Of a stretch of 64,000 nucleotides of DNA, positions 1 to 64,000 are shown piece after piece. The notes under the pieces were generated by a model that was given only the letters and a program-made list of their open reading frames with translations, did no database searches and was not told the origin of the DNA. Numbering within the stretch: the stretch's first letter is position 1; the number at the start of each line of letters is the position of its first letter. Made by a program: the position numbers and the translations under genes. The DNA comes from Acidimicrobiales bacterium (GTDB lineage: Bacteria > Actinomycetota > Acidimicrobiia > Acidimicrobiales > Ilumatobacteraceae), in contig JBBREA010000001.1 in assembly GCA_038203385.1 (NCBI GenBank), positions 25,196-89,195 of the forward strand. The letters run 5' to 3'.

Positions 1-216
1 GCGGTACTCGTGGACCGCGTACTCGGCGTGCAGCGGCGACAGCGCGTCGCAGACGGTACGCCACACCTCGTCCTCTCCTCGCGTGTAGGTAATGGTCGGG
101 GGCGGTCCGGATGGACGCTCGATCGACGCAGCAGCGATCTCCGCCCGCCGATCGAGGTACTCCAGGTCGCTCACACCAGGATGGCCGATCGGCAAGACCA
201 GTTCATCACGGTTCAT
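1..216 (-). CDS. phhA: Phenylalanine 4-hydroxylase, N-terminal part (runs off window start)
   Basis: Manual translation from ATG 216, absent from the ORF track: MNRDELVLPIGHPGVSDLEYLDRRAEIA...PTITYTRGEDEVWRTVCDALSPLHAEYAVHEYR. Matches the HPG..D..Y..RR..IA / YT..E..VW pattern of aromatic amino acid hydroxylases. Confidence 0.8.
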   Translation of the reverse strand, partial: MNRDELVLPIGHPGVSDLEYLDRRAEIAAASIERPSGPPPTITYTRGEDEVWRTVCDALSPLHAEYAVHEYR

Positions 217-332
217 GTAACGATGATCTCACAGGGGCATCGAATCGTCTACCACGTCTGTAATCGTCCCACGTGTGTAGCACGTGTGTAGAAGGGCGAG
301 CACGTCCAGCGGCACCCTGGCCGCCGAGCGCA

Positions 333-1286
333 CTAGCTGGGATGTTCTGCGTTGTGTGCCACCGGCACTTGGTCAAGTGGGGATGTACCGACCTCGGATG
401 TATCGAGTTGATCCGACTGCGGTGACGAGGGGTCGGCCGGAGCGCTGCTGCCGCTCTTCCACCATGCGACGGCGGCGATGAGGACCACTGCGCCGAGCAG
501 GTACCACGGGGCTTCGCTCGTACTGGGCAGCCGTCCGACCAGCCAGTTCTGCATGCCGAGCGCAGTGTCGACGATGGGATCAGCGCCGGTATAGCCCTGC
601 TTGAGGACACGAATCTCGAACCATCCGTAGTAGGCAACGTAAGCACCCGAGATCACGAGCAGGCCACCAGCGACGCGATTCATCACCGGGGCGATCCGGC
701 GGACCCGTGTGACGAGGCCGTCGCGAGCGAGTGCGACGGCGACCGTCAACACACCAACCACCACGCCCATGCCCACGCCGTAGAGCAGGAAGACCGTCAC
801 GCCCGATAGGTAATTCTCCGAGTTGAACGTGGCGGATGTGACACCCAAGAACGTGGGAAAGGTGCACGACAGCGACGCGATGGCGTACGACACCCCAAAC
901 AGATACATGGAGCTCATGGTGCCGTCGGCGCCGCCCCGCTGCAGTTTGGGAAGGCTCACGACGAACTCGCGCCCGGCGAGCAACGAGATACCCAGGAAAA
1001 AGATGCCGACACCGATCACGATGGTGGCCCACGGCAAGTAATCGTTGATGCTCGAAATCAGTTTGGTGATGACCACACCGAACAGACCGAACACGGTGAC
1101 GAAACCTGCAGTGAGCACTGCAGACACCTTGAGTGCCCGACCGACGGCACCGAGCCGACCAACCCCTGCGGCCTCATCCAAACTGATGAAGGCCGACAAA
1201 TACGCCGGCAGCAATGCGAACCCACACGGGTTGACGGTCGCCGCCATGCCAGCCGTGATAGCCAGGGCGAACGGTCCGTTCAACAC
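333..1286 (-). CDS. ccdA: Cytochrome c biogenesis protein, CcdA/DsbD transmembrane family
   Basis: NPCGFALLPAYL and ASLSCTFP motifs with multiple TM helices. Start trimmed to GTG 1286. Confidence 0.85.
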   Translation of the reverse strand: MLNGPFALAITAGMAATVNPCGFALLPAYLSAFISLDEAAGVGRLGAVGRALKVSAVLTAGFVTVFGLFGVVITKLISSINDYLPWATIVIGVGIFFLGISLLAGREFVVSLPKLQRGGADGTMSSMYLFGVSYAIASLSCTFPTFLGVTSATFNSENYLSGVTVFLLYGVGMGVVVGVLTVAVALARDGLVTRVRRIAPVMNRVAGGLLVISGAYVAYYGWFEIRVLKQGYTGADPIVDTALGMQNWLVGRLPSTSEAPWYLLGAVVLIAAVAWWKSGSSAPADPSSPQSDQLDTSEVGTSPLDQVPVAHNAEHPS

Positions 1287-1427
1287 GAGCTCAACCGTAC
1301 AGCCAAGGTGGAGCTGCGTTGAGGCAGGGCGCCAGCACGATGCATCAGGAACCCGGGCTGTCAGTCGATCGGCAGCGACTGATTCTCGTGAGGCACTGCA
1401 AGCCCGCCACGTGTACCGTCGACGGGC

Positions 1428-2057
1428 GTGCCACCGACACTCGCTCCCGTCACCTTGACCGGCCGGTTCGTGCAACTCGAACCGCTGTCGATGGCCCACG
1501 TCGACGCGTTGGCGGCGGCAGCTGCGGTCGACCGGTCGAGCTTCGGGTGGACCGTGGTTCCCGACGGCACCGACGCAATGCGGAAGTACGTTGCCGGGCT
1601 CCTCGACGACCACGCGGCACTCAGGGTGCTGCCGTTTGCGCAACACGACCTCACCAGCCGCACGGTGGTGGGGTGCACCCGATTCCTCTACCCATATTGG
1701 TGGAGGGGTCGTGCGGAGCCCGATGAGATCGAGATCGGTGGCACCTGGTTGGGTGCAGCAGCGCAACGCACGCCGATCAACTCAGAAGCCAAGCTGCTCT
1801 TGCTTGGTCACGCGTTCGAAACGTACGGCGTCTGGCGTGTGTCGATCTGCACCGACGAGAACAACACACGCAGTCGAACAGCGATCGAGCGCATCGGCGC
1901 CACGTTCGAGGGTGTGCAACGCAATCACCGTGTTCGCGCCGGTGAGTTCGGAAACCCCACCGGGGAAGTCATCGCCCGGAACACTGCGGTGTACTCGATC
2001 ATCGAGAGAGAGTGGCCGCGCGTCCGCGACGGACTCACTGCGCGGCTTGGAGCCTGA
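1428..2057 (+). CDS. GNAT N-acetyltransferase (RimJ/RimL-like)
   Basis: EIGGTW, NSEAKLLLL, NTRSRTAIERIGATFEG motifs. Confidence 0.88.
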   Translation: MPPTLAPVTLTGRFVQLEPLSMAHVDALAAAAAVDRSSFGWTVVPDGTDAMRKYVAGLLDDHAALRVLPFAQHDLTSRTVVGCTRFLYPYWWRGRAEPDEIEIGGTWLGAAAQRTPINSEAKLLLLGHAFETYGVWRVSICTDENNTRSRTAIERIGATFEGVQRNHRVRAGEFGNPTGEVIARNTAVYSIIEREWPRVRDGLTARLGA

Positions 2058-2666
2058 GTGGAAGCACTCGTCGTTGTTGCTCACCCGTGCGACGACTCGT
2101 TCGCCCACGCCGCAACGGTGCGCGCCGTGGCTGGGTTGGAGGCAGCCGGTCACTCGACGACCCTGGTCGACCTGTACGCGGAGAAGTTCGTCGCTGCGAT
2201 GTCGCGGGAAGAACACCACGCATACCTCAGGGACGCGCCGACACTCGACACGGACGCGCCAACACTCGACGATCAAGCAATCCGGCACGGCGAGCTGCTC
2301 AGCGCTGCTGAGATCGTGGTGTTTGTGTACCCGACCTGGTGGAGCGGGCTTCCCGCCATGTTGAAGGGTTGGATCGACAGGGTGCTGGTGCCTGGAGTGG
2401 CTTTCACGTTCGATGCTCGCGGGAAGCTTCGACCGGGTCTCACTCAGGTCAAACACATCGTAGGCATCAGCACCTACGGCTCACCGCGAATCTATGTGGC
2501 GGCGATCAACGACAACGGGCGGCGCACCATCACGCGAGCGTTCCGTGTGTCGTGCGGGCTGCGTACACGCACCACGTGGATGGGTCTGTACGCGATCGAC
2601 ACGCGCACCGATGCAGAGCGCACAGCCTTCCTCGATCGAATCGAACTGAAGATGAGCTCGATCTGA
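2058..2666 (+). CDS. NAD(P)H-dependent oxidoreductase (flavodoxin-like fold)
   Basis: AHP...SF, YPTWWSGLPAMLKGWIDRV. Confidence 0.88.
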   Translation: MEALVVVAHPCDDSFAHAATVRAVAGLEAAGHSTTLVDLYAEKFVAAMSREEHHAYLRDAPTLDTDAPTLDDQAIRHGELLSAAEIVVFVYPTWWSGLPAMLKGWIDRVLVPGVAFTFDARGKLRPGLTQVKHIVGISTYGSPRIYVAAINDNGRRTITRAFRVSCGLRTRTTWMGLYAIDTRTDAERTAFLDRIELKMSSI

Positions 2667-3250
2667 TGCGAGTGCTCGTCATCTACTGCCACCCCGATCC
2701 AGGATCCTTCGTCGCTGCGGCTCGCGACCGAGCGTTGGCCGGGCTCGCGGCTGCAGCGCACGATGTTCGATGCACGGATCTGTACAGCGACGGGTTTCAA
2801 CCCGAAATGACCGCTACCGAACGTCGCACTCACGCCGTGCCGGGCCTCGCCAGCGACTTACAGCCCTACGCAGATGACCTGCAATGGGCTGAAGCCCTTG
2901 TGCTGATCTACCCCACGTGGTGGAGTGCACAGCCCGCAGTATTGAAAGGGTGGATCGACCGTGTGTGGGTCGCCGGAGTCGCATGGGAGCTGCCCGAAGG
3001 CAAGCAGGTGTTGCGCCCGCTCCTCACCAATGTGCGCCGCATCGTCGTCGTCACAACACACGGCTCGTCCAAGTTCGTCAACGCAGTAGAAGGCGAAGCG
3101 GGCAAGCGAACAATGACCCGTTCGATCCGCACGATGTGCTCGAAACGAACCCGAACCACATGGTGCGCGCTCTACGGAGTAGACGACTCCACTCCCCAGC
3201 GCCGGGCCAAGTTTCTCGACCGAGTCGAACGAACGATGGCCAAGCTCTGA
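2666..3250 (+). CDS. NAD(P)H-dependent oxidoreductase (flavodoxin-like fold), tandem paralog
   Basis: ATG overlaps the upstream TGA. CHPDPGSF, YPTWWSAQPAVLKGWIDRV. Confidence 0.88.
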   Translation: MRVLVIYCHPDPGSFVAAARDRALAGLAAAAHDVRCTDLYSDGFQPEMTATERRTHAVPGLASDLQPYADDLQWAEALVLIYPTWWSAQPAVLKGWIDRVWVAGVAWELPEGKQVLRPLLTNVRRIVVVTTHGSSKFVNAVEGEAGKRTMTRSIRTMCSKRTRTTWCALYGVDDSTPQRRAKFLDRVERTMAKL

Positions 3251-3262
3251 CAAGGCTCGATG

Positions 3263-4165
3263 CTACGCAGCGGCAATGGCGACGGCGATGCCTGCCGCGA
3301 CGCGCGCGTTGTTCTCGGCGAGCGCCAGGTTGGCGGGAACGCTTCGACCGGCAGTGGCGTCGGCGATGCGTCCGAGCACGAACGGCGTAACGGCGGCCCC
3401 GACGATCCCAGCTGCGTCAGCATCGGCCAGCGCACCGGTGAGCACAACATCGAGCGCAGCGACGTCGAGTTCGGCATCGCTCGGAATCGGCACGCCCACC
3501 AACACACCGGAACGATCGCGCGTGCGGTTCGCGAGAACGGCGGCCACTTCGGCCGCAGTCTCGACACGATGCGGCACGGGAAGTCCCGACGTGCGCGTGT
3601 AGAACGCAGGGAAGAAATCGTGTTGCCAACCGAGTACTGGCACGCCAACCGTTTCGAGATACTCGAGCGTCCGTGCGAGATCCAGGAACGCCTTTGCGCC
3701 GGCACACACCGTCACTACTGCATGGTGCGCGAGGGCATCGAGATCGGCACTGATGTCGCCGGTCAGTTCTGCGCCGCGATGCACACCGCCGATACCGCCG
3801 GTCGCGAACACGTTCACTCCTGCTGCTGCAGCCAAGGCGACCGAGGCCGAGACCGTGGTGGCGCCGAACTCCCAACGTTGAGCGATCGCAACGGGCAGGT
3901 CGCGTTCGGCAGCCTTGCGGGCAGCACCCAGGATCCTGTCGTACTCGTGGGGTTCCAATCCCACCCGCGCAACCCCATCGAGCACTGCGGTGACGGCGGG
4001 CACCGCTCCCCCATCGCGAACTGCGGCGATGCAGCGTTCCAACGCCTCGGCGTTCGATGGTGAGGGCAGACCGAGGTTCGAGAAGATCGTGGATTCCAGC
4101 GCCACCACTGCCTGGCCGTCACCGATGGCTTGGGCTGCTTCAGTGGAGAGTTGAGGGCTGATCAC
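3263..4165 (-). CDS. psuG: Pseudouridine-5'-phosphate glycosidase
   Basis: VALESTI, GATTVSA, FATGGIGGVHRG, DISADL, CAGAKAFLD. Confidence 0.93.
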   Translation of the reverse strand: MISPQLSTEAAQAIGDGQAVVALESTIFSNLGLPSPSNAEALERCIAAVRDGGAVPAVTAVLDGVARVGLEPHEYDRILGAARKAAERDLPVAIAQRWEFGATTVSASVALAAAAGVNVFATGGIGGVHRGAELTGDISADLDALAHHAVVTVCAGAKAFLDLARTLEYLETVGVPVLGWQHDFFPAFYTRTSGLPVPHRVETAAEVAAVLANRTRDRSGVLVGVPIPSDAELDVAALDVVLTGALADADAAGIVGAAVTPFVLGRIADATAGRSVPANLALAENNARVAAGIAVAIAAA

Positions 4166-4205
4166 CCGAACAGTGTGCCAGCGAGTCAACCGGGAGCCAG
4201 CGTGG

Positions 4206-5402
4206 TCAATCGGCTCGCACGAAACGTGTGACGGCCTCGACGTGGTGCGTGTGGGGAAACAGATCGAGCACTTGCGTGCCGTCGTGGCGATAGCCGGCAC
4301 GTTGCAGCAACTGTGCATCACGGGCGAGCGCCACGGGATCGCAGCTCACCAGCACCACGACAGGGGCGCCGATGGCGATCGTGGTGGCCACCCCTGGCTT
4401 GCTGAGGCCGGTGCGAGCTGGATCGGCTATGACCACGTCGACCGACACGTCCGCCGGCGGCCGCCAACGACCGAACTCGCTCAACACGATCGAGGCCGTG
4501 CGGCCCCGCAGATTGACCTTGCAGTCCGCCACAGCAGATTTCGAGTTCTCGACCGTGATGACGAATGCCTCGGGCCGAACCGCAGCGGCAGCGAACAGAC
4601 CGACTCCGGCGTACGCGTCCACGACGGTGCCGGCGCGGGCCAGTTCGGGAGCAGCCCGTTGCACCGCTTCCACCAGCAAGTCGGCAGCAGCCGGACCACT
4701 CTGAAAGAACGATCCCGTCGACACACGGAGCCTCGCACCCGAAACGACCTCGGTGAGGTGTGCGTTGGGTCCGACCATCACGTCGTCCCCAAGACCTCCG
4801 ACCTCCCCCAACTGCACGTCCCACCGAGCGGTGACTTCCCCGGTGGCGACCGACGTTCGCAACGCCACTTCGAGGTCGGGAGTGATCAGCATCGATTCGA
4901 GCACGTGGCGCAGCCGTGGATGAGCGACCATGCAACCGTCGGCCTCGACCGCATCGTGTGAACCTTCGCGGCGATACGCAGCCCGACCATGGCGGTCGCC
5001 GATCACACGAATGGTGGTGCGATATCCCTCGCTGGACACCGACGGCCCTGTCACCACAGTCGCGTCTGGCAGCTTGGCCGTCCGCCGCAGCGCATCCAGA
5101 ACGATGTCAGTCTTCGCGTCACCCTGCGCTAGCACCGACAGGTGTTGCCAATCGCACCCACCGCAGCCCGCGACCCGGTGTGGGCACGGTGGCTCGACAC
5201 GATGTTCGGACGGCTCGTACACGCGAAGGGCCACGCCGCGCGACCAGTCTTGCTTCTGCTCGGTGATGTGCAGATCGACCAGCTCTCCGGGCAAGCCGCC
5301 ACGCACGAACACCACTCGCCCGTCGAGGTCACGAGCAAGGGTCTCACCGCCGGCGACGAACCGCTCCGGGCGAACCTGGATCAAGGGCATCTCGCCGATC
5401 AT
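4206..5402 (-). CDS. TRAM-domain class I SAM-dependent RNA m5U methyltransferase (RlmD/TrmA family)
   Basis: CPH...CGGCDWQH Fe-S motif, SFFQ, DAYAGVG, VSCDP, DLFPHTHHVE. Confidence 0.9.
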   Translation of the reverse strand: MIGEMPLIQVRPERFVAGGETLARDLDGRVVFVRGGLPGELVDLHITEQKQDWSRGVALRVYEPSEHRVEPPCPHRVAGCGGCDWQHLSVLAQGDAKTDIVLDALRRTAKLPDATVVTGPSVSSEGYRTTIRVIGDRHGRAAYRREGSHDAVEADGCMVAHPRLRHVLESMLITPDLEVALRTSVATGEVTARWDVQLGEVGGLGDDVMVGPNAHLTEVVSGARLRVSTGSFFQSGPAAADLLVEAVQRAAPELARAGTVVDAYAGVGLFAAAAVRPEAFVITVENSKSAVADCKVNLRGRTASIVLSEFGRWRPPADVSVDVVIADPARTGLSKPGVATTIAIGAPVVVLVSCDPVALARDAQLLQRAGYRHDGTQVLDLFPHTHHVEAVTRFVRAD

Positions 5403-5492
5403 AAGACGTCCAGCCGCGTTGCGTTCCTGCGCCGCTCGCAGCATGGCGAGCAGTATCGCGACACATACCGAGGTTGGGCGTGCCAGGCTGGG

Positions 5493-5711
5493 ATGATGAG
5501 CGACACCGAAGAATGGTTTTGGGACCTCGATCGCAAACAAGCAGTGCAATCGCAGGATCGCGGCCCAGGCGACAACACAATGGGTCCCTATCCCAGCAAG
5601 GAGGCCGCTGAGAACTGGAAATCGACCTCCGAGCAGCGCAACGAAACGTGGGACAGCGCCGACGATGCATGGAATGACTGGCCCGACGGCCAACCCGAAC
5701 CTGACACCTGA
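5493..5711 (+). CDS. Small conserved actinobacterial hypothetical protein
   Basis: MMSDTEEWFWDL...MGPYPSKEAAE...RNETWD pattern. Confidence 0.7.
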   Translation: MMSDTEEWFWDLDRKQAVQSQDRGPGDNTMGPYPSKEAAENWKSTSEQRNETWDSADDAWNDWPDGQPEPDT

Positions 5712-5770
5712 CGATAGGGGTCTGACCCCTGTCGTCAGTCTGACGATAGGGGTCTGACCCCTATCGTCAG
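5708..5770. repeat. Tandem pair of 31-bp palindromes with GGGGTCTGACCCC core (REP-like / bidirectional terminator)
   Basis: ctgacgataggggtctgacccctgtcgtcag (5708-5738) and ctgacgataggggtctgacccctatcgtcag (5740-5770), between convergent genes. Confidence 0.8.
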
Positions 5771-5781
5771 GTCGGCTTTCG

Positions 5782-6465
5782 TCAGGGTAGGCGTGCGGCT
5801 TCGGCTAGCTCTCGCAGTTCGGTGACAGCCGCTGCCTTTCCGCCTGGGTGTTTGTACAACCAGCTGCCAGAAATCAGCACGTTTGCACCAGCCGCGGAAA
5901 CGCTGCCTACTGTCACCGAACTGATCCCCCCGTCGACCTCCACGTGGACGCCTTGGAGGCCACGGCGATCGAGCATGGCCCGCACTTCTGTGACCTTGGG
6001 TTCCATGGTGGCGATGTATCCCTGCCCGCCGAAACCCGGGTTGACGGTCATCACGAGCACCATGTCGACCAGGTCCAGCACATGCTCGACCGCAGACGCC
6101 GGGGTGGCAGGGTTCAACGCAACGGCCGCAGTAGCACCCATCGACGCGATGTTCGCGAGTGTTCGATGCAGGTGAGTGCACGCCTCGGCGTGGACGATCA
6201 ACCGCGAGCAGCCGGCGTCGACGTATTGCTGCGCCATCACGTCGGGCGTGTACACCATGAGGTGCGCCTCGAACGGCAGCGACGTGTGCTGACGAGCGGC
6301 AGCGATGACGTCAGGACCGAATGTGAGATTGGGCACGAACTGGCCGTCCATCACATCCCATTGGATGTGATCAACCCCGGCGGCTTCGAGCTCGGCGACC
6401 TCCTCGCCCAGCCGCGCAAAGTCGGCCGGCAACACGGATGGCACGATCTGAATCGGCAGGCTCAC
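5782..6465 (-). CDS. rpe: Ribulose-phosphate 3-epimerase
   Basis: PSVLPADF, DVMDGQFVPNLTFG, MTVNPGFGGQ, VDGGI. Confidence 0.95.
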   Translation of the reverse strand: MSLPIQIVPSVLPADFARLGEEVAELEAAGVDHIQWDVMDGQFVPNLTFGPDVIAAARQHTSLPFEAHLMVYTPDVMAQQYVDAGCSRLIVHAEACTHLHRTLANIASMGATAAVALNPATPASAVEHVLDLVDMVLVMTVNPGFGGQGYIATMEPKVTEVRAMLDRRGLQGVHVEVDGGISSVTVGSVSAAGANVLISGSWLYKHPGGKAAAVTELRELAEAARLP

Positions 6466-6542
6466 GAGAGGCGAACCTACTTCAGCACTGACCGTGACGC
6501 CCAGCCACGCCGGCGGCCACGAGGCGGCCGGACGGTGTGCCG

Positions 6543-7499
6543 TCAGCCGACTGCGAGCCCGATTCCAAAGGCCAGGCCGTACACCATCTGCACGCGACCG
6601 GTGCCGCCGAGCACCGGGATCAGCGCCGGGCCCTTCGCCCCGCTCATCACGAGGCGGGCTGGTTCGACCGCTGCAACTGCGGCAATCGCGGCGACGAGCG
6701 CCCATGGACGCCAGATCGCTGACAACGCCACGCAGCCGAAGGCGGCACAGATCAGGCCGACGTAGAACGTGCGTGTCGCAGCATCACCCAACCGAACCGC
6801 CAGGGTGTGCTTGCCGACACTTCGATCGGTGGGGATGTCTCGCAGGTTGTTCACCACCAACAATGAGCACGCGAGGAACCCCACTCCCGACGCTGCGACC
6901 CACGTCACCGCGGGGACCGATTCCAAGGCCAAGTAGGCGGTGCCTACGGTGGCGACGAGCCCGAAAAAGACGAACACGAACAGTTCACCCAGACCGAGGT
7001 ACCCGTACGGCTTTGGACCGCCGGTGTATCCCCATGCGGCAGCGATGGCAACAGCACCGACCGCCAACAACCACCACGACGTGGCCGCTGCCAACCCGAG
7101 GCCGATCACGCCGGCCAACCCGAACGTCGCAAACGCCGCACGTTTCACCGAGACTGGCGAGGCTGTGCCGCTGGCCACGAGACGCATTGGGCCGACGCGC
7201 ACGTCGTCGGTGCCGCGCACCCCGTCTGAGTAGTCGTTCGCGTAGTTCACACCCACCTGCAGCAACAGGGACACCGCAAGTGCACCGACCACGCGCCACC
7301 ACACGACGAGATCGATCCCATCCGCGAGATCAGCTGTCACACCCACTGCGCATCCGGCGCCAACCACAACAGGTACCAACGCCGCTGGCAACGTGCGCGG
7401 TCGCGCCCCTGCCAACCAGTCGGACCAAGTGGGCGTCAGGGGGCGTGTTGGTGGGTTTGGCGCCTGCGGATCGGGTGTCGGTTGGGTGGGATGTGACAT
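6543..7499 (-). CDS. menA: 1,4-dihydroxy-2-naphthoate polyprenyltransferase
   Basis: ARPRTLPAA, NYANDYSDGVRGTD, NNLRDIPTD. Confidence 0.93.
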   Translation of the reverse strand: MSHPTQPTPDPQAPNPPTRPLTPTWSDWLAGARPRTLPAALVPVVVGAGCAVGVTADLADGIDLVVWWRVVGALAVSLLLQVGVNYANDYSDGVRGTDDVRVGPMRLVASGTASPVSVKRAAFATFGLAGVIGLGLAAATSWWLLAVGAVAIAAAWGYTGGPKPYGYLGLGELFVFVFFGLVATVGTAYLALESVPAVTWVAASGVGFLACSLLVVNNLRDIPTDRSVGKHTLAVRLGDAATRTFYVGLICAAFGCVALSAIWRPWALVAAIAAVAAVEPARLVMSGAKGPALIPVLGGTGRVQMVYGLAFGIGLAVG

Positions 7500-7519
7500 G
7501 TGTCGGCCATGATGGGCCG

Positions 7520-8926
7520 GTGAGCGAACTCTGGCAACTCTCGGCCCTCGAAATCGCCGCTGCCATCCGCAGAGGGGAGACCTCATCTCGCGAGGTGGTT
7601 GCTGCCCACTATGCCCGTATGGATGCGGTGAACCCGTCGCTGAACGCAGTCGTCAGGCGCCTCGAGGCCACGGCGTATGCCGCTGCAGATGTCGCCGATC
7701 GAGCGGTAGCCGATGGCGATCCGCTCCCGCCGCTGCACGGCGTTCCCATCACTGTGAAGGAGAACATCGACGTTGCCGGCACGCCCACCACCCAGGGCGT
7801 GCCGTTGCTCGCCGATGCTGTTGCCAGCATCGACGCTCCAACTGTCGAACGCATTCGCGCGGCAGGCGCAATTCCCATCGCCCGCACGAACATGCCAGAC
7901 CTCGGCCTTCGGGTGCACACCCGCTCCACGTTGCACGGGCTCACCCGCAACCCTTGGAATCCGCACGTCACCGCCGGCGGATCGAGTGGTGGTGAGGCAT
8001 CGGCGATCGCATCGGGAATGAGCCCGCTCGGCCTCGGCAACGACATTGGTGGCTCGCTTCGCAATCCGGCGCACTGCTGCGGAATCGCTTCGATCAAGCC
8101 CACCACCGGAGTCGTGCCGATGGCAACGACGATTCCCCCCGAAGACGCGATGCTGTCCGCACAGGTCATGCTCGCCGAGGGGCCGATGGCTCGCCACGTT
8201 GCCGACGTTCGAGCAGCACTCATTGCAATCGCCGGGTGGAGCCATCGCGATCCGCGTTCGGTGCCGGCAGTGTTGACCGATCTCTCACCCGACGAGAAAG
8301 TCACGATTGCGGTCATGGCCGACCCACCTGGCGGACAGACGCATCCAGGCATCGCGTCCGCAGTTCGCCAGGCGGCCGACCTGTTGGCCGATGCCGGGCA
8401 CCACGTGGTGGAAGCGATCCCACCCGAGTATGACCACGTTGCCGAGGCTTGGGCGATGCTGCTGCTCGGCGATCTGCACGCCACACGCGAGCTGCTGAAC
8501 GCGGTCATGTCGCCAGATGCCCGCACCGTCGTCGACGCCCTTGCGGATCAGTACCCAGCTCCAACCACGGAATCCATGGCGCTGCTGCAGGCCGAGCGGT
8601 TCCGTCTTGCGCGGCTGTGGTCGGAATTCTTCGTCGCCTTTCCTGTGCTGCTGTCGCCCACGTGGGCGCTTCCGGCGTTCGATCACGATGCCGATCTCCG
8701 AGGCAGTGAGGTAGACGAGCTCCTCCGCGACACATTGCGGCCGGTACTGCCGGCGAATCTCCTCGGCCTCCCGGCGGCGGTTGTGCCGTGCGGCATGGCG
8801 GCCGGTTTGCCGGTGGGGGTACAGGTCATGGGCGACCGCTTCAACGACCTGCGTTGCCTCAGCATCGCCGAACAGATTCAGCACGCCGCAGGCGTACACA
8901 CCCCCATCGATCCCGTCGCAGGGTAG
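7520..8926 (+). CDS. Amidase (amidase signature family)
   Basis: HGVPITVKEN, GGSSGGEA, GNDIGGSLRNPA. Start GTG 7520. Confidence 0.92.
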   Translation: MSELWQLSALEIAAAIRRGETSSREVVAAHYARMDAVNPSLNAVVRRLEATAYAAADVADRAVADGDPLPPLHGVPITVKENIDVAGTPTTQGVPLLADAVASIDAPTVERIRAAGAIPIARTNMPDLGLRVHTRSTLHGLTRNPWNPHVTAGGSSGGEASAIASGMSPLGLGNDIGGSLRNPAHCCGIASIKPTTGVVPMATTIPPEDAMLSAQVMLAEGPMARHVADVRAALIAIAGWSHRDPRSVPAVLTDLSPDEKVTIAVMADPPGGQTHPGIASAVRQAADLLADAGHHVVEAIPPEYDHVAEAWAMLLLGDLHATRELLNAVMSPDARTVVDALADQYPAPTTESMALLQAERFRLARLWSEFFVAFPVLLSPTWALPAFDHDADLRGSEVDELLRDTLRPVLPANLLGLPAAVVPCGMAAGLPVGVQVMGDRFNDLRCLSIAEQIQHAAGVHTPIDPVAG

Positions 8927-8930
8927 ACCC

Positions 8931-10052
8931 ATGCCTCGGCTCGTCGCGCTCGATCTGGAAGGTGGCCCAGGATTCGTTGCCGCGTTGCAGCGGGTCTGGG
9001 ACGCTGGCGACGCCGCGCTACCCCTTGATCAACGGCTGCAGATTGACCAACGACGCGCGCTTGCATCGTCGTTTGCAGTGAGTGCAGTTGTCGACGCCAC
9101 GGGTGAGCAGCGACTGCCCGATGGCCAACCAACCGAGGTCGACGATGCGCTCGTGGTGGCCACCAGTGGCTCCACAGGTGTTCCGAAGGGGGTGGTGCTC
9201 ACTCATGGTGCGGTTGCCGCCTCGGCCACAGCGACGTCGCGGCGGCTTGGCGTGACCTCCGACGATCACTGGCTGGCATGCCTGCCCTTGAACCACGTCG
9301 GCGGACTGTCCGTCGTCACCCGTGCCCTCCACTTCGGCACCCGCCTCACGGTGCATTCCCAGTTCAACGCGCTCGATGTCATGGCGAGTGGAGCGACCCA
9401 CGTTTCGCTCGTCGCCACTACTCTCGCACGCATCGATCCGAGTGTCTTCCGGGTCATCGTGTTGGGCGGATCGCGCCCTCCGGACCACATTCCAGCCAAC
9501 GCAGTCGTCACGTATGGCATGACCGAAACGGGCAGCGGCGTGGTCTATGACGGTCTCCCGCTCGACGGCGTCGAAGTCAGGATGAGCGACGGCGAACTGC
9601 AGGTGAGGTGCCCGATGTTGATGCGCTGCTACCGGGACGGCAGCATTCCGTTCACCCCTGACGGGTGGTATCCAACGGGGGATCTCGGCGACATCGACAG
9701 CTCCGGTCGAGTCCGAGCCTTTGGCCGCGCCGACGACCTCATCATCACCGGCGGTGAAAACGTGTGGCCAGAGACCGTGGAACACGCGCTCGTCGGTTTC
9801 CCAGGCCTTGCTGACCTCGCCATCGCCGGTCGACCTGATCCCGAATGGGGCGAGATCGTGGTTGCCCACATCGTCCAGGGGCCCCACACGTCGCCGGTGT
9901 CTCTGCAGTCACTCCGGGAACACGTGAAGGTAACTTTGCCGGCCTTCGCGGCGCCTCGCCAACTGGTCATACACGACAAGTTGCCTCGCACCTCCATCGG
10001 AAAGATCCAGAGGGAGTGCCTGAAAGACCTGCCAGACTCATCAACAACGTGA
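8931..10052 (+). CDS. menE: o-succinylbenzoate-CoA ligase-like AMP-binding enzyme
   Basis: TSGSTGVPKG, YGMTET, GRADDLIITGGENV. Near menA. Confidence 0.8.
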   Translation: MPRLVALDLEGGPGFVAALQRVWDAGDAALPLDQRLQIDQRRALASSFAVSAVVDATGEQRLPDGQPTEVDDALVVATSGSTGVPKGVVLTHGAVAASATATSRRLGVTSDDHWLACLPLNHVGGLSVVTRALHFGTRLTVHSQFNALDVMASGATHVSLVATTLARIDPSVFRVIVLGGSRPPDHIPANAVVTYGMTETGSGVVYDGLPLDGVEVRMSDGELQVRCPMLMRCYRDGSIPFTPDGWYPTGDLGDIDSSGRVRAFGRADDLIITGGENVWPETVEHALVGFPGLADLAIAGRPDPEWGEIVVAHIVQGPHTSPVSLQSLREHVKVTLPAFAAPRQLVIHDKLPRTSIGKIQRECLKDLPDSSTT

Positions 10053-11314
10053 CGGGTGACCACACCAAACTTCCGGCCAGGTATTGGCGTCAATGGTCCG
10101 CGAGCGCGATCAGCAACCTCGGTGACGGCATCAACTTTGTCGCCATGCCGCTGCTGGTGCTTTCGCTCACCAGCGACGAGCGAGTGCTCGCACTCACTAC
10201 CTTCGCCCTGTTCGTACCATGGTTGCTCATCGGGCTGCCGGTAGGTGTCGGCGTGGATCGCCTCAACCGCAAGCATCTCATGGCGGGCGCCAGCTTCGTA
10301 CGTTGCGGGCTGTTCGCCCTCGTTGCCTGGCTCGTCGCATCCAACAATATTTCGATCCCGGCCCTCATCGGTCTGCTCCTGGTCATCGGCTGCTGCGAAG
10401 TGGTGTTCGACAGCGCGGCTCAAGCCTTCCTGCCGATGCTGGTGCCCACCAACCAACTCGCTCGAGCCAATGGGTTGCTGTTCGCTGCCGAGGTGATTGC
10501 GGGCAGCGTCGCCGGGCTCTCCGTAGGGGCGCTGTTGTTCGACGCTTCGCCCAATTTGCCGTTCACGGTCAACGCTGTCAGCTTCTTCATCGCAGCCGTG
10601 TTCATCGTGTCGATTGCAGTTCGCCGTGATTCCGTGGTCCCTGCGCACACCGATCTACGGCTGTCGGTCGGGATCGGTTGGCTTCGACAGCACCGCACCT
10701 TGCGGACCCTTGCGGTCATGTTCGCAGTGACGAACTTTGGTCTGATGTTCGGCCAGGGCATCTTCGTCAAGTACGCCATCGAAAAACTCGGGCTCAGTTC
10801 GTTCGGGTACGGGTTGCTGCTGGCAATCACCGCAATGGGCGCTGCAACCGGGGGGTTGCTCGGACACCGAGTCATCAACCGATTTGGTCTCGCCAGGTCG
10901 GTCATCGGCCCGTACCTCGTGTTCGGCATCGCTCAAGTGCTCATCGGCATCGCCCCTGATGCGTGGCTCGTCGGAGCTGCCGGATTCTTCCTCGGAGCGG
11001 CGATCACGGTGTGGAACGTCGTCACGGTCACCATTCGCCAGCAACTCATCCCCTCCGACATGTTCGGGCGGGTGAACGCGGTCTATCGCTGGTTTGGTGC
11101 GGCGGCGAGCGCAGCGGGTGTCGCCTGTGGCGGGTTTCTTGCGTACTGGACGAATCTCAAGATGCCGTTTCTGGTCGGCGGAGCGCTCGCCTTGCTCGCA
11201 GCCGCTCTCTTCGGTGCTCCGGTGATACGTGGCCTACGTCAAGAGACCGACTCCGACTTCGGTCAGATCCCCGCTGACGATCACTCCCACGCTGTTCGTT
11301 CGACCGATCGGTGA
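10049..11314 (+). CDS. MFS transporter
   Basis: SNLGDG, GVGVDRLNRK motif A, about 12 TM helices. Confidence 0.88.
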   Translation: MTGDHTKLPARYWRQWSASAISNLGDGINFVAMPLLVLSLTSDERVLALTTFALFVPWLLIGLPVGVGVDRLNRKHLMAGASFVRCGLFALVAWLVASNNISIPALIGLLLVIGCCEVVFDSAAQAFLPMLVPTNQLARANGLLFAAEVIAGSVAGLSVGALLFDASPNLPFTVNAVSFFIAAVFIVSIAVRRDSVVPAHTDLRLSVGIGWLRQHRTLRTLAVMFAVTNFGLMFGQGIFVKYAIEKLGLSSFGYGLLLAITAMGAATGGLLGHRVINRFGLARSVIGPYLVFGIAQVLIGIAPDAWLVGAAGFFLGAAITVWNVVTVTIRQQLIPSDMFGRVNAVYRWFGAAASAAGVACGGFLAYWTNLKMPFLVGGALALLAAALFGAPVIRGLRQETDSDFGQIPADDHSHAVRSTDR

Positions 11315-12073
11315 TCAGCCGCCCGTACGCGCCATCCCCCCACCGTCGATCACAATGGTCTGCCCGGTGATCCAAGAGGCGGCGTCGGAAGCCAGAAACA
11401 CCGCAAGATTGGCAATGTCGGCCGGAAGGCCCAGGCGCTTCGTCGGAAGCGCTGTTGCGAGCGTTTCACCGAAGTTGTCCACGAGCACCTGTGCGAAATC
11501 GGTCTGCACCAACCCGGGGGCGATACCGACCACTCTGGTTGGCCCGATCTCGGAGGCGAGCTGGGTCGTGAAGTGCACCAGCGCAGCTTTGGTGAGGTTG
11601 TACACACCCAACCCGAACTCCGATCGCAGACCGCCGACCGAAGCGATGTTGATGATCACACCCGGAGTGGTGCCAAAGGCCCGGTTGGCCGCTCGCGCCC
11701 AATAGAGCGGGCCCCGCAAATTGACCTCGAACGTCTTGTCGAACTTTGATGGTTCGATTTCGAGCGTCGGGCCGAAATGCGGGTTGGTCGCGGCATTGTT
11801 CACCAGCACATCGACGCGACCGAATCGTTCGACCGTGGCGGCAACGCAGGCGTCCGCGACTTCGATGCTGCCGGCGTTCCCAGCGAAGACGGCAGCGTGC
11901 CCGGCGGCACCCGACGCCTCGATTTCGGCCGCGGCAGCTTCGAGTTGGTCGATCTTGCGCGACGTGAGCATGACGTTGGCGCCGGCCGCAGCCAGCTGCG
12001 ACGCAATTGCCTTCCCGATTCCCTTCGACGCGCCGGTGACGATCGCGACTTTGCCTTCCATCGAGATGTACAT
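11315..12073 (-). CDS. Short-chain dehydrogenase/reductase
   Basis: TGASKGIG, NNAA, YNLTK. Confidence 0.92.
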   Translation of the reverse strand: MYISMEGKVAIVTGASKGIGKAIASQLAAAGANVMLTSRKIDQLEAAAAEIEASGAAGHAAVFAGNAGSIEVADACVAATVERFGRVDVLVNNAATNPHFGPTLEIEPSKFDKTFEVNLRGPLYWARAANRAFGTTPGVIINIASVGGLRSEFGLGVYNLTKAALVHFTTQLASEIGPTRVVGIAPGLVQTDFAQVLVDNFGETLATALPTKRLGLPADIANLAVFLASDAASWITGQTIVIDGGGMARTGG

Positions 12074-12100
12074 GTATCGACCGTAGTCGGCGCTTCCGGG

Positions 12101-13450
12101 TCAGGAGGCTTTGGTCGCCTTGTTCGACCGAGCCGATTTGGTCAGGGGCGCGGCGACATCAGATTCGTCGGGATCGAGCTCGGAAACGTTCCGTACCTGC
12201 ACCCGCCTGACGCGGCGACCCTCGACCTCGATCGCCGTGAAGTGCCATCCTTCGAACTCGAACTCTTCGCCGGGGGTGGGCACGTGCTCGAGCGTGCTGA
12301 AGACCAAACCACCCAGCGTGTCCCAGTCGTCGTTCGGCAGGTGGCCGGCCAGAATGTCATTGAGTTCGTCGATCGACATTCCACCATCCACGATGTAGTC
12401 GCCGTTGGGCAACCGTTGCACCGCATGCTCCTCGATGTCGTACTCGTCGACGATCTCGCCCACCAGTTCTTCGAGGCAATCTTCCAGGGTGATGAGCCCT
12501 GCGATGTCGCCGTACTCGTCGGCCACGATCGCGAGGTGGAACTTTCCTGCCTGCATCTCGCGCATCAACCGGTTGACGGGCTTGTTCTCGGGAATGAACC
12601 GTACTGGTCTGGTGAGTTCGAGTACCGAGCCTGCTCCCTGACCCTCCCGCTCGGCGCGGATGAGATCTTTCGTATACGCGAGACCGATCACATCGGACTC
12701 ATCAGGACCAAAGACGGGCAATCGGCTGTATCCGTTGGCAATGGCGAGATCGAGTGCCGTCGAGATCGACGCGGTGTTGGGGACGATCGCCATGTCCGGA
12801 CGCGGCACCATCACCTCACGTGCCACTGTGTCACCGAACTCGATGATGCTTTCGATGAGTTCACGCTCTTCGTGTTCGATGACCTCGTCGTCGGCTGCAG
12901 CGCCGACGATTCCGAGCAGCTCTGACTCGCTGACGAAAGGCCCCTTCGCGAGGCCTTTTCCTCGGACGATGATGTTCGTCAGGCCGATCAAACCGCGAGA
13001 CATGAACTGCAGCGGAGCGAATCCGGCGAGTGCGCGAATTGGTCGAGCGGTGATGAGTGCGGCTCGCTCTGGATGCTGAACCGCGTAGGTCTTGGGCACT
13101 GCTTCGGCGAGCACGAAGAAGACGACGACGTTGAGTGCAACGCCGATGGCCACGCCGGGCCCACCGAACAACCGACCAGCGACGATGCCCGTCAAGGTGG
13201 CCTGCACCGTCTGACAGATATTCACGGTCAGCAGGAGCGGATTCACCCAACGTTCGGGCTCGGCGACGAGCCGTACCAGACTCGGCCCAGCGCGACTGCC
13301 GCCTTCAGCGATCGATGCCGCCTTCGGCTTGGTCATCTGCGACAGGCCCATCTCCGCGATTGCACAGAAGATCAAAACCAACAACAGGATGAAGATCACA
13401 CCCAGCATCAGCAACTCCGGGCCGCCAAGTGACGCTGCGAGGATGGTCAT
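12101..13450 (-). CDS. Hemolysin/CNNM family protein (DUF21-CBS-CorC)
   Basis: EAVPKT, REVMVPR, YSRLPV, DEYGDIAGLITLED, DTLGG. Confidence 0.9.
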   Translation of the reverse strand: MTILAASLGGPELLMLGVIFILLLVLIFCAIAEMGLSQMTKPKAASIAEGGSRAGPSLVRLVAEPERWVNPLLLTVNICQTVQATLTGIVAGRLFGGPGVAIGVALNVVVFFVLAEAVPKTYAVQHPERAALITARPIRALAGFAPLQFMSRGLIGLTNIIVRGKGLAKGPFVSESELLGIVGAAADDEVIEHEERELIESIIEFGDTVAREVMVPRPDMAIVPNTASISTALDLAIANGYSRLPVFGPDESDVIGLAYTKDLIRAEREGQGAGSVLELTRPVRFIPENKPVNRLMREMQAGKFHLAIVADEYGDIAGLITLEDCLEELVGEIVDEYDIEEHAVQRLPNGDYIVDGGMSIDELNDILAGHLPNDDWDTLGGLVFSTLEHVPTPGEEFEFEGWHFTAIEVEGRRVRRVQVRNVSELDPDESDVAAPLTKSARSNKATKAS

Positions 13451-14019
13451 GAAGCTTCCTCCTGCTCCTGAACGAACCCTTCTGGCGGCGGCCCATGCCA
13501 ATGCAGCTGCATCAGGAGTTCCAGTTGACGTGAGCGCATCCGCAGCGTCTCCTCCGGTTCGGCGTGATCGTGGCCGAGTACGTGCAAGATGCCATGGACA
13601 ACCAGCAATGCGATCTCGTCGTCGATCGTGCCCGCGTGATCGGGTGCTGCCTCGGCTGCGATCGCAGGGCAGATCACGACGTCGCCCAACAGCACTGGAC
13701 CAACGTGGCTGTGAGCGGCCATGGCACCGCCAACCGGCGAACTGCCTCGCGAGTTGTCGCGGTCATCGAGCGCGTCCAGGGGAAACGACAAGACATCTGT
13801 TGGCCCCGACTTTCCCATGTGTTCCGAGTTGAGTTCGGCCATCTCGCCAACGTCGACGAACGTGAGGGTAAGTTCTCCGGAGCATCCTTCAGCGATGAGC
13901 ACGGCCTCGGCCAACCGGGCCCACCGATTGGCATCGACCGCCACGTCGGTCTGCTCGTCGCTCACGACGATGGTGACCTCGGGCGGCTCGACGCCGGTGG
14001 GACTGCCAGACGAAGACAT
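13447..14019 (-). CDS. ybeY: rRNA maturation endoribonuclease YbeY
   Basis: PTDVLSFP, HGILHVLGHDH. Confidence 0.95.
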   Translation of the reverse strand: MSSSGSPTGVEPPEVTIVVSDEQTDVAVDANRWARLAEAVLIAEGCSGELTLTFVDVGEMAELNSEHMGKSGPTDVLSFPLDALDDRDNSRGSSPVGGAMAAHSHVGPVLLGDVVICPAIAAEAAPDHAGTIDDEIALLVVHGILHVLGHDHAEPEETLRMRSRQLELLMQLHWHGPPPEGFVQEQEEAS

Positions 14020-14969
14020 CAGTGTTCTCGCTCGTAGGCCGCGACGATGTCGGCGACGATTTTGTGACGAACGACGTCGCTCGCCGTGAGTTTGACGAAT
14101 TCGAGCCCATCGACCCCACCCAGGATCTTCTCCAATCCGAGCAGACCTGACCTGCCATTCGGCACGTCTACCTGCGTCGCGTCGCCCGTGACCACGACTT
14201 TGGAACCGAAACCAATGCGAGTGAGGAACATCTTCATCTGCTCGGGGGTGGTGTTCTGCGCCTCATCGAGAATGATGAACGAACTGTTGAGCGTTCGCCC
14301 ACGCATGAATGCCAGCGGCGCGACTTCGATCGTTCCCCGCTCCAACAGCTTCTGCGCACCTTCGATGTCGACCATGTCATAGAGGGCGTCGTACAGGGGG
14401 CGGAGGTAGGGATCGATCTTCGCGCTCAGATCGCCGGGCAAGAAGCCGAGTCGTTCGCCGGCCTCGACGGCCGGACGGGTGAGGATGATCCGTTCCACCT
14501 GTTTGGCCTGCAGCGCTTGAACGGCCATGGCCACTGCCAACCACGACTTGCCCGTGCCGGCAGGGCCGACGCCGAACGTGATGATGTTGTTCTGAATCGC
14601 ATCGATATACCGCTTTTGGCCGGCGGTCTTCGGTCGCACTTGACGACCTTTCGACGATCGCAACACCTGGTGTGTGAGTACCTCGGTGGGGCGTTCGTCG
14701 GAACGAATCATCGCGATGGATCGTTCGATCGTACGTTCATCGAGGTCGTGACCCCGTTCGAGCAGGCCCACCAGTTCTTCGAACAGTCGACCGACCTGTT
14801 CGGCCTCCGGGCCGCGGACCGAGATTTCGTTCCCTCGCACCGACACTGCTGTCGTGGGAAACTGCTGCTCGATCAGCCGAAGATTGTGGTCGCGTTGACC
14901 CACGAGAGCAGCCATCAGGTGCGGGCCAGGCACAACAACGGTGGTGGAGTACGTGTCAGTGCTGGTCAT
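14019..14969 (-). CDS. phoH: PhoH-like ATPase
   Basis: GPAGTGKS, RPAVEAGERLGFLPG, MRGRTL, DEAQN. Confidence 0.95.
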   Translation of the reverse strand: MTSTDTYSTTVVVPGPHLMAALVGQRDHNLRLIEQQFPTTAVSVRGNEISVRGPEAEQVGRLFEELVGLLERGHDLDERTIERSIAMIRSDERPTEVLTHQVLRSSKGRQVRPKTAGQKRYIDAIQNNIITFGVGPAGTGKSWLAVAMAVQALQAKQVERIILTRPAVEAGERLGFLPGDLSAKIDPYLRPLYDALYDMVDIEGAQKLLERGTIEVAPLAFMRGRTLNSSFIILDEAQNTTPEQMKMFLTRIGFGSKVVVTGDATQVDVPNGRSGLLGLEKILGGVDGLEFVKLTASDVVRHKIVADIVAAYEREH

Positions 14970-15177
14970 GCGGAGATCGGACGCCGGCGGCGTTCATCGC
15001 CACACGCTAGCGCCTTGCAACAACACTCGTCTTCATCAATCGGCCCGGGATGCATCTGCTCGCAAAGAGCTACGGCACAAACGCACCGTCCAGCTCGGTA
15101 CAAGCGAACAGCTGAACCGAAAATAATCAGAAGAAAGTTCTACGGAATCTTGAATGTTGGGCCGATGAAAAGCTCAC

Positions 15178-17637
15178 GTGTCCCGCCGGGCACCGACCAG
15201 CGCCACCAGGAAGCCCAGGACCTTGGACGAACCCGACCTCCAATCGAGTAGTGAGAAGCGGTGGCGATATGCCGCCGTTTGCTTCGGTTTGCTCGCTCTC
15301 GGGGCGATTTCAGCGGCGGCCGCCTCCAACGACGACGCCTCGATCAAGCTGTTGTGGCGAAGTGGCGTGGCACTGGCAACCGTGAGCGCTGTCATCGTCT
15401 CGTGGCGCTCTCCACGCGTACCCGCACTCGTCGTGGTCGGCGTCGGCGTGTTGGGTTTCCGTGTCACCACCGTCGATTTCGGTACCGATGCCGGCACTTT
15501 GGCAGCCTCGAACTGGTTGTCCGCCAGCGTCGATCTCTTCCTCGGGCTTGGCACGCTGGCCGCCATCTTGTGGCTCACGCGTCATCATCGCGGCCGTCTC
15601 GACCGTCACACTGCGCTCGACGGCTTGATCGTTGGGTCTGGGGCCGGGCTGGTCACCTGGGTCATTCTGGTCGTGCCAGCCCTCGAGCAGTCGCTTCATC
15701 CGGCCCTTGCGATCCTGTCGACGCTGCACTTGCCACTTGCCGTGCTGCTGTTCACGTTCACCGTCGACTTGTGGCTCGACGGGCTCGTGAGAAATCGTGC
15801 GATCATCCTGTTGGTCGCAGCGACGAGCTGCAATCTGATTGCGTCTGGCCTGAACGCGCTGACGCAGGTCGAACAGATCGGGAACGAAGTGCTTCCGATC
15901 ACACTGGCCCTGTTTCTCGCATCGATTGTCCTCGTGTGGCGCGCCCTGACCCACCCCGACCTCGATGCCGTCTGTCAAACCAACCTGCCGAGCGGATCGA
16001 CCGCCGAGGGTGACGCCCTTCGGCTCGCTCCTCTCGTCGCCTCGATGTTCGTGCCGGTGTGCTTGATAGCCCTGGTCAGTCCGAGCTCGAACCTCGACCG
16101 TGCGGCTCGGATGGCTGGAGCGTTCGCTGTCGCCCTCGCTCTCGTCGTTCGACTCTTGATCGCATCCCGCGCGATTGCCAGGTCGGAAAAAGCGCTTGCT
16201 GATCGACTCAGTCATGACGAACTCACTGGACTTTCCACGCGAAGGCGTTTCATCGTGGATGTCACCGAGTCGCTCGAGCGCACGTGGAGGACCGAGCACC
16301 TGCCGGCCGTGATTCATCTCAGTCTCGATCGTTTCAAGAACATCAACGATTCGATGGGCCACGATCTGGCCAACGAGGCCCTCCTGGCGGTGTCGGAACG
16401 GCTCACGACCGCCGTTGCGTCGTTCGGCGGCGTGGCCTCACGAACCGCTGGTGACGAGTTTGCGGTGTTGGACCCGTCGATCACCTCGTTCGAAGCGGCA
16501 TTGCACCGGGCCGACGAACTGGCCGGCCTGATCCGACTGCCCATCGTCGTCGCCGACTCGATGGTGTTCGTCACGGCCAGTATCGGTGTCGCGGTCGCGC
16601 CGCGGAGCCGTTCGATCAACGCAGTCGAACTCATGCGGCGAGCCGACATTGCCGTTCATCAGGCGAAGGGACGGGGCCGTGACCGAGTCGCGTTGTTCGA
16701 CGACTCGATGCAAGCCGACATCGCCAACCGCATGGACGTCGAACACGCACTTCACGGTGCGATCGGGCGGGGTGAGATGCGCCTGTACCAGCAGCCGATC
16801 GTCGATATCTCTACCGGTCGCCTCAGCGGATTCGAAGCTTTGATCCGTTGGGAACGCTCGCCCGACGTCATGATGCCACCGAGCGAGTTCATCTCGATCG
16901 CAGAAGAAACCGGGCTCATCAACGAAATAGGTTCGTGGGCACTGACCGAAGCACTCTGCGACCTGCGCAAGTGGATCGATGAAGGAGTCGCCGCCGCAAC
17001 CACGACCATGTCGGTCAACGTGTCACCGCGCCAGCTCGCCGACCCCGGATTTCCAGCCATCGTTCGAGCTGCACTCGACATCTCGGGCGTCTCGCCACAC
17101 CTCCTGTGGATCGAAATGACCGAGTCGATGATGATCAACGAACCCGAACTCGCGAAGCGCACGTTGTCTGAGGTTCGGTCCATGGGTGTGCGCATCGCCC
17201 TCGACGACTTTGGCACCGGGTATTCGTCGCTATCGCTCCTACAGCAGTTCCCGATTCAACGGATCAAGATCGACCGCGCATTCATCAGCGGTATCGCAGA
17301 GCGTTCCCACGACCGGTCGCTCGTACGAACGATCATTGCGATGGCCCAGTCGATGGGTCTCGATCTCGTCGCAGAAGGCATCGAGACGGTGCATCAGTTG
17401 CAGTCGCTGAGAGAACTGGGATGCGACAAAGCCCAGGGATTCCTGATCAGCCGCCCTGTTCCGGCCGAGGCAGTGCGCGGCACGATTGCGGCTATCGGCG
17501 AGCTGGCTGAGCTGTCGATGTTCCAATCGGGCGGCGACATCACCCGACCGATGGCACGCCCCACCGAAGCGGCCTATCCCGCCATGACCGAACTGTCGTC
17601 CCACGGCGTGCGGCCACTCGGCCGACCATTCGTCTGA
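15178..17637 (+). CDS. Membrane-anchored GGDEF-EAL protein (degenerate AGDEF, intact EAL)
   Basis: N-terminal TM helices, HDELTGL, RTAGDEF, FEALIRW, DDFGTGYSS. Start uncertain. Confidence 0.88.
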   Translation: MSRRAPTSATRKPRTLDEPDLQSSSEKRWRYAAVCFGLLALGAISAAAASNDDASIKLLWRSGVALATVSAVIVSWRSPRVPALVVVGVGVLGFRVTTVDFGTDAGTLAASNWLSASVDLFLGLGTLAAILWLTRHHRGRLDRHTALDGLIVGSGAGLVTWVILVVPALEQSLHPALAILSTLHLPLAVLLFTFTVDLWLDGLVRNRAIILLVAATSCNLIASGLNALTQVEQIGNEVLPITLALFLASIVLVWRALTHPDLDAVCQTNLPSGSTAEGDALRLAPLVASMFVPVCLIALVSPSSNLDRAARMAGAFAVALALVVRLLIASRAIARSEKALADRLSHDELTGLSTRRRFIVDVTESLERTWRTEHLPAVIHLSLDRFKNINDSMGHDLANEALLAVSERLTTAVASFGGVASRTAGDEFAVLDPSITSFEAALHRADELAGLIRLPIVVADSMVFVTASIGVAVAPRSRSINAVELMRRADIAVHQAKGRGRDRVALFDDSMQADIANRMDVEHALHGAIGRGEMRLYQQPIVDISTGRLSGFEALIRWERSPDVMMPPSEFISIAEETGLINEIGSWALTEALCDLRKWIDEGVAAATTTMSVNVSPRQLADPGFPAIVRAALDISGVSPHLLWIEMTESMMINEPELAKRTLSEVRSMGVRIALDDFGTGYSSLSLLQQFPIQRIKIDRAFISGIAERSHDRSLVRTIIAMAQSMGLDLVAEGIETVHQLQSLRELGCDKAQGFLISRPVPAEAVRGTIAAIGELAELSMFQSGGDITRPMARPTEAAYPAMTELSSHGVRPLGRPFV

Positions 17638-17708
17638 CAGACCGGGCCACCACCGGCAGAACGAGATCGGGCCGCAGGATGAAACATCCCGCGGCCCGAA
17701 CGTTGCGG

Positions 17709-17780
17709 AGGCGACGGCGGGAATCGAACCCGCGTGGACGGCTTTGCAGGCCGTTGCCTGAGCCACTCGGCCACGTCGCC
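17709..17780 (-). tRNA. tRNA-Cys(GCA)
   Basis: Reverse complement GGCGACGTGGCCGAGTGGCTCAGGCAACGGCCTGCAAAGCCGTCCACGCGGGTTCGATTCCCGCCGTCGCCT folds as a cloverleaf with GCA anticodon. CCA is not fully encoded. Confidence 0.95.
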
Positions 17781-17886
17781 ATGGCGCCCCACACCATAGC
17801 GGCAGTTCACCCGCAGGCCGTTTCCGATTCGCCGGTCCTTGCAGGTGCACGCCAGAAGGCCCACCGGTCGGCCAACATAGCCCTAC

Positions 17887-18612
17887 GTGAAATCACCATC
17901 AGCTGTCTCCCGTGACCGCGACCACCAATCTGTGGGCGCCCGGCAATCTTGGCGTCACCGGCACTCCTGGCTCAGTGCTGCTGCGATCGCCGTCTGCCTG
18001 AACGCGGCGAGCGCTGCCTGCTCGCCCGCCGATGAATCGACTGAGGCCTCGTGCGGAGAACTGGTGAGTGACGCAGCTCGAGCCATCGAGCCAGCCGAGG
18101 AGCTGCGCCTCCTCGATGAGGGCCTCATGATGTGCGAATCGTACGAGGCGTTCGCGACTGAACTCGAGCGTTATCCCGGGGCACTTGGCTATTCCGTGGA
18201 GGCCTTCATCGAGCGGCGCTGCACGGTGACCACTCTCGCTGAGCTTGTCAGATCCCCCACCTGCCTCACGGCGAACCCTCCGACGACCCCGCCGTCCACC
18301 ACGATCGTGGAGTTGGTGTTCGTCGGCACCACCGTCGACGGGCGGCTCGTCGAGATGCGGCCCACCGCTGAGATGCCCTTCATCGATGAGGTGCCTGCTG
18401 AGATTCAGCGCACCGTCGACATTGCTCTCGCAGAGGGTTGCGATGGTCTGCGGGCTCAACGCGATCGTTGGATCGCTGCTGTCGACGGCTCAGCGGCCTC
18501 TGATTCCGCCTCGGTGTTCGCTCAACACGCTCAGAATGTGGCGACGTTCACCGGCTGCGACATCGGCACCATCGAAGTCTCGTTCGTCACGGTGCCACCG
18601 GTGACACCGTGA
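17887..18612 (+). CDS. Hypothetical Cys-containing lipoprotein/exported protein
   Basis: Hydrophobic stretch ending AAC, acidic body with several Cys. Start uncertain. Confidence 0.6.
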   Translation: MKSPSAVSRDRDHQSVGARQSWRHRHSWLSAAAIAVCLNAASAACSPADESTEASCGELVSDAARAIEPAEELRLLDEGLMMCESYEAFATELERYPGALGYSVEAFIERRCTVTTLAELVRSPTCLTANPPTTPPSTTIVELVFVGTTVDGRLVEMRPTAEMPFIDEVPAEIQRTVDIALAEGCDGLRAQRDRWIAAVDGSAASDSASVFAQHAQNVATFTGCDIGTIEVSFVTVPPVTP

Positions 18613-18815
18613 GTCGTCTCGTCGTTGAACGGGTTGAAGTCGCCACCGTCGAGCAACAAGAACGCAATGATGAACACCACCAACACCACCACCGTCGCGG
18701 CGATCCACTGGGCTGTTGGCCCGAACGCTCGCCGGTCGCGATACCGGCCGTTCCTCGACCGCGTGGGGCGCCCTTTGGGTGGAGTGGTCCGTTTCGGTGA
18801 CGTGTCCTGGGTCAT
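18531..18815 (-). CDS. Small single-TM hypothetical protein
   Basis: Basic N-terminus followed by one TM helix (WIAATVVVLVVFIIAFLLL). Confidence 0.6.
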   Translation of the reverse strand: MTQDTSPKRTTPPKGRPTRSRNGRYRDRRAFGPTAQWIAATVVVLVVFIIAFLLLDGGDFNPFNDETTHGVTGGTVTNETSMVPMSQPVNVATF

Positions 18816-19174
18816 CGGAGCAGATGGTACAACTCCGAAGCCGTCCGGCAGGATCCGGCACCTCATCGCAGTGCCGGGGGAAATGGCGCGCTTGCACTAT
18901 CTAACGCGACAGCAAGCACCGATACACGGTCACGAGCTCGACGTGTTCGGCGTTGCGTCATGGGCCTCGCCTGCGGATCGGCACAGTTTCGTAGAGCCCT
19001 ATCTGAAAGGACCTGACGCAAAGAACCCCGGCCGATTCAGACCCCGCCTGCAATGCTGATGACCGAGGTCTTCACTGAGCAGATGTAGGGGCTCGCATGC
19101 GACTTGGCGCCGACACTTGACCCAGCGACACGCCCCCACCGGCGTTCAGGTAGCGCTGGACGCGTCGTCGCCGA

Positions 19175-19564
19175 TCACGCGAATTTGGCGTTGTGCTTGT
19201 TGTCGTGGACCTGGAAGTAGAACTGCGGATAGCCGTTCGGCGTATTCGTGGCCCGACATACCAACCCATCGCCGTTGACATCAACGGCGACCTCTTCGCC
19301 GAATACACCCTCGATAATCCACGCCTCAAACTCGGCGACGGTGGCGAAGTTGAACAACCCCGCCTGTTCCTCCATCGTGGAGCCCTCAGCCAGAACGCCC
19401 GCAGCGGTGGCCGCCAGCCACTCGGTAGGGCCGCTCACCACCCACGTGTGCGATGGGCAGCCTCCCTTGGTCGGCTGGCTGGCGCCCGCGGTCGTCGGGA
19501 CGGCGAACACCACTGCCCCCAACGCAAACCCGGCCAACGATCGCGAGGTTCTGCCCATGAGCAT
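19175..19564 (-). CDS. Secreted hypothetical protein
   Basis: Signal peptide ...PTTAGA, Cys pair, DVNGDG (EF-hand-like) loop. Confidence 0.65.
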   Translation of the reverse strand: MLMGRTSRSLAGFALGAVVFAVPTTAGASQPTKGGCPSHTWVVSGPTEWLAATAAGVLAEGSTMEEQAGLFNFATVAEFEAWIIEGVFGEEVAVDVNGDGLVCRATNTPNGYPQFYFQVHDNKHNAKFA

Positions 19565-19749
19565 CCGTCCTTCCGTAGCTCCCAATTTGGTCGGCAACAT
19601 CGTGATGTCGCCATCCCCGAGCGAACTTTAGAACGTCTGCTGCTCGGTGGCAACTGCACGTCCGATCCGGGAGAGGCGTCGGCACGACAGATCGAACAGC
19701 AACAAGCGAAAACGCAGGAAACCCATCTAACGGCAGGGTTCCCTCGGAT

Positions 19750-19965
19750 TGAACCGGCCGAGGTTTTGCGTCAGGTTCACCCAGTCCCTGGAAGGATCAA
19801 GAGATGCCAGTACGGAAGGATTACGAGCCTGAGTTCAAGGGCCAGGCTGTCAGGTTCGCGCGCGGGGAGATGGAGCCCGACGAGTCGCGTGAGCATGCGT
19901 GTGAACGGCTCGGCCCGAAGCTGAAGGTGAAGGCGGTAACGCTGTACAACTGGTTGAAACATTCG
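19750..19965 (+). mobile_element. IS3-family remnant (left end plus truncated OrfA)
   Basis: TGAACCGGCC end resembling IS6110/IS51-group ends. MPVRKDYEPEFKGQAVR...VTLYNWLK HTH from ATG 19804, then similarity is lost. No OrfB. Confidence 0.75.
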
Positions 19966-20123
19966 GCGTCGGCCAATCGGCTCGATCGGCGACAGCGTCG
20001 ACAACGCGATGACGGAGACGACGATCCGTACGCCGCGTCTGGTCGTCGGGTTGAGCCGGCAACTGTCCTCGTGAAGCGCCCCACCCCCGGGGCGCTTCAC
20101 GGGCATCGCCGTAGGTTGAGCCC

Positions 20124-21326
20124 GTGCTGATCGTGTTGGTGTTCGCCTGCGTGCTGCTTGCGGCGGTCCTGGTGTCAGGCTTGGCAAATCGAACGATCCT
20201 GTCGACCTCGGTGTTGTTCTTGGTCGCAGGGTTCCTGCTGGGCGACGGCGTGCTCGGCGTGGTGCGCGTTTCTGCCGACGACGGAACGGTCAGCCAGCTC
20301 GCCGAGTTGGCGTTGTTCAGCGTGCTGTTCACCGACGGGATGCGTGTCGCTCTCGATCAACTGCGGTCTGCGTGGAGGTTGCCGGGACGCGCGCTCCTGT
20401 TCGGACTTCCGCTGACGTTGGCAACCACGGCCGCGTTCGCGCACTACTTCGGCGGTTTGCCGTGGGCGGAGTCATTTCTGGTCGGTGCCGTGCTTTCCCC
20501 AACCGATCCCGTGTTTGCCGCCGCCATCGTCGGTCGCGAAGAGATCCCGTATCGGCTGAGGAACCTGTTGAATGTCGAGAGCGGGTTGAACGACGGACTG
20601 GCGCTGCCGATCGTGGTCGTGTTGCTCGCCGTGGTCGGACCGGAGTCAGTTCATGCGGCCGGCTTGGGCGGCGAAGTCCTCGCCGGGATCGGTATCGGCA
20701 TCGGGATTCCGTTCGTCGCGATCCGTCTGGAGCGTTCGCGACACTTCGCCGCGACAGCAGCGTACGAACCGTTGAACGCGTTCGCCATCGGCCTGCTCGT
20801 GCTCGGTGTGTCATCGCTCTCTCATGCGAACGCATTCCTCGCAGCATTCTCAGCCGGGGTAACCGTGGCGACGATGAGTCCCGCCATCCGCAACGCGTTC
20901 CATCAATTCGGAGAGCTCATTGCAGAACTGTTGAAACTCGCGGCACTGCTGGTGTTCGGTGCCCTGATCTCCCCGTACTTCCTCGCCGAGATCCCACTGA
21001 CCGGTTACGTCTTTGCCGCACTTGCACTGTTCGTCGCCCGCCCAGCATCCCTCGCGGTCGCGTTGATCGGCAGCACCCTGCACGTCCGAGAACGGATTGC
21101 CGCCGCATGGTTCGGTCCCAAGGGCTTCGCCTCCGTGGTCTACGGGCTCTTGATCCTTCGCTCAGGCGTCGCTCAGCGAAGCGAGCTGTTCCACCTCGTC
21201 GCACTCGTGGTCGTCGCCTCGATCATCGCTCACTCGTCAACAGACGTGGTGATCGCTCGCTGGTTCGAACCTGACCGCGTCGACACAACGTCAACACCAC
21301 CTCCCCACGAGGCACCCCCGGTGTGA
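20124..21326 (+). CDS. Cation:proton antiporter (NhaP/CPA1 type)
   Basis: LSPTDPV, ESGLNDGLA, WFGPKG. Confidence 0.9.
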   Translation: MLIVLVFACVLLAAVLVSGLANRTILSTSVLFLVAGFLLGDGVLGVVRVSADDGTVSQLAELALFSVLFTDGMRVALDQLRSAWRLPGRALLFGLPLTLATTAAFAHYFGGLPWAESFLVGAVLSPTDPVFAAAIVGREEIPYRLRNLLNVESGLNDGLALPIVVVLLAVVGPESVHAAGLGGEVLAGIGIGIGIPFVAIRLERSRHFAATAAYEPLNAFAIGLLVLGVSSLSHANAFLAAFSAGVTVATMSPAIRNAFHQFGELIAELLKLAALLVFGALISPYFLAEIPLTGYVFAALALFVARPASLAVALIGSTLHVRERIAAAWFGPKGFASVVYGLLILRSGVAQRSELFHLVALVVVASIIAHSSTDVVIARWFEPDRVDTTSTPPPHEAPPV

Positions 21327-21624
21327 GATCGGCAACGAAGCGCGTTGGCCCACGCCGCTGGCGAACACGAGCCGCCATCATGCCGGTGGTACTCCGTCCC
21401 GGCGTTGGCGGTGGGGACTGCGGCGCGCTCCTGATGGTTTGGTATCCACGACGCATCTCTTCCCGCACTATTGACAACGCTGGACCCGCTCCTACTCGTG
21501 GAGACGCTAGGTCGGCAAGCGACCGGCGCGCAGGCACCGTCACTGATGGCAGCACCCTCTACCAGAGGTGCCTACGTTGAGTCCGCACGCACCGAACGTC
21601 TTGGGCGGTTTCTCAGGGGTCGGC

Positions 21625-22254
21625 TCAGCCCCGGTTGGTCCAGTCGAATTCGTAGTAGATCCAGTTGCTGTTCTGGAACGTCATGCTGATGCCCTCGGCT
21701 TCGACGTTGAAGCTGCCCTGTCCACAGTCGCCCTTCTTCCAGATGAAGCCCTGGTCGAGCACGATCGAGACGCCGTGTGGCTCGTCGGTGACGGGGTTCT
21801 TCAAGGTCGTTCCCTGCGCTTCGCCCACCCCAGGGATCGAGAAGCCGCTGTTGATGCCATCGTCGGTGATGTTGACAGCAGCCCGCACGACGCCCGCCAC
21901 TTCGTATGTCGTGCCGAGGATCTCCCATGGCATTCCACCGAGCTCACCGGTGAAGATCTGGGCCATCGCCCCGAGCTGGTCGTCGGAGACCTCCGGTGGC
22001 ACGACGAAGATCGCCTTGCCACCGCCGTCGTGAATCGCCTTCGGCCAGTCGATGATGGCGACAGCGTCGATCCCGGACAGGTCGAGCTCGCCACAGTGTC
22101 CTTCGCTGATCCGGGTGGCAACGGCGGCCTTGCAGCTGCCGTCGGCAGACGTGGGGAAGCCGGAAAAGTTGCACGTGCAGCCTGGCTGGCAGTTGCAGAA
22201 TTCGTAGCCCTTGCCCTTCAGTCTCCACTCGGTTCTGGTCTCGGTGGTTGTCAT
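21625..22254 (-). CDS. DUF1326 family protein
   Basis: W.L.G..YE.CNC...C.C motif, IFTGELGG. Confidence 0.85.
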   Translation of the reverse strand: MTTTETRTEWRLKGKGYEFCNCQPGCTCNFSGFPTSADGSCKAAVATRISEGHCGELDLSGIDAVAIIDWPKAIHDGGGKAIFVVPPEVSDDQLGAMAQIFTGELGGMPWEILGTTYEVAGVVRAAVNITDDGINSGFSIPGVGEAQGTTLKNPVTDEPHGVSIVLDQGFIWKKGDCGQGSFNVEAEGISMTFQNSNWIYYEFDWTNRG

Positions 22255-22264
22255 GGGTTTCCTT

Positions 22265-23077
22265 TCATGTCAGGTAACTGATTGATTGCGGGTGCAGGAG
22301 GAGCCCTATACCGAGCACAGCGAAGGCTCCCGCTCCCACGGTGGCGAGTCGCTCCCCCCAGGCGGCGTTCTTCTCGAAAAAGATGAGCCCGGCGAGCACC
22401 GCCATCCAGGCCAGGTTCATCGTGCCCATCGCGACCAGCACGGCCATGAGAGCCCAGCAGCACCCAAGGCAGAACAAGCCGTGGGCTGCCCCCATTCTGA
22501 ACGCACCGAGCCGCCGTCTGGCGTTCCCGCCGTGTTCCATGAAAAACGACAACGGTGACCGGCAATGCCGAAGACAGACCGACTTCAGTGATGTGAGCTG
22601 CCAGCCGGCGGCTGCGAGCAGGACGATCGCCGCCAGTCGACCCGCCCAGCTGGTTCCGTTGGCGAGCGGCTCGTCGAGCACTCGCCAAACGAAGTAGGAG
22701 GGAACACCCATGAGACCCCAGATCACCAGATATGCGGCGACGAAGAAGGGCAGCGGGGCCACCCGGCCACGTGTTGCGGCCAGCGCATACAACCGAACGA
22801 CTGGCGAGATCGCCGGGAACATCATGGCTGCCATCATCGCCACCCAGGCGACTAGGAAGGCTAGGAACGTGACCGAGTGCCCAGCCATCGCAGTCCCGCC
22901 CATATCAGCCATCGAGTCCATGGCACCTGGGGCCATCCCGCTCATCTCGCCCGCCATCCGCGCGCTCCACCACCAGCCGACGAGAGCGAGCACCACCAAA
23001 CACCCTGGGACGGCGAAACGCGCGCGTTTTGCCCACAGCGCACCGCTGGCCGCAATGTTGGCGCGATCCACAGTCAT
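22265..23077 (-). CDS. DUF2182 predicted metal-binding integral membrane protein
   Basis: WVAMMAAMMFP, QLTSLKSVCLRHCRSP, CLGCCWALM, FEK. Confidence 0.88.
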   Translation of the reverse strand: MTVDRANIAASGALWAKRARFAVPGCLVVLALVGWWWSARMAGEMSGMAPGAMDSMADMGGTAMAGHSVTFLAFLVAWVAMMAAMMFPAISPVVRLYALAATRGRVAPLPFFVAAYLVIWGLMGVPSYFVWRVLDEPLANGTSWAGRLAAIVLLAAAGWQLTSLKSVCLRHCRSPLSFFMEHGGNARRRLGAFRMGAAHGLFCLGCCWALMAVLVAMGTMNLAWMAVLAGLIFFEKNAAWGERLATVGAGAFAVLGIGLLLHPQSISYLT

Positions 23078-23237
23078 CTCCGAGCCCCCTCGTCGTCTAG
23101 GAACGTATCACCGTTTGCCCTCCCCGGCGAGGGCGAAGTTGTGGCTGCGCACTCAACACCCGGAGAGGACCCATCACAGTGACGCTCCCGCGGTCTCCCA
23201 TCTAGGTGGCGGTCCAACAGGCGAGAGGCGGGGTCGT

Positions 23238-23861
23238 TCAGTCGAGGATGGTGAGGGTGCCACGCATCACTTCGTTCGAAGAAGGCGCGGGATCTCCGTC
23301 TGCGGTTTCGGCGGTGATGGCCAGTACCGGATACTTGTTGGGGTCGACTGCTGCGGTCATTTCCACGAAAGTTCGCCCAGCGAGATCGGGGTGGAACGTT
23401 CCTGCCGAAATCCGTTTCGGTGCCGATTGCGTGTCGCCTGGAGCGAGGAACCACACCTCGTAGAACTCGCCGGTCGGCAGGATCGGGAAAGCTTCTGAAC
23501 GGATCTCGACGATGCGACCGATGTCCACGCGCCGACCGACGACCTCCACCCGACCGTTCCCGGTCGTGACGATCTCCTGCTCGAATTCAACCACACCCGC
23601 AGACTCGTCACTCGCAGGGCCTTGATCTCGGGCGACCAACACCCCGCCGGCGAATGCTGCTGCGACTGCCGCTGCAGTCGCCAGATGGCGGAGATGACGT
23701 CTTGGTAATGGCGATGGCAATGCTGTCACCGACGGTGTTTGGTCCTGGCGTTGGGCTGCGAGCACGCGAAGCCGCTGGAGATCCTGCTCGCGCGGCTCTG
23801 TCGGCACACCATCCATCAGCGCTGCGCCGAGCAGATCGAGCATCTCGTCGTCAGTTGTCAT
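23238..23861 (-). CDS. Anti-sigma factor (RskA-like)
   Basis: One TM helix, YEVWF...SAGTF...AITAE. Directly downstream of the ECF sigma gene. Confidence 0.8.
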   Translation of the reverse strand: MTTDDEMLDLLGAALMDGVPTEPREQDLQRLRVLAAQRQDQTPSVTALPSPLPRRHLRHLATAAAVAAAFAGGVLVARDQGPASDESAGVVEFEQEIVTTGNGRVEVVGRRVDIGRIVEIRSEAFPILPTGEFYEVWFLAPGDTQSAPKRISAGTFHPDLAGRTFVEMTAAVDPNKYPVLAITAETADGDPAPSSNEVMRGTLTILD

Positions 23862-24408
23862 GATCCACCTCCATCATCACTCTGAGTCGGCCGATTGCGC
23901 GGGCTTGGGCCATGCGAACCGCTCCAGGCTTCTTTCCGAGGACGTGCGCTGCGCCGTCCGACGACAGCCCCGCAACGACTCGGAGTTCGAGGACCTCCTG
24001 CTCGTCCGGCGACAAGCGGGCGAAGGCGGAGCGGACGTGATCGGATTCCTCCCGAGCAACCGTCTGCTCGAGAGGACCATCGGCACGAATCGTGTAGTCA
24101 AAGGCGAACGAACGGTCACGTCGAGTGCGCCGTTCCGTCCGATACCCCTCGAGGACCACGTTTCGCAGGATCCCAAACAACCACGCGTCGAATCCGGCGC
24201 CATCCCACGTGTACCGGTCGATTTTCTCCAACGCTCTCACCATCGTTTCACTCACTGCGTCCTCCGCGGCGTCCACCGACGAGGTTCGCCGACGCGCAAA
24301 CGCAAACAGCCGACCGTGCGACTGCCGGAAGATCGTCTCCCAAGCGTCCGGATCGCACACCGCCGCCCGTTTGACGAGTTCCTGCAAATCATCGTCCTCG
24401 AACAACAC
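23851..24408 (-). CDS. ECF RNA polymerase sigma factor
   Basis: AEDAVSET, WLFGILRN, LSPDEQEVLEL, AVRMAQARA. Confidence 0.9.
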   Translation of the reverse strand: MLFEDDDLQELVKRAAVCDPDAWETIFRQSHGRLFAFARRRTSSVDAAEDAVSETMVRALEKIDRYTWDGAGFDAWLFGILRNVVLEGYRTERRTRRDRSFAFDYTIRADGPLEQTVAREESDHVRSAFARLSPDEQEVLELRVVAGLSSDGAAHVLGKKPGAVRMAQARAIGRLRVMMEVDHDN

Positions 24409-24436
24409 TCACCTTCTTCATCACCATCACCCAGTG

Positions 24437-24463
24437 TTCGTCACCGAAACCATGTCGGGTTGC
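24437..24463 (-). promoter_or_regulatory. Candidate ECF-type autoregulatory promoter
   Basis: Minus strand GCAACC-N17-CGAA about 30 nt upstream of the ECF sigma start. Confidence 0.35.
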
Positions 24464-25001
24464 GACGCATCTCAAACGACCGCCGTGGACACTGGCCGCG
24501 GCTGCCGGCGGCGAGCACCTGAAAAGCAATGTTCCAGATATCGAAGGCCTGCGGCGATAAATGTAGCGAGCGACGGTTCGCACCCTGACCAACGCACAAC
24601 ACCTCATCGAATGACCCAACTCGCGGGCACCTCCCTGACAACCCGATGCACGCCCGCACTTGCGCTTCGGTTGAATTCGACCCACCACGACGCTCAACCA
24701 TCGCGACTTCCAGTTTCCAGTGTGGCGTGCCGCAGCAGAGTCGTCGGTGTCGCCGACGACGCACGCAGCGCCAAAACCTGAACGTTCGCAAGTACTGAAG
24801 GCACGCCGTACCCTAACGACGGGCCCGGATTCCTTGCCCCCTCTACCAATTGCGCGACGTGTCAACTCATCACTGCGCGCCAGCAGCGCCGGCGGCTCAT
24901 CCGTGTGGAGCCACCGACGCCGAGGCACCCGTGCGTTGAATCTGAATCTGCTGAAGGACTCACTTGCGCATATCGTGCCCGCGCAAATCCAATGCGTGTG
25001 G

Positions 25002-25295
25002 TCAGGGCTTGTTCTGCTGCCCGGGCGCCCGCTCGGACGGGCTCCCGGTGGCGTCCCGGCAGGCCGATGCGCCACTTGAGCGGGTACCGTCTGCTGCGAC
25101 GTGAGGACCGGGGTTGCCGCCCTCGGGAGTACCCCCATGAGCGTTCTCCTCGGCGACGTGGTCGTTGCCGAAATACGAGAAGCCAGGTGTACCACCCTCG
25201 ACGCAGTGAGCTGCGGACGCAGTTCCTGCCTGGGTGAAGGCTAGGCCTGCGACCGCTGCGGTGGCGGCGACGGCCAAACGGATTTTACGGTTCAT
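25002..25295 (-). CDS. Small secreted Gly/His-rich hypothetical protein
   Basis: Signal peptide MNRKIRLAVAATAAVAGLAFTQAGTASA, aaggag RBS. Confidence 0.7.
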   Translation of the reverse strand: MNRKIRLAVAATAAVAGLAFTQAGTASAAHCVEGGTPGFSYFGNDHVAEENAHGGTPEGGNPGPHVAADGTRSSGASACRDATGSPSERAPGQQNKP

Positions 25296-25780
25296 GTCGA
25301 ACACTCCTTGTTGGAACAAACTCTGGCGGCGACTTGCCACCTCATGTTCATGACCTTCACGAACTCCTTGTCACAAAGAATCGAAAGACGGGCATCCTTG
25401 GATCGTTTGGTACGCAGTGACGTGGCGAACAAGAACTCGGTCGCGGCGGGAGGCATCGACAGCGGCTGCCTCGCGACGTGGACTCATGCCCGAACGTCTC
25501 TCACATCGACGCTCCGCGCGACGTCGGCCATGATGAAGCGGACGTCCGAAGCTGAGCAACACGTGCCCAGTGTCTGGCTGACTTCGCCGCGTTCCACTCG
25601 GGGACGGTGTTCACGTCTATACCTCCCGGGGTATGATGAAGCATCATCTGCGAGGAGACGCGTTCATGACGAAATGCCAGCAAGGGCTAAACGATGTCGC
25701 TTGGAGTTCGATCGCCGGATGTTCGCGGCATCGGCCGCTCGCGTCGAAGGTCGAGTTCGCATCGTGGGCGGCCGTTCGTG

Positions 25781-27157
25781 ATGCCTGAGATTGTCACGAT
25801 CGAGACCAAGTCGCTGGGCGACCGGAGCTACCTGGTGAGCGACGGCGAGGTGGCTGCCGTCATTGATCCCCAGCGCGACATCGACCGTGTGCTGGCCGTC
25901 GTAGAGCGCCTCGGTGTTCGGATCACTCACGTGTTCGAGACACATGTCCACAACGATTACGTGACCGGCGGGCTCGCGCTGGCCCGAGCAGTCGGGGCCG
26001 CCTACGTGTTGTCAGCTGCCGAGCACGTCGACTTCGATCATGTTGGCGTCGAGGACGACGACGAGATCCCCGTCGGGTGTTTCGTCGTTCGCGCTGTGCA
26101 CACGCCGGGGCACACACCGCATCACATGTCCTATGTGATCAGCGAGGCCGGACGTCCCTGCGCGGTGTTCACCGGCGGATCGATGTTGTATGGCACCGTC
26201 GGGCGTACTGATCTGATCGCCGATGAACAGACCGAGGAGCTGACGAGGGCGCAGTTCCGCTCGGTGCGGCGACTCGCAGCGGAGTTGCCTGACGATGTCG
26301 CGGTTCAACCGACCCACGGATTCGGCAGCTTCTGCTCGTCGACCGAGTCAAGTGGTACCGACGAGAGCACTATTGCCGTCGAGCGAACGACCAACGTCGC
26401 GCTCACCGTCGACGACGAAGACCGCTTCGTCGACACGCTGATGTCGGGCCTCACCGCCTACCCGCGCTACTACACCCACATGGGGCCCCGCAACCGGCAA
26501 GGCCCAACGGCGTCCGACCTGTCACCACCGACGCCGGTCGATCCGGTCGAGTTGCGCCGCCGCATCCACGCCGGCGACTGGGTAATCGACCTCCGCACTC
26601 GACAGGCATTCGCCCACTCCCACCTGGCCGGTACCATCAATGTCGCCCTGGACGACAAGTTCATCACCTACCTCGGCTGGACGATCCCCTGGGGCACACC
26701 GGTCACGCTGGTCGGCGACACAGCCGACGAGGTCGCAGTTGCGCAGCGCGACCTGGCCCGGATCGGAATCGACCGACCCACCGGAGCGGCGACCGGCGGC
26801 GTCCACGAGTGGGCAGCGGGCGGGGAGTTGCGTTCATATCGGAGGGCGACATTCGTCGAGCTGGCCCAAGAGATCGACCGCAAGGAGGTCGTGGTCCTTG
26901 ACGTCCGCCGCGGCGACGAGTGGTCCACAGGCCATCTCAGCGGAGCCGTTCACGTGCCACTCGATCGGCTCGAGGACCGACTGAGCGAGATACCTGACGG
27001 GCAGGTCTGGGTGCATTGCGCATCCGGTTACCGGGCCTCGATCGCCGCCTCGCTCCTCGACCGGGCCGGCCGCCGGGTCGTGCTGATCGACGACGACTGG
27101 ACATCCGTTCAACACCAACCCGGCCTTGCGGTGGCCGGGAAACCGCCGAGTCCGTAA
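25781..27157 (+). CDS. MBL-fold hydrolase with rhodanese domains (persulfide dioxygenase-sulfurtransferase-like)
   Basis: ETHVHNDY, HTPGHTPHH, PTHGFGSFC, C-terminal rhodanese HCASGYRA. Confidence 0.9.
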   Translation: MPEIVTIETKSLGDRSYLVSDGEVAAVIDPQRDIDRVLAVVERLGVRITHVFETHVHNDYVTGGLALARAVGAAYVLSAAEHVDFDHVGVEDDDEIPVGCFVVRAVHTPGHTPHHMSYVISEAGRPCAVFTGGSMLYGTVGRTDLIADEQTEELTRAQFRSVRRLAAELPDDVAVQPTHGFGSFCSSTESSGTDESTIAVERTTNVALTVDDEDRFVDTLMSGLTAYPRYYTHMGPRNRQGPTASDLSPPTPVDPVELRRRIHAGDWVIDLRTRQAFAHSHLAGTINVALDDKFITYLGWTIPWGTPVTLVGDTADEVAVAQRDLARIGIDRPTGAATGGVHEWAAGGELRSYRRATFVELAQEIDRKEVVVLDVRRGDEWSTGHLSGAVHVPLDRLEDRLSEIPDGQVWVHCASGYRASIAASLLDRAGRRVVLIDDDWTSVQHQPGLAVAGKPPSP

Positions 27158-27178
27158 CATCAACAAGGAGTATCAACC

Positions 27179-27574
27179 ATGGAATACGCATTGAGCATCG
27201 ACCTGGATCTTCCCCACGGGGAAGCCGTCGTCAAGGTCAAAGAAGCGTTCGCGGCGCAGGGTTTCGGCATACTCACCGAAATCGACGTACAGGCCACACT
27301 CAAGACCAAGACCGGTGTCGATATCGAGCCGTATCTGATCCTCGGCGCCTGCAACCCCCAACTCGCCCAGCAGGCCCTCGAAATCGAACGCCAAATCGGC
27401 CTGCTACTTCCCTGCAACGTCGTCGTGCGCACCGGCGACGGGTGCACGATCGTCGAAGCCCTCGACGCCAAGGTCATCTCGGAAATCCCAGACCGCGACG
27501 AACTCGTACCAGTCGCCCAAGAAGCTGGTCGACTGATCCGCGCCGCGCTCGACAGCCTCACGCAACAGCCGTGA
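27179..27574 (+). CDS. DUF302 domain protein
   Basis: GFGILTEID, ILGACNP, LLLPCNVVV. Confidence 0.9.
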   Translation: MEYALSIDLDLPHGEAVVKVKEAFAAQGFGILTEIDVQATLKTKTGVDIEPYLILGACNPQLAQQALEIERQIGLLLPCNVVVRTGDGCTIVEALDAKVISEIPDRDELVPVAQEAGRLIRAALDSLTQQP

Positions 27575-27844
27575 AGCACGCGCCCTCGAAACTCAAGCGA
27601 ACGCCGGGTCCGGGAACGTCTCGTCTCGAAACCTTCCGCAGAAACGGTCACTGAATCGCGTTGGGCACCGGCCTGGCGCGGTCGTACGCCGTCGGCGCGG
27701 TGCCGCACAACGGGTCGTCGACCCAGCGACGCGATCGTGACCAACAAAGGTGGGCACCAGAGTGCTTACCGTGGCGTGTGCCGCAACGCTCACGGGATTC
27801 TCGGCGGCCCGGTCACGTTCGCGCAGGACGTGACGTCATCCGTG

Positions 27845-28459
27845 TCAGTGCTCGCGCGTGCATGCTGCGATGAAGGCGTCGAGGGCATCGATCGTCGGGG
27901 TGACGCTGATCTCGCCGTTGCTGTTCGAGATGGACAGACCCGGGCTGAACACATTGCGGTCAGCGCAGAAGAAATGTGGCGAACCTTCCACATCGCGGGT
28001 CTGGCCATCCGTCCAATCCTGCAAAACGTCGTCGCGTTGGGACGGACCCGGTGAGCCCAGTCCGAACTCCGTTGCGATGTCGCCGAGTACCGCAGCGTCG
28101 CTCACATCACCGCCGTCGAGGAACAACGCCTTGCGCAACGCAAGGCTGACTTGCTCGCCAACCTCGTCACTGTGGCGATAGGCCAGTGCTGCCAGATCGA
28201 GCGCCGGCAGTGTTGTTGACGGGAGCCGCTGCGCATCGAACCCGGCGAACAGTGACGAGTCAACCTGGGCCTGCAAGGCGGCCACTTCGTCAGCGATCTT
28301 TCCTGGGTCGGTCGGTCCATCGTTGACCAGTTCCAACGGCCACGCTCGGGTCCTGATGCGCACGTCTTTGCCGAGCAGGGTTCGCCGGCTCGCCAGCTGG
28401 TGGAGCTGGACGTAGGCGAACGGGCAAGAGATGTCGGCAAACACTTCGATCATCGGCAT
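27845..28459 (-). CDS. DsbA/FrnE-like thioredoxin-fold protein
   Basis: DISCPFAY, GSPHFF. Confidence 0.85.
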   Translation of the reverse strand: MPMIEVFADISCPFAYVQLHQLASRRTLLGKDVRIRTRAWPLELVNDGPTDPGKIADEVAALQAQVDSSLFAGFDAQRLPSTTLPALDLAALAYRHSDEVGEQVSLALRKALFLDGGDVSDAAVLGDIATEFGLGSPGPSQRDDVLQDWTDGQTRDVEGSPHFFCADRNVFSPGLSISNSNGEISVTPTIDALDAFIAACTREH

Positions 28460-28753
28460 CCCCAGGACGTTAACCCGTCACCCGCTTTGCCAATGAAGCC
28501 GTGAACGAACGCGGGGCGATGGGTTGCACTCTCGCCTGGCCGTGTGACGGCGAATATCGTGAGCGAACGTGCGCCACGATACGAATCGGGGTCCGCCTCG
28601 GCGCACTTGAGTTCCTCCTGACGAACGCAGTCGTGTCGTGGTGACTGGGTGTGATCGTCAAGACGTCAGGTGAGCGACGCGTGCCAACGTTTTCCCAATC
28701 AAAACATCGGGCAGGGGTCTGAACACCTTGAACGACGGCTCTCGGCACATCGG

Positions 28754-28889
28754 CCATGGGCACGCAATGGGCATCTCATGGGCACGAACCACCGAAAACG
28801 CAAGCCAGCGGCCCTTATAGGGCCGCTGACTTGGTGTTTCTTGGAGCGGATGACGAGATTCGAACTCGCGACCCTCACCTTGGCAAGGT
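28754..28889 (-). repeat. att-site copy: 48 bp of tRNA-Gly 3' half (28842-28889), terminator hairpin and ATGGGCAY triple repeat
   Basis: 28792-28889 is identical (98 bp) to 55643-55740. 28754-28886 closely matches 54642-54774. Confidence 0.92.
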
Positions 28890-29489
28890 TGTGGTCACCG
28901 TCCGTACAGTCCGACTACGGCGCTGCAGTACTCCACAGTCCGGAAAACCGTCCGGGAAATCCGTCTGTTCCGTCCAGTTCGTATACCGGTCTACCATCAC
29001 CCCCCGCACAGGCGTCCGGATCCTGACGCCGGCCCGGTTCGTCCTGGACGTCTTGCGACATCACATAGTGACGGGGCGGTGTGTTGAACCGCGACCTTCG
29101 AGTTATGAGTCTGGGGTGCCCTCCGGCATCAGGGCATCAGCGAGGACATTGCATGGTCAAGCCGCTCTGCTCCGTCGAGGAGCATTTCCGCGTCGATCAT
29201 GCTGAGCGACACTCGGCCGGCGGTGCTGTCGGTCCGGTCGGCGTCGAAGTTGCGGCGCTCACTCGTCGACCACGTGTCGACAAGAACTCCCAGCGACCAC
29301 GGCCCCGACGGCCCCGTCGATCAGCTCGGCATCGTGCCGAGCCCTAGACCATCGTGGTCGGACCCGCAAGTGTTCCCCAACAACAAATGACCGTCGTGTC
29401 GCTACGGGCTGAGGCTGCCACGCTGGGCGGATCAGCTGACATTGCCCCGGGGGTCGACAGGTGATGGCGGTGGCTGCGAGAATGGAACC

Positions 29490-30248
29490 ATGAAGCTTGG
29501 GATCGTGGGCAAGGGCGGAGTCGGCAAGACGACGCTGTCGGCGTTGATCGCGGAGGAATTCGTGCGTCGGGGAAAGCGAGTCGTGGCGATCGACACCGAT
29601 TCCAATCCGAACCTCGGCATGTCACTCGGTCTCGAAGCAGGAGAGGTCGATGCGATGCCGGTCGTACCGCGCCGCCTTGCGCTGGGCGCAGACGGCGGGA
29701 TGAGCGGAGCAGAATTCCTCGCCGAATACGGCCGGCCCACGCCGGCGGGAGTCACGCTCGTGTCGGCAATGCGGGTCGACCAAGCGGGCGGCGGTTGAAC
29801 GTGTGGCAACCATGCTGCCGTGCGCAGCATGCTCGACAACCTGATGACTGACGACACCGACATCACGCTCGTGGACATGGAAGCCGGCTTGGAACACCTC
29901 AGCCGCTCCGGCGGAACGCTCGCCTATGCAGACGTGCTGGTCATGGTGATGGAACCAAGCCGCAAGTCCGTGCTCACCGCCGCGCGAACCGCTGCACTGG
30001 CGGACGAGCTCGGGATTCCGCGAACGCTCGCTGTCGGGAACAAGGCTCGCCCGGATGACGAGCAGTTCTTCGCCGACGCGTGCGCCGAGCACGGGGTCGA
30101 GCTCGCGGCGATCGTCCCCCTCGACGATGCGGTCACGACCGCCGATCGCAACGGAATCAGCGTTACGCAAGTGGGGGCGGACGCGGCTCGCCAGGCGGTG
30201 ATCCGGCTCGTCAACCACCTTGAATCACTGGAGGCGACGGTCTCCTAG
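29490..30248 (+). CDS. CooC-like nickel-insertion ATPase, predicted selenoprotein (Sec at codon 103, GGG-U-T-C)
   Basis: GKGGVGKTT, IDTDSNPNL, then in-frame TGA 29796-29798 continuing TCGNHAAV...VDMEAGLEHLSR. The two track ORFs are in the same frame. SECIS-like hairpin follows. Confidence 0.85.
29811..29831 (+). promoter_or_regulatory. Bacterial SECIS-like hairpin
   Basis: CATGCTGC-CGTGC-GCAGCATG: perfect 8-bp stem starting 12 nt after the UGA, with GU in the loop. Confidence 0.75.
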
Positions 30249-30973
30249 CCGGCCAAGAGGAGGGCGGCGAGGCCGCCGAGTGCGCACACGGCAGGCGCCT
30301 CGGGATCTGCGTCGAGCGGCGCACGATCTGCACGGTCGGCTGTGGGGATCGCGTCGTCCTCCGGCACGAAAAGCACCACGCGCCCATCAAGTGCTTTCTC
30401 CACTGCGATGCGGTCGACGTCGTCGACCATCCGGTTGGCGACGATGACGATCGGGCCCGACGTGTGCTCCGCAGCGAGCACAGCCGCCCTCGACGCGACC
30501 TCGAGCGACTTCACGGTCGGATCCGTCACGACGACGATTGCGTCGACGCGAGTCTCGCCGAGTCGGGTGAGCGTTCCCGTTCCGGCTTCGAAGTCGGCTA
30601 CGACGATCGTGTCCTCATCGATGTCGAGTCCGAGCAACTGCTCGGGGGAGACCCCGCATCAAGGGCAACCGTGGTCGGGGTCCTCGATTTTGGAGACCAT
30701 CGCCAGGCGGACTCCGTCTGGAGCGTCGGCGCCGAAGCGGTCGATGATCTCTTGCCAGGACCGAGCGTGCTCGACGTCGTCGCCGACCCCGTCGCGCAGC
30801 GAGAGCAGAGCCTCGGTCGCTGCCAGGCCCACTCCGAGCGACAATCCGAGGTTTGGATTGGTGTCACAGTCGAGGGCGACCACCCTGTGACCGGTCCTCG
30901 CGAGGGTGCGGGCGAGGATGGCAGATGTCGTCGTCTTGCCTGCACCGCCCTTGCCGACTACGGCGATCTTCAC
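30245..30973 (-). CDS. CooC-like ATPase, predicted selenoprotein (Sec at codon 105, C-P-U-C)
   Basis: GKGGAGKTT, LDCDTNPNL, HGCP-TGA(30661-30659)-CGVSPEQLL...ADFEAG. Track ORFs 30659-30973 and 30245-30637 are in frame. Confidence 0.83.
30626..30654 (-). promoter_or_regulatory. Bacterial SECIS-like hairpin
   Basis: Minus strand CCGAGC-AGTT-GCTCGG starting 13 nt after the UGA, G at loop position 2 followed by U. Possible lower stem GGGTC/GACTC. Confidence 0.72.
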
Positions 30974-31731
30974 GGCGACTCCCTTCTCAAAGTGTCGACC
31001 AGGGATCGTATCGCATCGACCGCCGGCGAACCCGGGGCGTAGTCGAGCAATGGCACCCCGGCTCGCTCGGCAGCCGCGACCTCACGGTCACGGGGCACGA
31101 CGCCGACGACGCGCAGGCCGCTGAATTCCGCCAGACGCGTCGCGTCTGGCGTACCGATCGCTTTGTTCGCGATCGCCACAACCCGTTGACCGCTGCCGCC
31201 GGGGGCCGCAAGCCGCGCGAGTCGGCGCGCCGACAGCATCGACGAGGGAGTGGCCTCGGCCACCACCACCAACATGTCAGCGAAGCCGGCCCATCCGAAG
31301 AACGCCTGCCGGGTGCCGCCCGGGAGGTCCCCCACGAGGTGCAGGTCGGTCGTCTCGGCAAGTGCGCGCACGATGAGCCGGAAACCCTGCTGCGCCGGAC
31401 CGACGGAGCGAACATGACCGCGCGGCTTGCCGAATTGCAAGAGTCGAACACCGTCAGGTCCCTCGGCCGCGTACGCATCGATCGCCTCGATCCCCATCAT
31501 CCCGCCCCGGAGTTGCCACTCGCTGTCAGGACCGTTTCCGATCTTCTCGGCGAGATCCGCCGGGAGGGCAGTGTCGGTGCTCGGGACGCCGAGGGAGATC
31601 GCGAGGCCAGGCAGTGGGTCGCTGTCGATCGCGACGACTCCACGATCGTCGGTTCGTGCGAGTAGACGACAGAACGAGCCGGCGATCACCGACTTGCCTG
31701 CACCTCCCTTGCCGACAAACGCGATTCGCAT
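30970..31731 (-). CDS. CooC-like ATPase lacking the CxC motif
   Basis: MRIAFVGKGGAGKS, IDSDPLPGL, GPDGVRLLQFGK. GHVRS replaces the Cys motif and GDLPGG occupies the switch region. Confidence 0.8.
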   Translation of the reverse strand: MRIAFVGKGGAGKSVIAGSFCRLLARTDDRGVVAIDSDPLPGLAISLGVPSTDTALPADLAEKIGNGPDSEWQLRGGMMGIEAIDAYAAEGPDGVRLLQFGKPRGHVRSVGPAQQGFRLIVRALAETTDLHLVGDLPGGTRQAFFGWAGFADMLVVVAEATPSSMLSARRLARLAAPGGSGQRVVAIANKAIGTPDATRLAEFSGLRVVGVVPRDREVAAAERAGVPLLDYAPGSPAVDAIRSLVDTLRRESP

Positions 31732-31754
31732 GGTGACCAGCCTCCCACAGCGCG

Positions 31755-34040
31755 TCAGCACGTCGCAGCCGCGATCGCGGCCTGACCGATGCTGATGCCT
31801 CCGTCGTTCGGCGGGACCCGGCGGTGGACGAGGACCTCCAAGCCCGCATCGACGACGGCGCTCTCGACGAGCGATGTCAGCATCGCGTTCTGGAACACGC
31901 CTCCGGTGAGCGCCACGGTCTGCAACCGCTCCCGGCGGGCGATGACGATCGCCGCTCGGGCGAGCCCGCTGGCCAGGCGCCTGTGGAAGTCGATGGCGAT
32001 CTCGGGCGCCGATCGCCCTGCGATCCGGCCCGCCAAGGCATCGGCGACGAGCGCCGATGGGTCAAGCACCCATGGGCGGTCCGCATCCGGCTCCCCGATC
32101 CAGGTCCCGTCCACCGACGGAGCAGAACGCTCTTCGACGTAAGCGCTGGCGGCCGCCTCGAGTTCGACCGCAGCCTGTCCCTCGTAGCTCACCGTTGGGC
32201 GGAAGCCGGCGAGCGCGGCGATCGCGTCGAACAATCGGCCGCCGCTCGAGGTCATCGCGGTAGCACGGTGGTCGGACAGGGAGAGCACCGCTCGCCACCG
32301 AGGGTCGAGAGTCGGGCCGAGGTGGGCTGCGGCATCCGGACCGGAGGCGACGGCGACCCACGCAAGGGCCATCCGCCACGGCTCGCGAATCGCGACCGAT
32401 CCGCCCGGCAGCGGAACGGGACGCAAGTGACCGACCCGCCTGGATTCGCGAAGGTCCGCCACCAAGAGCTCGCCTCCCCACAGGCTGCCGTCCGATCCCA
32501 TCCCGAGCCCGTCGAACGCGACGCCGAGCACGGGTCCCGTCCGGCCGTGATCGACGAGGCATGACGCCACGTGCGCGTGATGGTGTTGAACGCCGAGAAC
32601 GTGCCTATCGGAATCAACAGCCCACTTCGTCGACAAGTACTCGGGATGGAGATCGTGGACAACCACCTCAGGGTCGATGCCCGTGAGCTCGACGAGATGA
32701 GCGATCGCCTGCTCGAACGCCGCGTACGCGGCGGGGTGCTCCAGGTCGCCGAGATGGTGGCTGGCGACGATCTGATCACCGGCAGCGACGGCGACGGTGT
32801 TCTTCAGCTCGGCACCGACAGCGAGGATCCTGAGCACAGCCGGGCTCGGCAGTCGCAACGACTCCGGCGCATACCCACGCGAGCGGCGCACGAGCTGCGC
32901 CCGCCCACCGACGGCGCGCACCACCGAGTCATCGCAGCGGATCTCGATCGGCCGGTCGTGGTGCAAGAAGCCGTCACAGAGGTGTGTGAGGTGCGCTCGG
33001 GCCATGTCGATGCCGGCGGCGATCGGCTCGTGGGTGCGGTTGCCGCTGGTCATCACGAGCGGGCGGCCGACTCCCTCGAGGAGGAGGTGATGAAGCGGGC
33101 TGTACGCCATCATCACGCCGACATCGGGCAACCCCGGCGCGACGCCGGTTGCGATGGTCGTGTGCCTGCGGCGGCGCGCAATCACGATCGGCCGCCGCTG
33201 AGAGGTCAGCTCTGCGCGACCAGAGTGGTCGAGCGTGACGAGTGCCGAGGCCTCCTCCGCAGATGCGACCATCACAGCGAAGGGCTTGTCGTCTCGTGCC
33301 TTTCGTTTGCGCAGGCGGTCAACGGCGGCGGCGTCGTCCGCAATGACCGCCAAGTGATAGCCGCCGAGTCCTTTCACGGCGACGATTTCTCCCTCGAGCA
33401 GGGACGAGATTGCAGCAGCGAGCGCGTGTTCTCCGCTCAACGAGGTGCGAATCTCACCGGCGCGTTCCCACATCAGCGTCGGTCCGCAGGCGGGGCAAGC
33501 GATCGGCTCGGCGTGGAACCGCCGGTCGGCGGGGTCGTCGTACTCCGCGCGACAGGAAACACACAGGGGAAATCCGGCCATCGTGGTGCTGGCGCGGTCG
33601 TACGGGAGCGAGCGGATGATCGTGTATCGCGGCCCGCAGTCAGCACAGTTGGTGAACGGGTAACGAAAGCGGCGCGCCAACGGATCACGCATCTCCTGAA
33701 GGCACGCTTCACAGGTCGCCACGTCAACGGGCACTGCCAGCGCCGGGCCGGTGCCCGCCGTACTCGGTACCACATCGAAGCCGCGCAACCCGTCGGCTGC
33801 GATCTCGGCGATCTCGATGAGATTGATTCGCGCCAGAGCGGGCGGCATTCGGTGGAGACGCTCGACGAAGGCGTCCAGCGGCGCGGATTCTCCTTCGATC
33901 TCGATGATCAGCCGATCCCGTTCGTTACCTGCCCAACCGTCGAGGCCGAGCTCACGAGCCTGACGTACCGCCCACGGTCGGAACCCGACGCCCTGCACCG
34001 CGCCGTCGACGACGACCCTTCGGCGGAGCCGCGGGCCCAT
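31755..34040 (-). CDS. hypF: Carbamoyltransferase HypF
   Basis: VQGVGFRP acylphosphatase domain, CxxC zinc fingers, KGLGGYHL, HHHAH, PPNDGGISIGQ. Confidence 0.95.
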   Translation of the reverse strand: MGPRLRRRVVVDGAVQGVGFRPWAVRQARELGLDGWAGNERDRLIIEIEGESAPLDAFVERLHRMPPALARINLIEIAEIAADGLRGFDVVPSTAGTGPALAVPVDVATCEACLQEMRDPLARRFRYPFTNCADCGPRYTIIRSLPYDRASTTMAGFPLCVSCRAEYDDPADRRFHAEPIACPACGPTLMWERAGEIRTSLSGEHALAAAISSLLEGEIVAVKGLGGYHLAVIADDAAAVDRLRKRKARDDKPFAVMVASAEEASALVTLDHSGRAELTSQRRPIVIARRRRHTTIATGVAPGLPDVGVMMAYSPLHHLLLEGVGRPLVMTSGNRTHEPIAAGIDMARAHLTHLCDGFLHHDRPIEIRCDDSVVRAVGGRAQLVRRSRGYAPESLRLPSPAVLRILAVGAELKNTVAVAAGDQIVASHHLGDLEHPAAYAAFEQAIAHLVELTGIDPEVVVHDLHPEYLSTKWAVDSDRHVLGVQHHHAHVASCLVDHGRTGPVLGVAFDGLGMGSDGSLWGGELLVADLRESRRVGHLRPVPLPGGSVAIREPWRMALAWVAVASGPDAAAHLGPTLDPRWRAVLSLSDHRATAMTSSGGRLFDAIAALAGFRPTVSYEGQAAVELEAAASAYVEERSAPSVDGTWIGEPDADRPWVLDPSALVADALAGRIAGRSAPEIAIDFHRRLASGLARAAIVIARRERLQTVALTGGVFQNAMLTSLVESAVVDAGLEVLVHRRVPPNDGGISIGQAAIAAATC

Positions 34041-35131
34041 CAGCAGATGCGCGGCAGGGGGTCGCCGACGAGGAGATCGACGATCCGTGCCCCACCGAAG
34101 GCGGTCGTCATCGTGACCATGCCAGGAGGCTCCGAGGTCACCTCGCCGATCACGGCGGCACCGCGCCCGAGGGGGTGAGCGCTCATGGCGGCAAGCGCAG
34201 CGCCGGTCTGATTCGGCGGGACGATCGCCACGAGGCGCCCTTCGTTGGCGACGTACAGCGGATCGATGCCGAGCAGCTCGCACGCCGCCCTGACCTCTGG
34301 TCGCACCGGGAGAGCGGCCTCGTCCAGCACGACGCCGCAGGCAGCCGCCACTGCGAGCTCGTTCACAGCGCTGGCCACGCCGCCCCGCGTCGGATCACGC
34401 AGCCAACGGGTCTGGGGTGCAGCAGTCATCAACACCTCCACGAGTCCGTTGAGGGCGGCGGTGTCGGACCGAACGTCGGCCTCGATCGCAAGATCCCCTC
34501 TGGCGAGCATGATCGCGATCCCGTGGTCACCGATCGATCCGGAGACGATCACGCAATCTCCTGGGCGGACGAGCTCATGGGACAGGCGGCGCCCTTGCGG
34601 GACGACGCCGACTCCGGTGGTGGTGATGAACAGCCGATCCGCGGCGCCCCGCGGCACGACCTTGGTGTCACCGGCGACGATCTCCACCCCGGCGATGGAG
34701 GCGGCCGCCGCCATGTCGGCCACGAAACCGCGCAGTTCGTCGACGGCGAGGCCCTCCTCGAGGACAAAGGCTGCGCTGATCCACGACGGCTGCGCGCCGA
34801 CCATCGCCAGGTCGTTCACCGTCCCGTTGATGGCGAGATCGCCGATCGAGCCGCCAGGAAAGCGCTGCGGTGTCACGACGTACGAGTCGGTGGTGATCGC
34901 GACGCGCTCACCGCCGATCTCGACCACCGCGGCGTCGTCCATCCGCCTCAGCACAGGATTCGCGAACGCGTCGAGGAACACCGCGTCGATCAGCGCAGCC
35001 GATGCTTTGCCACCGGCGCCGTGGGCCGTGGTGACGTGGGAGTCGGTGAGTCGCGGTCGTCGGCGGCGGAACTTCTCGATTCTGGCCTGAACTGCAGCCT
35101 CGCGATCTGCAGTGCCGTCCCCGGCGGTCAT
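34040..35131 (-). CDS. hypE: Hydrogenase maturation protein HypE
   Basis: HGAGG, GDTKVV, RDPTRGG, C-terminal LPRIC. Confidence 0.96.
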   Translation of the reverse strand: MTAGDGTADREAAVQARIEKFRRRRPRLTDSHVTTAHGAGGKASAALIDAVFLDAFANPVLRRMDDAAVVEIGGERVAITTDSYVVTPQRFPGGSIGDLAINGTVNDLAMVGAQPSWISAAFVLEEGLAVDELRGFVADMAAAASIAGVEIVAGDTKVVPRGAADRLFITTTGVGVVPQGRRLSHELVRPGDCVIVSGSIGDHGIAIMLARGDLAIEADVRSDTAALNGLVEVLMTAAPQTRWLRDPTRGGVASAVNELAVAAACGVVLDEAALPVRPEVRAACELLGIDPLYVANEGRLVAIVPPNQTGAALAAMSAHPLGRGAAVIGEVTSEPPGMVTMTTAFGGARIVDLLVGDPLPRIC

Positions 35132-36252
35132 CCGGCGGTGACCGGAATCCGACCCCGGCCAGCGAAGCGGCCGAAGTTGTAGTAGGCGGCGCACGCGCCC
35201 TCGGACGAAACCATGCAGGTGCCGATGGGCGTCTCCGGGGTGCATCCCGTGCCGAACACCTTGCACTCCCACGGTTTGATGACGCCCTTCAGGACTTCCC
35301 CGCACTGGCAAGCCTTTGGATCCGCGACGCGCACTCCCGGGATCTCGAATCGATCCTCGGCGTCCCATGCAGCGAACTCGGGACGAAGTTTCAGCGCACT
35401 CTGCGAGATGAATCCAAGGCCTCGCCACTCGAAGTGCGGCCGCAGCTCGAACACCTCACGCAGCACTGCAATCGCTCGCGAGTTGCCCTGCTCACGCACG
35501 CACCGGATGTATTGGTTCTCCACCTCGCAACGGCCCTCCGCGATCTGGCGCAGCAGCATGACGATCGCCTGGAGGATGTCGAGTGGCTCGAAGCCAGCCG
35601 TGACGAGCGGCTTGCCGTACTGCGCGGGCACGAAGCGGAACGGCGCGTTGCCGACAACTGTGGCCACGTGTCCCGGACCGAGGAAGCCGTCCAAGCGGAG
35701 GTCGGGAGATCCGAGTATCGCCCGCAGCGGGGGAACGATCGTCACATGGTTGGAGAAGACCGAAAAATTTGCGACCCTCGCCTCGCGAGCTCGGAGGAGC
35801 GTCAAGGCGGTGGACGGCGCAGTGGTCTCGAATCCGACGGCGAAGAACACGACCTCGCGGTCAGGGTTGCGCTCGGCCAGTTGCAGCGCGTCCATCGGCG
35901 AGTACACCATCCGCACGTCGGCCCCGTGCGCCTTCGCCTCGAGCAGCGTGCCCGAACCGCCCGGCACGCGCATCATGTCGCCGAAACTCGTGAATATCAC
36001 CCCAGGCTGCTGGGCGACGGCGATCGCGTCGTCCACCCGTCCCATCGGGATGACGCACACCGGGCATCCGGGCCCGTGGACGAGCTCGACGTTCTCGGGC
36101 AAGAGACCCTCGATCCCGTGCCGGTAAATGGTGTGAGTGTGCCCGCCGCACACCTCCATGAAAGCGAGCGGGGTGCTACCCGCAAGGAGGTAAATCTCGG
36201 TGAGCACCGCTTGCGCCGCCACCGGATCGCGAAACTCGTCGACGAACCTCAC
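35128..36252 (-). CDS. hypD: Hydrogenase maturation protein HypD
   Basis: MEVCGGHTH, GPGCPVC, GFETT, CMVSSEGACAA. Confidence 0.96.
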   Translation of the reverse strand: MRFVDEFRDPVAAQAVLTEIYLLAGSTPLAFMEVCGGHTHTIYRHGIEGLLPENVELVHGPGCPVCVIPMGRVDDAIAVAQQPGVIFTSFGDMMRVPGGSGTLLEAKAHGADVRMVYSPMDALQLAERNPDREVVFFAVGFETTAPSTALTLLRAREARVANFSVFSNHVTIVPPLRAILGSPDLRLDGFLGPGHVATVVGNAPFRFVPAQYGKPLVTAGFEPLDILQAIVMLLRQIAEGRCEVENQYIRCVREQGNSRAIAVLREVFELRPHFEWRGLGFISQSALKLRPEFAAWDAEDRFEIPGVRVADPKACQCGEVLKGVIKPWECKVFGTGCTPETPIGTCMVSSEGACAAYYNFGRFAGRGRIPVTAG

Positions 36253-36896
36253 GACGGCCCAGGTCGTTCGAGGTGAGTGCTGATCAGCGCCACGAGCTTT
36301 GCTGCGACGGCGGTCTGCGCCTCCTGGATTCGGTGCACGGAGTCGGAGTCGATGCACAGACAATGATCCACGCGCGTCCGCAACGCACCGCCTCCGTAGC
36401 CGGCGATGGCGATCGTGAGGATCCCTCCGCGGCGCGCGTGGTCCACCGCGGCAAGGACGTTCGCCGAGCCCCCGCTCGTCGAGAACGCGATGACGACGTC
36501 GCCCGGGCGCCCGTGGGCTGCGAGTTGGCGAGCGAAGATCACGTCAATTCCTATGTCGTTGGCGAGCGCAGTCAGCACAGCCGGCTCTGCGGCAAGCGAG
36601 ATAGCCGGCAGCGAACGGGGTGCGGCGGCATCGCACATCCGCACGAACGCGGAGGCGTCGGTAGCGCTCCCCCCGTTGCCCAACGCGAGAATCCGACCGC
36701 CTGCGCGCACACGGCCTGCGGCAGGGATGGCGGCTTGCGTGAGCTCCGCCTCGAGCTCGACGAGAGTTCGCTGCCTGAGAGTTCGGCTTTCGTCCCACTT
36801 CGCCGCCGCCGAACGTCCGAGGTCGGCCAGCACCTCCGCAGGATCGCGAGCGGTCTCGCCGAGGAACGGATAGAGGAAACCTGTGTCCTCAACCAC
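36249..36896 (-). CDS. SIS-domain (GmhA-like) protein in the hyp operon
   Basis: GNGGSATDA, TALAND, FSTSGGSAN, HRIQEAQ. Confidence 0.88.
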   Translation of the reverse strand: MVEDTGFLYPFLGETARDPAEVLADLGRSAAAKWDESRTLRQRTLVELEAELTQAAIPAAGRVRAGGRILALGNGGSATDASAFVRMCDAAAPRSLPAISLAAEPAVLTALANDIGIDVIFARQLAAHGRPGDVVIAFSTSGGSANVLAAVDHARRGGILTIAIAGYGGGALRTRVDHCLCIDSDSVHRIQEAQTAVAAKLVALISTHLERPGPS

Positions 36897-37584
36897 GAGT
36901 GGCTCCGAGGATCACGGGCGCTTCCAACCGTTTGATCGCGACACCTGCGTGCACAATGACCAGATCGCCCGACTGACACGGCTCCACGAGGGTCAGGTCG
37001 ATGTGACGGCGGAGGCCGGCCACGATGACCGTGGAGTCGAATCCCGCGGTCGCGACGTCGACCTCGCCGAGCTCGCCTGCATCCATGCAGGCGGGACACG
37101 TCGAAGCCTCGGCGGCACCGTCGAGTAGGTCGGGTTGCTCGGAGCACACGTGGGTGAGCTCCCACAGCAGGTGGTAGGCGCAGACGATGTCAGCATGGTC
37201 GGCCGCCGCGCCGAGCCACACCACGTTCGCGCCTGTATCGATGGTCGGCCGCTCGCCGTGAGCGAGCAGGATCGCGCCGATACCCCACGCTGGGGCGCGC
37301 CCGACAACGTCGAGGAGTCCGGCGTCGTCTCCGGACCCGATTGCGACGAGGACGTCACCGGGCCGTGCGGAGTGCCGTAGACGAGCGGCTGCACCGTCGG
37401 GTGCCAACACGATCGCGGGTCGGGCGCGCTTGCCGACGATCACCGGGTGCACGAACTCCACCGCAAGGTGCTCGGCGTGGGTGGGCCACGCCGGCGACCA
37501 GCACCACAGAGTCGCCCCCCGATGGAAATGACGCGCAAGGACGAGCGACGCAGACGCGAGCGCATCATGTGGTGCAGCGGTCAC
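36889..37584 (-). CDS. Degenerate SIS domain fused to a CxxC-HypC/HupF-like domain
   Basis: HLAVEFVHPVIVGKRA...YHLLWELTHVC, then CPAC and GDLVIVHAGVAI. Confidence 0.75.
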   Translation of the reverse strand: MTAAPHDALASASLVLARHFHRGATLWCWSPAWPTHAEHLAVEFVHPVIVGKRARPAIVLAPDGAAARLRHSARPGDVLVAIGSGDDAGLLDVVGRAPAWGIGAILLAHGERPTIDTGANVVWLGAAADHADIVCAYHLLWELTHVCSEQPDLLDGAAEASTCPACMDAGELGEVDVATAGFDSTVIVAGLRRHIDLTLVEPCQSGDLVIVHAGVAIKRLEAPVILGATRG

Positions 37585-37859
37585 GGCGATGAGCCTTGCT
37601 CCATCTGCGCGATCTCCTCGTCGTAGACGGAACCCAGCATCTTGATGAAGTCCAGCGTGCGCTTCGCCTCGTCCTCGTCGATCTTCGCCATTGCGAATCC
37701 GACGTGGATCAGCACCCAGTCTCCGACACCGATCCCACCCTCGTCACCGGCAACCAGTTCGACGTTGACCTCGCGCCGCACGCCATCCACTTCCGCCACG
37801 GCCTGGTGCGGTCGCGCTGGATCGTAGACGACTATCTGGCCGGGGAGCCCGAGGCACAT
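37581..37859 (-). CDS. hypC: Hydrogenase chaperone HypC
   Basis: MCLGLPGQI, GDWVLIHVGFAM. Confidence 0.96.
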   Translation of the reverse strand: MCLGLPGQIVVYDPARPHQAVAEVDGVRREVNVELVAGDEGGIGVGDWVLIHVGFAMAKIDEDEAKRTLDFIKMLGSVYDEEIAQMEQGSSP

Positions 37860-38632
37860 CAGCGAACCCCTGTTCTCGCGGCGAGAACCGCATCGAGCAC
37901 TCGGCCCACAGCGACGGACACGGGCCCGGCGGGGTCGGCGTCGAGCAGGGGGCGAGCCGTGCGGTCGGCGTCGATCACGGCATCCGAAAACGGGACTTCA
38001 CCGAGGCGGGCCAGCCCATGGCGATCGCAGAACTCTGCCACGGCTTCACTGTCGGCCACCGAGCGAACCTTGTTCGCGACTACGACCGTGCGCGTGGATG
38101 GCAGCTCGGCGGCGAGGTCGGCCAGTCGACGCGTCGCTTCCAGAGAGCGGTAGTACGGCTCGGTGACGAGCACAAGCACGTCCGCGAATCGAGCAGTGCC
38201 GCGGCTCACATGCTCGGGAGACGCCTCGAGGTCGACGACCGTGAGCGTTTCTGGTTGTGTCTCGCCGAGTTCTGCGAGCACCGCACTGACGGCAGCGTGT
38301 GCAGAGCACAGACAGCCCTCACCGGCATGCGCTGGCGCACCCATGAGGAGCAGACGCACGCCGTCCGGTGCGACGGTGCCGTGCGCGGCAAACACCTCGT
38401 CGACCGACACGGTGAGACTGGGCCCGGTGAGCTTGCGCGAAACGGACGAGGCCGGGATTCCCGCGAGTCCAGCCGCAAGAGCGGGGGCCACTCCGAGCGC
38501 GGCGGCGATGTTCGGGTTGCTGTCGGCATCGATCGCGACGACGTTCATGCCTCGACGCGCGGCGAGGCGAGCCAGCGTGGCCGCGATCGTCGTCTTGCCG
38601 GCACCGCCCTTTCCCGCCAACGCAACCCTCAC
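37859..38632 (-). CDS. CooC-like nickel-insertion ATPase with canonical Cys motif
   Basis: GKGGAGKTT, IDADSNPN, GEGCLCSAH, VDLEASPEHVSRG. Confidence 0.88.
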   Translation of the reverse strand: MRVALAGKGGAGKTTIAATLARLAARRGMNVVAIDADSNPNIAAALGVAPALAAGLAGIPASSVSRKLTGPSLTVSVDEVFAAHGTVAPDGVRLLLMGAPAHAGEGCLCSAHAAVSAVLAELGETQPETLTVVDLEASPEHVSRGTARFADVLVLVTEPYYRSLEATRRLADLAAELPSTRTVVVANKVRSVADSEAVAEFCDRHGLARLGEVPFSDAVIDADRTARPLLDADPAGPVSVAVGRVLDAVLAARTGVR

Positions 38633-38985
38633 GATGATCCGAGGACGCGCGTCGCCCTGTCGACGAGCTCGCCGAGTAGTCCGACCGTCGACTCGATCTC
38701 CGCCACCTCAACCGCGAGCGCAGCACGTCCTTCGGGGGTGAGCGCGTAGGTGCGTCGCGGCGGCCCCGACGATGAAATCTCCCACCACGACTCGAGCGAT
38801 CCCTGCTGCTCCATCGACCGCAACATGCGGTAGAGCCCTCCGGTGTCGATCGCGATCAAACCCAAACCCGGCAGCTGTTCGAGCAACTCATACCCGTGAG
38901 ATGGACCTGGCGCGACGAGCACGAGAAGAGTGGTGCGCAGGTACGACCTGGGAAGCTTGCGTTCGGTGAATCTGCCCTCCATCAT
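38629..38985 (-). CDS. PadR-family transcriptional regulator
   Basis: HGYEL, GGLYRMLRSME, GPPRRTYALTPEG. Confidence 0.9.
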   Translation of the reverse strand: MMEGRFTERKLPRSYLRTTLLVLVAPGPSHGYELLEQLPGLGLIAIDTGGLYRMLRSMEQQGSLESWWEISSSGPPRRTYALTPEGRAALAVEVAEIESTVGLLGELVDRATRVLGSS

Positions 38986-39383
38986 CGGTTCCCATCATGC
39001 TCATGGCCATGGCCGCGACGTTGGGCCACACAGGCGTCTGACTCGTCGACCGACATGTGACACCAACAGTCGTCACTGCACTCGCCGTGGGTGGGTCGCA
39101 TCAGTTCGTCGAAGGACAGGGCGAACTCAACTCCGCCCTCCTCCAGCCCGCGCTCGGACAGCGTGTACCAAGTGCCATCGCGGTGGAGGTACTCCTCCTC
39201 GACGAGTCGGTCGAGATAGGAGATGCCGTTCGTTGCGTCGACGCCGAGGAAGCGTTCGATCAGCGGCGGGTCGACGAGATCCCCGAAACCCTCGCCGCGC
39301 AGCCAGTACATCACCTGAAGGATCTCGCTACGCCAGTACATGGCGCGCAGCGCCTCGCTCTTCGGCGGCTGAAGCTCAGACAT
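38982..39383 (-). CDS. Hypothetical winged-helix-like protein with Cys/His-rich C-terminal tail
   Basis: WRSEILQVMYWLRGEG, tail HGECSDDCWCH...C...HGHEH. Confidence 0.75.
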   Translation of the reverse strand: MSELQPPKSEALRAMYWRSEILQVMYWLRGEGFGDLVDPPLIERFLGVDATNGISYLDRLVEEEYLHRDGTWYTLSERGLEEGGVEFALSFDELMRPTHGECSDDCWCHMSVDESDACVAQRRGHGHEHDGNR

Positions 39384-39672
39384 GAGGCGCGGCGGTCGAG
39401 GGTCCTGTCGACGCAGCGGCGGCGGCACCCTCCGCAAGCCCCGCTACGCCGTCGAGGGCGGCCGCGATGACGGTCAGCTGTTGGTTGATGCGGGTGACCG
39501 ACGGTCCGATCGTCTCGCACTGCGTCTCGATGGCGCGGACCCCGAACGTCACCTTGCCGAGCAGATCGCTGGTTGCCCGCAGCGAACGGCCGATACGCGC
39601 AAGGTACACGGCGAGCGCGCCGATGACGAGAGCGATCTCCATGACGGTGGCGATGATGAGCAGCGTGCGCAC
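39376..39672 (-). CDS. Short single-TM hydrogenase-associated protein
   Basis: N-terminal TM and helical tail. LGKVTFGVRAI shared with 53931-54194. Confidence 0.75.
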   Translation of the reverse strand: MRTLLIIATVMEIALVIGALAVYLARIGRSLRATSDLLGKVTFGVRAIETQCETIGPSVTRINQQLTVIAAALDGVAGLAEGAAAAASTGPSTAAPHV

Positions 39673-39673
39673 G

Positions 39674-39928
39674 TCAGCTCTGCTCCCGGAGGAACGCGTC
39701 GTGGCGGAGTGCCTCGGCGGTCAGCGAGTCGAGTTTGTCGGATGTGGTGTGCAAGAGCCAGGTCGTCGCTGTGTTGCGGGCGACGGCCTTGCCAGCACCC
39801 CAGATGGCCTCGGCCCCGTGTTCGATCCGACGTACGTGGTTGAGGAAGATCTGGAGCAGGACGACCGCGACGACCGCTACCACGAGACCGAGACCGAGGG
39901 TGATCGCCCAATACCCGTTCGTCGACAT
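39674..39928 (-). CDS. Short single-TM hydrogenase-associated protein
   Basis: TM WAITLGLGLVVAVVAVVLL and amphipathic tail. Translationally coupled. Confidence 0.75.
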   Translation of the reverse strand: MSTNGYWAITLGLGLVVAVVAVVLLQIFLNHVRRIEHGAEAIWGAGKAVARNTATTWLLHTTSDKLDSLTAEALRHDAFLREQS

Positions 39929-40179
39929 CAGGGCACCGCCTTCGATGCCAGGTGCTCACGGGCGCTGGTCGCGGCTGCGACGATTCGTGTCGCCACCTGG
40001 TTGGTGTCGTCTACTGCCCAGAGCGCGAGCGTGTTCGCCTGCGCCGCCTCGAGCGCAGCAAAAATGTCCTCCGCCTTGCCCGCCGCCCTCGCAGCACCTC
40101 TGATCATCAGTAGCAGGAGCACGACGACGATCGCGACGACCGCTGCTCCGATCAACCAACCCAAAACCCATCCGCTCAC
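39928..40179 (-). CDS. Short single-TM hydrogenase-associated protein
   Basis: GTG 40179, TM GWLIGAAVVAIVVVLLLLMI. Confidence 0.72.
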   Translation of the reverse strand: MSGWVLGWLIGAAVVAIVVVLLLLMIRGAARAAGKAEDIFAALEAAQANTLALWAVDDTNQVATRIVAAATSAREHLASKAVP

Positions 40180-40207
40180 GGTCGACCCCCGTTTCGCATG
40201 CTCGTAG

Positions 40208-40277
40208 TAGATGCAATATACACCGACCGGCCCGCCGACGATGCACCGGAGAACCCAATAGGTGTATCTTGCACCTA
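40208..40277. promoter_or_regulatory. Pair of inverted 17-bp operator-like sites in the divergent hydrogenase promoter
   Basis: tagatgcaatatacacc (40208-40224) vs ggtgtatcttgcaccta (40261-40277) match 15/17 as inverted copies. Each contains GTGTA-N3-TGCAY. Confidence 0.55.
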
Positions 40278-40301
40278 GACGCACGATGGAGGGGGTTTCC
40301 G

Positions 40302-41651
40302 ATGTCCCAGGATGGCGACGGCCAGCCCGAACCGGTCGACGCACCGACCGCAGGGCAACCACACGGAACTGGCGCTGGTCCCGACCACGCTGGCGGTGTT
40401 TCCACCGACTCGCCGGCAACGGCGGGCGAGCCCGTCTCACTCGGCCAGGGCGGCGCGATGCCCGGCGGCGCGGAGATGGACCAATGGGAGTCCTCCAGCA
40501 TCGATCCGCTGGCGCCGATCGCGATCCGCAGCCGGTCGATGGTCGAGCCAGATGACACGTTGCGCATCGGCCCGCTGCGCAAGATCTATCTCATCTGGCT
40601 CGTCGGCGCATCGTGTGACGGTTGCACGGTCGCCGTGTCGGGCGCGACGCACCCGCGCGTCGAGCACCTCCTCGCAGGGATCATCCCGGGGCTTCCGCGC
40701 GTGGAGATCATCCACACCGTCTTGTCCGTCGAGTCTGGCGCGGAGTGGGTTGCAAATCTGTTCATGGCAGAGGCCGGCGAGCTCGACGCCCCCTACGTGA
40801 TCACATGGGAGGGATCGGTGATGGACGAGACCCTCTCCGGCGACGGCTACTGGATGGGCCTCGGCGAGGACCCCGAGACGGGGCGCCAGATCACCAGCCT
40901 CGAGTGGCTCGATCGCCTGGCACCGGGCGCTGCGGCGGTGATCGCCATCGGCACCTGTGCGACGTGGGGCGGAATCCCGGCGGCGAAGGGCAACCCGACC
41001 AACGCGATGGGGGTGATGGACCACCTCGGCAAGGACTACGTCTCCGCGCTGGGAGTGCCGGTGGTCAACGTCCCCGGCTGTGCCCCGGTGGGCGACAACT
41101 ACCTGGAGACGGCAGCGGCGGTGCTGCTGTTCTTGAACGGGATCGCACCGCTACCGGAATTCGACGAGCTCGGGCGACCGGCGTGGCTGTTCGGCGAGAC
41201 GGTCCATCGGCACTGCCCCCGCGCCGGCTACTACGAGGAGGGCGTGTTCGCCGAGGCGTATGGCGACAAGGAGTGCCTGGTCGAGCTCGGCTGCTGGGGG
41301 CCCGTGGTTCAGTGCAACATCGCCGAGCGAGGCATGCTCGACGGACACGGCGGCTGCATGCAGATGGGCGGGATTTGCATCGGGTGCACCATGCCGGGTT
41401 TCCCCGACAAGTTCTCGCCGTTTTACGAGGCACCCCCAGGTGCCATGTTGTCGAGTACGACGAGCAGGGTCACCGGCGGGTTCATCCGGCGAATGCGCGA
41501 GGTGAGCCAGGCCGACAAGAACATGTCTGCGCGCTGGGAAGACGACGCGCCAAGTGCATGGGCGCGCAACCGCACGGGGCCGCGGGGCGCCGTCAAGCTG
41601 CTGCACCGGTTCTATTCCAAGCATCAGCACTCGAAAGAGTCCTACAACTAA
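40302..41651 (+). CDS. [NiFe]-hydrogenase small subunit (no Tat signal)
   Basis: SCDGC, GTCATWGGIP, PGCAP, HRHC, CLVELGC, GGICIGCTMPGFPD. GGAGG RBS. Confidence 0.93.
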   Translation: MSQDGDGQPEPVDAPTAGQPHGTGAGPDHAGGVSTDSPATAGEPVSLGQGGAMPGGAEMDQWESSSIDPLAPIAIRSRSMVEPDDTLRIGPLRKIYLIWLVGASCDGCTVAVSGATHPRVEHLLAGIIPGLPRVEIIHTVLSVESGAEWVANLFMAEAGELDAPYVITWEGSVMDETLSGDGYWMGLGEDPETGRQITSLEWLDRLAPGAAAVIAIGTCATWGGIPAAKGNPTNAMGVMDHLGKDYVSALGVPVVNVPGCAPVGDNYLETAAAVLLFLNGIAPLPEFDELGRPAWLFGETVHRHCPRAGYYEEGVFAEAYGDKECLVELGCWGPVVQCNIAERGMLDGHGGCMQMGGICIGCTMPGFPDKFSPFYEAPPGAMLSSTTSRVTGGFIRRMREVSQADKNMSARWEDDAPSAWARNRTGPRGAVKLLHRFYSKHQHSKESYN

Positions 41652-41670
41652 CCCGGCCGGAGGGCTCACA

Positions 41671-43551
41671 ATGTGCTTCAAGAACCTGCCCATCGAGTTC
41701 GACCTCGACGGCAACGCCCGACTGCGAGACGGCATCGACGACCCGTACGCCGTGACGGTGGCTGCACCGAAGGAGTACGTGCGGCTGCCCGACGGCCCCG
41801 GGGCCACGTCGGCGGCGCCGCCACGTCTGCGCGACTGGAGCATCGACCCGGTGACGCGTGTCGCCGGCGCGCTGGCAGTGCACACCGTGCTCGATCTCGA
41901 CAAGCGCGAAGCGGTCGAGGCCCACTCCCAGGCGATGCTCTTCCGTGGGTACGAGGTGATCCTCAAGGGCCGAGACCCGCGCGACGCGATCGACATCAGC
42001 TCGCGGGCGTGTGGCGTGTGCGGTGGCGTCCACTCCACGGTCTCGGCGCTCGCGATCGAGCAGGCGTTCGGGATCTGTCCGCCTCCGCTCGGCGTCCTCG
42101 TTCGCAACCTCGGCGAGGTCGGGGAGATGTTCTACGACCATCCGCTCCATCTAGGTCTCCTCGCCGGGCCGGATTACTCCACCTCCATCGTCGCCGTCAC
42201 CAACCCCGAACTCGTCACGCTGGCCGAGCGCACGCCCGCCCGTCATGCCGACGTGCACGGGTTCAAGACGATGAAGGACCTCATGGATGCCCTCAACCCG
42301 TTGACGGGCAAGATCTACCTCGAGTCGCTCGAGTACACCCGCGTCGGCCGGATCATGTGCATGCAGATGTACGGAAAGTACCCGCATCCCTCGACGCTGG
42401 TCCCGGGTGGCGTGTCGACCACGATCAGCACGTCGTCGTTCAACGAGTACTACACCCAGCTCGGCAAGATCTTCGACTACTGCAAGGTCATGGCGGCCAC
42501 GTGGGACGACATCGCCGACTTTTTTCTCGAGGCGAACCCCGAGTACGAGCGGGTCGGCGCCCGACCCACCAACCTGATCCAGACCGGCATCTGGGACGAC
42601 CCGGAGGCGTACGACGCGACCTACGCGAACTGCAACGAGTGGGGCGACAAACGGTGGGCGCTGCCGGGGATCATCCTCGACGGCGAGCTGCGTACGACCC
42701 GATTGACAGACATCAACATGGGGGTCGAGGAGTTCGTCGAGCACTCCTACTACGACGACTGGACGGTCGGGACCACACCCCGGTTCGCCGCCGATCCGCT
42801 CGGCAACCCGATCTCGCCCTACCACGCCTGGAACAAGGAGACGATCCCCCGCCCGCAGGGCAAGAACTTCAAGGAGAAGTACAGCTGGGATTGCGCGCCG
42901 CGGTGGGACCGACAGGTGATGGAGACCGGCACCTACGGGCGGATGTGGACGACAGCGCTCGCCGGCCGCACCCCCGACAACCCGTTCCTCGAATCCACCG
43001 GCGACGGGCTGCGGATCGTCCTCCCCCGCCATGGGCTGCCCGAGATGGAGCTCAATTGGAAGGTCCCGCGGACGCTCAACGCCCTCGAGCGCAACCGTGG
43101 CCGTGCGTACGCAATGGGTTTCACCGCTGCGATCGGCATGAACTGCATCCTCAAGGCGTTCGAATACTGGCGCAACGGCGAGACGGCGGTCAGTGTGCCG
43201 TACAAGGTGCCCAAGGACGAGCGAGTGGCAGTGGGATTCTGGGAGGCCGGCCGCGGGTTCCTCACCCATCACCTACACATGGACGGTGGAAAGATCGTGA
43301 ACTACCAGATCAACACCCCATCCACGTGGAACGCCTCGCCGCGCGACCCCTTCGGCAACCCAGGCCCGTATGAGCAAGCGATCGTCGGAACCCCGATCTT
43401 GGAGAGCGTGAGCGACGAAAACGTGAAGGGGATCGACATCCTGCGCGCCATCCGCAGCTTCGACCCCTGCATGCCGTGCACCACGCACATGGATACCGGC
43501 AGAGGTGTCATTGTGCGTGAGGTGAACTCCTGCGGCTGCACGCTCGAATGA
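41671..43551 (+). CDS. [NiFe]-hydrogenase large subunit (group 1, probably 1l-like)
   Basis: IDPVTRVAG, L1 SRACGVCGGVH, L2 RSFDPCMPCTTH with a C-terminal extension. Confidence 0.95.
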   Translation: MCFKNLPIEFDLDGNARLRDGIDDPYAVTVAAPKEYVRLPDGPGATSAAPPRLRDWSIDPVTRVAGALAVHTVLDLDKREAVEAHSQAMLFRGYEVILKGRDPRDAIDISSRACGVCGGVHSTVSALAIEQAFGICPPPLGVLVRNLGEVGEMFYDHPLHLGLLAGPDYSTSIVAVTNPELVTLAERTPARHADVHGFKTMKDLMDALNPLTGKIYLESLEYTRVGRIMCMQMYGKYPHPSTLVPGGVSTTISTSSFNEYYTQLGKIFDYCKVMAATWDDIADFFLEANPEYERVGARPTNLIQTGIWDDPEAYDATYANCNEWGDKRWALPGIILDGELRTTRLTDINMGVEEFVEHSYYDDWTVGTTPRFAADPLGNPISPYHAWNKETIPRPQGKNFKEKYSWDCAPRWDRQVMETGTYGRMWTTALAGRTPDNPFLESTGDGLRIVLPRHGLPEMELNWKVPRTLNALERNRGRAYAMGFTAAIGMNCILKAFEYWRNGETAVSVPYKVPKDERVAVGFWEAGRGFLTHHLHMDGGKIVNYQINTPSTWNASPRDPFGNPGPYEQAIVGTPILESVSDENVKGIDILRAIRSFDPCMPCTTHMDTGRGVIVREVNSCGCTLE

Positions 43552-44045
43552 CGGGACCCGTTCTCGTCGGTGGCGTCGGCCTGCCATGGCTCCGCGACCT
43601 CGACTTCGGGACCCAGTTCATCGTGCGCGTCGAGTCCGAGAGCTGGCCGGATGACGTCATCCTCGAGGACCTCTCGTATGCGGCGCACCGAGTCCTACAT
43701 CGCCTCCAGGAAATCGTTCCCCGCAAGGTCGTGCTCGTCGGCGCGATGCCACGAGACGTCGACCCGCCAGGCACCATCCGCTGCTACACGCTGGACCTGA
43801 CCCCGCCCCCGCCCGAGGAGGTCCATGAGCGCCTTACCGAAGCAGTCGGGGGGATCATCGACCTGGACCACACTCTTGCCGTCGTGCGCCATTGGCACGC
43901 GCTCCCGGAGGACACCACGGTCATCGAGGTCGAGCCGGCTGACCGTTCGTTCGGCCTTGGGTTCAGCGAGCCCGTGGAAGCCGCAGTGGAGGAAGTCCTC
44001 CGGCTCGTGCGCCAGAAGGTCGGCGCGATAGAGCCGCGGACATGA
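43548..44045 (+). CDS. Hydrogenase maturation endopeptidase
   Basis: GGVGLPWLRDLDFG N-terminal motif, directly after the large subunit. Confidence 0.8.
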   Translation: MTGPVLVGGVGLPWLRDLDFGTQFIVRVESESWPDDVILEDLSYAAHRVLHRLQEIVPRKVVLVGAMPRDVDPPGTIRCYTLDLTPPPPEEVHERLTEAVGGIIDLDHTLAVVRHWHALPEDTTVIEVEPADRSFGLGFSEPVEAAVEEVLRLVRQKVGAIEPRT

Positions 44046-44653
44046 CCGCATTCAGCGACGAACTGCCGCACGACGAGGTACTGGCAGCGATCGCTGCACT
44101 CGCCGAGAAGCTCAGCGAGCACCCAGACGTGGGACAGGAGGTGCTGGAACTTCTCGACTGGGTCGATGCGTTTCATCGCGAGGGGCTCGGTCGACTCGTC
44201 GAGATGATCCGTGCGTGGCGCGGCGAGATCTTTCTCGAGTCGGTCGCCGGTGATGTCGTAGCCGGCGGACTCCTCGCCGCTTACGATCTCGGCGAGGGTG
44301 CACGGGAATCGGCGGAGGCGGCCGTCGAACGCGCAATGGCCGAGATCCGCCCGTTCGCGGCTTCTCACGGCGGTGACATCGAGGTCATCGGCATCTACGA
44401 CGGCGTGGTCGAGGTCCGTCTGCGCGGCACCTGCGACGGATGCCCGAGCTCGGCAGCGACGCTGACGCATGGGGTGGAGGAGGCCCTGCGCCGGCAGTGG
44501 GTGAATTTCCGCCGGCTCGACCTTGCTGAGGCCGCCACGGTGGACTCGGCCAAGGCCGACCTGATCTGCCCGGTGCCCGAACCGCCGCAAATCGCCATGT
44601 CCGATGCCGTTCGACCGCAGCGGGTGCAGATCCGCGGCCATGAGCTCGCCTGA
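44042..44653 (+). CDS. NifU-like (NfuA-type) Fe-S carrier
   Basis: IRPFAASHGGDIE, LRGTCDGCPSS. Confidence 0.88.
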   Translation: MTAFSDELPHDEVLAAIAALAEKLSEHPDVGQEVLELLDWVDAFHREGLGRLVEMIRAWRGEIFLESVAGDVVAGGLLAAYDLGEGARESAEAAVERAMAEIRPFAASHGGDIEVIGIYDGVVEVRLRGTCDGCPSSAATLTHGVEEALRRQWVNFRRLDLAEAATVDSAKADLICPVPEPPQIAMSDAVRPQRVQIRGHELA

Positions 44654-44662
44654 CTGGGGCCC

Positions 44663-45130
44663 GTGATGGACGTCGATCCGACATCGCTCGCCTTCCGGGC
44701 GCGAGCCCTCGCGCAAGCGCACGCCCTGAGCGGTGCGGCACAGCGGATGATGAACCGGGCGGTGGCCGATGAGGCGCGCACGCAACCGCGTCCCGAACTC
44801 GGCGCCTGGGCCGGTGCCGCCTTCACCCAGGGCTACTGCCTCCGACGGGTCCAGGAGGATGGCACCGTCTTCGAGGACTTCGCGCCGGACGACGACGCGC
44901 TCGATCGGGCAGGAACCGAACGAGCCGCCGAACTGCGCACGAACTCCGCCGACGTCGTGACCGTTGCGGCGCTCGACCTGATCGTCGGGTCGCAGGTCGA
45001 GCAGCGCGTCGAACCATGGCGCGACGAGATCGACGACGCGACGCGGCTCGAACTCGAGCAGTACCTCACGTGGTGGGTGGTCAAGGGGTACGGCGTTCGG
45101 GTCGCCGAGACATCGGGCCCGGCGCCGTGA
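44663..45130 (+). CDS. Hypothetical hydrogenase-operon protein
   Basis: Coupled within the operon. Internal repeat-like GYCLRRVQE / GYGVRVAE. Confidence 0.7.
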   Translation: MMDVDPTSLAFRARALAQAHALSGAAQRMMNRAVADEARTQPRPELGAWAGAAFTQGYCLRRVQEDGTVFEDFAPDDDALDRAGTERAAELRTNSADVVTVAALDLIVGSQVEQRVEPWRDEIDDATRLELEQYLTWWVVKGYGVRVAETSGPAP

Positions 45131-45630
45131 CGCGGGTGCTGATCGCGGGGGTGGGCAACGTGCTGCGCGGTGACGACGGTTTCGGAGTGGAGGTCGCACA
45201 CCGCCTCGAGGAAATGGCGCTGCCAGCCGGTATCCGAGTGGTGGAGACGGGCATCGGCGGCATCGCACTCGTTCAGGAGTTGCAGGATGGATGGGATGCG
45301 TTGATCGTCATCGACACGGTCGACCGCTCGCGTGCGCCCGGGACAGTGATGGTGATCGAGCCTGACATCGTCGACGTCGAAGCGCTCAGCTGGAGCGAGC
45401 GTCACGACCTGCTCGCCGACATGCACCTCGCCACCCCCGCACGTGCGCTGATGCTCGCGCGCGCCCTCGGCGTACTGCCCCCGGTCGTGCGGCTGGTGGG
45501 ATGCCAGCCGGTCGACGCCGAACGAGTCGGGATCGGACTCGACCCGATGATGGTCTCGTCGGTCGACGTGGCGGTGCGGCAAGTGCTCGACGAGGTCACC
45601 CGGCTGATCGCGCTGCCACTCGATGGTTGA
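45127..45630 (+). CDS. Hydrogenase maturation endopeptidase (second)
   Basis: IAGVGNVLRGDDGFGVEV, DMH, VGCQP. Confidence 0.9.
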   Translation: MTRVLIAGVGNVLRGDDGFGVEVAHRLEEMALPAGIRVVETGIGGIALVQELQDGWDALIVIDTVDRSRAPGTVMVIEPDIVDVEALSWSERHDLLADMHLATPARALMLARALGVLPPVVRLVGCQPVDAERVGIGLDPMMVSSVDVAVRQVLDEVTRLIALPLDG

Positions 45631-45635
45631 CGCCG

Positions 45636-46955
45636 ATGACTGACGAGGCCTCCTCGATAGCGCGGCTCGAAGAGGAACTGCTGGCGACGCCGAAGGAGAC
45701 CAAACCGTACGAACAGGCCCTCGTCGCCCACCGGCTCGGACTCGCTCGCGCCGAAGCAGCATCCGGCTCGTCGGCGGACGGCCTCCGCCGTTCACTCGAG
45801 AACTTCGACGTGGCTGCTGCGCTGCTCGACCCGCGCTATCACCCCATCGAGCACGGGCGGGTGCTGACGGCAGCTGGCTCCATCCGACGCAGTCTGGGTG
45901 AGCCCCACCGTGCCCTCGAGCTCTTCACTCGCGCCGCCCAACTGACCATCGGCCGGCTGAGCACCAACGAGGCGGCTGCGATGCACAACAACATCGGCCT
46001 CGCGCTGCTCGACGTCGGCGACCGCCTCCGTGCGATCGAACAGTTCGGTGAGGCGGTCGCGATGTTCGACGTCATCAGCGCCGAAGGGCGCCGCGGAACG
46101 GCCGCCGCACTGCACAACAGGGGTCTCGCTCGGGCGGAGTCCGGCCAGACGGCGGATCTCGTCGCCGCCATCGCCGACCACGATCTCGCCTTGGGGTCAG
46201 TCGACTTCGAGGAGGCGCCGCTCCATCATGGGCTCGTCCATCAGAGTCGCGGCGTGGCTGCCGCAGCCATGGCGGCCGCCGATCCCGATGCGGCTGCGAG
46301 CTGGCGCACGGCTGCGACCGCATCGTTCACGTCGGCGCTCGACGTGTTCACCTGGCCGGATCACCCAGTCCACCACGGCATCGTCAGCTACAACCTCGGC
46401 CGGATATGCGCCGCTGGTGCGTCGCTCGCCGAGCGCCGGCTGGCGGTGGTGTGCTTCGAGGATGCCGTCATGGCTTTCGACCCGCGCCGACAGGCAGCTC
46501 CGTGGCGCGAGGCCTACGACGCTCTGGCAAAGGCCGAACAACTGCTCGCGCTCGAGCATCCTGGCTGGAACCGCTCCGACCATCTGGTGGCGTTGCTGCA
46601 CGCCGATCCCAATGGCGCCCAACGGTTGATCCGTCGACGTCTCGTCCGCTGGCTGGCGTCGCCGCCGCCGGCACGCGACGCAGCCCTGGCCGACCTCGTT
46701 CGCGCCATCACGCAGGCCGAATGGCAGATCGGAAGCGGGGCGCTGCTCCTGGTCCTGTCCAGCGTGATGGAACTGCCGCTCCAGGCGCAGACGGCAGTGT
46801 TCGACGCCCTGGTCACCGTTCGGAGCTCCGCCGACGCAACAAGACGCGAAGTCCTCGATCGGCTGGTCGATCGTGCAATCGGCGAGGCGTTGAACGGCCC
46901 TCAGCGTGTTTTCGTGCGGGATCACCTGACCAACGGAGGTTTCGAACGACCATGA
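45636..46955 (+). CDS. TPR-repeat protein
   Basis: Repeated HNNIGLAL / LHNRGLA / YNLG helices. Confidence 0.78.
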   Translation: MTDEASSIARLEEELLATPKETKPYEQALVAHRLGLARAEAASGSSADGLRRSLENFDVAAALLDPRYHPIEHGRVLTAAGSIRRSLGEPHRALELFTRAAQLTIGRLSTNEAAAMHNNIGLALLDVGDRLRAIEQFGEAVAMFDVISAEGRRGTAAALHNRGLARAESGQTADLVAAIADHDLALGSVDFEEAPLHHGLVHQSRGVAAAAMAAADPDAAASWRTAATASFTSALDVFTWPDHPVHHGIVSYNLGRICAAGASLAERRLAVVCFEDAVMAFDPRRQAAPWREAYDALAKAEQLLALEHPGWNRSDHLVALLHADPNGAQRLIRRRLVRWLASPPPARDAALADLVRAITQAEWQIGSGALLLVLSSVMELPLQAQTAVFDALVTVRSSADATRREVLDRLVDRAIGEALNGPQRVFVRDHLTNGGFERP

Positions 46956-47386
46956 ACTCGCACAACGCAGCCGACCCTGTCGCGGCTGCGCGAGCCTTCG
47001 TCGGCGCCATCGCCTGGAACGAGCACACGACCGTGTGGGATCTCCTCGCCCCGACTGCTCGGGCCGCGGTACTCGACCTCGCGACGCGTCGCGGCATGGA
47101 TCCGTTGCTCGCAGCGCGTCTTCGCGAGGGCACGACCGGGACCGAGGAACGCGACCAGTTCCTCGCCGACTTGCTCCGAGGCCTGGCCAGGGAGCTACCC
47201 GGAGTCGACCTCGACACCGTGCGATGCGCGCCCGGAGGAGAAGGAACGACGGTCGCTGGTTCCACGCTCGTCCACCTTTCCGTCTCTGCACCAGCCGAAC
47301 TCGGTGGAGACGTGCCCGTCGGTCAGGTCGAACTCGTGGCGGACAGTGACGGTCGCTGGTCGGTCATACGACTCGACGGCGTCTGA
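46952..47386 (+). CDS. Hypothetical protein (NTF2-like pattern)
   Basis: Coupled ATG, AARAFVGAI...WDLLAP...DGRWSVIRL. Confidence 0.65.
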   Translation: MNSHNAADPVAAARAFVGAIAWNEHTTVWDLLAPTARAAVLDLATRRGMDPLLAARLREGTTGTEERDQFLADLLRGLARELPGVDLDTVRCAPGGEGTTVAGSTLVHLSVSAPAELGGDVPVGQVELVADSDGRWSVIRLDGV

Positions 47387-48084
47387 TGAGCGATGCGCAT
47401 CGACACTTCGAGGTTGCGGTCAACGCGGAAGCTCTAGCCCTGGCGTGGGCACGCCAGGAAGGTGCGCCGACCGGCGCCGTCGTGACCGTCGACCACGAGA
47501 TCAGCCCGCGCGGCAGACTCGGCCGTCTGTGGCCCCAAGCCCAGGAGCGCACGGCGGTGCTCGCGATGGTGTGGCGCCCGACGTTGCGGGCCGAGGAGGC
47601 GGACCTGGTGTGGGCCGCCTCGTCCCTCGGTCTGGTGGAGGCCGCACGTGCCATTCTCGGAGGAGGCACCGCAAGGACATGGTGGCCGGAGATGGTGGTC
47701 GACGCCGACGAGCGCCGGATCGGGGAACTGCGCGCCGAGGTGCAGCTCGGGCCTGGGCGCGTCGCGTCTGCTGTGATCACTGCACGGCTCGACCTCGAGG
47801 CTTTCCCCGGCGTCGACCGCGATGTCGCCACCGCGGAGATGATCGACGCGCTGAGGAACGGCATCGACCACCTGAACGGTGGCCTCGACGAGCTTCGCGC
47901 TTCCTACTCCCGATCGTGCGTCCTCATCGGTCGTCGGGTCACAGCGCGCCTGCTACCGCGTGGCGCGGCCCGCGGCGCAGTGCGCGGCATCGACGAACTC
48001 GGGCGGCTCCAGCTGGTGTCCGCCACAGGTCTGGTCGAGTGCGTCCCGGTTGTCGGCTTCGATCGCATCGAGATCGCCGCGTAG
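47386..48084 (+). CDS. Divergent biotin-protein-ligase (BirA)-like protein
   Basis: PRGRLGRLW biotin-loop-like motif and C-terminal GAVRGIDELGRLQL SH3-like domain. KWPND and the catalytic Lys are replaced. Confidence 0.7.
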   Translation: MSDAHRHFEVAVNAEALALAWARQEGAPTGAVVTVDHEISPRGRLGRLWPQAQERTAVLAMVWRPTLRAEEADLVWAASSLGLVEAARAILGGGTARTWWPEMVVDADERRIGELRAEVQLGPGRVASAVITARLDLEAFPGVDRDVATAEMIDALRNGIDHLNGGLDELRASYSRSCVLIGRRVTARLLPRGAARGAVRGIDELGRLQLVSATGLVECVPVVGFDRIEIAA

Positions 48085-48143
48085 CGCCGCGTTGTGGCTC
48101 AGTCTCAGCATGACGTTGCATGGCGTGACCGCCGACGACCGCC

Positions 48144-49994
48144 TCACGGCAGGAACCCCGATTCGCCGATCGACGCTGCCTCGATTGGCGACACGAGATG
48201 GCAGGAACAGACCCTCTGGGCGTCGATGCGCTGCAACGTAGGTTCATCGACAACGCAGCGATCGAAGGCCAACCAGCACCGCGTGTGGAAGCGGCACCCA
48301 CTCGGTGGTGCGGCGGGGTCCGGAAGATCCCCGACGAGGACGATCCTGCGCCCTGATCCTCGCTCCGCTGGTGAGGTGATCGGCACCGCCGACAGCAGCG
48401 CTCGCGTATACGGGTGCGCAGGGTCGGCGTAGACCGTGGCCGTGTCACCGACCTCGACGAACCGGCCGACGTACATCACGGCGACGCGGTCACAAATTCG
48501 GCGCACAACTGTCAAGTCGTGCGACACGAACACGTAGGCGAGGCCGAGGTCGCGCTGGAGCCGCTCGAGCAGCTCGAGGATCTGTGCCTGGATGGGGACG
48601 TCGAGCGAGGAAACCGGCTCGTCGAGGACGAGTACCTTCGGCTCCAGCGCCAGGGCACGGGCGATGCCCACCCGCTGCCGTTGGCCCCCGCTGAGCTGGT
48701 GCGGGTAGCGGCCGCTCAGATCAGGCTGGAGACCGACCATCTCGAACAGCTCACGCACTCGACCCCCGCCGCCTGCTCCATGACGGCCATGCGTCCGCAA
48801 CGGCTCGGCGACTATATCGCCGACCGAGCGTCGCGGGTTGAGCGCCGAGAACGAGTCCTGAAACACGATCCTGAGCCGCGCACGGACCTCGCGCAGATCC
48901 CGGCCGGCGAGGCCGGTGATGTCGCGCCCCTCGAATCGGATCGTGCCCGATGTCGGGTGTAGGAGCCGCACGATCGTACGAACCAAGGTCGACTTGCCGC
49001 AACCGGACTCGCCGACCACGCCCAGGCTCTCGCCAGGATGGAGATCGAAGCTGACCCCGTCGACCGCGTGGACGACGTCGCTGTGCCGACCGGAGCGACT
49101 TCGAAAGTGCGTGACGAGATCACGAACCTCGAGTACCGGCCCCGAATCAACTCGAGGCGCGGCCGGTCGCAGTCGCGAACGGCTCGGACCACGCGCGAGG
49201 AGGCCGGCTGTGTACGGCAGTCGTGGCGACGCGAATACGTGCCCGACTGTGCCTGACTCCACCGCTCGACCCTCGTGCAGCACCACGACGGTGTCGGCCA
49301 TCTCGGCGATCACGCCGAGGTCGTGCGTGATCAACACGATCGCCGTGCCGGTCTCGCGCTGCACGTCGCGCAACACGCCGAGCACTTGGGCCTGGACAGT
49401 GACGTCGAGCGCGGTCGTCGACTCGTCCGCGACGAGCAGCTTCGGTCCGTTGGCGATGGCCATCGCAATCATCGCTCTCTGGCGCATACCTCCCGACCAT
49501 TGATGCGGATGGTCACGCCAGCGACGCGCCGCGAACGGGACCCCCACCAGCTCCAAGAGCTCGATGGCGCGGATCCTTGCACCAGCGCGAGAGACGCCCG
49601 CATCGTGCAAGCGGATCGCCTCCGCGATCTGGTCGCCGACCCGGAACGAGGGATGCATCGAGGTCAGCGGGTCCTGGAAGACCATGCCGATGTCCTTCCC
49701 GCGCACGTTCCGCAGCTCCTTGGGGCGGAGTTGAAGCAGGTCGACCCCCTCGAGGCGGGCTGCGCCGCGCACCAGGCGCGCCGACGACGGCAGGAGTCCG
49801 AGAGCAGCGAGCATAGTGACGCTCTTGCCGGCTCCGGACTGCCCGACGACACCGAGCGTCTCCCCTTGCGCCACCTCGAAGTCGACACCGTCGACCACCC
49901 GCAACCGACCGGCCCTCGTCTCGAACTCGACGGTGAGATCGCTGACCTCGAGCACCGCGCGACGGCGGGCTTCTGGCACCGCAGTGGTTCTCAT
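48144..49994 (-). CDS. Nik/Dpp/Opp ABC transporter ATP-binding protein (fused double domain)
   Basis: GQSGAGKS, GESGCGKS, SGGQRQR, C-terminal CRFHTRC. Confidence 0.92.
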   Translation of the reverse strand: MRTTAVPEARRRAVLEVSDLTVEFETRAGRLRVVDGVDFEVAQGETLGVVGQSGAGKSVTMLAALGLLPSSARLVRGAARLEGVDLLQLRPKELRNVRGKDIGMVFQDPLTSMHPSFRVGDQIAEAIRLHDAGVSRAGARIRAIELLELVGVPFAARRWRDHPHQWSGGMRQRAMIAMAIANGPKLLVADESTTALDVTVQAQVLGVLRDVQRETGTAIVLITHDLGVIAEMADTVVVLHEGRAVESGTVGHVFASPRLPYTAGLLARGPSRSRLRPAAPRVDSGPVLEVRDLVTHFRSRSGRHSDVVHAVDGVSFDLHPGESLGVVGESGCGKSTLVRTIVRLLHPTSGTIRFEGRDITGLAGRDLREVRARLRIVFQDSFSALNPRRSVGDIVAEPLRTHGRHGAGGGGRVRELFEMVGLQPDLSGRYPHQLSGGQRQRVGIARALALEPKVLVLDEPVSSLDVPIQAQILELLERLQRDLGLAYVFVSHDLTVVRRICDRVAVMYVGRFVEVGDTATVYADPAHPYTRALLSAVPITSPAERGSGRRIVLVGDLPDPAAPPSGCRFHTRCWLAFDRCVVDEPTLQRIDAQRVCSCHLVSPIEAASIGESGFLP

Positions 49995-50851
49995 CGCCCA
50001 CCGCCGAGCGAGCCGGTCACGGCGTCGGCAAGCAGATTCAGACCGAGCACGGCGACGACGATCGCCAGACCGGGGAAGAAGGCCAGCCACCACGCGACCC
50101 TGATGAAGTCCTGGCCCTCACTCGCCAACGAGCCAAGGCTCACCACGTTGGGGTCCCCGAGGCCGAGAAAGCCGAGACTCGCCTCGATGAGCATGACCTG
50201 GGCGACGAGCAGCCCGACCACGACGACCGCCGACGGGACGACATTCGGCAACAGTTCGCGCAGGATGATCCGCAGCGGTGACGAGCCATCGGCCCGTGCC
50301 GCCTCGATGAACTCGCGCTCGCGAAGTGAGAGAGTCTCGGCCCGCACGACGCGAGCAAGGAGTGGCCACGACGACAATCCCAGCACCAAGACGAGTTGGC
50401 GGAGACCAGGTCCGAACATCGCAATCACCACGATCGCGAGGAAGAATCGCGGGAGCACCTGCACGAACTCCGTAGATCGCATCAGGACTTGGTCGAGCCA
50501 GCCTGCCCGGTAGCCGGCGGCCAGACCCACCGACATGCCGACGACGACGACGATCGCAGCGACTCCCCCTGCGACGAACAATGTCGTCCGCAACCCATGA
50601 AGGACACCGCTGAAGGCGTCCCGCCCCAATGCGTCGGTGCCCATCGGAAACGAGAGGGACGGCTTTGCGAGTGACGGACCGTCGACGGAGAACGGATCGT
50701 TCGGCGCCACCCACGGACCGATGATGCCGCCGACCACGACGACGAGCACGAGGAACGCTCCGATCGCCCCGGCCGGTCGAGCCAGTACAGCGGTCCACGA
50801 TTGGTGGTGCGCTGGTCGGCCGGTCAGCTCTGGAACCGGAACGTCAGCCAT
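49991..50851 (-). CDS. Nik/Dpp/Opp ABC permease (C type)
   Basis: GTDALGRD, EFIEAARADG. Confidence 0.92.
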   Translation of the reverse strand: MADVPVPELTGRPAHHQSWTAVLARPAGAIGAFLVLVVVVGGIIGPWVAPNDPFSVDGPSLAKPSLSFPMGTDALGRDAFSGVLHGLRTTLFVAGGVAAIVVVVGMSVGLAAGYRAGWLDQVLMRSTEFVQVLPRFFLAIVVIAMFGPGLRQLVLVLGLSSWPLLARVVRAETLSLREREFIEAARADGSSPLRIILRELLPNVVPSAVVVVGLLVAQVMLIEASLGFLGLGDPNVVSLGSLASEGQDFIRVAWWLAFFPGLAIVVAVLGLNLLADAVTGSLGGGR

Positions 50852-51809
50852 AACGAACCCGCGGATCGAGCCATCTGTAGGCGAGGTCGGTGAGGAGATT
50901 GGCCAGAACGACTGTCATGGCGATCACGAAGAACAACGCGAGCACGATCGGTGTGTCCCGCGCTTGAACGCTGCTGACCATGAGCCCACCGACGCCGGGC
51001 CAGGAGAACACCGCCTCGACGACGATCGTGCCCGCAACGAGTTGCCCGACTCGTCCACCGACCAACGTGACCACGGGCAGCATCGCCCTGCGGAGAGCGT
51101 GCTTGACCATCACTCGCACCTCCCCGGCACCCTTCGCGCGTGCAGTGCGCACGTGATCCCGACCGAGCTCGTCGAGCAACCCGGAGCGCGTGAGTCGAGC
51201 GACCGCTGCGATCTCCTGCGCCGCAAGCGCGATGACCGGGAGGACGAGATGGTGAGCGACGTCCGCGACATGAGTCAAGCCGGTGTAGTTCTCCCGGGCC
51301 GTCGTCATCCCCTGCACCGGAAACCAGCCCATTCGCAACGCGAACAGCAGCATCATCAACTGGCCGACGAGGAACACCGGCGTGGCATACAACCCGAGCG
51401 AGGTTGCACTGATCAGCGCATCTCTCGCGCCGTGGGGACGGGCAGCGGCGGCGATGCCGGCGGCAAGGCCGAGGAAGGTCGACAGCGCCAGGGCGGTCGC
51501 GGTGAGCAGGAGAGTGGCAGGAACGCGCTCGAACACGACATCGAGAGCGGGTCGCCCGCTGGTGTAGGAGGTGCCGAGATCCCCCCGGATGACATTTGCG
51601 ACGTACGTACCGAGCTGGACGACCAGAGGCTGATCGAGCCCGAACTTGTTCCGCACCCTCTCGTAGTAGGCCTCGTCCCCACCGTCGCCGGCAAGGGCGA
51701 GAACTGGGTCCCCTGGCGCAGCATGAATGAGCAGGAACCCGACGAGAAGGATCCCGGCACACGTCGGAAGGACCTGGAGGAGGCGCCACACGGCGTAGCG
51801 CGTCGTCAC
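50844..51809 (-). CDS. Nik/Dpp/Opp ABC permease (B type)
   Basis: PGDP, GLDQP, VRTARAKG, VEAVFSWPGVG. Confidence 0.92.
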   Translation of the reverse strand: MTTRYAVWRLLQVLPTCAGILLVGFLLIHAAPGDPVLALAGDGGDEAYYERVRNKFGLDQPLVVQLGTYVANVIRGDLGTSYTSGRPALDVVFERVPATLLLTATALALSTFLGLAAGIAAAARPHGARDALISATSLGLYATPVFLVGQLMMLLFALRMGWFPVQGMTTARENYTGLTHVADVAHHLVLPVIALAAQEIAAVARLTRSGLLDELGRDHVRTARAKGAGEVRVMVKHALRRAMLPVVTLVGGRVGQLVAGTIVVEAVFSWPGVGGLMVSSVQARDTPIVLALFFVIAMTVVLANLLTDLAYRWLDPRVRYG

Positions 51810-51822
51810 AGGGGACGACCGC

Positions 51823-53595
51823 TCAGCTGCAGGAGGCGGTCTCTGCGAAGTGGCCAGACGGCCCGAAACCCTCGCAGTCAGCGGTGAACAGCCGAGTCGA
51901 CTCGGTCTCGACGATCCAGAAGTAGGGAAGGTCGGCGACCACCTGCTCCTGGATCTGCCGATAGAGCTCAGTTCGCTGTTCGGCGTCGATCGTGGCCGCC
52001 GCCTCGGCGAAGAGTGCGTCGACCTCGTCGTTGCGGTACGCCGCGGCGTTGCTGAACGGAACGCTGCCGATGCGTGCCGAGTCGTACATCCGGCGAACAC
52101 CGATCTCGGGATCCTGCCCGTTGCAGTACGAAATGATGTTCGTGTCGAACGCCCGTTCTGTGAAAACCTTCTCGGCGAAGACGGGAGGCTCGAGCGGTGT
52201 CAGAGTGACCTCCATGCCGACCTCAGCGAGCTGAGCGCGGAACAGCTCGCCGTAAGCTGCGAACGTCGGGAAATGCACGAAGTCGAATGCGAGCGACGTG
52301 CCGTCCTCGAGTCCTTCGACCCCCTGGGAGATCCTCGTCCCATCGCCGTCGCTCACCCAGCCGGCATCCTCGAGCAGCGCTGCCGCAGCAGCACGGTCGA
52401 ACTGCGGGAGCTGTATGTCGTCGGCGTGGGCAAAACCAATCCCGCTGGCGATTGGCGCCGCTGCGACCCGCCCCTGGCCGAAGATCACCCGCTCGAGAAA
52501 CTGGTCTCGGTCGAGAGCGCTCGCAACCGCCTCACGTACCCGCTGGTCGGCGAAAATCGGGCGCTCGAGGTTGAAGCTGACCGTCATTATGCAGTTGGAA
52601 CCGCCGGGGTTGATCAGCGTCGGCAGCGTGTCGTAGGCATCGTCGTTACTGAGCCGTTCGAGATCCGGGCCTGGCACGTCGAACAACCAGTCGACCTCGC
52701 CGTTTTCGAGAGCTGCCACTCTGCTCGACGCGTCCTTGATGACCCGCAGGACCACTTCGTCGAGCAGCGGGAGTCCATCCTTGAAGTAGTTCGCATTTCG
52801 CTCCAAGCGGACCTCGGAATCCGGCGTGTACGAGACGAACTGGAACGGCCCGGTCCCGATCGGCGCGCTGTTCGCAGGGTTCTCCAGCGGATCGGATCCT
52901 TCGAAGATGTGCGCCGGGAGAATGGGCGCCTCCGTGACGTCGAGCTGTTGGAGCAGCGGCGCGTACGGCTGCTTGAAGCGGAACACGACCGTCCTGGCGT
53001 CGGCAGCTTCGATCGAGGTGATGTTGCTACCGACCGATGCAGCGGTGCGGGAGTGCAGCTTCGTCAGCACCTCGGTGAACGTGTACACCACGTCGGCCGA
53101 CGTGAACGGCTCGCCGTCGTGCCAGGTGACTCCCTCGCGCAGCGTGAACGTGTAGGTAGCGCCTTCGTCCCCGATCTCCCACGACTCTGCGAGCTCCGGC
53201 TGTGGCTCCCCGTTTGCATCGAGTTCGACGAGGCCGTTGAACATCAGCTCCGATGCCGTGTGCGTTCCGCCACTCGTGGTGATTGCTGGGTTGAGACCGC
53301 CCGGGTCGCTCGAGATCGCGGCGACAAGTGTGCCCCCTGGCTCGCGCACCGCTTCGGTCGTTGTCGGCGCATCAGTGGCGGCTGGCGCTTCGGATGTCGG
53401 CGGGGGGCCCGTAGTCGAGGGAGTGTCCGTCGTCGCCGGTGCATCGGTGACCGCAGTGACAGGCGCCGTCGTCGTCGTCGTGGCAACACTGGTCGATTGA
53501 ACCGCGTCGCCGGTTGAAGATTCATCACTACTGCACGACGCAGCGATGACGATACTGACGACAACGAGCAGGGAAAAACCTCTTCGCTTCGACAC
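51823..53595 (-). CDS. Nik/Dpp/Opp ABC substrate-binding lipoprotein (probable nickel/metallophore importer)
   Basis: Lipobox AASC, Thr/Pro-rich linker, family 5 motifs LREGVTWHDG and GTGPF. Nickel role inferred from context. Confidence 0.85.
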   Translation of the reverse strand: MSKRRGFSLLVVVSIVIAASCSSDESSTGDAVQSTSVATTTTTAPVTAVTDAPATTDTPSTTGPPPTSEAPAATDAPTTTEAVREPGGTLVAAISSDPGGLNPAITTSGGTHTASELMFNGLVELDANGEPQPELAESWEIGDEGATYTFTLREGVTWHDGEPFTSADVVYTFTEVLTKLHSRTAASVGSNITSIEAADARTVVFRFKQPYAPLLQQLDVTEAPILPAHIFEGSDPLENPANSAPIGTGPFQFVSYTPDSEVRLERNANYFKDGLPLLDEVVLRVIKDASSRVAALENGEVDWLFDVPGPDLERLSNDDAYDTLPTLINPGGSNCIMTVSFNLERPIFADQRVREAVASALDRDQFLERVIFGQGRVAAAPIASGIGFAHADDIQLPQFDRAAAAALLEDAGWVSDGDGTRISQGVEGLEDGTSLAFDFVHFPTFAAYGELFRAQLAEVGMEVTLTPLEPPVFAEKVFTERAFDTNIISYCNGQDPEIGVRRMYDSARIGSVPFSNAAAYRNDEVDALFAEAAATIDAEQRTELYRQIQEQVVADLPYFWIVETESTRLFTADCEGFGPSGHFAETASCS

Positions 53596-53754
53596 AACTC
53601 TCCTTAACGGCCTGGTTGGTCAGCGCAGATTAACGAACCGTTCGGCGACACGTAAGTGCGTGAAACACCTACCGGCCGCGCAGCGTGCTTTGAATTCGAT
53701 TCGATTCAACGCGCAGGGCATGCTGACAACGCGGCTGGGCCACGCCCCGTCCCG

Positions 53755-53931
53755 TTACGAGGTGGAGCGCACCTTGGTCAGCGCGTAGTCGACGAGCGTC
53801 TCGGTGAGCGCGACGCCATGCACCTTCTGCGCATGAGCGGCCACCTTGGCGAGCAGCTCTTCCTTGGTCTGTGCACTCGTCGCCGCTTTGCACGCCACCC
53901 CCACGTCGGCACAACGAAACTCGAGTGCCAT
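53755..53931 (-). CDS. DUF1059-like small metal-binding protein (58 aa, absent from ORF track)
   Basis: MALEFRCADVGVACKAATSAQTKEELLAKVAAHAQKVHGVALTETLVDYALTKVRSTS. ATG overlaps the upstream TGA. Confidence 0.8.
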   Translation of the reverse strand: MALEFRCADVGVACKAATSAQTKEELLAKVAAHAQKVHGVALTETLVDYALTKVRSTS

Positions 53932-54194
53932 CACGATGCCTTTGCAGCCGGGGTCGAGACGTCGGTGACGAGTTGCTCGAGGGCCCCAGCGACCGCTGTG
54001 AGGTTTGCGTTCACGTCGCTGAGGAGTTCATCGAGCGGTTCGGTTCGGTGAGCGATGGCGCGCACCCCGAAGGTCACCTTTCCGAGCGTGTCGACTGCGC
54101 GATGGAGGATCACCACGACCCAGATCAAATAGAACGCGAGGGCGGCGACCAGCAGACCGACGAGTATGAGGCTGACGATGGCTGCGATTGACAT
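53931..54194 (-). CDS. Short single-TM hydrogenase-associated protein
   Basis: TM plus LGKVTFGVRAI, paralog of 39376-39672. Confidence 0.78.
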   Translation of the reverse strand: MSIAAIVSLILVGLLVAALAFYLIWVVVILHRAVDTLGKVTFGVRAIAHRTEPLDELLSDVNANLTAVAGALEQLVTDVSTPAAKAS

Positions 54195-54203
54195 GTTCGC
54201 CAA

Positions 54204-54452
54204 CTACACCAAGGACCGGAGGGCGGTCACGTAGCGCACGGCATGACCGGTGATCGCACGTACTTCGTCCCTCGTTGTGACGAGCGCAGGAACCGGGTCG
54301 AGCGCCTTGGAGAGGAGGACCCCATGCTCGAGGATGTCGTCGGCATAGGCGTTGATCTCGCGCCCGGCGCGTATGACCCGATTGGCGAGAAAGATCACGA
54401 GCGGGACGACGACGAGCAGTGTCACCGCATTGAGAATCCACCAGAGCACCAT
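54204..54452 (-). CDS. Short single-TM hydrogenase-associated protein
   Basis: GGAGG RBS, TM WWILNAVTLLVVVPLVIFL and helical tail. Confidence 0.78.
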   Translation of the reverse strand: MVLWWILNAVTLLVVVPLVIFLANRVIRAGREINAYADDILEHGVLLSKALDPVPALVTTRDEVRAITGHAVRYVTALRSLV

Positions 54453-54641
54453 CGATTCCTCCTTCGATCTACATTCTGCACCTTCTCGCCCAGTTCCGAA
54501 AGTATCTGCTGAAGAAGTCGGCCAGCTACCGAAGCCAGTCCCAAAACTGTGAGTCGCCTACCGGAGCCACAGTGTCAACTATGAACCTGGACCGCACACG
54601 GCTGTCAAGTCCCGCTGTCAAGTCCCGGCCGGCATGGGCGA

Positions 54642-54774
54642 CCATGGGCACGCAATGGGCATCTCATGGGCACACACCACCGAAAACACTAGTCAGCGGC
54701 CCTTGGAGGGCCGCTGACCTGGTGTTTCTTGGAGCGGATGACGAGATTCGAACTCGCGACCCTCACCTTGGCAA
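54642..54774 (-). repeat. att-site copy: 45 bp of tRNA-Gly 3' half (54730-54774), hairpin and ATGGGCAY triple repeat
   Basis: Matches 55693-55737 and 28754-28886. Confidence 0.92.
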
Positions 54775-54956
54775 AGAAACAAGGTTGTGGCTCGAGGCCG
54801 CGGAATTGCGCAGCGCGCCGTTGGCGATGACGGGTCGGCTGGCATCCATGTCGGGGAGCGCGAAGACTGTCCGACCGAGTGATTCGCATTGGCGTGCTAC
54901 AAAACCAGCTTGGACCGCTACGGAATCCGGGGGTTGATGCAGCGATGGCTCCGGCG

Positions 54957-55418
54957 TCAGGAGTGGTCCATCGTTTGTCGATCGAACCATGCGTGCAGCG
55001 CGTCAACGAGTGTTTCGTCGCTGGCGTTGTAGACGAGTCGTGCTCCATCATCCAACTCGTTGTACTCGATCGAGATTTCGCGGTAGCCAGCACGCAGTTC
55101 CTCAAGGCCTGGCATGTCCATTCCGTGGATCTCGGCCGGGTCTGAGTAGTCGCCGCGTCGCAGCATCTCTGCTTCGTTGCGTAGGTGCTGTTGGATCAGC
55201 GCGACTTGGTCAACGTCGCCGGGATTGATGGCAATTACTGTTTGAGTGCCGCCAGTCGGTGCCTTCTCGAATGCGTGCGTCGTCTTGTCGAGATCGAACG
55301 GCATCACCTGAGCGGCCCGCTTGTCGACGAGTTGGGCACCACCCGATGCGTCAGTCCCTGCGCATGCCGAGACTGCTACCAGCGCCATCGCAACGAATCC
55401 GATCCGTAGGGCGCTCAC
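54957..55418 (-). CDS. His/Met-containing hypothetical lipoprotein
   Basis: Lipobox VSAC, VMPFDLDKTTH, DPAEIHGMDMPG, ALHAWFDRQ. Confidence 0.75.
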   Translation of the reverse strand: MSALRIGFVAMALVAVSACAGTDASGGAQLVDKRAAQVMPFDLDKTTHAFEKAPTGGTQTVIAINPGDVDQVALIQQHLRNEAEMLRRGDYSDPAEIHGMDMPGLEELRAGYREISIEYNELDDGARLVYNASDETLVDALHAWFDRQTMDHS

Positions 55419-55630
55419 GAAGGCATGCCCCGGGTCGCTGAACGTGCTGCGTCTGCGAGGCAACGGACCGATTCGATGACCACTGCGTGTCGATTGTCGG
55501 GAATGGACGCAAGCAGGTCGTCGAAGCGGCGCGCACGGGCGTGGGCCAGCCGGTCGGCGACATTGCGGCCGGCGTCGGTCAGCGAGACAAGAACGGCGCG
55601 GGCGTCGGCGGTATCGGGTGTGCGCGATGG
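55415..55630 (-). pseudogene. 5'-truncated MarR-family regulator
   Basis: RTPDTADARAVLVSLTDAGR C-terminal half. The N-terminal half is replaced by the att-flanking repeat. Confidence 0.7.
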
Positions 55631-55692
55631 TATACCGACAAGCCGAAAACGCAAGCCAGCGGCCCTTATAGGGCCGCTGACTTGGTGTTTCT

Positions 55693-55768
55693 TGGAGCGG
55701 ATGACGAGATTCGAACTCGCGACCCTCACCTTGGCAAGGTGATGCTCTACCAGCTGAGCCACATCCGC
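55693..55768 (-). tRNA. tRNA-Gly(GCC)
   Basis: Reverse complement GCGGATGTGGCTCAGCTGGTAGAGCATCACCTTGCCAAGGTGAGGGTCGCGAGTTCGAATCTCGTCATCCGCTCCA, 76 nt. Confidence 0.97.
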
Positions 55769-55825
55769 ATGGGCAACAAAGAGTAGCAACGAACTGTCCG
55801 AAACGGACAACGGGAGGCCTGGGTA

Positions 55826-56053
55826 CTAGGTGCGCTGATCGGGGGGGCGAAGGTCGACCCGCAGGGTGAGTACACCATCGTCGATTGTTGCGTGGGCATC
55901 GGCGATGATCGCAAAATCTTGGTAGTCCAACTTCGCCTGGGCGATGAACTGCTGCCGCTCGTCGCCTGCTACGGGCGGCAGAGGGCGCTGTTTCACAGCG
56001 GTGGCGCGGTTGCGAAATCGCTGGATCATCGCGTCAGTGTCGAGCGTTGCCAT
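55826..56053 (-). CDS. Small conserved hypothetical protein
   Basis: RFRNRATAVKQRPLPPVAG...LRVDLR. Confidence 0.7.
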   Translation of the reverse strand: MATLDTDAMIQRFRNRATAVKQRPLPPVAGDERQQFIAQAKLDYQDFAIIADAHATIDDGVLTLRVDLRPPDQRT

Positions 56054-56062
56054 GGGCTGATC

Positions 56063-56973
56063 TTACTCCCCCGACCGAATGGGATCATCGGACCCGTCAT
56101 CGCTGGCGGGTCGTTCTTCCGCTGTGGCAACGAGGTCGGCGAGGGTTGCGTCGGGATCAGCGCTTGGGCTGGCGTCGACGAATTCCAAGCGAGTAACGCC
56201 ATCACGCGGTGTGGACGACACGTCGTCTGAGAGCGAGGTGGCCGCGCCGGAGGCTCCGCTGTCGCCCGTGACGTCGGCATTCCCAGCACCTTCAGCCTCA
56301 TCGACACCGATCGTTGCATCATTGCGGAGGGATCGATCTCCATCGGCATCTGCATCAGCGGAGACTTCCGATTCCGCACCGCCGCCTGATCCGCTGTTGG
56401 CGTCCGCGGCCGCGTCGCCTTCGGTCGGAACGCCTGTCGCAACGGTGATGTCTTCGTCGTCGATCTCCTCCGCAGGAGCCAGGGGAAGGGCCGGAGCCGC
56501 ATGAGAATCATCACCGTCATCAGCAGGGTCGTTCAGATCCTCGAAACCCGGAGCAGTCGGACCTGCATCGTACGATTCGTCGATCGCTGGCGGCGCCGCA
56601 GCCGGTCTGAACGGGGCAGCGTCGGCCGGGCGCACTTCGTCCAGCCGACGTCGCTGCCAGACAGGGTCACCGCGCCGCCACGTGCGGTCTCCCATCACTT
56701 CGAGGGGGGCAAGCAACCCGCGGTCGGGCCGAGTGACTCGAAACACCCACATGGCGAGCATGGCGAGTCCGACGCCGACCACTGCGAGCAGCACCACGAT
56801 CGCCATGACGGTCCGGGTGTCATCCGAGCCCGTGGCAGTGACTGCGCCCACGGCAGAACCAACCAACACCAAGCGATGACGAACGACCGATCCAACCATG
56901 ACGGGCTCAGTCTGGCACGACGTCACCGACACCGTGCAGCCCGTTGCCGCTGCAGCCGCGACATCTTTCATCG
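56063..56973 (-). CDS. Hypothetical membrane protein with acidic low-complexity tail
   Basis: TM segment, LAPLEVMG...RRLDEVRP. Start uncertain. Confidence 0.55.
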
Positions 56974-56987
56974 TTGACCGGAGGCGC

Positions 56988-57776
56988 TCATAGCTGATGG
57001 TTCGGGCACCACACGGTGGCACGACCGCCCACCATCGAACGCTGCAGAACGCCTCGACAGCGCGGTTTCGGACACCGGCCCCCCACTGCTCGCAGCTGGG
57101 GATCGATCGTGCCTGTATGGCTGCCGCCGCGCTGCAACATCGCCGGCAGCTCGGACACCGTTGCTCTCCAAAGCCGACCGACCTCACGACGAGACACGAG
57201 CCCGCCGGGACGATGCGGGTCGAGAGCTGCGTGCCACAGAACTTCGTCGACGCAGAGGTTCCCGAAGCCTGCAATCACCGTTTGGTCCAACAGCACCGCT
57301 TTGAGGGCTCGCGCTCGGCCCTGTATGGCGATGCTGAGATCGTCCCGTGTGACACCGAGGACGTCGGGCCCGAGCCGCGAGCTGTCAGGCATCAGGGTGA
57401 ACTTGGCCCACCGGCGGGGATCGTTCACCCGCATCACCCCACCGTCGTCGAACTCGACGAGCAGACGATCCCAGGCCGGGTCGTCGCGATGTGAGCTGTA
57501 CTCCAGTCGTTCGATGGCAGACGCACCGTCGACGACCAGCCGACCCGTCATGCCGAAGTGCAACCCGAGGGCGAGCTCCTCGCGATTGGCACCGACGAGA
57601 TCCACGAGCACGAGTTTGCCGTGCCGCCAAACGTCGGTGATCGACGCGCCCGGCAACGACAATTCGAGTGCTCGAGCCTCGGGTTGGAGGTCATCGACCT
57701 GGGCCCGGTGGATCGTGCGACCAACGCACGTTGCAGCTGCTTGCCGGTAGATCTCGGCTTCCAGTCCTTCAGGCAT
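56988..57776 (-). CDS. Fpg/Nei-family DNA glycosylase
   Basis: MPEGLE N-terminus, HFGMTG, LLDQ..IAGFGN, C-terminal zinc finger. Confidence 0.92.
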   Translation of the reverse strand: MPEGLEAEIYRQAAATCVGRTIHRAQVDDLQPEARALELSLPGASITDVWRHGKLVLVDLVGANREELALGLHFGMTGRLVVDGASAIERLEYSSHRDDPAWDRLLVEFDDGGVMRVNDPRRWAKFTLMPDSSRLGPDVLGVTRDDLSIAIQGRARALKAVLLDQTVIAGFGNLCVDEVLWHAALDPHRPGGLVSRREVGRLWRATVSELPAMLQRGGSHTGTIDPQLRAVGGRCPKPRCRGVLQRSMVGGRATVWCPNHQL

Positions 57777-57810
57777 GCCGCACGCTTTCTACTGTTGGGC
57801 GGGCGAGAGA

Positions 57811-58983
57811 TCAGGCATCGACCCGGTCGAGGAACCGCGCGATCGGCGCTCCCACCTGGTCGAAGTTGATGAGAAACGCGTCGTGACCGTGGTGCGAATC
57901 GACTTCGACGAACTCGACCGCGCCTCCCCCGAGTTTCAGAAGTTCTGCGGTTTCACGCTGCTGGTACACCGGGTACAGAACGTCGCTGTTCACACCGATG
58001 GTCAGGCTGGGCATCGCGGCCCGCCGCATGGCCGATTCCAACGTGCCGCGCGCCCGTGCGATGTCGTGGAGATCCATGGCTTTGCCCATGAGGAGATACG
58101 TGTTGGCGTCGAACCGGCGGACCAACTTCTCGCCGTGATACTGCAGGTACCGCTCTACTTCGAACTCTTGCCATTGCCCGAATTCGTCGAGTTCGGCGTC
58201 GCGCCCGATCGGAGCGCGCCCGAATCGAGCGGTGAACACGTTGTCGCTTCGAAAAGTCACTTGCGCGATCTGACGCGCGACGGCAAGCCCCTCCGAGGGC
58301 CCATCGCCCGGCTCAGCGTCGTAGTAGTCGCCACCGCGCCACTTGGGGTCGAGACGAATCGATCGACGACCGATCACACCCCAAGCGATCTGCTGGGCGG
58401 TTGCCTGCATACACGAAGCGATCGGAACGATGGATCGGACTCGCTCGGGGTAGGTGGTCGCCCACTCCAACACCTGCATGCCGCCCATCGAGCCGCCGAT
58501 CACCGCAGCCCACGACGAGACCCCCAACCAGGTCGTGAGTCGCGACTGAGCACGGACCATGTCGCGGATCGTCACCACCGGGAACCGCGACCCGTACGGC
58601 CGGTCGCCGTCCGGATGAGGGGACGAAGGCCCTGTAGAACCTTGGCACCCGCCGAGCACGTTCGAACAGACGACGAACCATCGCTCGGTGTCGATCGCCA
58701 GGCCCGGCCCGATGATGTCGCTCCACCAGCCCGGGGCTGGATGACCTTCCCCCGCCCGGCCGGATGCGTGAGCGTCGCCGGTCCATGCATGACAGATCAG
58801 GATCGCGTTGGATGCGTCAGCGTTGAGCGTCCCCCACGTCTCGTACGCGAGTGTGACGTTGCTCAGCACTTTGCCGCTGTCCAGCGCAAACGGATGATCC
58901 GTTGCGAACGTGAAGAACTGCCGCTGACCCACGGGGTCGCCCGCGCGCCACGCGCCGGTCGCCGGCAGGGGTTCGTTCACCAC
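57811..58983 (-). CDS. metX: Homoserine O-acetyltransferase
   Basis: CHAWTGD, GGSMGG, RFDANTY, HGHDAFL. Start moved downstream of the riboswitch (GAGAGG RBS). Confidence 0.93.
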   Translation of the reverse strand: MVNEPLPATGAWRAGDPVGQRQFFTFATDHPFALDSGKVLSNVTLAYETWGTLNADASNAILICHAWTGDAHASGRAGEGHPAPGWWSDIIGPGLAIDTERWFVVCSNVLGGCQGSTGPSSPHPDGDRPYGSRFPVVTIRDMVRAQSRLTTWLGVSSWAAVIGGSMGGMQVLEWATTYPERVRSIVPIASCMQATAQQIAWGVIGRRSIRLDPKWRGGDYYDAEPGDGPSEGLAVARQIAQVTFRSDNVFTARFGRAPIGRDAELDEFGQWQEFEVERYLQYHGEKLVRRFDANTYLLMGKAMDLHDIARARGTLESAMRRAAMPSLTIGVNSDVLYPVYQQRETAELLKLGGGAVEFVEVDSHHGHDAFLINFDQVGAPIARFLDRVDA

Positions 58984-59024
58984 GCTGTTTCCTCTCACTC
59001 GACAATCGGACACATCCTTCGCAT

Positions 59025-59152
59025 GCATCGTGAGCGGCCTGACGCCGGTTTGCCGGAAAGCCCGACCACATTCCACGCCGAAGCGTAGGAGGCACCTTGG
59101 GGACGTTGCCCAGGTTGCCGGGCTCGGTATGCCGAGCCGCTCTTGATGCGAT
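59025..59152 (-). ncRNA. SAM-I-clan riboswitch (SAM-I/IV-like variant)
   Basis: Minus strand cgcATCAAGAG...GGCAACC...AAGGTGCC...atgtg, P1 CGCAU/AUGUG, directly upstream of metX. Confidence 0.85.
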
Positions 59153-59231
59153 CGTCACCATACCGCAACCAGAAGGCCCACAGCTCGGTTGATTCGATCT
59201 TGTGGCTCGTGGCGTTGGTTCGTGTTGGTCG

Positions 59232-59714
59232 TCACGACACCAACCCGATGACCGGCTGCGCCATCCGCATGCGTTGAGCAAAACCCGTCTCGTACGGCAT
59301 GAAGCCGTTGCGATCTGGGAACAGCAGTTGCACCATGTGGAACGAGCCACCCCGATACCACGCGTGCGCTGTGTGAAACCACACCTCGGTCACGGCTGGG
59401 TCGATCGGTGCGAAGTAGCAGCGCAGATCGTTGTCGAGCAACCCGACCAACTCGACGCCAGTGGGAATCTCGGTACCGCCCAGCAATGCGTCCACGACCA
59501 AGCCGATCAAGCCGTTCGCTGCTACTGGGGTCAACCCGAACACGGCGACCTCGGCCCAACCCGTGAGCGCCGTTACACCAATCGTGTAGGCGTATGCGGG
59601 GACGGGCGGCGTGCACTCGGCATCGGGTGCCACCGGTTCCAGCGCCCAGCCATTGGTCTCGATCATCCACTCGATCTTCTCTGCGTGCGGAATGTGGAAG
59701 TCGGGCAACTCCAT
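59232..59714 (-). CDS. DUF4262 domain protein
   Basis: GWAL..V, YAYTIG, EVAVFGL, QLLFPDRNG. Confidence 0.8.
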   Translation of the reverse strand: MELPDFHIPHAEKIEWMIETNGWALEPVAPDAECTPPVPAYAYTIGVTALTGWAEVAVFGLTPVAANGLIGLVVDALLGGTEIPTGVELVGLLDNDLRCYFAPIDPAVTEVWFHTAHAWYRGGSFHMVQLLFPDRNGFMPYETGFAQRMRMAQPVIGLVS

Positions 59715-59851
59715 GCAGCGAACACTACGGTCACACCCGGTGAACCAACACAACGCCTGGCAGGACGTTGTGTTGGCGTCACGCCCGGCTCACCGTCGCC
59801 GTGCTCATCCACGACCGCGAGTGGGGCTCGAGTCGACAGTTGAGGCGATGC

Positions 59852-59937
59852 ACGGATGGCGGGTTTGGTCGCCATGTACGGATGGCGGGTTTGGTCGCCA
59901 TGTACGTGGGGCGGGTTTGGTCGCCATGTACGTGGGG
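59852..59937. repeat. Tandem repeat, 3 x 26-27 bp
   Basis: Core ggcgggtttggtcgccatgtacg three times with 3-4 nt linkers. Confidence 0.9.
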
Positions 59938-60064
59938 TAGGACAACTATGACCGATACCGATGAGGGACCAGGGGCCACCCTGCGAGCAGCTCAGCAAGT
60001 CAGCTGCCGATCCTGGTGATAGTGCTCCGACAGGACCTCTCACTCCACACGCAAGAAGGGAACC

Positions 60065-60567
60065 ATGCTTTCGGACGTTCGCAGTTCGGCCCAGCGCCGG
60101 AACAACGTCAACGAGCTCGGGACGCCCGACGGCCGCCCTATTCTCTTCGCTCACGGGCTCAGTTGCAGCCAGGGTATGTGGCGCCACGTGACGCCCGAGT
60201 TCGTCGATCACCGGATCGTCCTGTTCGTGATCATGGGGAACTCGAACCGTCCACATCTCGGCCCACATCTCGGCGCAGAGCTCACCGAAAGCTTCTGCCG
60301 CACCGACCCTGCAATCGCTCGTCACTTCGCGGCCGTCACCTTTCTGTCCGACAACCGACGTGACCTGCCCCACGTCACGACACCGACCTTGGTGGTGCAT
60401 GCAGTGACGATGCGATCGCACCCTTGTGCATGGGCACGTACGTGAACCAGCACATCACCAGAAGTGAGTTGGTGGTGCTGAATGCGACTGGCCACTGCCC
60501 CAATCTGTCCGCTCCTGCGGAGCTCAACACCGTTCTCCGGGCTCGTCTCGAGCGAGTTGACCCATGA
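60065..60567 (+). pseudogene. RsbQ-like alpha/beta hydrolase pseudogene
   Basis: RRNNV...FAHG..CSQ.MWR joined directly to IMGN...SFCRTDP...TFLSDNR (central region deleted). Frameshift near 60400 before SDDAIAP...TGHCPNLSAP. 12-bp duplication at 60251-60274. Confidence 0.82.
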
Positions 60568-62045
60568 GCACACACCACGGAGGTGGGGATACGGGGTCGT
60601 CACCTGCGCAAGCTGACATCGCCGACAACGATCTTCTCGAGCTGTACGAGAACGCACCGTGCGGGTACCTGTCGTTGACCACCGACGGGGTGATCATCAG
60701 GGCCAACCACACCTTCGAAAGTTTGAGCGGACGAGCGCTCAAAGATCTCCTTGGCCGCCGGTTCGTCAGCTTGCTCGCCGTGGGAAGCCAACTCTTCTTC
60801 GAAACCCGCTGCCTGCCGACGGCACTGTTGGCCGGCAAACTACGCGAGGCGCTTCTCGCGTTGGAACGCCCTGGCCAGGACGCGTTGCCGATCTTGGTGA
60901 ACGTGGATGTGGTTCCCGATGATCATGCTCGTCCACGTTTGATGCGCATTGCTGTGTTCGTCGCCTCGGCACGGCAGGACTACGAGCGTGAGTTGCTCGG
61001 GGCCCGCCTCTCAGCCGAGCGCTCCGAGGCTCAGGTGCGGGTGCTCCAACAAGCAACGGCGAGTCTGGCGTCAGGGCAAACCGTCGCCGGTGTGGCGTCG
61101 GCGTTGTGCGAAATCGTGCGCTCGGCGTCCGACGCCGCTTCAGCCACCGTCATGCTGACCGACGACCGAGTTCGTCAACTCGAAACCGTGACACCTTGGT
61201 CGCCGCCGTCGCTCGGAGTCGTTCCGATCGATGCCCTCCGCCCGGAGGCAGAGGCATTCCGGCGGGCCGAGACGATCAATCTGTCGAGCTTGGTCGCCAT
61301 CGAGCGGCAGTACCCCGAAATGGCTGAGGCTGCTCACCGCGGGCGGGTAGAAGCAATGATGGTCACGCCGCTGCTCGACGACGGGTCATGCCTTGGCGTA
61401 CTCGTGTCGCATTACGGGCGCCGCCGCACGTTCCCTGCCGAACAGATCGACCTACATACCGCGCTGGCGCGGCAGGGAGCACAAGCGATCCGGCTCGTCA
61501 GCCTCCAGCGCGAACTCCGCCATATGGCGCTCCATGACCCGTTGACTGGCCTTGCGAATCGCGAGCTGTTGAACACCCGATTGGAGGAGTCGACGCAAAA
61601 GACCCAACTGTCCGGACGTCCGATGGCGGTCACCTTCCTCGATCTCGACGGTTTCAAGCCGATCAACGATCAGCTCGGCCACGAGGCAGGCGACCGTGTA
61701 CTCATCGAGGTGGCCCAACGGCTCCGCTCCGTCGTCCGAGCGGGCGACGCCGTCGCACGCTTCGGCGGAGACGAGTTCGTCGTGGTGTGCGACGAGTGCG
61801 ACCGCAGCGCCGCCGAGGAACTCGCCGGACGGATCGGCGAGGCAATACGCCAACCACTCGATGGCATCGGCGACGATCTGTTCGTCACCGCCAGCGTCGG
61901 GGTCGCCTGGTTCGCCGGCGGGCGAGGTGTCAACGCCGTTGATCTCATCTTCGCAGCTGACAAAGCGATGTACCGGTCGAAGGCGACCGGTAAAGACAGA
62001 ACCAACGTCGTCGTGGCCCGCCCACGAGCCGCAGGGCACCGATAG
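60564..62045 (+). CDS. PAS-GAF-GGDEF diguanylate cyclase (RsbP-type PAS)
   Basis: YENAPCGY PAS, GAF, HDPLTGLANR, DLDGFK, RFGGDEF. Confidence 0.92.
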   Translation: MSTHHGGGDTGSSPAQADIADNDLLELYENAPCGYLSLTTDGVIIRANHTFESLSGRALKDLLGRRFVSLLAVGSQLFFETRCLPTALLAGKLREALLALERPGQDALPILVNVDVVPDDHARPRLMRIAVFVASARQDYERELLGARLSAERSEAQVRVLQQATASLASGQTVAGVASALCEIVRSASDAASATVMLTDDRVRQLETVTPWSPPSLGVVPIDALRPEAEAFRRAETINLSSLVAIERQYPEMAEAAHRGRVEAMMVTPLLDDGSCLGVLVSHYGRRRTFPAEQIDLHTALARQGAQAIRLVSLQRELRHMALHDPLTGLANRELLNTRLEESTQKTQLSGRPMAVTFLDLDGFKPINDQLGHEAGDRVLIEVAQRLRSVVRAGDAVARFGGDEFVVVCDECDRSAAEELAGRIGEAIRQPLDGIGDDLFVTASVGVAWFAGGRGVNAVDLIFAADKAMYRSKATGKDRTNVVVARPRAAGHR

Positions 62046-62106
62046 AGGCGCCCCCCTCGGACAGCGTTCGCCGGCATCTACTTACGGAACATTACGGTCA
62101 CTCCCC

Positions 62107-62862
62107 GTGGACCATCACAACGCCGGCAGGACCTCTCGGGGGCGTCGCGCCTGGCTCATCGTCACCGTGCTCGTCACCTCACTCGCTGGCACGTCGCTCG
62201 CCGTCTGGGCGGTCGTGCTTGACGACGGGCCGCAACCGGTTGGCTCGGCGCCGACCGGCGTGCCGGTGCGGGGCGCTTCGTTGCAGGTCACCGACACATT
62301 GCCACCACCTGCCAGCTGTCATCGGGTCGCCGTGGTGGGCGACTCGCTCACCGACAACTCCGAGCCGTGGCTTCTCAGCGGGCTTGCGGCGGCCGGCTTG
62401 ACCGCGCTGGTGGACGCTCAACCGAGCCGCCGAATCACTGCCGCGGCATCGCCGCCGTACAGCGGCGTGCGGGCGGCGCTCGCGTTGCGGGCGGCATGGG
62501 GAGACGCCGATTGTTGGGTGATCGCACTCGGTTCGAACGACCTCATCCATGGCGCTGACGACCGCACCACAGCGGCTTCGCTCATCGCAGAGATGCTGGT
62601 CGCCGTCAGCCCTGGTGCTCGCGTGTGGTGGACGAACGTGGATTATCACCGTGACAGCCGAACGTCGTTCGACTTCGTTGCAGCCACGGCGACCTTCAAC
62701 CAAGCATTGTCCGATCGAGCGTCGTCGGACCCCTTGTTGCACATCATCGACTGGTACTCGCTCGCCGAGGCGCACCCCGAGTGGTTTTTCGATCCCGTGC
62801 ACGTCGACCGTATCGGGTCGATCGCCCGGGCCGAACAGACCGTTGGGGCGCTCCCTCGGTGA
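62107..62862 (+). CDS. SGNH/GDSL hydrolase, membrane-anchored
   Basis: VVGDSL, ALGSND, DPVH. Confidence 0.8.
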   Translation: MDHHNAGRTSRGRRAWLIVTVLVTSLAGTSLAVWAVVLDDGPQPVGSAPTGVPVRGASLQVTDTLPPPASCHRVAVVGDSLTDNSEPWLLSGLAAAGLTALVDAQPSRRITAAASPPYSGVRAALALRAAWGDADCWVIALGSNDLIHGADDRTTAASLIAEMLVAVSPGARVWWTNVDYHRDSRTSFDFVAATATFNQALSDRASSDPLLHIIDWYSLAEAHPEWFFDPVHVDRIGSIARAEQTVGALPR

Positions 62863-62922
62863 CTGACACGGTCGCATCGGCTGCTGGTGCTGGCACACCG
62901 TGCCGATACCGTCATGGCTGAG

Positions 62923-63747
62923 ATGTATCGCTTCTTGTTGGCACCGAGATGGATCGGTTTCCACCTCCTCGTGGTGGTCGGCATCGTCGCGATGGTGAAC
63001 TTTGGTTTCTGGCAGCTACGGCGCCTCGACGACAAGCAAGCATTCAACGCCCGAGTCGAGCAGCGCTACGACGCTGAGGTGGTCCCGCTCGATGAACTGC
63101 TGCTGCCTGGCGCGAATAACGACGATCTCGAGTGGCGTCCGGTCTCGGTCTCCGGCGTGTACGAGCCCGCGGGCACGGTCCAGATCGTCAACCGTTCGCA
63201 GTTCGGTCGGGCAGGCGGGAACACCGTCACCCCGATGCGTCTCGACAGTGGCCAGGTGCTTCTCGTGAACCGGGGATTCCTGCCGCTCGACGTCGGTGCG
63301 CCGCTTCCACCCACCGGCACTGTTGCCGTGACAGGTCGATTGCGGCTCACCCAAGTTCGCACGTTCGCCCAACTCGGTGACCCTGCCGGGGGTGTGCTCA
63401 CCGTCGCTCAGCGCGTCGATGTGGATCGCCTCGCGCAGCAGATCAACGGAGAGGTCGTCCCGATGTACCTCGACGTCTACGAGTCGAACCCGGTCGAGGC
63501 CGAACCACGCCCGCAGCCTGTGGTCGCCCCGGAGCTCGGCGAGGGCAACCACCTGTCGTACGCCGTGCAGTGGTTCGTGTTCGCATTCGCTGTTGCCATC
63601 GGGTGGGTCCTCGCAGTGCGTAGGTCGCAGCGAACCCGCCAGCACCAACTCGATGCGACGACAGAAACTACTGCCGATAGCGCGATACGAACGCCTGGGT
63701 CGGCAGGCGAAGAGCCTGTGCGAGCACGGCGATATACGGATCACTGA
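62923..63747 (+). CDS. SURF1-family protein
   Basis: GFWQLRR, LVNRGF, NHLSYAVQWF. Confidence 0.9.
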   Translation: MYRFLLAPRWIGFHLLVVVGIVAMVNFGFWQLRRLDDKQAFNARVEQRYDAEVVPLDELLLPGANNDDLEWRPVSVSGVYEPAGTVQIVNRSQFGRAGGNTVTPMRLDSGQVLLVNRGFLPLDVGAPLPPTGTVAVTGRLRLTQVRTFAQLGDPAGGVLTVAQRVDVDRLAQQINGEVVPMYLDVYESNPVEAEPRPQPVVAPELGEGNHLSYAVQWFVFAFAVAIGWVLAVRRSQRTRQHQLDATTETTADSAIRTPGSAGEEPVRARRYTDH

Positions 63748-64000
63748 CCGGCACACCATCGAACAGCGACGCGTCGCCGATAGCGAGGCGCTCGTAGCCT
63801 CGCACCCATCCGTCGGAATCCGTCACCACCCCTCGACGACACGAGGCTGACACGTGGTGATATCCGCTCAGGTCGGCGGCGGCGGCCCACCGCTCGACAT
63901 CGTCGGCGCTGTGCAGCGCTGAGAGCGGCGTGCCGTAGTCGTCGATGTACACCGAGGTGAACGCTTGCCGGAAGGCGGGGCGGCCGACGACGTGGACCAA
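63668..64000 (-). CDS. GMC oxidoreductase, C-terminal part (runs off window end)
   Basis: YHHVSASCR.G.VTD...V.G...L.IGDAS motif. Confidence 0.7.
   Translation of the reverse strand: MVHVVGRPAFRQAFTSVYIDDYGTPLSALHSADDVERWAAAADLSGYHHVSASCRRGVVTDSDGWVRGYERLAIGDASLFDGVPVSDPYIAVLAQALRLPTQAFVSRYRQ

What the first reader, a model, noticed from the sequence alone, without database searches (positions are those of the whole stretch)
29490..38632. Hydrogenase maturation cluster with no HypA/HypB but four CooC-like ATPases, two of them predicted selenoproteins
Seen: hypC, D, E and F and two proteases are present, but no hypA or hypB is recognisable in the island or window. Four GKGGxGK(T/S) ATPases sit in or next to the hyp operon, with motifs GEG-C-L-C (37859-38632), none (30970-31731), C-P-TGA-C (30245-30973) and GGG-TGA-T-C (29490-30248). 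Established: HypA/HypB insert Ni into [NiFe]-hydrogenases, and CooC/AcsF ATPases insert Ni into anaerobic CODH/ACS via a CxC motif at the dimer interface. No CODH/ACS gene is here. Inference: this is a non-canonical nickel-delivery module in which Cys- and Sec-liganded CooC paralogs, possibly as heterodimers, replace HypAB. I know of no description of this, but cannot search the literature.
Basis: partly seen in the sequence, partly recalled or inferred. Interest (0 to 1): 0.95.

Follow-up and report, generated by a model that had tools for sequence, protein, structure and literature searches.

The report
Selenocysteine CooC ATPases in HypAB-less hydrogenase cluster
A soil actinobacterium's hydrogen-oxidising enzyme cluster lacks the usual nickel-loading genes (hypA/hypB) and instead carries four CooC-type metal-chaperone ATPases, two with selenocysteine at the metal site; the pattern recurs in many phyla and I found no description of it.

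Summary
They sit in or beside a hypC-D-E-F operon, next to a group-1h-like [NiFe]-hydrogenase.

A1 and A2 each have one in-frame TGA, at the first and the second Cys of the CooC CxC metal site. Four lines of evidence support selenocysteine:
- Homologues carry Cys or TGA at the same column in many phyla.
- A fixed-register hairpin follows the TGA. It is fully paired in 32/38 TGA genes against 1/54 Cys genes.
- selA, selB and selD are present in the genome.
- A canonical Sec-FdhA is present in the genome.

The genome (88% complete) has no HypA, HypB, CooS or AcsB; its only HypB-like hit is UreG. Seven 95-100% complete Actinomycetota genomes with the A4 orthologue, and two isolates, also lack HypB. 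Where carrier genomes have HypAB, a second, more distant hydrogenase is also present, and hypAB usually lies beside it.

Nickel insertion by these ATPases in place of HypAB is the best reading, but it is inferred, not shown.

This scan found the same family earlier in at least 9 other genomes. I found no publication describing it.

The parts
29490..30248 (+). A1: CooC-family ATPase, predicted selenoprotein. The metal motif is G-G-G-U-T-C, with the TGA at 29796-29798 (codon 103) aligned to Cys112 of CooC1.
   Evidence: CooC1 3KJE, E 1.7e-21; 120 full-length homologues all carry GCTC there. TGA at this column in many loci.
29811..29831 (+). SECIS-like hairpin of A1: stem CAUGCUGC, loop CGUGC, stem GCAGCAUG. 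It starts 15 nt after the U of the UGA.
   Evidence: fold; the 5-bp core is fully paired in 32/38 TGA genes against 1/54 Cys genes, with at least 6 compensatory stem variants.
30245..30973 (-). A2: CooC-family ATPase, predicted selenoprotein. The motif is C-P-U-C, with the TGA at 30659-30661 (codon 105) aligned to Cys114 of CooC1.
   Evidence: CooC1, E 1.5e-11; C103 aligns to C112 and U105 to C114. 'CP*C' in 12 loci and '*P*C' in 2.
30630..30645 (-). SECIS-like hairpin of A2: CCGAGC-AGUU-GCUCGG, starting 16 nt after the U of the UGA.
   Evidence: 6/6 pairs in 12/12 TGA genes against 1/6 Cys genes.
30970..31731 (-). A3: a paralogue without Cys. It keeps the Walker A GKGGAGKS but has LQFGKPRGH in place of CxC. 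Its stop overlaps the A2 start.
   Evidence: 35-36% identical to A2 and A4; one clade (support 99) that always lies directly upstream of A2.
31755..34283 (-). HypF (longest ORF; the true start is probably near 34040).
   Evidence: acylphosphatase, zf-HYPF, Sua5 and HypF_C domains.
34040..35428 (-). HypE (longest ORF; the AIRS domains begin at residue 164, so the start is probably near 35140).
35128..36363 (-). HypD.
   Evidence: PF01924, E 2.5e-153.
36249..36896 (-). SIS-domain protein, typical of these hyp clusters.
36889..37584 (-). Protein with a C-terminal HupF/HypC domain.
37581..37859 (-). HypC.
   Evidence: PF01455, E 1.7e-23.
37859..38632 (-). A4: CooC-family ATPase with an all-Cys motif, G-C-L-C. 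Orthologues in other phyla carry G-U-x-C.
   Evidence: CooC1, E 8.7e-22.
38629..38985 (-). PadR-family regulator.
38982..39437 (-). Winged-helix protein with a conserved H-G-E-C-x3-C-x-C-H...C motif and a His-rich tail. The start is probably the ATG at 39383. It is a conserved neighbour of A4-type genes across phyla.
   Evidence: H99, C102 and C106 invariant; model pLDDT 79, with weak MarR/MntR-like matches.
40269..41651 (+). [NiFe]-hydrogenase small subunit.
41671..43551 (+). [NiFe]-hydrogenase large subunit, group-1h-like. It keeps the RACGVCGGVH and DPCMPCTTH Cys motifs and a C-terminal extension.
   Evidence: (5AA5, 511 bits).
43548..44045 (+). Hydrogenase maturation protease 1.
   Evidence: (TIGR00072, 52.4 bits against a cut-off of 47.45).
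44042..44653 (+). NifU-like domain protein.
45139..45630 (+). Hydrogenase maturation protease 2.
   Evidence: 104.9 bits; G000:C1:70334-70789.

Best explanation
The locus is the maturation and structural gene set of an oxygen-tolerant, group-1h-like [NiFe]-hydrogenase that works without HypA and HypB. HypC, D, E and F build the Fe(CN)2CO part as usual.

I propose that the nickel step is done by CooC-family deviant-Walker-A ATPases. By analogy with CooC1, these dimerise on ATP binding and hold a metal ion between the CxC motifs of two subunits, then release it to the large subunit before C-terminal cleavage by the proteases.

A4 (C-x-C) is the core, phylum-wide component. A1 (U-x-C), A2 (C-x-U-C) and the Cys-less A3 are additional paralogues of Actinomycetota and Chloroflexota. 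A3 and A2 are translationally coupled and probably act as a pair. In A1 and A2 one metal ligand is selenocysteine, inserted at UGA with the help of a hairpin just downstream.

Shown here: the gene content; CooC-family membership of A1, A2 and A4; Sec recoding (very probable); conserved linkage to this hydrogenase type; and HypAB not being found in genomes that have only this type.

Inferred: nickel as the cargo, the large subunit as the target, and the pairings.
For: CooC family:
- CooC1 (3KJE) is the best solved match for A1, A4 and A2 (E 1.7e-21, 8.7e-22, 1.5e-11), 4 to 14 orders of magnitude ahead of ArsA, MinD or NifH.
- The U/C residues align to Cys112 and Cys114.

Selenocysteine:
- All 120 full-length homologues of A1 have Cys at the TGA column.
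- TGA recurs at that column in 24 A1-type, 14 A2-type and 15 A4-type genes. It is the only stop used there except for one TAG.
- The downstream hairpin is fully paired in 32/38 TGA genes against 1/54 Cys genes, and in 12/12 against 1/6 for A2.
- selA, selB and selD are present.
- FdhA has U at the canonical site.
- At least 16 Sec/Cys switches occur on the family tree.

Linkage:
- The ATPases lie next to SSU, LSU, protease, NifU-like, PadR and hyp genes in Actinomycetota, Chloroflexota, Gemmatimonadota, Verrucomicrobiota, Acidobacteriota, SAR324, Myxococcota and Burkholderiales.

HypAB not found:
- None in the own genome.
- HypB in 0 of 7 genomes that are 95-100% complete and carry an A4 orthologue and this LSU type.
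- None in Haloechinothrix halophila (one 5.55 Mb scaffold) or Geodermatophilus chilensis.
- Genomes with HypAB have a second LSU only 41-45% identical to the window's. hypAB lies next to it in 5 loci.

Not for CODH:
- The CooS family was found in 1 of 27 carrier genomes and not in the own genome.
Against: - There is no biochemical evidence for nickel binding or for any effect on the hydrogenase.
- The genome is 88% complete, so absences in it alone are weak.
- tRNA-Sec was not found.
- In Rubrivivax (L093/L129) an A4-type gene, this LSU type, HypB and a short HypA share one contig. In a Nocardioidaceae MAG (L054/L127) A1-A2-A3 lie 4 kb from hypA-hypB and the other LSU type. In L135 hypA follows the hyp operon. 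The ATPases are therefore not strictly exclusive with HypAB.
- A3 has no metal ligands, and by sequence it sits as near to MinD as to CooC.
- Some hydrogenases mature without HypAB when nickel is plentiful (established for E. coli hyp mutants), so a missing HypAB does not by itself require a substitute.
- A NifU-like gene in the cluster leaves an Fe-S role open.
Confidence: 0.62

Rival explanations
1. The ATPases take part in hydrogenase maturation but handle something other than nickel. They could carry or insert Fe-S clusters for the small subunit, as the related Mrp/NBP35/ApbC and NifH-type dimers hold a cluster between two subunits, or they could act as assembly or targeting factors.
For: - They belong to the same SIMIBI superfamily as Fe-S carriers: ParA/NUBPL and Fer4_NifH Pfam hits.
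- A NifU-like gene lies in the cluster.
- A3 lacks any Cys.
- The ATPases coexist with HypB in Rubrivivax and with HypAB in L054.
Against: - The best solved match is CooC1, not Mrp or NifH.
- The motif is the CooC CxC, not the Mrp CxxC.
- Genomes with only this hydrogenase type lack HypAB, which leaves the nickel step without another candidate.
Confidence: 0.2
2. They are MinD/ParA-type positioning or partition ATPases that merely lie near the hydrogenase genes, or that place the enzyme complex in the cell.
For: - NCBIfam's best, sub-threshold hits are MinD and ParA models.
- A3's best solved match is the archaeal MinD-1.
Against: - No MinD or ParA model reaches its cut-off (54-62 bits against about 200).
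- CooC1 is the best match for three of the four.
- A conserved Cys/Sec metal motif has no role in MinD or ParA.
- The linkage to hydrogenase and hyp genes holds across at least 8 phyla.
Confidence: 0.07
3. They serve another nickel enzyme, such as anaerobic CODH/ACS or urease, and are only neighbours of the hyp genes.
For: - The CooC family is known from CODH/ACS maturation.
- The genome has UreG, and so presumably urease.
Against: - No CooS or AcsB in the genome.
- The CooS family is present in only 1 of 27 carrier genomes.
- A4, A3 and A2 are inside the hyp operon with overlapping stops and starts.
- Urease has its own UreG.
Confidence: 0.04
4. The two TGA codons are real stops, so A1 and A2 are pseudogenes, split genes or assembly errors.
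For: - tRNA-Sec was not detected.
- One isolate (Geodermatophilus chilensis, L052) has TAG at the A2 position.
Against: - The same column carries TGA in dozens of genomes, with conserved sequence on both sides.
- A position-fixed hairpin with compensatory changes occurs only in the TGA forms.
- selA, selB, selD and a Sec-FdhA are present.
- Contigs from 4 runs of 3 studies cover both codons with no listed change (the table was truncated).
Confidence: 0.04

Closest known systems
CooC1 of Carboxydothermus hydrogenoformans (PDB 3KJE/3KJG/3KJH/3KJI), with CooC of Rhodospirillum rubrum and AcsF: the ATP-dependent Ni-insertion factors of Ni,Fe-CO dehydrogenase and acetyl-CoA synthase
   Same: - About 250 aa with an N-terminal deviant Walker A, GKGGxGKT.
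- The metal motif sits at the same alignment position (Cys112-x-Cys114).
- It is the best solved match for A1, A2 and A4.
   Different: - There is no CODH/ACS in the genome; the genes are embedded in hyp and [NiFe]-hydrogenase clusters.
- There are four paralogues instead of one.
- One metal ligand is selenocysteine in A1 and A2.
- A3 has lost the motif altogether.
HypB with HypA, the canonical nickel-insertion pair of [NiFe]-hydrogenases
   Same: The proposed role is the same: nucleotide-dependent delivery of Ni to the large subunit before C-terminal cleavage. HypB is also a SIMIBI-class NTPase that binds metal at a Cys-containing dimer interface (established knowledge).
   Different: - HypB is a G3E GTPase of a different family (TIGR00073). 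Neither it nor HypA (PF01155) was found here.
- The proteins here are MinD/CooC-type ATPases.
[NiFeSe]-hydrogenases, where Sec replaces a Ni-ligating Cys of the large subunit
   Same: Selenocysteine stands in for a Cys that (here presumably) ligates nickel in the hydrogenase system.
   Different: Here the large subunit keeps all four Cys. The Sec is in the putative chaperone, not in the enzyme.
'CbiA' genes drawn in the group 1h and 1l hydrogenase gene-cluster figure of Ortiz et al. (bioRxiv 10.1101/2020.08.06.239558, Fig. S5 and Table S7)
   Same: This is the same kind of cluster (PadR, SIS, TPR, HupD, hyp genes). The CbiA entry of a Euzebyales MAG in their Table S7 is an A3-type protein.
   Different: The genes are only labelled by Pfam domain. 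There is no link to CooC, nickel, the absence of HypAB or selenocysteine in the text I could read.

Membership tests
CooC/AcsF-type Ni-insertion ATPases (MinD/ParA-like SIMIBI ATPases) | N-terminal deviant Walker A, GKGGxGK[ST], with the signature lysine | tested here: met
   All four: GKGGVGKT (A1), GKGGAGKT (A2, A4) and GKGGAGKS (A3)..
CooC/AcsF-type Ni-insertion ATPases (MinD/ParA-like SIMIBI ATPases) | Closer to CooC than to MinD, ParA, ArsA, NifH or Mrp | tested here: met
   A1, A4 and A2: CooC1 at E 1.7e-21, 8.7e-22 and 1.5e-11 against a next-best of 3.7e-12, 7e-06 and 2e-06. A3 is inconclusive: MinD-1 at 1.7e-07 and CooC1 at 2.8e-06. However, A3 is 35-36% identical to A2 and A4.
CooC/AcsF-type Ni-insertion ATPases (MinD/ParA-like SIMIBI ATPases) | CxC metal-binding motif at the dimer interface (Cys112, Cys114 of CooC1) | tested here: met
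   A4 has C-L-C, A1 has U-T-C and A2 has C-P-U(-C), all at the aligned positions. The feature is not met in A3, which has no Cys there.
CooC/AcsF-type Ni-insertion ATPases (MinD/ParA-like SIMIBI ATPases) | Genomic partnership with Ni,Fe-CODH or ACS (cooS, acsB) | tested here: not met
   PF03063 and PF03598 were not found in the genome. PF03063 is in 1 of 27 carrier genomes. These are therefore CooC-like in fold and motif but not CODH maturation factors.
CooC/AcsF-type Ni-insertion ATPases (MinD/ParA-like SIMIBI ATPases) | ATP-dependent Ni binding and insertion | not testable with these tools
   Needs biochemistry.
Bacterial selenoproteins | In-frame UGA aligned with Cys in homologues, with conserved sequence on both sides | tested here: met
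Bacterial selenoproteins | SECIS stem-loop shortly downstream of the UGA, maintained by compensatory changes | tested here: met
   32/38 against 1/54 fully paired, and 12/12 against 1/6 for A2. The loop has G among its first two bases. Whole-segment folding energies do not stand out in this GC-rich DNA.
Bacterial selenoproteins | Sec machinery in the genome (selA, selB, selD, tRNA-Sec) | tested here: inconclusive
   selA (408.8 bits), selB (253.8 bits) and selD (328.2 bits) are all over their cut-offs. tRNA-Sec was not found: ARAGORN gave none, and the best Rfam score was 39.9 against a threshold of 47. The assembly is a 255-contig MAG that also lacks tRNA-Trp. A canonical Sec-FdhA is present.
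Bacterial selenoproteins | Selenium actually incorporated | not testable with these tools
   Needs 75Se labelling or mass spectrometry.
Canonical HypA/HypB nickel pathway | HypA (PF01155) and HypB (TIGR00073) encoded in the genome | tested here: not met
   HypA: only a 21-bit hit inside an unrelated 517-aa ORF. HypB: the best hit is 67.6 bits against a cut-off of 121, and it is UreG (225 bits on TIGR00101). Genome completeness is 88%.
Group 1h-type [NiFe]-hydrogenase | Large subunit closest to the Cupriavidus necator actinobacterial-type hydrogenase, with both CxxC Ni-Fe motifs | tested here: met
   5AA5 scores 511 bits against at most 176 bits for the other groups. The motifs RACGVCGGVH and DPCMPCTTH are present. 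The formal HydDB subgroup was not determined.

The most novel reading that the evidence does not exclude
A selenium-dependent nickel-insertion route for aerobic, atmospheric-H2-type [NiFe]-hydrogenases. CooC-type ATPases, some holding Ni through a selenolate, have replaced HypA/HypB in a large share of soil H2 oxidisers. They work as specialised pairs: a Sec/Cys-rich subunit with a ligand-free subunit (A2-A3), plus A1 and A4. If so, hydrogenase activity in these bacteria would depend on selenium supply as well as nickel.
Probability: 0.45. Interest if true: 0.85.

Novelty: new variant of a known kind. Interest (0 to 1): 0.8.

Why it matters
- **Nickel insertion.** It is thought to need HypA/HypB in essentially all [NiFe]-hydrogenases. 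A widespread HypAB-free set of clusters with CooC-type ATPases would add a second route, and it would do so in the enzymes credited with the soil sink for atmospheric H2.
- **Selenoprotein catalogues.** Two reviews, from 2022 and 2026, list no P-loop ATPase or metallochaperone of this kind. These genes would therefore be a new selenoprotein family with Sec as a probable metal ligand rather than a redox residue.
- **Annotation.** Pipelines split such genes at the TGA, so they are systematically mis-annotated.
- **Testability.** Cultured carriers exist: Pseudonocardia nigra, Haloechinothrix and Geodermatophilus.

Tried and rejected
- **A1 strand.** Reading A1 on the - strand gave nonsense in all three frames. 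The gene is on the + strand.
- **Gene calling.** GC3 and frame statistics did not separate real from spurious ORFs in this 65% GC DNA, so genes were called by family matches.
- **Folding energies.** Energies of the segments after the TGAs are not better than shuffles (z -0.67 and -0.89). Mean MFE does not separate Sec from Cys forms. Only the fixed-register pair count does.
- **tRNA-Sec.** Not found by ARAGORN or by Rfam RF01852.
- **False HypA and HypB hits.** The 'HypA' hit on contig C86 lies inside a 517-aa unrelated ORF. The HypB-like hit is UreG.
- **Complex prediction, A4 with the Cys/His-tail protein.** The second, with table-11 rows only, gave no verdict (score 0.28, mark 0.32). I use it neither for nor against binding.
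- **Fold of the Cys/His-tail protein.** Foldseek gave only weak winged-helix (MarR/MntR-like) matches (E at best 1.7e-3). This argues for a regulator-like fold rather than a HypA- or CooT-like chaperone.
- **'1 TGA' in a second large subunit** (G188/L138): this is simply its natural stop right after the terminal His.
- **Sequencing runs.** No RNA holder is listed, so nothing can be said about expression.
- **Literature.** Searches for CooC with selenocysteine or selenoprotein, and for HypAB-less atmospheric hydrogenases, gave nothing relevant.
- **Hydrogenase subgroup.** I did not settle the HydDB subgroup (1h or a sister group) of the CooC-linked large subunits.

Full report
**What is there**

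The window comes from a 3.36 Mb, 255-contig, 88%-complete MAG. Its nearest relatives in the genome collection are Acidimicrobiales MAGs.

On the - strand, a tightly packed and largely overlapping gene row runs from 39437 down to 30245. Its members, in order:
- a winged-helix protein with a Cys/His tail (38982-39437)
- PadR
- A4 (37859-38632)
- HypC
- a HupF/HypC-domain protein
- an SIS protein
- HypD
- HypE
- HypF
- A3 (30970-31731)
- A2 (30245-30973)

A1 (29490-30248) lies on the + strand. It converges on A2 and shares the four bases CTAG.

Divergently, on the + strand, lie the hydrogenase small subunit, the large subunit, a maturation protease, a NifU-like protein, an unknown ORF, a second protease and a TPR protein.

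The large subunit is closest to the group 1h enzyme of Cupriavidus necator: 5AA5 scores 511 bits, against at most 176 bits for the other groups. It keeps all four Ni-Fe cysteines.

**The four ATPases**

All four begin with the deviant Walker A, GKGGxGK(T/S). They are 31-40% identical to each other and are the only such genes in the genome. Pfam and NCBIfam have no CooC-specific model; only generic CbiA, MinD and ParA models match, and none of the NCBIfam matches reaches its cut-off.

Against all solved structures, CooC1 of Carboxydothermus hydrogenoformans is the best match for three of them:

| Protein | CooC1 E-value | Next-best E-value |
|---|---|---|
| A1 | 1.7e-21 | 3.7e-12 |
| A4 | 8.7e-22 | 7e-06 |
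| A2 | 1.5e-11 | 2e-06 |

The alignments place these motifs on Cys112-x-Cys114 of CooC1:
- A4: C-L-C
- A1: U-T-C
- A2: C-P-U

Sec thus replaces the first metal Cys in A1 and the second in A2. A2 also has an extra Cys directly after it.

A3 has no Cys there (LQFGKPRGH instead). It is equally far from MinD-1 and CooC1 but clearly belongs with the other three.

In a tree of 123 homologues, A2 and A3 each form one supported clade (98 and 99). A1 and A4 nearly do so too. The four are therefore old, separately conserved paralogues.

**Are the TGA codons selenocysteine?**

1. All 120 full-length database homologues of A1 (58-77% identical over both sides of the TGA) have Cys at that column.
2. In 80 related genomic loci, the same columns carry TGA in 24 A1-type, 14 A2-type and 15 A4-type genes from several phyla. 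Variants include U-T-G, U-T-U and U-P-U-C. TGA is the only stop used there, apart from one TAG in Geodermatophilus chilensis.
3. A hairpin follows at a fixed distance.
   - A1/A4 type: a 5-8 bp stem with a CGUGC or GGUCC loop, starting 15 nt after the UGA.
   - A2 type: CCGAGC-AGUU-GCUCGG.
   - In a fixed register, the 5-bp core is fully paired in 32 of 38 TGA genes but in 1 of 54 Cys genes. There are at least six compensatory stem variants, which change the encoded amino acids in step.
   - For A2 the count is 12 of 12 against 1 of 6.
4. The genome encodes selA, selB and selD above their cut-offs. It also encodes a formate dehydrogenase with TGA at the canonical CNRT-U-HAPS site.
5. selA is present in 22 of 27 carrier genomes. 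Three of the five without it have only Cys forms.
6. Contigs from four public runs of three studies cover both codons with no listed change (the table was truncated and one run may be the source sample).

The one gap is tRNA-Sec, which was not found in this fragmented assembly. I put selenocysteine at about 0.93.

**Is HypA/HypB really missing, and does that track the ATPases?**

In the own genome, the only HypA hit (21 bits) lies inside an unrelated 517-aa ORF. The only HypB-like hit is UreG. CooS and AcsB were not found.

Because the MAG is incomplete, I looked at other carriers. Among 29 genomes holding related loci, HypB is over its cut-off in 9 and HypA in 11.

I counted large subunits and compared them with the window's. 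The CooC-linked subunits are at least 52% identical to the window's. A second class is only 41-45% identical.

| Genome group | HypA/HypB result |
|---|---|
| Only the first LSU class: 15 genomes, including Haloechinothrix halophila (one 5.55 Mb scaffold) and Geodermatophilus chilensis | No HypB, no full-length HypA |
| G003, with two first-class LSUs | None either |
| Genomes with HypAB | A second-class or other LSU is also present; hypAB lies next to it in five loci (L125-L128, L130) |

An independent sample gave the same answer. From 201 Actinomycetota genomes, seven published genomes with an A4 orthologue are 95-100% complete. HypB was over its cut-off in 0 of 7. Two have only short, N-terminal HypA-like matches. 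All seven have the first LSU class.

The CooS family occurs in 1 of 27 carriers, so the ATPases do not serve a CO dehydrogenase.

The association is not absolute, as three loci show:
- In Rubrivivax (L093/L129), an all-Cys A4-type gene, the first LSU class, HypB and a short HypA share one contig.
- In a Nocardioidaceae MAG (L054/L127), A1-A2-A3 lie 4 kb from hypA-hypB and a second-class hydrogenase.
- In L135, hypA sits between the hyp operon and a second-class hydrogenase.

**Mechanism proposed**

HypCDEF make the Fe(CN)2CO unit. The CooC-type ATPases bind ATP, dimerise, and hold Ni between their Cys/Sec motifs. They then hand it to the large subunit, after which the proteases cut the C-terminal extension.

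A4 is the component shared by all phyla. It travels with a conserved winged-helix protein carrying an invariant H..C...C(xC) motif and often a His-rich end. Its model is winged-helix with a disordered tail, and it matches only MarR/MntR-like regulators, weakly. I read it as a possible Ni-sensing regulator rather than a HypA analogue. The co-folding test with A4 gave no verdict.

A3 and A2 are always adjacent and translationally coupled. A ligand-free subunit next to one with three chalcogen ligands (C-x-U-C) suggests an asymmetric heterodimer. This is inference only.

Nickel as the cargo rests on three things: the CooC homology, the missing HypAB, and the known affinity of Sec for Ni in [NiFeSe] enzymes. 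An Fe-S or other assembly role is the main rival.

**Comparison with what is known, and novelty**

CooC/AcsF are known only as CODH/ACS maturation factors. HypB/HypA are the known hydrogenase Ni factors.
- Two selenoproteome reviews (PMC9312934 of 2022 and PMC13188914 of 2026) list no CooC, MinD or P-loop ATPase family.
- Full-text searches linking CooC with selenocysteine or selenoprotein gave nothing relevant.
- Ortiz et al. (10.1101/2020.08.06.239558) drew 'CbiA', PadR, SIS and TPR genes in their group 1h/1l cluster figure and table, but without any interpretation.

This scan has itself reported the same family at least 13 times in at least 9 other genomes. My results agree with those notes. 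They differ on the Cys/His-tail protein, which here looks regulator-like.

I class the finding as a new variant of a known kind: a CooC-type chaperone recruited to [NiFe]-hydrogenase, with Sec.

**Data caveats**

Four genomes are flagged as unpublished.
- G002 (L024) and G015 (L059) were included in the motif and hairpin counts and in the 29/30-genome tallies. I left them out of the tree and the alignments.
- G077 and G149 appear only in the listing.
- No conclusion depends on any of the four.

Most carrier genomes are MAGs of unknown completeness. The absence claims rest mainly on the two isolates and the seven high-quality genomes.

Noticed in passing
window 48144-53595 (-): An Opp/Dpp/Nik-family ABC transporter lies directly beside the hydrogenase cluster. 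It has a fused double ATPase that is over the cut-offs of the NikD and NikE models (and also of the Dpp/Opp models), a NikC-like permease, and a binding protein whose best, sub-threshold hit is NikA. It is a candidate nickel importer.
   Followed up: partly
L052:11151-11153 (Geodermatophilus chilensis B12, A2 orthologue): TAG stands at the column where the other A2 genes have TGA or Cys, and the downstream hairpin is fully intact. It could be a recent inactivating change, a sequencing error or something else.
   Followed up: no
L062:1452-1460; L047:6308-6316; L064:8062-8070: Double-Sec variants of the metal motif occur: U-T-U in an A1-type gene (Chloroflexota MAG) and U-P-U-C in two A2-type genes (Egibacteraceae and Chloroflexota MAGs).
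   Followed up: no
L065, L066, L069, L072, L074, L075, L080, L082, L087 (A1-like genes): A subfamily 43-45% identical to A1 has the motif G-U-T-G. Sec is its only chalcogen ligand, with no second Cys, and it has its own hairpin variant (GUCAC-GGUCC-GUGAC).
   Followed up: no
G000:C31:25466-27334 (L141): Formate dehydrogenase alpha subunit with an in-frame TGA at the canonical ...CNRT-U-HAPS... position. This is a second, classical selenoprotein in the same genome.
   Followed up: yes
window 38982-39437 (-): A winged-helix protein with an invariant H-x2-C-x3-C(-x-C-H) motif and a His-rich tail, with no Pfam or NCBIfam family. It is a conserved neighbour of A4-type genes from Actinomycetota to SAR324 and could be a Ni-responsive regulator.
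   Followed up: partly
G027:C48 (L122), G029:C143 (L123), G215:C19:45129-45317, G046:C123:2545-2742: Short HypA-like ORFs match only the N-terminal 66-69 residues of the HypA model, that is the Ni-binding end without the zinc domain. They occur in several carrier genomes.
   Followed up: no
L138:8574-10199 (-): A second large subunit in one carrier genome ends right after the terminal His of DPCMNCGVH, with no C-terminal extension. It would need no protease.
   Followed up: partly
window 25694-28459: A metallo-beta-lactamase/rhodanese fusion, a DUF302 protein and a DsbA-like protein lie just upstream of A1. This is a sulfur- or possibly selenium-handling set, and I could not judge whether it bears on the Sec proteins.
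   Followed up: no
window 28756-29205, 54644-54775, 55637-55747: The unknown ORF upstream of A1 has two partial copies elsewhere in the window, at 91% and 89% amino-acid identity over about 40 residues. This looks like a repeated element or gene fragment.
   Followed up: no

What the first reader, a model, noticed from the sequence alone, without database searches (positions are those of the whole stretch)
29490..30248. Hidden selenoprotein 1: CooC-like ATPase with U-x-C motif and a perfect SECIS-like hairpin
Seen: the ORF track splits the gene at TGA 29796-29798, but the halves are in frame and give one 252-aa CooC-like protein. The TGA aligns with the first Cys of the paralog in the same island: AGGG-U-T-C-GNHAAV vs AGEG-C-L-C-SAHAAV. 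Twelve nt after the UGA is CAUGCUGC-CGUGC-GCAGCAUG. Established: bacterial SECIS elements lie just 3' of the UGA with a G early in the apical loop, and Sec/Cys pairing in homologs is the standard criterion. Inference: the UGA is decoded as Sec.
Basis: partly seen in the sequence, partly recalled or inferred. Interest (0 to 1): 0.9.

Follow-up and report, generated by a model that had tools for sequence, protein, structure and literature searches.

The report
Selenocysteine nickel-chaperone ATPase beside a hydrogenase
A gene that annotation would split at a stop codon is one intact CooC-type metal-chaperone ATPase whose UGA almost certainly encodes selenocysteine at the metal-binding site, a selenoprotein family missing from published catalogues that sits in gene clusters for air-hydrogen-oxidising enzymes of soil bacteria.

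Summary
Positions 29490-30248 (+) form one 252-aa MinD/CooC-type ATPase with a single in-frame TGA (29796-29798). That codon aligns with Cys112 of the CxC nickel site of CooC1.

- **Homologues:** of 85 from at least 10 phyla, 36 carry TGA at this codon and 49 carry TGC/TGT.
- **Hairpin:** the hairpin 12 nt downstream (29811-29831) meets the published bacterial SECIS rules. It is kept through compensatory changes only in the TGA forms: median 5 consecutive pairs against 1.
- **Selection:** the 3' half is under purifying selection.
- **Assembly:** contigs from two other studies keep the TGA.
- **Machinery:** the MAG (88% complete) has selA, selB, selD and a UGA-containing fdhA. No tRNA-Sec was found in its contigs.
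- **Neighbouring paralogue:** its stop codon switches to TAG exactly in the Geodermatophilaceae whose tRNA-Sec has a CUA anticodon (6 of 6).

The function is inferred, not shown. The gene lies in a hyp/[NiFe]-hydrogenase island without hypA/hypB, so it probably loads nickel.

A 2026 catalogue of 119 prokaryotic selenoprotein families does not list this one. This scan reached the same conclusion earlier on other DNA (e1-948529, e1-3340135).

The parts
29490..30248 (+). CDS of a 252-aa CooC/MinD-type P-loop ATPase, read through one UGA (Sec103)
   Evidence: Translation. Pfam CbiA PF01656, E 5.7e-14. Best solved relative is CooC1 3KJE, E 1.7e-21. AF2 model pLDDT 82.6; Foldseek top hits are MinD 1HYQ and CooC1 3KJE.
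29508..29531 (+). Deviant Walker A motif GKGGVGKT (residues 7-14), with the signature Lys8 of dimer-dependent MinD/CooC ATPases
   Evidence: Sequence. G7, K8, G9, G10, G12 and K13 are invariant in alignment A3.
29796..29798 (+). UGA codon read as selenocysteine (U103). It is equivalent to Cys112 of the CooC1 CxC nickel site.
   Evidence: Alignment to 3KJE. TGA in 36 homologues and TGC/TGT in 49 at this codon. Contigs of two other studies span it with no listed difference.
29802..29804 (+). Cys105 codon (TGT), the second residue of the U-x-C motif, equivalent to Cys114 of CooC1
29811..29831 (+). Bacterial SECIS hairpin inside the coding sequence (codons His108-Met114): 8-bp stem, 5-nt loop CGUGC, 20 nt from the UGA to the loop
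   Evidence: MFE -11.7 kcal/mol. Covariation is confined to TGA-bearing homologues. It meets the bSECIS constraints quoted in PMC13188914.
29874..29897 (+). Switch II region DMEAGLEH (residues 129-136), matching DMGAGIEH of CooC1
   Evidence: Alignment; near-invariant in A3.
29454..29483 (+). Promoter-like site TCGACA-18-GAGAAT with a TG extension. It ends 6 nt before the ATG, so the mRNA may be leaderless. Weak evidence.
   Evidence: Consensus scan only; 0.2 such sites expected in shuffles.
30245..30973 (-). Convergent paralogue (type 2) with its own in-frame TGA at 30659-30661 (motif G-C-P-U-C-G). Its stop codon overlaps that of the gene under study.
   Evidence: TGA and the hairpin CCGAGC-AGUU-GCUCGG are conserved in relatives. 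TAG/CUA covariation in Geodermatophilaceae.
30970..31761 (-). Paralogue type 3, a CooC-like ATPase with no Cys/Sec motif
37859..38632 (-). Paralogue type 4, a CooC-like ATPase with the all-Cys motif G-C-L-C-S
31755..37584 (-). hypF, hypE, hypD, SIS-domain gene and hypC: the Fe(CN)2CO branch of [NiFe]-hydrogenase maturation
   Evidence: Pfam hits.
40269..43551 (+). [quoted passage not shown]
   Evidence: Pfam. Large subunit against 5AA5, the Ralstonia actinobacterial-type hydrogenase, E 3.6e-152.

Best explanation
The gene encodes one full-length selenoprotein, a CooC/MinD-type deviant-Walker-A ATPase. While UGA 29796-29798 is in the ribosomal A site, the hairpin 12 nt downstream (29811-29831) is bound by SelB-GTP-Sec-tRNASec. 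Selenocysteine is then inserted as residue 103 and translation continues to TAG 30246. This decoding step is shown as far as sequence can show it. Sec103 and Cys105 form the U-x-C version of the CxC motif, which in CooC1 binds Ni(II) between two ATP-bound protomers. By inference the dimer holds nickel in a 2Se+2S site and releases it on ATP hydrolysis. The likely client is the large subunit of the neighbouring group 1h-like, O2-insensitive [NiFe]-hydrogenase, so the protein would take the place of HypA/HypB, which are not found here. Odds: Sec decoding about 0.9; nickel delivery to the hydrogenase about 0.6. Why Sec rather than Cys is speculation only: a fully ionised selenolate, faster metal exchange, or easier reversal of oxidation in air.
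For: **Sec/Cys pairing**
- Of 85 homologues (tblastn over 140 bits, 36-80% identity), 36 carry TGA and 49 carry TGC/TGT at the codon aligned to U103.
- Of the 81 full-length homologues, every TGA form has exactly one in-frame stop apart from two that have two, and every Cys form has none.
- In 201 genomes sampled from the same order, 26 matches split 13 with '1 TGA' and 13 with no stop.

**SECIS**
- In a fixed register, TGA forms (the window's included) have a median of 5 consecutive pairs, and 31 of 37 have 5 or more. Cys forms have a median of 1, and 1 of 49 has 5 or more (Mann-Whitney p 4e-14).
- Arm variants include GCUGC/GCAGC, GCCAC/GUGGC, GUCAC/GUGAC, GCUUC/GAAGC, GCUAC/GUAGC and GCCGC/GCGGC.
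- The count of structure pairs on the TGA set gives 77% of cells paired, 35 cells changed on both sides and a covariation score of 0.339 against 0.162 in shuffles (0 of 500 reach it). Slid registers pair 18-42%.
- The Cys set gives 57% paired and a score of 0.127.
- The hairpin meets the published bSECIS rules: loop 5 nt, G at loop position 2 followed by U, 20 nt from the UGA, MFE -11.7 kcal/mol.
- Against the nearest relative L018 (80% identity, TGC), three synonymous differences (CAC>CAT, GCC>GCT, CGG>CGC) are what complete the stem.

**Translation past the UGA**
- dN/dS of the 3' half is 0.04-0.51 in eleven pairs, ten of them between two TGA forms, much like the 5' half at 0.07-0.36.
- The in-loop Val codon is GTC or GTT in 13 of 37 TGA forms, so re-initiation there is not conserved.

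**Not an assembly error**
- Contigs from two other studies span the site at 94-99% identity with no listed difference at 29796-29798.

**Machinery**
- selD, selA and selB score over their curated cut-offs in the same MAG.
- An fdhA-like gene in the MAG reads CNRT-TGA-HAPSV, the UHxP motif.
- tRNA-Sec is over cut-off in 5 of 5 other carriers, and selA in 4 of 5 TGA carriers.

**Natural codon/anticodon experiment on the adjacent paralogue**
- Its Sec-site codon is TAG in three Geodermatophilaceae whose tRNA-Sec has anticodon CUA. It is TGA in three whose tRNA-Sec has UCA.
- CUA tRNA-Sec in this family is documented in PMC5330540.

**Function**
- U103 and C105 align to Cys112 and Cys114 of CooC1.
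- The gene lies in a hypCDEF plus hydrogenase island.
- Hydrogenase or hyp genes lie within 6 kb in about 40% of the related loci, in several phyla.
- No HypB or HypA over cut-off and no CooS were found in the MAG.
- HypB is over cut-off in only 3 of 12 other carriers.
Against: - No tRNA-Sec gene was found in this MAG by ARAGORN, Rfam RF01852, or BLAST with relatives' tRNA-Sec. The MAG is 88% complete in 255 contigs.
- There is no expression, proteomic or selenium-labelling evidence.
- The codon/anticodon test could only be made on the paralogue. Type-1 genes of Geodermatophilaceae are all Cys forms.
- Presence of selA does not separate TGA carriers from all-Cys carriers.
- The functional part rests on homology and gene neighbourhood. 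Nickel binding, dimerisation and the client enzyme are untested.
- The motif loop (residues 96-106) is modelled at pLDDT below 50.
- One subclade of homologues, with motif U-T-G, lies away from any hydrogenase.
Confidence: 0.87

Rival explanations
1. The TGA is a true stop. The gene would then be a pseudogene, or would make a 102-residue N-terminal fragment, perhaps with a separately initiated C-terminal piece.
For: Standard gene calling splits it into 29442-29798 and 29820-30248. The nearest relative L018 has TGC, so a single base change could have made the TGA. No tRNA-Sec was found in this MAG.
Against: The same TGA is found in 36 homologues from 7 phyla, each with otherwise open frames. 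The 3' half is under purifying selection. The TGA comes with three synonymous changes that build a hairpin absent from L018. The candidate restart codon GTG is GTC or GTT in 13 of 37 TGA forms. TGA is kept in contigs of other studies.
Confidence: 0.03
2. The UGA is read through, but not as selenocysteine. Possible routes are near-cognate Trp or Cys insertion stimulated by the hairpin, or Cys loaded on tRNA-Sec when selenium is scarce.
For: Sequence cannot tell which residue is inserted. Downstream hairpins can stimulate readthrough in general, and Cys insertion through the Sec pathway under selenium limitation is known (general knowledge, not tested here).
Against: The site alternates only with Cys codons and sits in a metal-binding motif. 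The hairpin fits the SelB-type bSECIS model in spacing and in its loop G-U. In the paralogue the stop codon changes from TGA to TAG together with the tRNA-Sec anticodon, which only decoding by tRNA-Sec explains. All carriers tested have tRNA-Sec.
Confidence: 0.06
3. It is a selenoprotein, but not a nickel insertase for the hydrogenase. It might instead carry an Fe-S cluster like Mrp/NBP35-type relatives, serve another metalloenzyme, or act as a scaffold or regulator within the four-paralogue set.
For: Pfam also matches the NUBPL/ParA iron-transfer family and NifH. A NifU-like gene is in the island. U-T-G subclade homologues lie next to cytochrome b, hemerythrin and other genes with no hydrogenase nearby. 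Four paralogues suggest divided roles.
Against: The best sequence match by far is CooC1, with the CxC motif aligned residue for residue. The closest homologues lie beside hyp and hydrogenase genes. HypA and HypB are missing in the MAG, and HypB in 9 of 12 other carriers. Ray et al. [quoted passage not shown]
Confidence: 0.3
4. The TGA is a sequencing or assembly error for TGC/TGT.
For: It is a single-base difference from a Cys codon, in a metagenome-assembled genome.
Against: Contigs from two other studies (X2 record 9 and X4 record 19, spanning 29447-29923 and 29478-29842) show no listed difference at 29796-29798. Thirty-six independent assemblies carry TGA at the same codon.
Confidence: 0.01

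Closest known systems
CooC1 of Carboxydothermus hydrogenoformans (PDB 3KJE-3KJI), the ATP-dependent nickel-insertion factor of Ni,Fe-CO dehydrogenase
   Same: It is the best solved relative (E 1.7e-21). Both share the deviant Walker A GKGGVGKT, the switch II motif DM-x-AG-x-EH, similar length and the same fold. The metal motif aligns residue for residue, U103 with Cys112 and C105 with Cys114.
   Different: The first metal ligand is Sec rather than Cys. A conserved His108 follows the motif. No Ni-CODH (CooS) is in the genome, and the context is hyp genes and an aerobic-type [NiFe]-hydrogenase. It comes as a set of four paralogues.
[quoted passage not shown] 2022, PMC9561532)
   Same: The cluster content matches this window: adjacent small and large subunits, an Fe-S assembly (NifU-like) gene, a TPR protein, a BirA homologue and a CooC-type ATPase.
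   Different: That paper mentions the gene only as a cluster component. Its main-text description of the cluster mentions no in-frame UGA or selenocysteine; its supplement was not read. Assignment of this hydrogenase to group 1m was not tested by phylogeny here. The best PDB match is the group 1h enzyme 5AA5.
HypB (G3E GTPase) with HypA, the canonical nickel-delivery pair for [NiFe]-hydrogenases
   Same: The presumed role is the same: nucleotide-driven delivery of Ni to the large subunit after HypCDEF have inserted Fe(CN)2CO. The location within a hyp cluster is also the same.
   Different: It belongs to a different NTPase family, and TIGR00073 is not matched by this protein. It would use ATP rather than GTP. 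HypB and HypA are not found over cut-off in this MAG.
[quoted passage not shown]
   Same: It is another nucleotide-dependent metallochaperone family in which Sec replaces a Cys of the metal-binding motif. This is the nearest catalogued precedent in concept.
   Different: It is an unrelated NTPase family (COG0523 G3E GTPase) with a UxxC motif rather than UxC and no hydrogenase context.
Selenocysteine-containing [NiFeSe] hydrogenase large subunits
   Same: In both, selenium is a ligand or handler of nickel in hydrogen metabolism (PMC13188914).
   Different: There the Sec is in the catalytic subunit of enzymes from anaerobes. Here the large subunit has no internal stop, and the Sec is in a maturation ATPase of an aerobic-type enzyme.

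Membership tests
Bacterial selenoprotein gene (UGA-Sec with bSECIS) | In-frame UGA aligned with Cys in homologues | tested here: met
   36 TGA against 49 TGC/TGT at the same codon. At least 5, and about 10, Sec/Cys switches on the tree.
Bacterial selenoprotein gene (UGA-Sec with bSECIS) | bSECIS model: loop of 3-9 nt, stem of 4-16 bp, G in the first two loop positions, 16-37 nt from UGA to loop, MFE at or below -7.5 kcal/mol (PMC13188914 Fig. 2A) | tested here: met
   Loop of 5 nt (CGUGC, G at position 2 followed by U), 8-bp stem, 20-nt spacing, -11.7 kcal/mol.
Bacterial selenoprotein gene (UGA-Sec with bSECIS) | The structure is conserved through compensatory changes, specifically in UGA-bearing genes | tested here: met
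   77% against 57% of cells paired; covariation 0.339 (0 of 500 shuffles reach it) against 0.127.
Bacterial selenoprotein gene (UGA-Sec with bSECIS) | Coding constraint continues downstream of the UGA | tested here: met
   dN/dS of the 3' half is 0.04-0.51, comparable to the 5' half.
Bacterial selenoprotein gene (UGA-Sec with bSECIS) | Host has selA, selB, selC and selD | tested here: inconclusive
   selA, selB and selD are over cut-off. selC was not found in the 88%-complete MAG. selC is present in 5 of 5 other carriers.
Bacterial selenoprotein gene (UGA-Sec with bSECIS) | Selenium is actually incorporated (75Se labelling or mass spectrometry) | not testable with these tools
   No proteomic or labelling data are available.
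CooC family (Ni-insertion ATPase of Ni,Fe-CODH) | Deviant Walker A GKGGxGK[ST] and MinD-type switch II | tested here: met
   Residues 7-14 and 129-136; alignment to 3KJE.
CooC family (Ni-insertion ATPase of Ni,Fe-CODH) | CxC metal-binding motif at the dimer interface | tested here: met
   U103-T-C105 aligns to Cys112-Tyr-Cys114, with Sec in place of the first Cys.
CooC family (Ni-insertion ATPase of Ni,Fe-CODH) | Works on a Ni,Fe-CO dehydrogenase (cooS/acsA partner) | tested here: not met
   No PF03063 (CooS/prismane) match in the MAG. The neighbours are hyp and hydrogenase genes. It is therefore CooC-like in fold and motif, but not CooC in the strict sense.
CooC family (Ni-insertion ATPase of Ni,Fe-CODH) | ATP-dependent dimerisation and Ni(II) binding | not testable with these tools
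   This needs biochemistry.
HypB (hydrogenase nickel-incorporation GTPase) | Match to the HypB model TIGR00073 (G3E GTPase) | tested here: not met
   TIGR00073 is not among the NCBIfam hits for this protein. It may work like HypB but is not a member.

The most novel reading that the evidence does not exclude
The four CooC-type ATPases, two of them selenoproteins, would together form a HypA/HypB-independent nickel-insertion machine for O2-insensitive, high-affinity [NiFe]-hydrogenases. Atmospheric H2 oxidation in many soil Actinomycetota, Chloroflexota, Gemmatimonadota and others would then depend on selenium supply. The selenolate-nickel site would be an adaptation that lets a thiolate-type metal site work in air.
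Probability: 0.4. Interest if true: 0.85.

Novelty: new variant of a known kind. Interest (0 to 1): 0.72.

Why it matters
- **Annotation:** gene callers split or truncate these genes, and public names for the Cys forms are 'AAA family ATPase' or 'CO dehydrogenase maturation factor'. An abundant selenoprotein family is therefore invisible in databases, and hydrogenase clusters look broken.
- **Selenoprotein catalogue:** the family is not among the 119 families and subfamilies compiled in 2026. It puts Sec in a metal-trafficking site rather than a redox site.
- **Hydrogenase biology:** it offers a concrete candidate for how the hydrogenases that consume atmospheric H2 in soils get their nickel when hypA/hypB are absent.
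- **Testable prediction:** it predicts a selenium requirement for that process, which can be tested in cultured carriers of the paralogue such as Pseudonocardia nigra and Geodermatophilus chilensis.

Tried and rejected
- **Whole-segment folding was uninformative.** The 61-nt fold had z about 0. The 48-nt MFE did not separate TGA from Cys forms in this GC-rich DNA. Only the fixed-register stem count did.
- **Rfam gave nothing.** No SECIS-type family matched at gathering or at E<=10. Bacterial SECIS elements of this kind are not modelled there.
- **tRNA-Sec in the MAG was not found.** I tried ARAGORN, RF01852, an E<=1 Rfam scan around selA/selB/selD, and BLAST with relatives' tRNA-Sec.
- **selA did not discriminate.** I asked whether it separates TGA carriers from all-Cys carriers. 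It is present in 4 of 5 of each, presumably because other selenoproteins keep the pathway.
- **The TAG/CUA test could not be applied to this gene's own orthologues.** In Geodermatophilaceae they are all Cys forms.
- **Read laying gave no expression information.** All four runs are kept as contigs, so there is nothing on expression or transcript ends. Thirty difference rows were not shown.
- **The ORF listing with TGA=U on L063 merged frames and was useless**.
- **Literature searches found no prior description.** I searched for CooC or MinD-type selenoproteins, or Sec in hydrogenase maturation factors.
Full report
**Observation**

The + strand from ATG 29490 to TAG 30246-30248 is a single frame broken only by TGA 29796-29798. 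Read through, it gives 252 residues. These begin with the deviant Walker A motif GKGGVGKT and contain GGG-U-T-C-GNHAAV.

Pfam places the protein in the CobQ/CobB/MinD/ParA nucleotide-binding family. No NCBIfam model reaches its cut-off, and none is a selenoprotein model.

Twelve bases after the TGA lies a perfect 8-bp, 5-nt-loop hairpin, CAUGCUGC-CGUGC-GCAGCAUG (29811-29831), at -11.7 kcal/mol.

Taken alone the hairpin is only modest evidence. About 0.0065 such hairpins are expected at an allowed distance from any one TGA in this GC-rich window, and longer folds are no better than shuffles.

**Comparative test of the UGA**

A scan of one genome per prokaryotic species returned 80 related loci. 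tblastn over these found 85 homologues of 36-80% identity that cover the motif. At the codon aligned to U103, 36 have TGA and 49 have TGC or TGT.

TGA forms come from Actinomycetota, Chloroflexota, Acidobacteriota, Gemmatimonadota, Armatimonadota, Myxococcota and SAR324.

Of the 81 full-length homologues, every TGA form has that stop as its only in-frame stop, with two exceptions that carry two. One of these two reads G-U-T-U-G. No Cys form has any stop.

In 201 genomes sampled from the window's own order, 15 genomes gave 26 matches, 13 with '1 TGA' and 13 with none.

A quick maximum-likelihood tree needs about 10 Sec/Cys switches, of which at least 5 are forced by well-supported branches. The window's protein is sister to a Cys form, L018, at 80% identity.

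**Comparative test of the hairpin**

I counted consecutive pairs outward from the loop, in the fixed register 8-5-8 starting 12 nt after the codon.

| Set | Median consecutive pairs | With 5 or more pairs |
|---|---|---|
| TGA forms | 5 | 31 of 37 |
| Cys forms | 1 | 1 of 49 |

The Mann-Whitney p value is 4e-14. The 21-nt segment folds at a median of -7.5 kcal/mol in TGA forms against -2.9 in Cys forms.

The stem is kept by different sequences: GCUGC/GCAGC, GCCAC/GUGGC, GUCAC/GUGAC, GCUUC/GAAGC, GCUAC/GUAGC and GCCGC/GCGGC.

The count of structure pairs gave the following.

| Measure | TGA alignment | Cys alignment |
|---|---|---|
| Cells paired | 77% | 57% |
| Cells changed on both sides | 35 | 16 |
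| Covariation score | 0.339 (shuffled mean 0.162; 0 of 500 shuffles reach it) | 0.127 |

In the TGA alignment, slid registers pair only 18-42%. In the Cys alignment, the two pairs next but one to the loop are unpaired in 36-38 of 48 sequences.

The protein sequence H-A-x-V-R-x is conserved in both sets. The stem is therefore not a by-product of the protein.

The loop is N-G-U-N-C (CGUGC 23 times, GGUCC 11 times). It matches the published consensus of a G in the first two loop positions followed by G or U. It also has a 3-9 nt loop, a 4-16 bp stem and 16-37 nt between UGA and loop, here 20 nt (PMC13188914).

Between the window and its Cys-form sister, three synonymous differences (His CAC>CAT, Ala GCC>GCT, Arg CGG>CGC) are exactly those that complete the stem. 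This argues against a recent accidental nonsense mutation.

**Is the 3' half translated, and is the TGA real?**

Nei-Gojobori dN/dS for eleven pairs, ten of them between two TGA-bearing genes and one between the window and its Cys-form sister L018, is 0.04-0.51 downstream of the codon and 0.07-0.36 upstream.

The only nearby potential restart codon, the Val GTG in the loop, is GTC or GTT in 13 of 37 TGA forms. A split gene with re-initiation is therefore not conserved.

Logan contigs of soil and air metagenomes from two other studies span the site at 94-99% identity. Neither shows a listed difference at 29796-29798, while both show many differences elsewhere. One caveat applies: 30 lower-ranked difference rows were not printed.

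TGA also ends most ordinary genes here, so the code is not reassigned.

**Sec machinery**

The same MAG (3.36 Mb, 255 contigs, 88% complete) encodes selD, and adjacent selA and selB, all over their curated cut-offs. It also has an fdhA-like gene reading CNRT-TGA-HAPSV, the UHxP Sec motif.

No tRNA-Sec gene was found in its contigs. In the closest relative the tRNA-Sec sits at a contig end.

All five other carriers tested have a tRNA-Sec over cut-off, and 4 of 5 TGA carriers have selA. All-Cys carriers have selA too, so its presence is necessary but not discriminating.

**An independent natural experiment on the neighbouring paralogue**

The convergent gene 30245-30973(-) is a second CooC-like ATPase with its own in-frame TGA (30659-30661) and the motif G-C-P-U-C-G. 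Its hairpin CCGAGC-AGUU-GCUCGG is conserved in TGA forms.

In Geodermatophilaceae this codon varies with the anticodon of the tRNA that matches the tRNA-Sec model.

| Codon at the Sec site | Genomes | tRNA-Sec anticodon |
|---|---|---|
| TAG | G007 (Geodermatophilus chilensis), G049, G057 | CUA |
| TGA | G015, G026, G068 | UCA |

All six genomes are concordant. tRNA-Sec with anticodon CUA, and TAG-encoded Sec, are documented for this family (PMC5330540, citing Mukai et al. 2016). CooC-type genes are not among the selenoproteins listed there.

This shows that tRNA-Sec decodes the stop in this protein family. It could not be repeated for the gene under study, because its orthologues in that family are all Cys forms.

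**What the protein is**

The best solved relative is CooC1 of Carboxydothermus hydrogenoformans (3KJE, E 1.7e-21). The alignment puts U103 on Cys112 and C105 on Cys114, the CxC motif, and DMEAGLEH on DMGAGIEH. That this motif binds Ni/Zn at the ATP-dependent dimer interface is from my own knowledge of the CooC1 structures.

An AlphaFold2 model built on 55 sequences has pLDDT 82.6. Its best Foldseek matches are archaeal MinD (1HYQ) and CooC1. The motif loop 96-106 is modelled at low confidence, as expected for an interface loop in a monomer.

**Context and likely function**

The gene lies in a [NiFe]-hydrogenase island.

- hypF, hypE, hypD, a SIS-domain gene and hypC occupy 31755-37584(-).
- Two further CooC-like paralogues are present: one without Cys at 30970-31761(-), and one with C-L-C at 37859-38632(-).
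- A PadR regulator gene is present.
- The hydrogenase small and large subunits occupy 40269-43551(+).
- These are followed by genes for a NifU-like protein, a TPR protein and a BirA-like protein.

The large subunit matches the group 1h 'actinobacterial' hydrogenase 5AA5 at E 3.6e-152.

The gene content matches what Ray et al. [quoted passage not shown] I did not test the 1m assignment by phylogeny.

The MAG has no HypB or HypA over cut-off and no CooS. Nine of 12 other carriers, some complete or near-complete, also lack HypB over cut-off.

About 40% of the 80 related loci (33 of 80) have hydrogenase or hyp genes within 6 kb, in several phyla.

I therefore infer that the ATPase delivers nickel to the hydrogenase large subunit, with a mixed selenolate/thiolate site in the dimer. 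This step is inferred, and I put it at about 0.6. A rival role, for example Fe-S cluster carriage, cannot be excluded.

**Comparison with what is known, and novelty**

The decoding mechanism is the ordinary bacterial one. The protein fold and motif are those of CooC. The protein fails one defining feature of CooC proper, the CODH partner, and it is not a HypB family member.

The most complete catalogue I could read lists 119 prokaryotic selenoprotein families and subfamilies (May 2026; PMC13188914). It contains no CooC/MinD/ParA-type entry. The nearest in concept is the CobW-related selenoprotein.

The main texts of recent prediction and database papers hold none of the search terms CooC, MinD, ATPase, nickel, hydrogenase or P-loop. 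A 2026 paper on Sec-containing group 4 hydrogenases treats only hypA-F as maturation genes.

Public names of full-length (Cys) homologues are 'AAA family ATPase', 'P-loop NTPase' and 'CO dehydrogenase maturation factor'.

This scan had already reached the same conclusion on two other genomes (e1-948529, e1-3340135). Those are AI notes, not independent evidence, but my tests agree with them.

I rate the finding a new variant of a known kind.

**Data caveat**

Three genomes are flagged unpublished.

- G008 (locus L056) contributes two of the 36 homologue TGA sequences and two tree rows.
- G031 contributes one TGA type-2 hit and is not used in the six-genome test.
- G215 contributes one '1 TGA' row.

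Removing them changes no conclusion.

Noticed in passing
window 30245-30973 (-), TGA at 30659-30661: Convergent paralogue with motif G-C-P-U-C-G and its own conserved hairpin CCGAGC-AGUU-GCUCGG. Relatives show Cys forms (GCPCCG) and double-TGA forms (G-U-P-U-C-G in L044 and L061). Its stop codon overlaps that of 29490-30248 in the palindrome CTAG.
   Followed up: partly
L110 (G007), L109 (G049), L111 (G057); tRNAs in L103, L118, L119: In three Geodermatophilaceae the type-2 gene has TAG at the Sec site and the tRNA-Sec has anticodon CUA. In three others it is TGA with UCA. This adds a CooC-type gene to the known TAG-Sec genes of that family.
   Followed up: yes
L062, L063, L066, L069, L071, L072, L077, L079, L084: A subclade of homologues has the motif G-U-T-G, with the second Cys replaced by Gly, and one Cys-form member (L073). 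In L063 the neighbours are cytochrome b, hemerythrin, an SDR, a BNR protein and a tandem of further CooC-like ATPases. No hydrogenase lies within 6 kb, so its client may differ.
   Followed up: partly
L059:1452-1460: A Chloroflexota homologue reads G-TGA-T-TGA-G, so both positions of the CxC motif would be Sec.
   Followed up: no
G000:C31:25466-26029: An fdhA-like gene in the same MAG has in-frame TGA in CNRT-U-HAPSV. It is a second kind of predicted selenoprotein in this genome.
   Followed up: partly
window 29454-29483 (+): A promoter-like site (TCGACA-18-GAGAAT, TG-extended) ends 6 nt before the ATG at 29490, suggesting a leaderless transcript. This is a consensus match only.
   Followed up: no
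window 25694-27157 (+) and 27845-28459 (-): Genes for an MBL-fold plus rhodanese protein and a DsbA-like protein flank the island. Rhodanese and DsbA are families that include selenoprotein forms elsewhere. These copies have no internal stop in the ORFs scanned.
   Followed up: no
window 59036-59154 (-): A SAM-I/IV riboswitch match over the Rfam gathering score (46.7 bits).
   Followed up: no
genomes G104, G160, G231; L028/L035 and L029/L036: Some genomes carry both a Sec form and a Cys form of close type-1 homologues on different contigs.
   Followed up: no
The genome search, order sample: The gene is patchy. It was not found in the four other genomes sampled from the window's own family, one of them from the same genus, but is present in 14 other genomes of the order. 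This suggests the hydrogenase island is gained and lost.
   Followed up: no

What the first reader, a model, noticed from the sequence alone, without database searches (positions are those of the whole stretch)
30245..30973. Hidden selenoprotein 2: CooC-like ATPase with an unusual C-P-U-C motif
Seen: the minus strand reads HGCP-TGA-CGVSPEQLL in frame through to ADFEAG and the C-terminus. Here the TGA is at the second position of the CxC motif and is followed by an extra Cys, so Sec occupies a different site than in the neighbouring paralog. CCGAGC-AGUU-GCUCGG starts 13 nt downstream and is unrelated in sequence to hairpin 1 but has the same geometry. Inference: two independent TGAs, each in the metal motif and each with a correctly spaced hairpin, are unlikely to be random nonsense mutations. 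A UxC/CxUC heterodimer could form a mixed Se/S nickel site.
Basis: partly seen in the sequence, partly recalled or inferred. Interest (0 to 1): 0.88.

Follow-up and report, generated by a model that had tools for sequence, protein, structure and literature searches.

The report
Selenocysteine-containing CooC-like metal-chaperone ATPase
A gene that looks broken by a stop codon almost certainly encodes an intact nickel-chaperone-type ATPase with selenocysteine in its metal-binding site, from a widespread actinobacterial selenoprotein family that I did not find in current catalogues and that sits with hydrogen-oxidising enzyme genes.

Summary
Observation confirmed. Window 30245-30973 (minus strand) is one 242-codon MinD/CooC-type ATPase gene. 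It has a single in-frame TGA (30661-30659) in G-C-P-U-C-G, and a 6-bp/AGUU hairpin starts 13 nt downstream.

The TGA is a selenocysteine codon, not damage:
- About 100 orthologs in Acidimicrobiales and other Actinomycetota carry only TGA or Cys there, as C-x-U-C, U-x-U-C or C-x-C-C. More than 100 database homologs read GCPCCG.
- Codons between the TGA and the hairpin vary synonymously.
- The four hairpin codons GAG CAG TTG CTC are frozen in all 66 Sec forms and in none of 11 Cys forms. The flanking pairs covary.
- The genome has selA, selB, selD and a canonical Sec formate dehydrogenase.

The Sec aligns with Cys114 of the CooC1 nickel/zinc site.

Function is inferred. The gene is translationally coupled to a Cys-less paralog (78 of 79 loci). 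It lies in a [NiFe]-hydrogenase hyp cluster without HypA/HypB and is syntenic with a Nik/Opp-type transporter. I read it as a Se-ligated nickel insertase.

A 2026 inventory of 119 selenoprotein families does not list this family. This scan met it twice before on other DNA.

The parts
30245..30973 (-). Coding sequence of the selenoprotein: a 242-aa MinD/CooC-type P-loop ATPase with a GTG start and TAG stop. It has the deviant Walker A GKGGAGKT, the metal motif G-C-P-U-C-G and the switch motif DFEAG.
   Evidence: PF01656 CbiA, 1.1e-13; CooC1 3KJE, E = 1.5e-11. dN/dS downstream of the TGA is 0.16-0.22 against the closest orthologs.
30659..30661 (-). UGA codon 105, read as selenocysteine. It aligns with Cys114 of the CooC1 C112-x-C114 metal site.
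   Evidence: Orthologs carry TGA or a Cys codon only. More than 100 database homologs read GCPCCG.
30614..30658 (-). SECIS-type element inside the coding sequence. The apical hairpin is CCGAGC/AGUU/GCUCGG at 30645-30630. The family consensus adds a weaker lower stem formed by GCGG directly after the UGA.
   Evidence: The hairpin is present in 66 of 66 Sec forms and 0 of 11 Cys forms. 96.5% of cells are paired, and 0 of 500 shuffles reach the observed pairing or covariation score. Compensatory changes are C-G/U-A and G-C/C-G.
30970..31731 (-). Cys-less paralog (253 aa). It has Walker A GKGGAGKS, no metal-binding Cys, and an invariant GDLPGGTRQ in place of DxEAG. Its TGA stop overlaps the GTG start of the selenoprotein gene (GTGA). 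It is the likely partner subunit.
   Evidence: It lies directly upstream of the ortholog in 78 of 79 loci.
29490..30248 (+). Convergent CooC-like paralog with Sec at the first Cys of the motif (GGG-U-T-C). Its TGA is at 29796-29798, and its own hairpin has an 8-bp stem and a CGUGC loop.
   Evidence: Its orthologs next to this family in other genomes carry Cys.
37883..38632 (-). Third CooC-like paralog with an ordinary C-L-C motif, lying between padR and hypC.
31755..37859 (-). Hydrogenase maturation genes hypF, hypE, hypD, a SIS-domain gene and hypC. No hypA or hypB is present.
   Evidence: HypA and HypB were not found over cut-off in the genome.
40269..43551 (+). [NiFe]-hydrogenase small and large subunits. 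These are the presumed client of the chaperones.
48144..54467 (-). Opp/Nik-type ABC transporter (binding protein, permeases, ATPases) and two ~100-aa membrane proteins. In other Acidimicrobiales, homologs of these genes directly flank the Cys-less/Sec-ATPase pair.

Best explanation
The gene encodes a full-length CooC/MinD-type ATPase. UGA-105 is decoded as selenocysteine by SelB and tRNA-Sec, directed by a short in-frame hairpin (6-7 bp stem, AGUU loop) 13 nt downstream. The Sec replaces the second cysteine of the C-x-C metal site, which in CooC1 binds one Ni or Zn at the dimer interface, and an extra Cys follows it (C-P-U-C). In most relatives the first cysteine is Sec as well (U-x-U-C), and the same single hairpin appears to serve both UGAs.

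Shown here: the recoding signature, the Sec/Cys exchange, translation through the UGA, and the presence of the Sec machinery.

Inferred: the protein works with the translationally coupled Cys-less paralog as an ATP-driven metallochaperone. It takes nickel, probably supplied by the linked Nik/Opp-type importer, and inserts it into the [NiFe]-hydrogenase large subunit, standing in for the missing HypA/HypB. Selenolate ligands would give tighter and faster-exchanging nickel binding that resists oxidation better in these aerobes.

My odds: real selenoprotein about 0.9; metal-chaperone role about 0.7; nickel delivery to the hydrogenase specifically about 0.55.
For: (1) Sec/Cys pairs.
- 30 of 31 order-level loci show G/D-[C/U]-x-[U/C]-C-G.
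- Of 79 named genome loci, 54 are UxU, 12 are CxU and 11 are CxC (10 with a recognised motif plus L130). L067 is CxU in a frameshifted assembly, and L143 is cut before the motif. None has another residue at this codon.
- More than 100 full-length database homologs read GCPCCG.

(2) Translation continues past the UGA.
- The Cys, Gly and Ser codons just after the UGA are invariant as residues but use 2, 4 and 5 synonymous codons, including TCN/AGC for Ser.
- dN/dS downstream is 0.16-0.22.

(3) RNA-level constraint.
- GAG CAG TTG CTC is frozen in 62 of 62 distinct Sec sequences, with one CTT that gives a G-U pair. All Cys forms vary there.
- 96.5% of cells are paired against 19-51% when the partner is slid. 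0 of 500 shuffles match the pairing or covariation score.
- Compensatory pairs are CG 50 / UG 7 / UA 5 and GC 34 / CG 12.
- RNAalifold recovers the same hairpin.

(4) Sec machinery.
- selA and selB are adjacent and selD is present.
- A formate dehydrogenase on another contig has CNRT-U-HAPS and a GGUCU-loop hairpin.
- tRNA-Sec is found in a same-genus genome and three other relatives.
- 39 of 40 genomes with a Sec form have selA, against 272 of 401 in the order sample.

(5) Metal site. C103 and U105 align with CooC1 Cys112 and Cys114, which bind Zn/Ni at the dimer interface (PMC6006190).

(6) Context.
- hypCDEF and the hydrogenase genes are in the window.
- No HypA, HypB or Ni-CODH was found in this genome.
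- Five well-assembled genomes with the ortholog all have a [NiFe]-hydrogenase and none has HypA or HypB over cut-off.
- hyp or hydrogenase genes lie within 6 kb in 38 of 79 loci, and a Nik/Opp-type ABC transporter in 35 of 79.
Against: - No tRNA-Sec gene was found in this 88%-complete, 255-contig assembly.
- There is no direct protein, 75Se or ribosome evidence.
- The window's own hairpin does not fold better than shuffled sequence, and its seventh pair is a C-A mismatch.
- A spacing of 13 nt for one UGA and 19 nt for the other from a single hairpin is looser than the strict spacing known for E. coli fdhF (from memory), so efficient decoding of both UGAs is unproven.
- The functional assignment rests only on gene neighbourhood and homology. 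CooC proteins are known for CO dehydrogenase, not hydrogenase. About a third of the loci show neither hyp genes nor the transporter within 6 kb, many of them on short contigs.
- The genomes compared are related to one another, so the counts overstate independence.
Confidence: 0.85

Rival explanations
1. Split gene: the TGA is a true stop. The C-terminal half is translated separately from the invariant TTG at 30637-30635, which lies in the hairpin loop, giving two polypeptides that reassemble.
For: ORF-listing runs a 130-aa ORF starting at that TTG. The TTG is invariant in all TGA forms and variable in Cys forms, which a conserved restart codon would also predict.
Against: The 7-9 codons between the TGA(s) and the TTG would be untranslated under this model. 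Yet they keep Cys-Gly-(Leu/Val/Ile)-Ser-(Pro/Ala)-Glu-Gln with free synonymous change. The neighbouring GAG, CAG and CTC are frozen too, and the flanking pairs covary, which a start codon does not explain. The break would cut the metal motif in two. Presence of the TGA tracks selA.
Confidence: 0.03
2. Pseudogene or sequencing error: a nonsense mutation or assembly artefact in a decaying CooC paralog.
For: Standard gene callers split the gene. The assembly is a fragmented MAG.
Against: The same TGA is present in about 66 species-level genomes from several orders, with 50-80% protein identity along the whole length. The region downstream is under purifying selection. The hairpin is conserved.
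Confidence: 0.01
3. The UGA is recoded, but not to Sec. It could be read as Cys or Trp by near-cognate read-through, or by a SelB-like Cys-inserting system.
For: Cys is the alternative residue in homologs. No tRNA-Sec was found in this assembly.
Against: selA, selB and selD are present, and a canonical Sec formate dehydrogenase is present. An ordinary tRNA-Sec with a TCA anticodon is found in a same-genus genome. The hairpin loop carries the G-U seen in the other two SECIS candidates of this genome.
Confidence: 0.04
4. It is a real selenoprotein, but not a hydrogenase nickel insertase. It might be a chaperone or sensor for another metal or another client of the Nik/Opp-type transporter, or an Fe-S (or Fe-Se) cluster carrier in the manner of Mrp/NBP35-type ATPases.
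For: 35 of 79 loci place the pair beside an ABC transporter with no hyp genes within 6 kb. MinD-family relatives such as NifH and Mrp/NBP35 bridge Fe-S clusters at the same dimer position (PMC6006190). Three other CooC-like paralogs in the window could cover nickel insertion.
Against: Every one of five well-assembled carrier genomes has a [NiFe]-hydrogenase and lacks HypA/HypB. The two small membrane proteins that follow the pair in the transporter-type loci have homologs in the window beside its ABC transporter, about 10 kb from the hydrogenase genes, and one also matches weakly at 39451-39636, just upstream of them. The closest solved relative is the nickel-binding CooC1.
Confidence: 0.3

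Closest known systems
CooC1 of Carboxydothermus hydrogenoformans (PDB 3KJE/3KJG/3KJH/3KJI) and the CooC/AcsF nickel-insertion ATPases of Ni,Fe-CO dehydrogenase
   Same: It is the best solved-structure match (E = 1.5e-11). It shares the MinD-type deviant Walker A GKGGxGKT, and the C-x-C metal motif sits at the same alignment position. In CooC1, Cys112 and Cys114 of two monomers bind one Zn or Ni (PMC6006190).
   Different: The second Cys is Sec (in relatives both are) and an extra invariant Cys follows (C/U-x-U-C-G). No Ni-CODH gene was found in the genome. The gene context is [NiFe]-hydrogenase maturation and a Nik/Opp-type transporter. The gene is coupled to a Cys-less paralog, which suggests a heterodimer with an asymmetric metal site rather than a symmetric homodimer.
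UxC-type CooC-like selenoprotein
   Same: Same fold family, same hydrogenase-cluster context, Sec in the same metal loop, and an in-frame hairpin 12-13 nt after the UGA.
   Different: The two share only about 35% identity. Sec is at the first Cys rather than the second, there is no extra Cys, the hairpin sequence differs, and there is no coupled Cys-less partner. The Sec states of the two families vary independently.
HypB/HypA nickel delivery system of [NiFe]-hydrogenases, including the archaeal Mrp/MinD-type ATPase HypB (recalled from memory)
   Same: The presumed job is the same: nucleotide-driven nickel delivery to the hydrogenase large subunit. These genomes have hypCDEF but no recognisable hypA or hypB.
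   Different: It is not a G3E GTPase, there is no HypA partner, and the metal ligands include Sec. Functional equivalence is inferred, not shown.
Predicted selenoproteins with metal-handling roles in the 2026 inventory, e.g. CobW-related selenoprotein (NF041053, UxxC) and the metal-binding double selenoprotein MbdU
   Same: These are precedents for Sec in a putative metallochaperone NTPase and for two Sec residues close together (PMC13188914).
   Different: They belong to different folds and families. No CooC/MinD/ParA-type entry and no U-x-U motif appear in that table of 119 families.

Membership tests
Bacterial selenoprotein (SelB/SECIS-dependent UGA recoding) | An in-frame UGA aligned with Cys in homologs | tested here: met
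   Only TGA or Cys codons occur at this position in about 110 loci, and more than 100 database proteins have Cys.
Bacterial selenoprotein (SelB/SECIS-dependent UGA recoding) | A conserved stem-loop just downstream of the UGA with G-U in the apical loop | tested here: met
   A 6-7 bp stem with an AGUU loop is present in 66 of 66 Sec forms and 0 of 11 Cys forms.
Bacterial selenoprotein (SelB/SECIS-dependent UGA recoding) | The coding frame is conserved beyond the UGA | tested here: met
   Synonymous variation occurs right after the UGA. dN/dS downstream is 0.16-0.22.
Bacterial selenoprotein (SelB/SECIS-dependent UGA recoding) | The genome encodes SelA, SelB, SelD and tRNA-Sec | tested here: inconclusive
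   selA, selB and selD were found over cut-off, and a Sec-type FdhA is present. tRNA-Sec was not found in this 88%-complete assembly but is present in a same-genus genome.
Bacterial selenoprotein (SelB/SECIS-dependent UGA recoding) | Selenium is actually incorporated (75Se labelling or mass spectrometry) | not testable with these tools
   This needs wet-lab work.
CooC family (MinD-type Ni-insertion ATPase) | Deviant Walker A GKGGxGK[ST] and a MinD/SIMIBI fold | tested here: met
   GKGGAGKT at residues 7-14; PF01656 at 1.1e-13; CooC1 is the top PDB hit. The fold itself was not modelled.
CooC family (MinD-type Ni-insertion ATPase) | A C-x-C metal-binding motif at the dimer interface | tested here: met
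   C103-P-U105 aligns with CooC1 C112-Y-C114, with Sec in place of the second Cys.
CooC family (MinD-type Ni-insertion ATPase) | Genetic association with a Ni,Fe-CO dehydrogenase or acetyl-CoA synthase | tested here: not met
   No CooS (TIGR01702) was found in the genome. The neighbours are hyp and hydrogenase genes. It is therefore CooC-like, not a CooC ortholog in function.
CooC family (MinD-type Ni-insertion ATPase) | Binds nickel and hydrolyses ATP | not testable with these tools
   This needs biochemistry.
HypB (G3E-type hydrogenase nickel GTPase) | A match to the HypB family model | tested here: not met
   None of the three ATPases scans as HypB. The best genome hits to TIGR00073 score 67.6 bits against a cut-off of 121.2 and lie elsewhere.

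The most novel reading that the evidence does not exclude
A heterodimer of the Cys-less ATPase and the [C/U]-x-U-C selenoprotein is a dedicated selenium-ligated nickel insertase. It replaces HypA/HypB for the oxygen-exposed uptake hydrogenases of aerobic Actinomycetota and is fed by a linked Nik-type importer. In most species two UGA codons only 6 nt apart are both decoded as Sec from one minimal hairpin.
Probability: 0.35. Interest if true: 0.85.

Novelty: new variant of a known kind. Interest (0 to 1): 0.7.

Why it matters
- It would add a selenoprotein family, with one or two Sec residues, to a catalogue made up mostly of thiol oxidoreductases. Here the selenium would act as a metal ligand in a chaperone rather than as a redox catalyst.
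- It links selenium use to nickel trafficking and to maturation of the hydrogenases that let aerobic soil and marine Actinomycetota consume hydrogen. It also offers a candidate for the missing HypA/HypB function in these lineages.
- The U-x-U forms are a natural test case for how one bacterial SECIS can serve two nearby UGA codons.
- In practice, gene callers split or truncate these genes. Every full-length homolog in the protein database is a Cys form, so the family is systematically mis-annotated in MAG-based metabolic surveys.

Tried and rejected
Nothing was run, and I did not send the sequence to another modelling tool. There is therefore no structural model or interface prediction.
- tRNA-Sec searches of this genome by Rfam, ARAGORN and blastn with the same-genus tRNA-Sec found no gene. 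An 89-nt 'tRNA-Arg' called by ARAGORN on contig C13 looks like a false positive.
- The literature search 'selenoprotein + CooC' returned only chance matches such as 'cooccurrence'.
- The single-sequence fold z-score was uninformative.
- Database protein P0012 seemed to lack the motif. Its DNA (L067) in fact reads G-C-P-TGA-C-G with the hairpin, in a long-read assembly with homopolymer frameshifts.
- I considered genome-wide TGA reassignment (codes 4 or 25) and rejected it, because neighbouring genes end in TGA.
Full report
**Observation.**
The minus strand between 30973 (GTG) and 30245 (end of the TAG) is a single 242-codon frame with one internal TGA at 30661-30659. The local protein context is EDPDHG-C-P-U-C-G-V-SPEQLLG. 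The frame runs on through the DFEAG switch motif to the C-terminus. CCGAGC/AGTT/GCTCGG occupies 30645-30630, exactly 13 nt after the TGA. The start overlaps the TGA stop of the upstream gene (GTGA) and follows an AAGGGAG Shine-Dalgarno-like stretch.

**What the protein is.**
- Pfam places it in the CbiA/MinD/ParA nucleotide-binding family (PF01656, 1.1e-13). No NCBIfam model reaches its cut-off.
- The best solved relative is the nickel-binding ATPase CooC1 of Carboxydothermus hydrogenoformans (3KJE, E = 1.5e-11).
- In that alignment C103 and U105 fall on CooC1 Cys112 and Cys114. Those are the residues that bind one Zn or Ni across the CooC1 dimer interface (PMC6006190).
- The Sec therefore sits at the second Cys of the CxC metal site and is followed by an extra Cys.

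**Is the TGA a selenocysteine codon?** Five independent lines say yes.

1. Only TGA or Cys occupies the site in relatives.
   - In a sample of 401 genomes of the same order, 43 other genomes from about 30 genera carry an ortholog at 50-80% identity. Nearly all of these have one or two in-frame TGAs.
   - In 30 of the 31 loci read, the motif is G-[C/U]-x-[U/C]-C-G. L060 has D in place of the leading G.
   - A scan of named genomes gave 79 loci. Most are Acidimicrobiales MAGs. Others come from Nitriliruptorales, Euzebyales and Egibacteraceae, and one is the cultured Pseudonocardia nigra DSM 104088.
   - Among these, 54 are U-x-U-C and 12 are C-x-U-C. Eleven are C-x-C-C: Amycolatopsis marina, Haloechinothrix, Actinophytocola, Iamia, Nocardioidaceae, an Ilumatobacteraceae MAG, an Acidimicrobiales MAG (L119) and L130.
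   - No locus has Trp, Arg or any other residue at this codon.
   - More than 100 full-length database homologs, all from gene callers that stop at TGA, read GCPCCG or GCMCCG.
2. Translation continues through the UGA.
   - The Cys, Gly and Ser codons immediately after it are invariant as amino acids. They use 2, 4 and 5 synonymous codons, including an AGC-for-TCN serine switch.
   - dN/dS for the 137 codons downstream is 0.16 and 0.22 against the two closest orthologs.
3. There is an RNA-level constraint specific to the TGA forms.
   - The four codons GAG CAG TTG CTC are identical in all 62 distinct Sec sequences, including TTG, a Leu codon that I expect to be rare in a 65% G+C genome (codon usage not measured). 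The one exception is a single CTT that keeps a G-U pair.
   - Every Cys form differs there (CTG CTG, CAA CTG, TTG TTG, ATG CTC and others).
   - On alignment A1 the seven-pair helix is 96.5% paired, against 19-51% when the 3' partner is slid by 1-3 columns. None of 500 shuffles reaches the observed pairing or covariation score.
   - Two flanking pairs show compensatory change: CG 50 / UG 7 / UA 5, and GC 34 / CG 12.
   - RNAalifold finds the same hairpin plus a weaker lower stem formed by the GCGG that follows the UGA.
   - The window's own hairpin is not better than shuffles, so the argument rests on the comparison.
4. The organism uses Sec.
   - selA and selB are adjacent on contig C4 and selD is on C3, all over cut-off.
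   - A formate dehydrogenase on C31 has the canonical CNRT-U-HAPS site, followed by a hairpin with a GGUCU loop.
   - All three SECIS candidates in this genome have G-U at loop positions 2-3.
   - tRNA-Sec was not found in this 88%-complete, 255-contig assembly. A normal 92-nt tRNA-Sec with a TCA anticodon is present in a complete same-genus genome and in three other relatives.
5. Across the order sample, 39 of 40 genomes with a TGA form have selA. The exception is 87% complete. The background is 272 of 401. These genomes are related, so the contrast is supportive and not a formal test.

The order-level tallies include two unpublished genomes (G166, G413). No claim depends on them.

**Rivals for the TGA.**
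- A pseudogene or sequencing error is excluded by the conservation.
- A split gene restarting at the invariant TTG (30637-30635) deserved a look, because the ORF listing starts a 130-aa ORF there. It cannot explain the amino-acid conservation with synonymous drift between the TGA and the TTG, the frozen neighbouring codons, or the covarying flanks.
- Genome-wide reassignment of TGA is excluded, because the neighbouring genes stop at TGA.

**Evolution of the site.**
A maximum-likelihood tree of 77 orthologs, rooted on the window's CxC paralog, needs at least 11 changes among the UxU, CxU and CxC states. Sec and Cys have therefore exchanged repeatedly. The window's gene sits in a well-supported four-member CxU clade. 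Whenever any Sec is present the second position is Sec; no U-x-C-C form was seen. In U-x-U-C genes the two UGAs lie 19 and 13 nt from the same hairpin, and no second hairpin is evident.

**Context and likely function (inference).**
- The gene is the distal member of a conserved pair. A Cys-less paralog lies directly upstream in 78 of 79 loci. It has GKGGAGKS, an invariant GDLPGGTRQ in place of DxEAG, and no metal-binding cysteines. In the window its stop overlaps the selenoprotein's start.
- The window also holds hypF, hypE, hypD, a SIS-domain gene and hypC, a third CooC-like paralog with an ordinary C-L-C motif, padR, the small and large [NiFe]-hydrogenase subunits, and a NifU-like gene.
- Neither HypA nor HypB is detectable in this genome. 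The same holds for five well-assembled genomes (92-97% complete, two of them single contigs) that carry the Sec ortholog, and all five have a [NiFe]-hydrogenase.
- No Ni-CODH was found.
- hyp or hydrogenase genes lie within 6 kb in 38 of 79 loci.
- In 35 loci the pair instead follows an Opp/Nik-type ABC transporter, and in about 50 loci two ~100-aa membrane proteins follow the pair.
- Homologs of that transporter and of both small proteins are in the window at 48144-54467, about 10 kb from the hydrogenase genes. One of the small proteins also matches weakly at 39451-39636, just upstream of them.

The most economical reading is this. The Cys-less subunit and the [C/U]-x-U-C subunit form an ATP-dependent metallochaperone. 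It receives imported nickel and delivers it to the hydrogenase large subunit. Selenolate ligands would sharpen nickel affinity, exchange kinetics or oxidation resistance in these aerobes. A role with another metal or client, or as an Fe-S-type carrier, remains possible (about 0.3).

The UxC-type paralog lies within 6 kb in only about 32 of 79 loci, and in all of those it carries Cys rather than Sec. A UxC/CxUC mixed Se/S site is therefore not a conserved design. This genome is unusual among the loci compared in having Sec in both proteins.

**Novelty.**
The 2026 inventory of 119 prokaryotic selenoprotein families (PMC13188914) and a 2022 review (PMC9312934) list no CooC, MinD, ParA or CbiA-type ATPase and no U-x-U motif. 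The nearest entries are a CobW-related selenoprotein and some metal-binding double selenoproteins. No NCBIfam model covers the family. Notes from this scan show that the same family was met twice before on other DNA (GCP-U-CG and U-P-U forms), and the sister UxC family many times. My results agree with those notes and were obtained independently here.

I class it as a new variant of a known kind: a new selenoprotein family within the known CooC-like chaperone fold, decoded by the known SelB/SECIS mechanism.

Noticed in passing
G000 contig C106:10956-10972 (outside the window): This is an isolated 17-nt exact copy of the 3' end of the same-genus tRNA-Sec, about 110 nt from a contig end, with no tRNA body attached. 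It could be the distal att repeat of an element integrated at selC, which might explain why selC itself did not assemble.
   Followed up: partly
G000 contig C31, about 25466-26750 (outside the window): A formate-dehydrogenase alpha-like gene has an in-frame TGA in CNRT-U-HAPS and a GUGGUC/GGUCU/GGCCAC hairpin 15 nt downstream. It is a canonical selenoprotein in the same genome.
   Followed up: partly
window 30970-31731 (-): The Cys-less paralog family has its own invariant signature (GKGGxGKS, GDLPGGTRQ, a conserved Trp and Gln). It is always paired with the Sec/Cys ATPase, which suggests a dedicated non-metal-binding subunit.
   Followed up: partly
window 29490-30248 (+) and loci L065-L142: In all 28 loci where its metal motif could be read (of 32 that carry the paralog within 6 kb), including the closest relatives, the UxC-type paralog next to this family has Cys (C-T-C or C-M-C). 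The window's genome has Sec in both paralogs. One relative (G033:C19, locus L027) has GGG-U-T-G, which lacks the second Cys altogether.
   Followed up: partly
window 48144-54467 (-); L069:98-7497: An Opp/Nik-type ABC transporter and two ~100-aa single-helix proteins are syntenic with the ATPase pair in many Acidimicrobiales. This suggests an import-to-insertion nickel module tied to the hydrogenase.
   Followed up: partly
L067:6210-6926 (JAUJOW010000008.1) and database protein P0012: A deposited 242-aa protein reads through the TGA region in a shifted frame. The long-read assembly has homopolymer indels on both sides, while the underlying DNA has G-C-P-TGA-C-G and the hairpin.
   Followed up: yes
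window 43548-44045 (+), 44663-45130 (+), 38982-39437 (-), 39674-39928 (-): These ORFs in the hydrogenase cluster have coding-like composition but no Pfam match at E <= 1e-4. They were not examined further.
   Followed up: no
window 25694-28459: Just beyond the ATPase genes lie a metallo-beta-lactamase/rhodanese fusion, a DUF302 protein and a DsbA-like protein. These are sulfur/thiol-handling genes whose relation to the Sec proteins is unknown.
   Followed up: no
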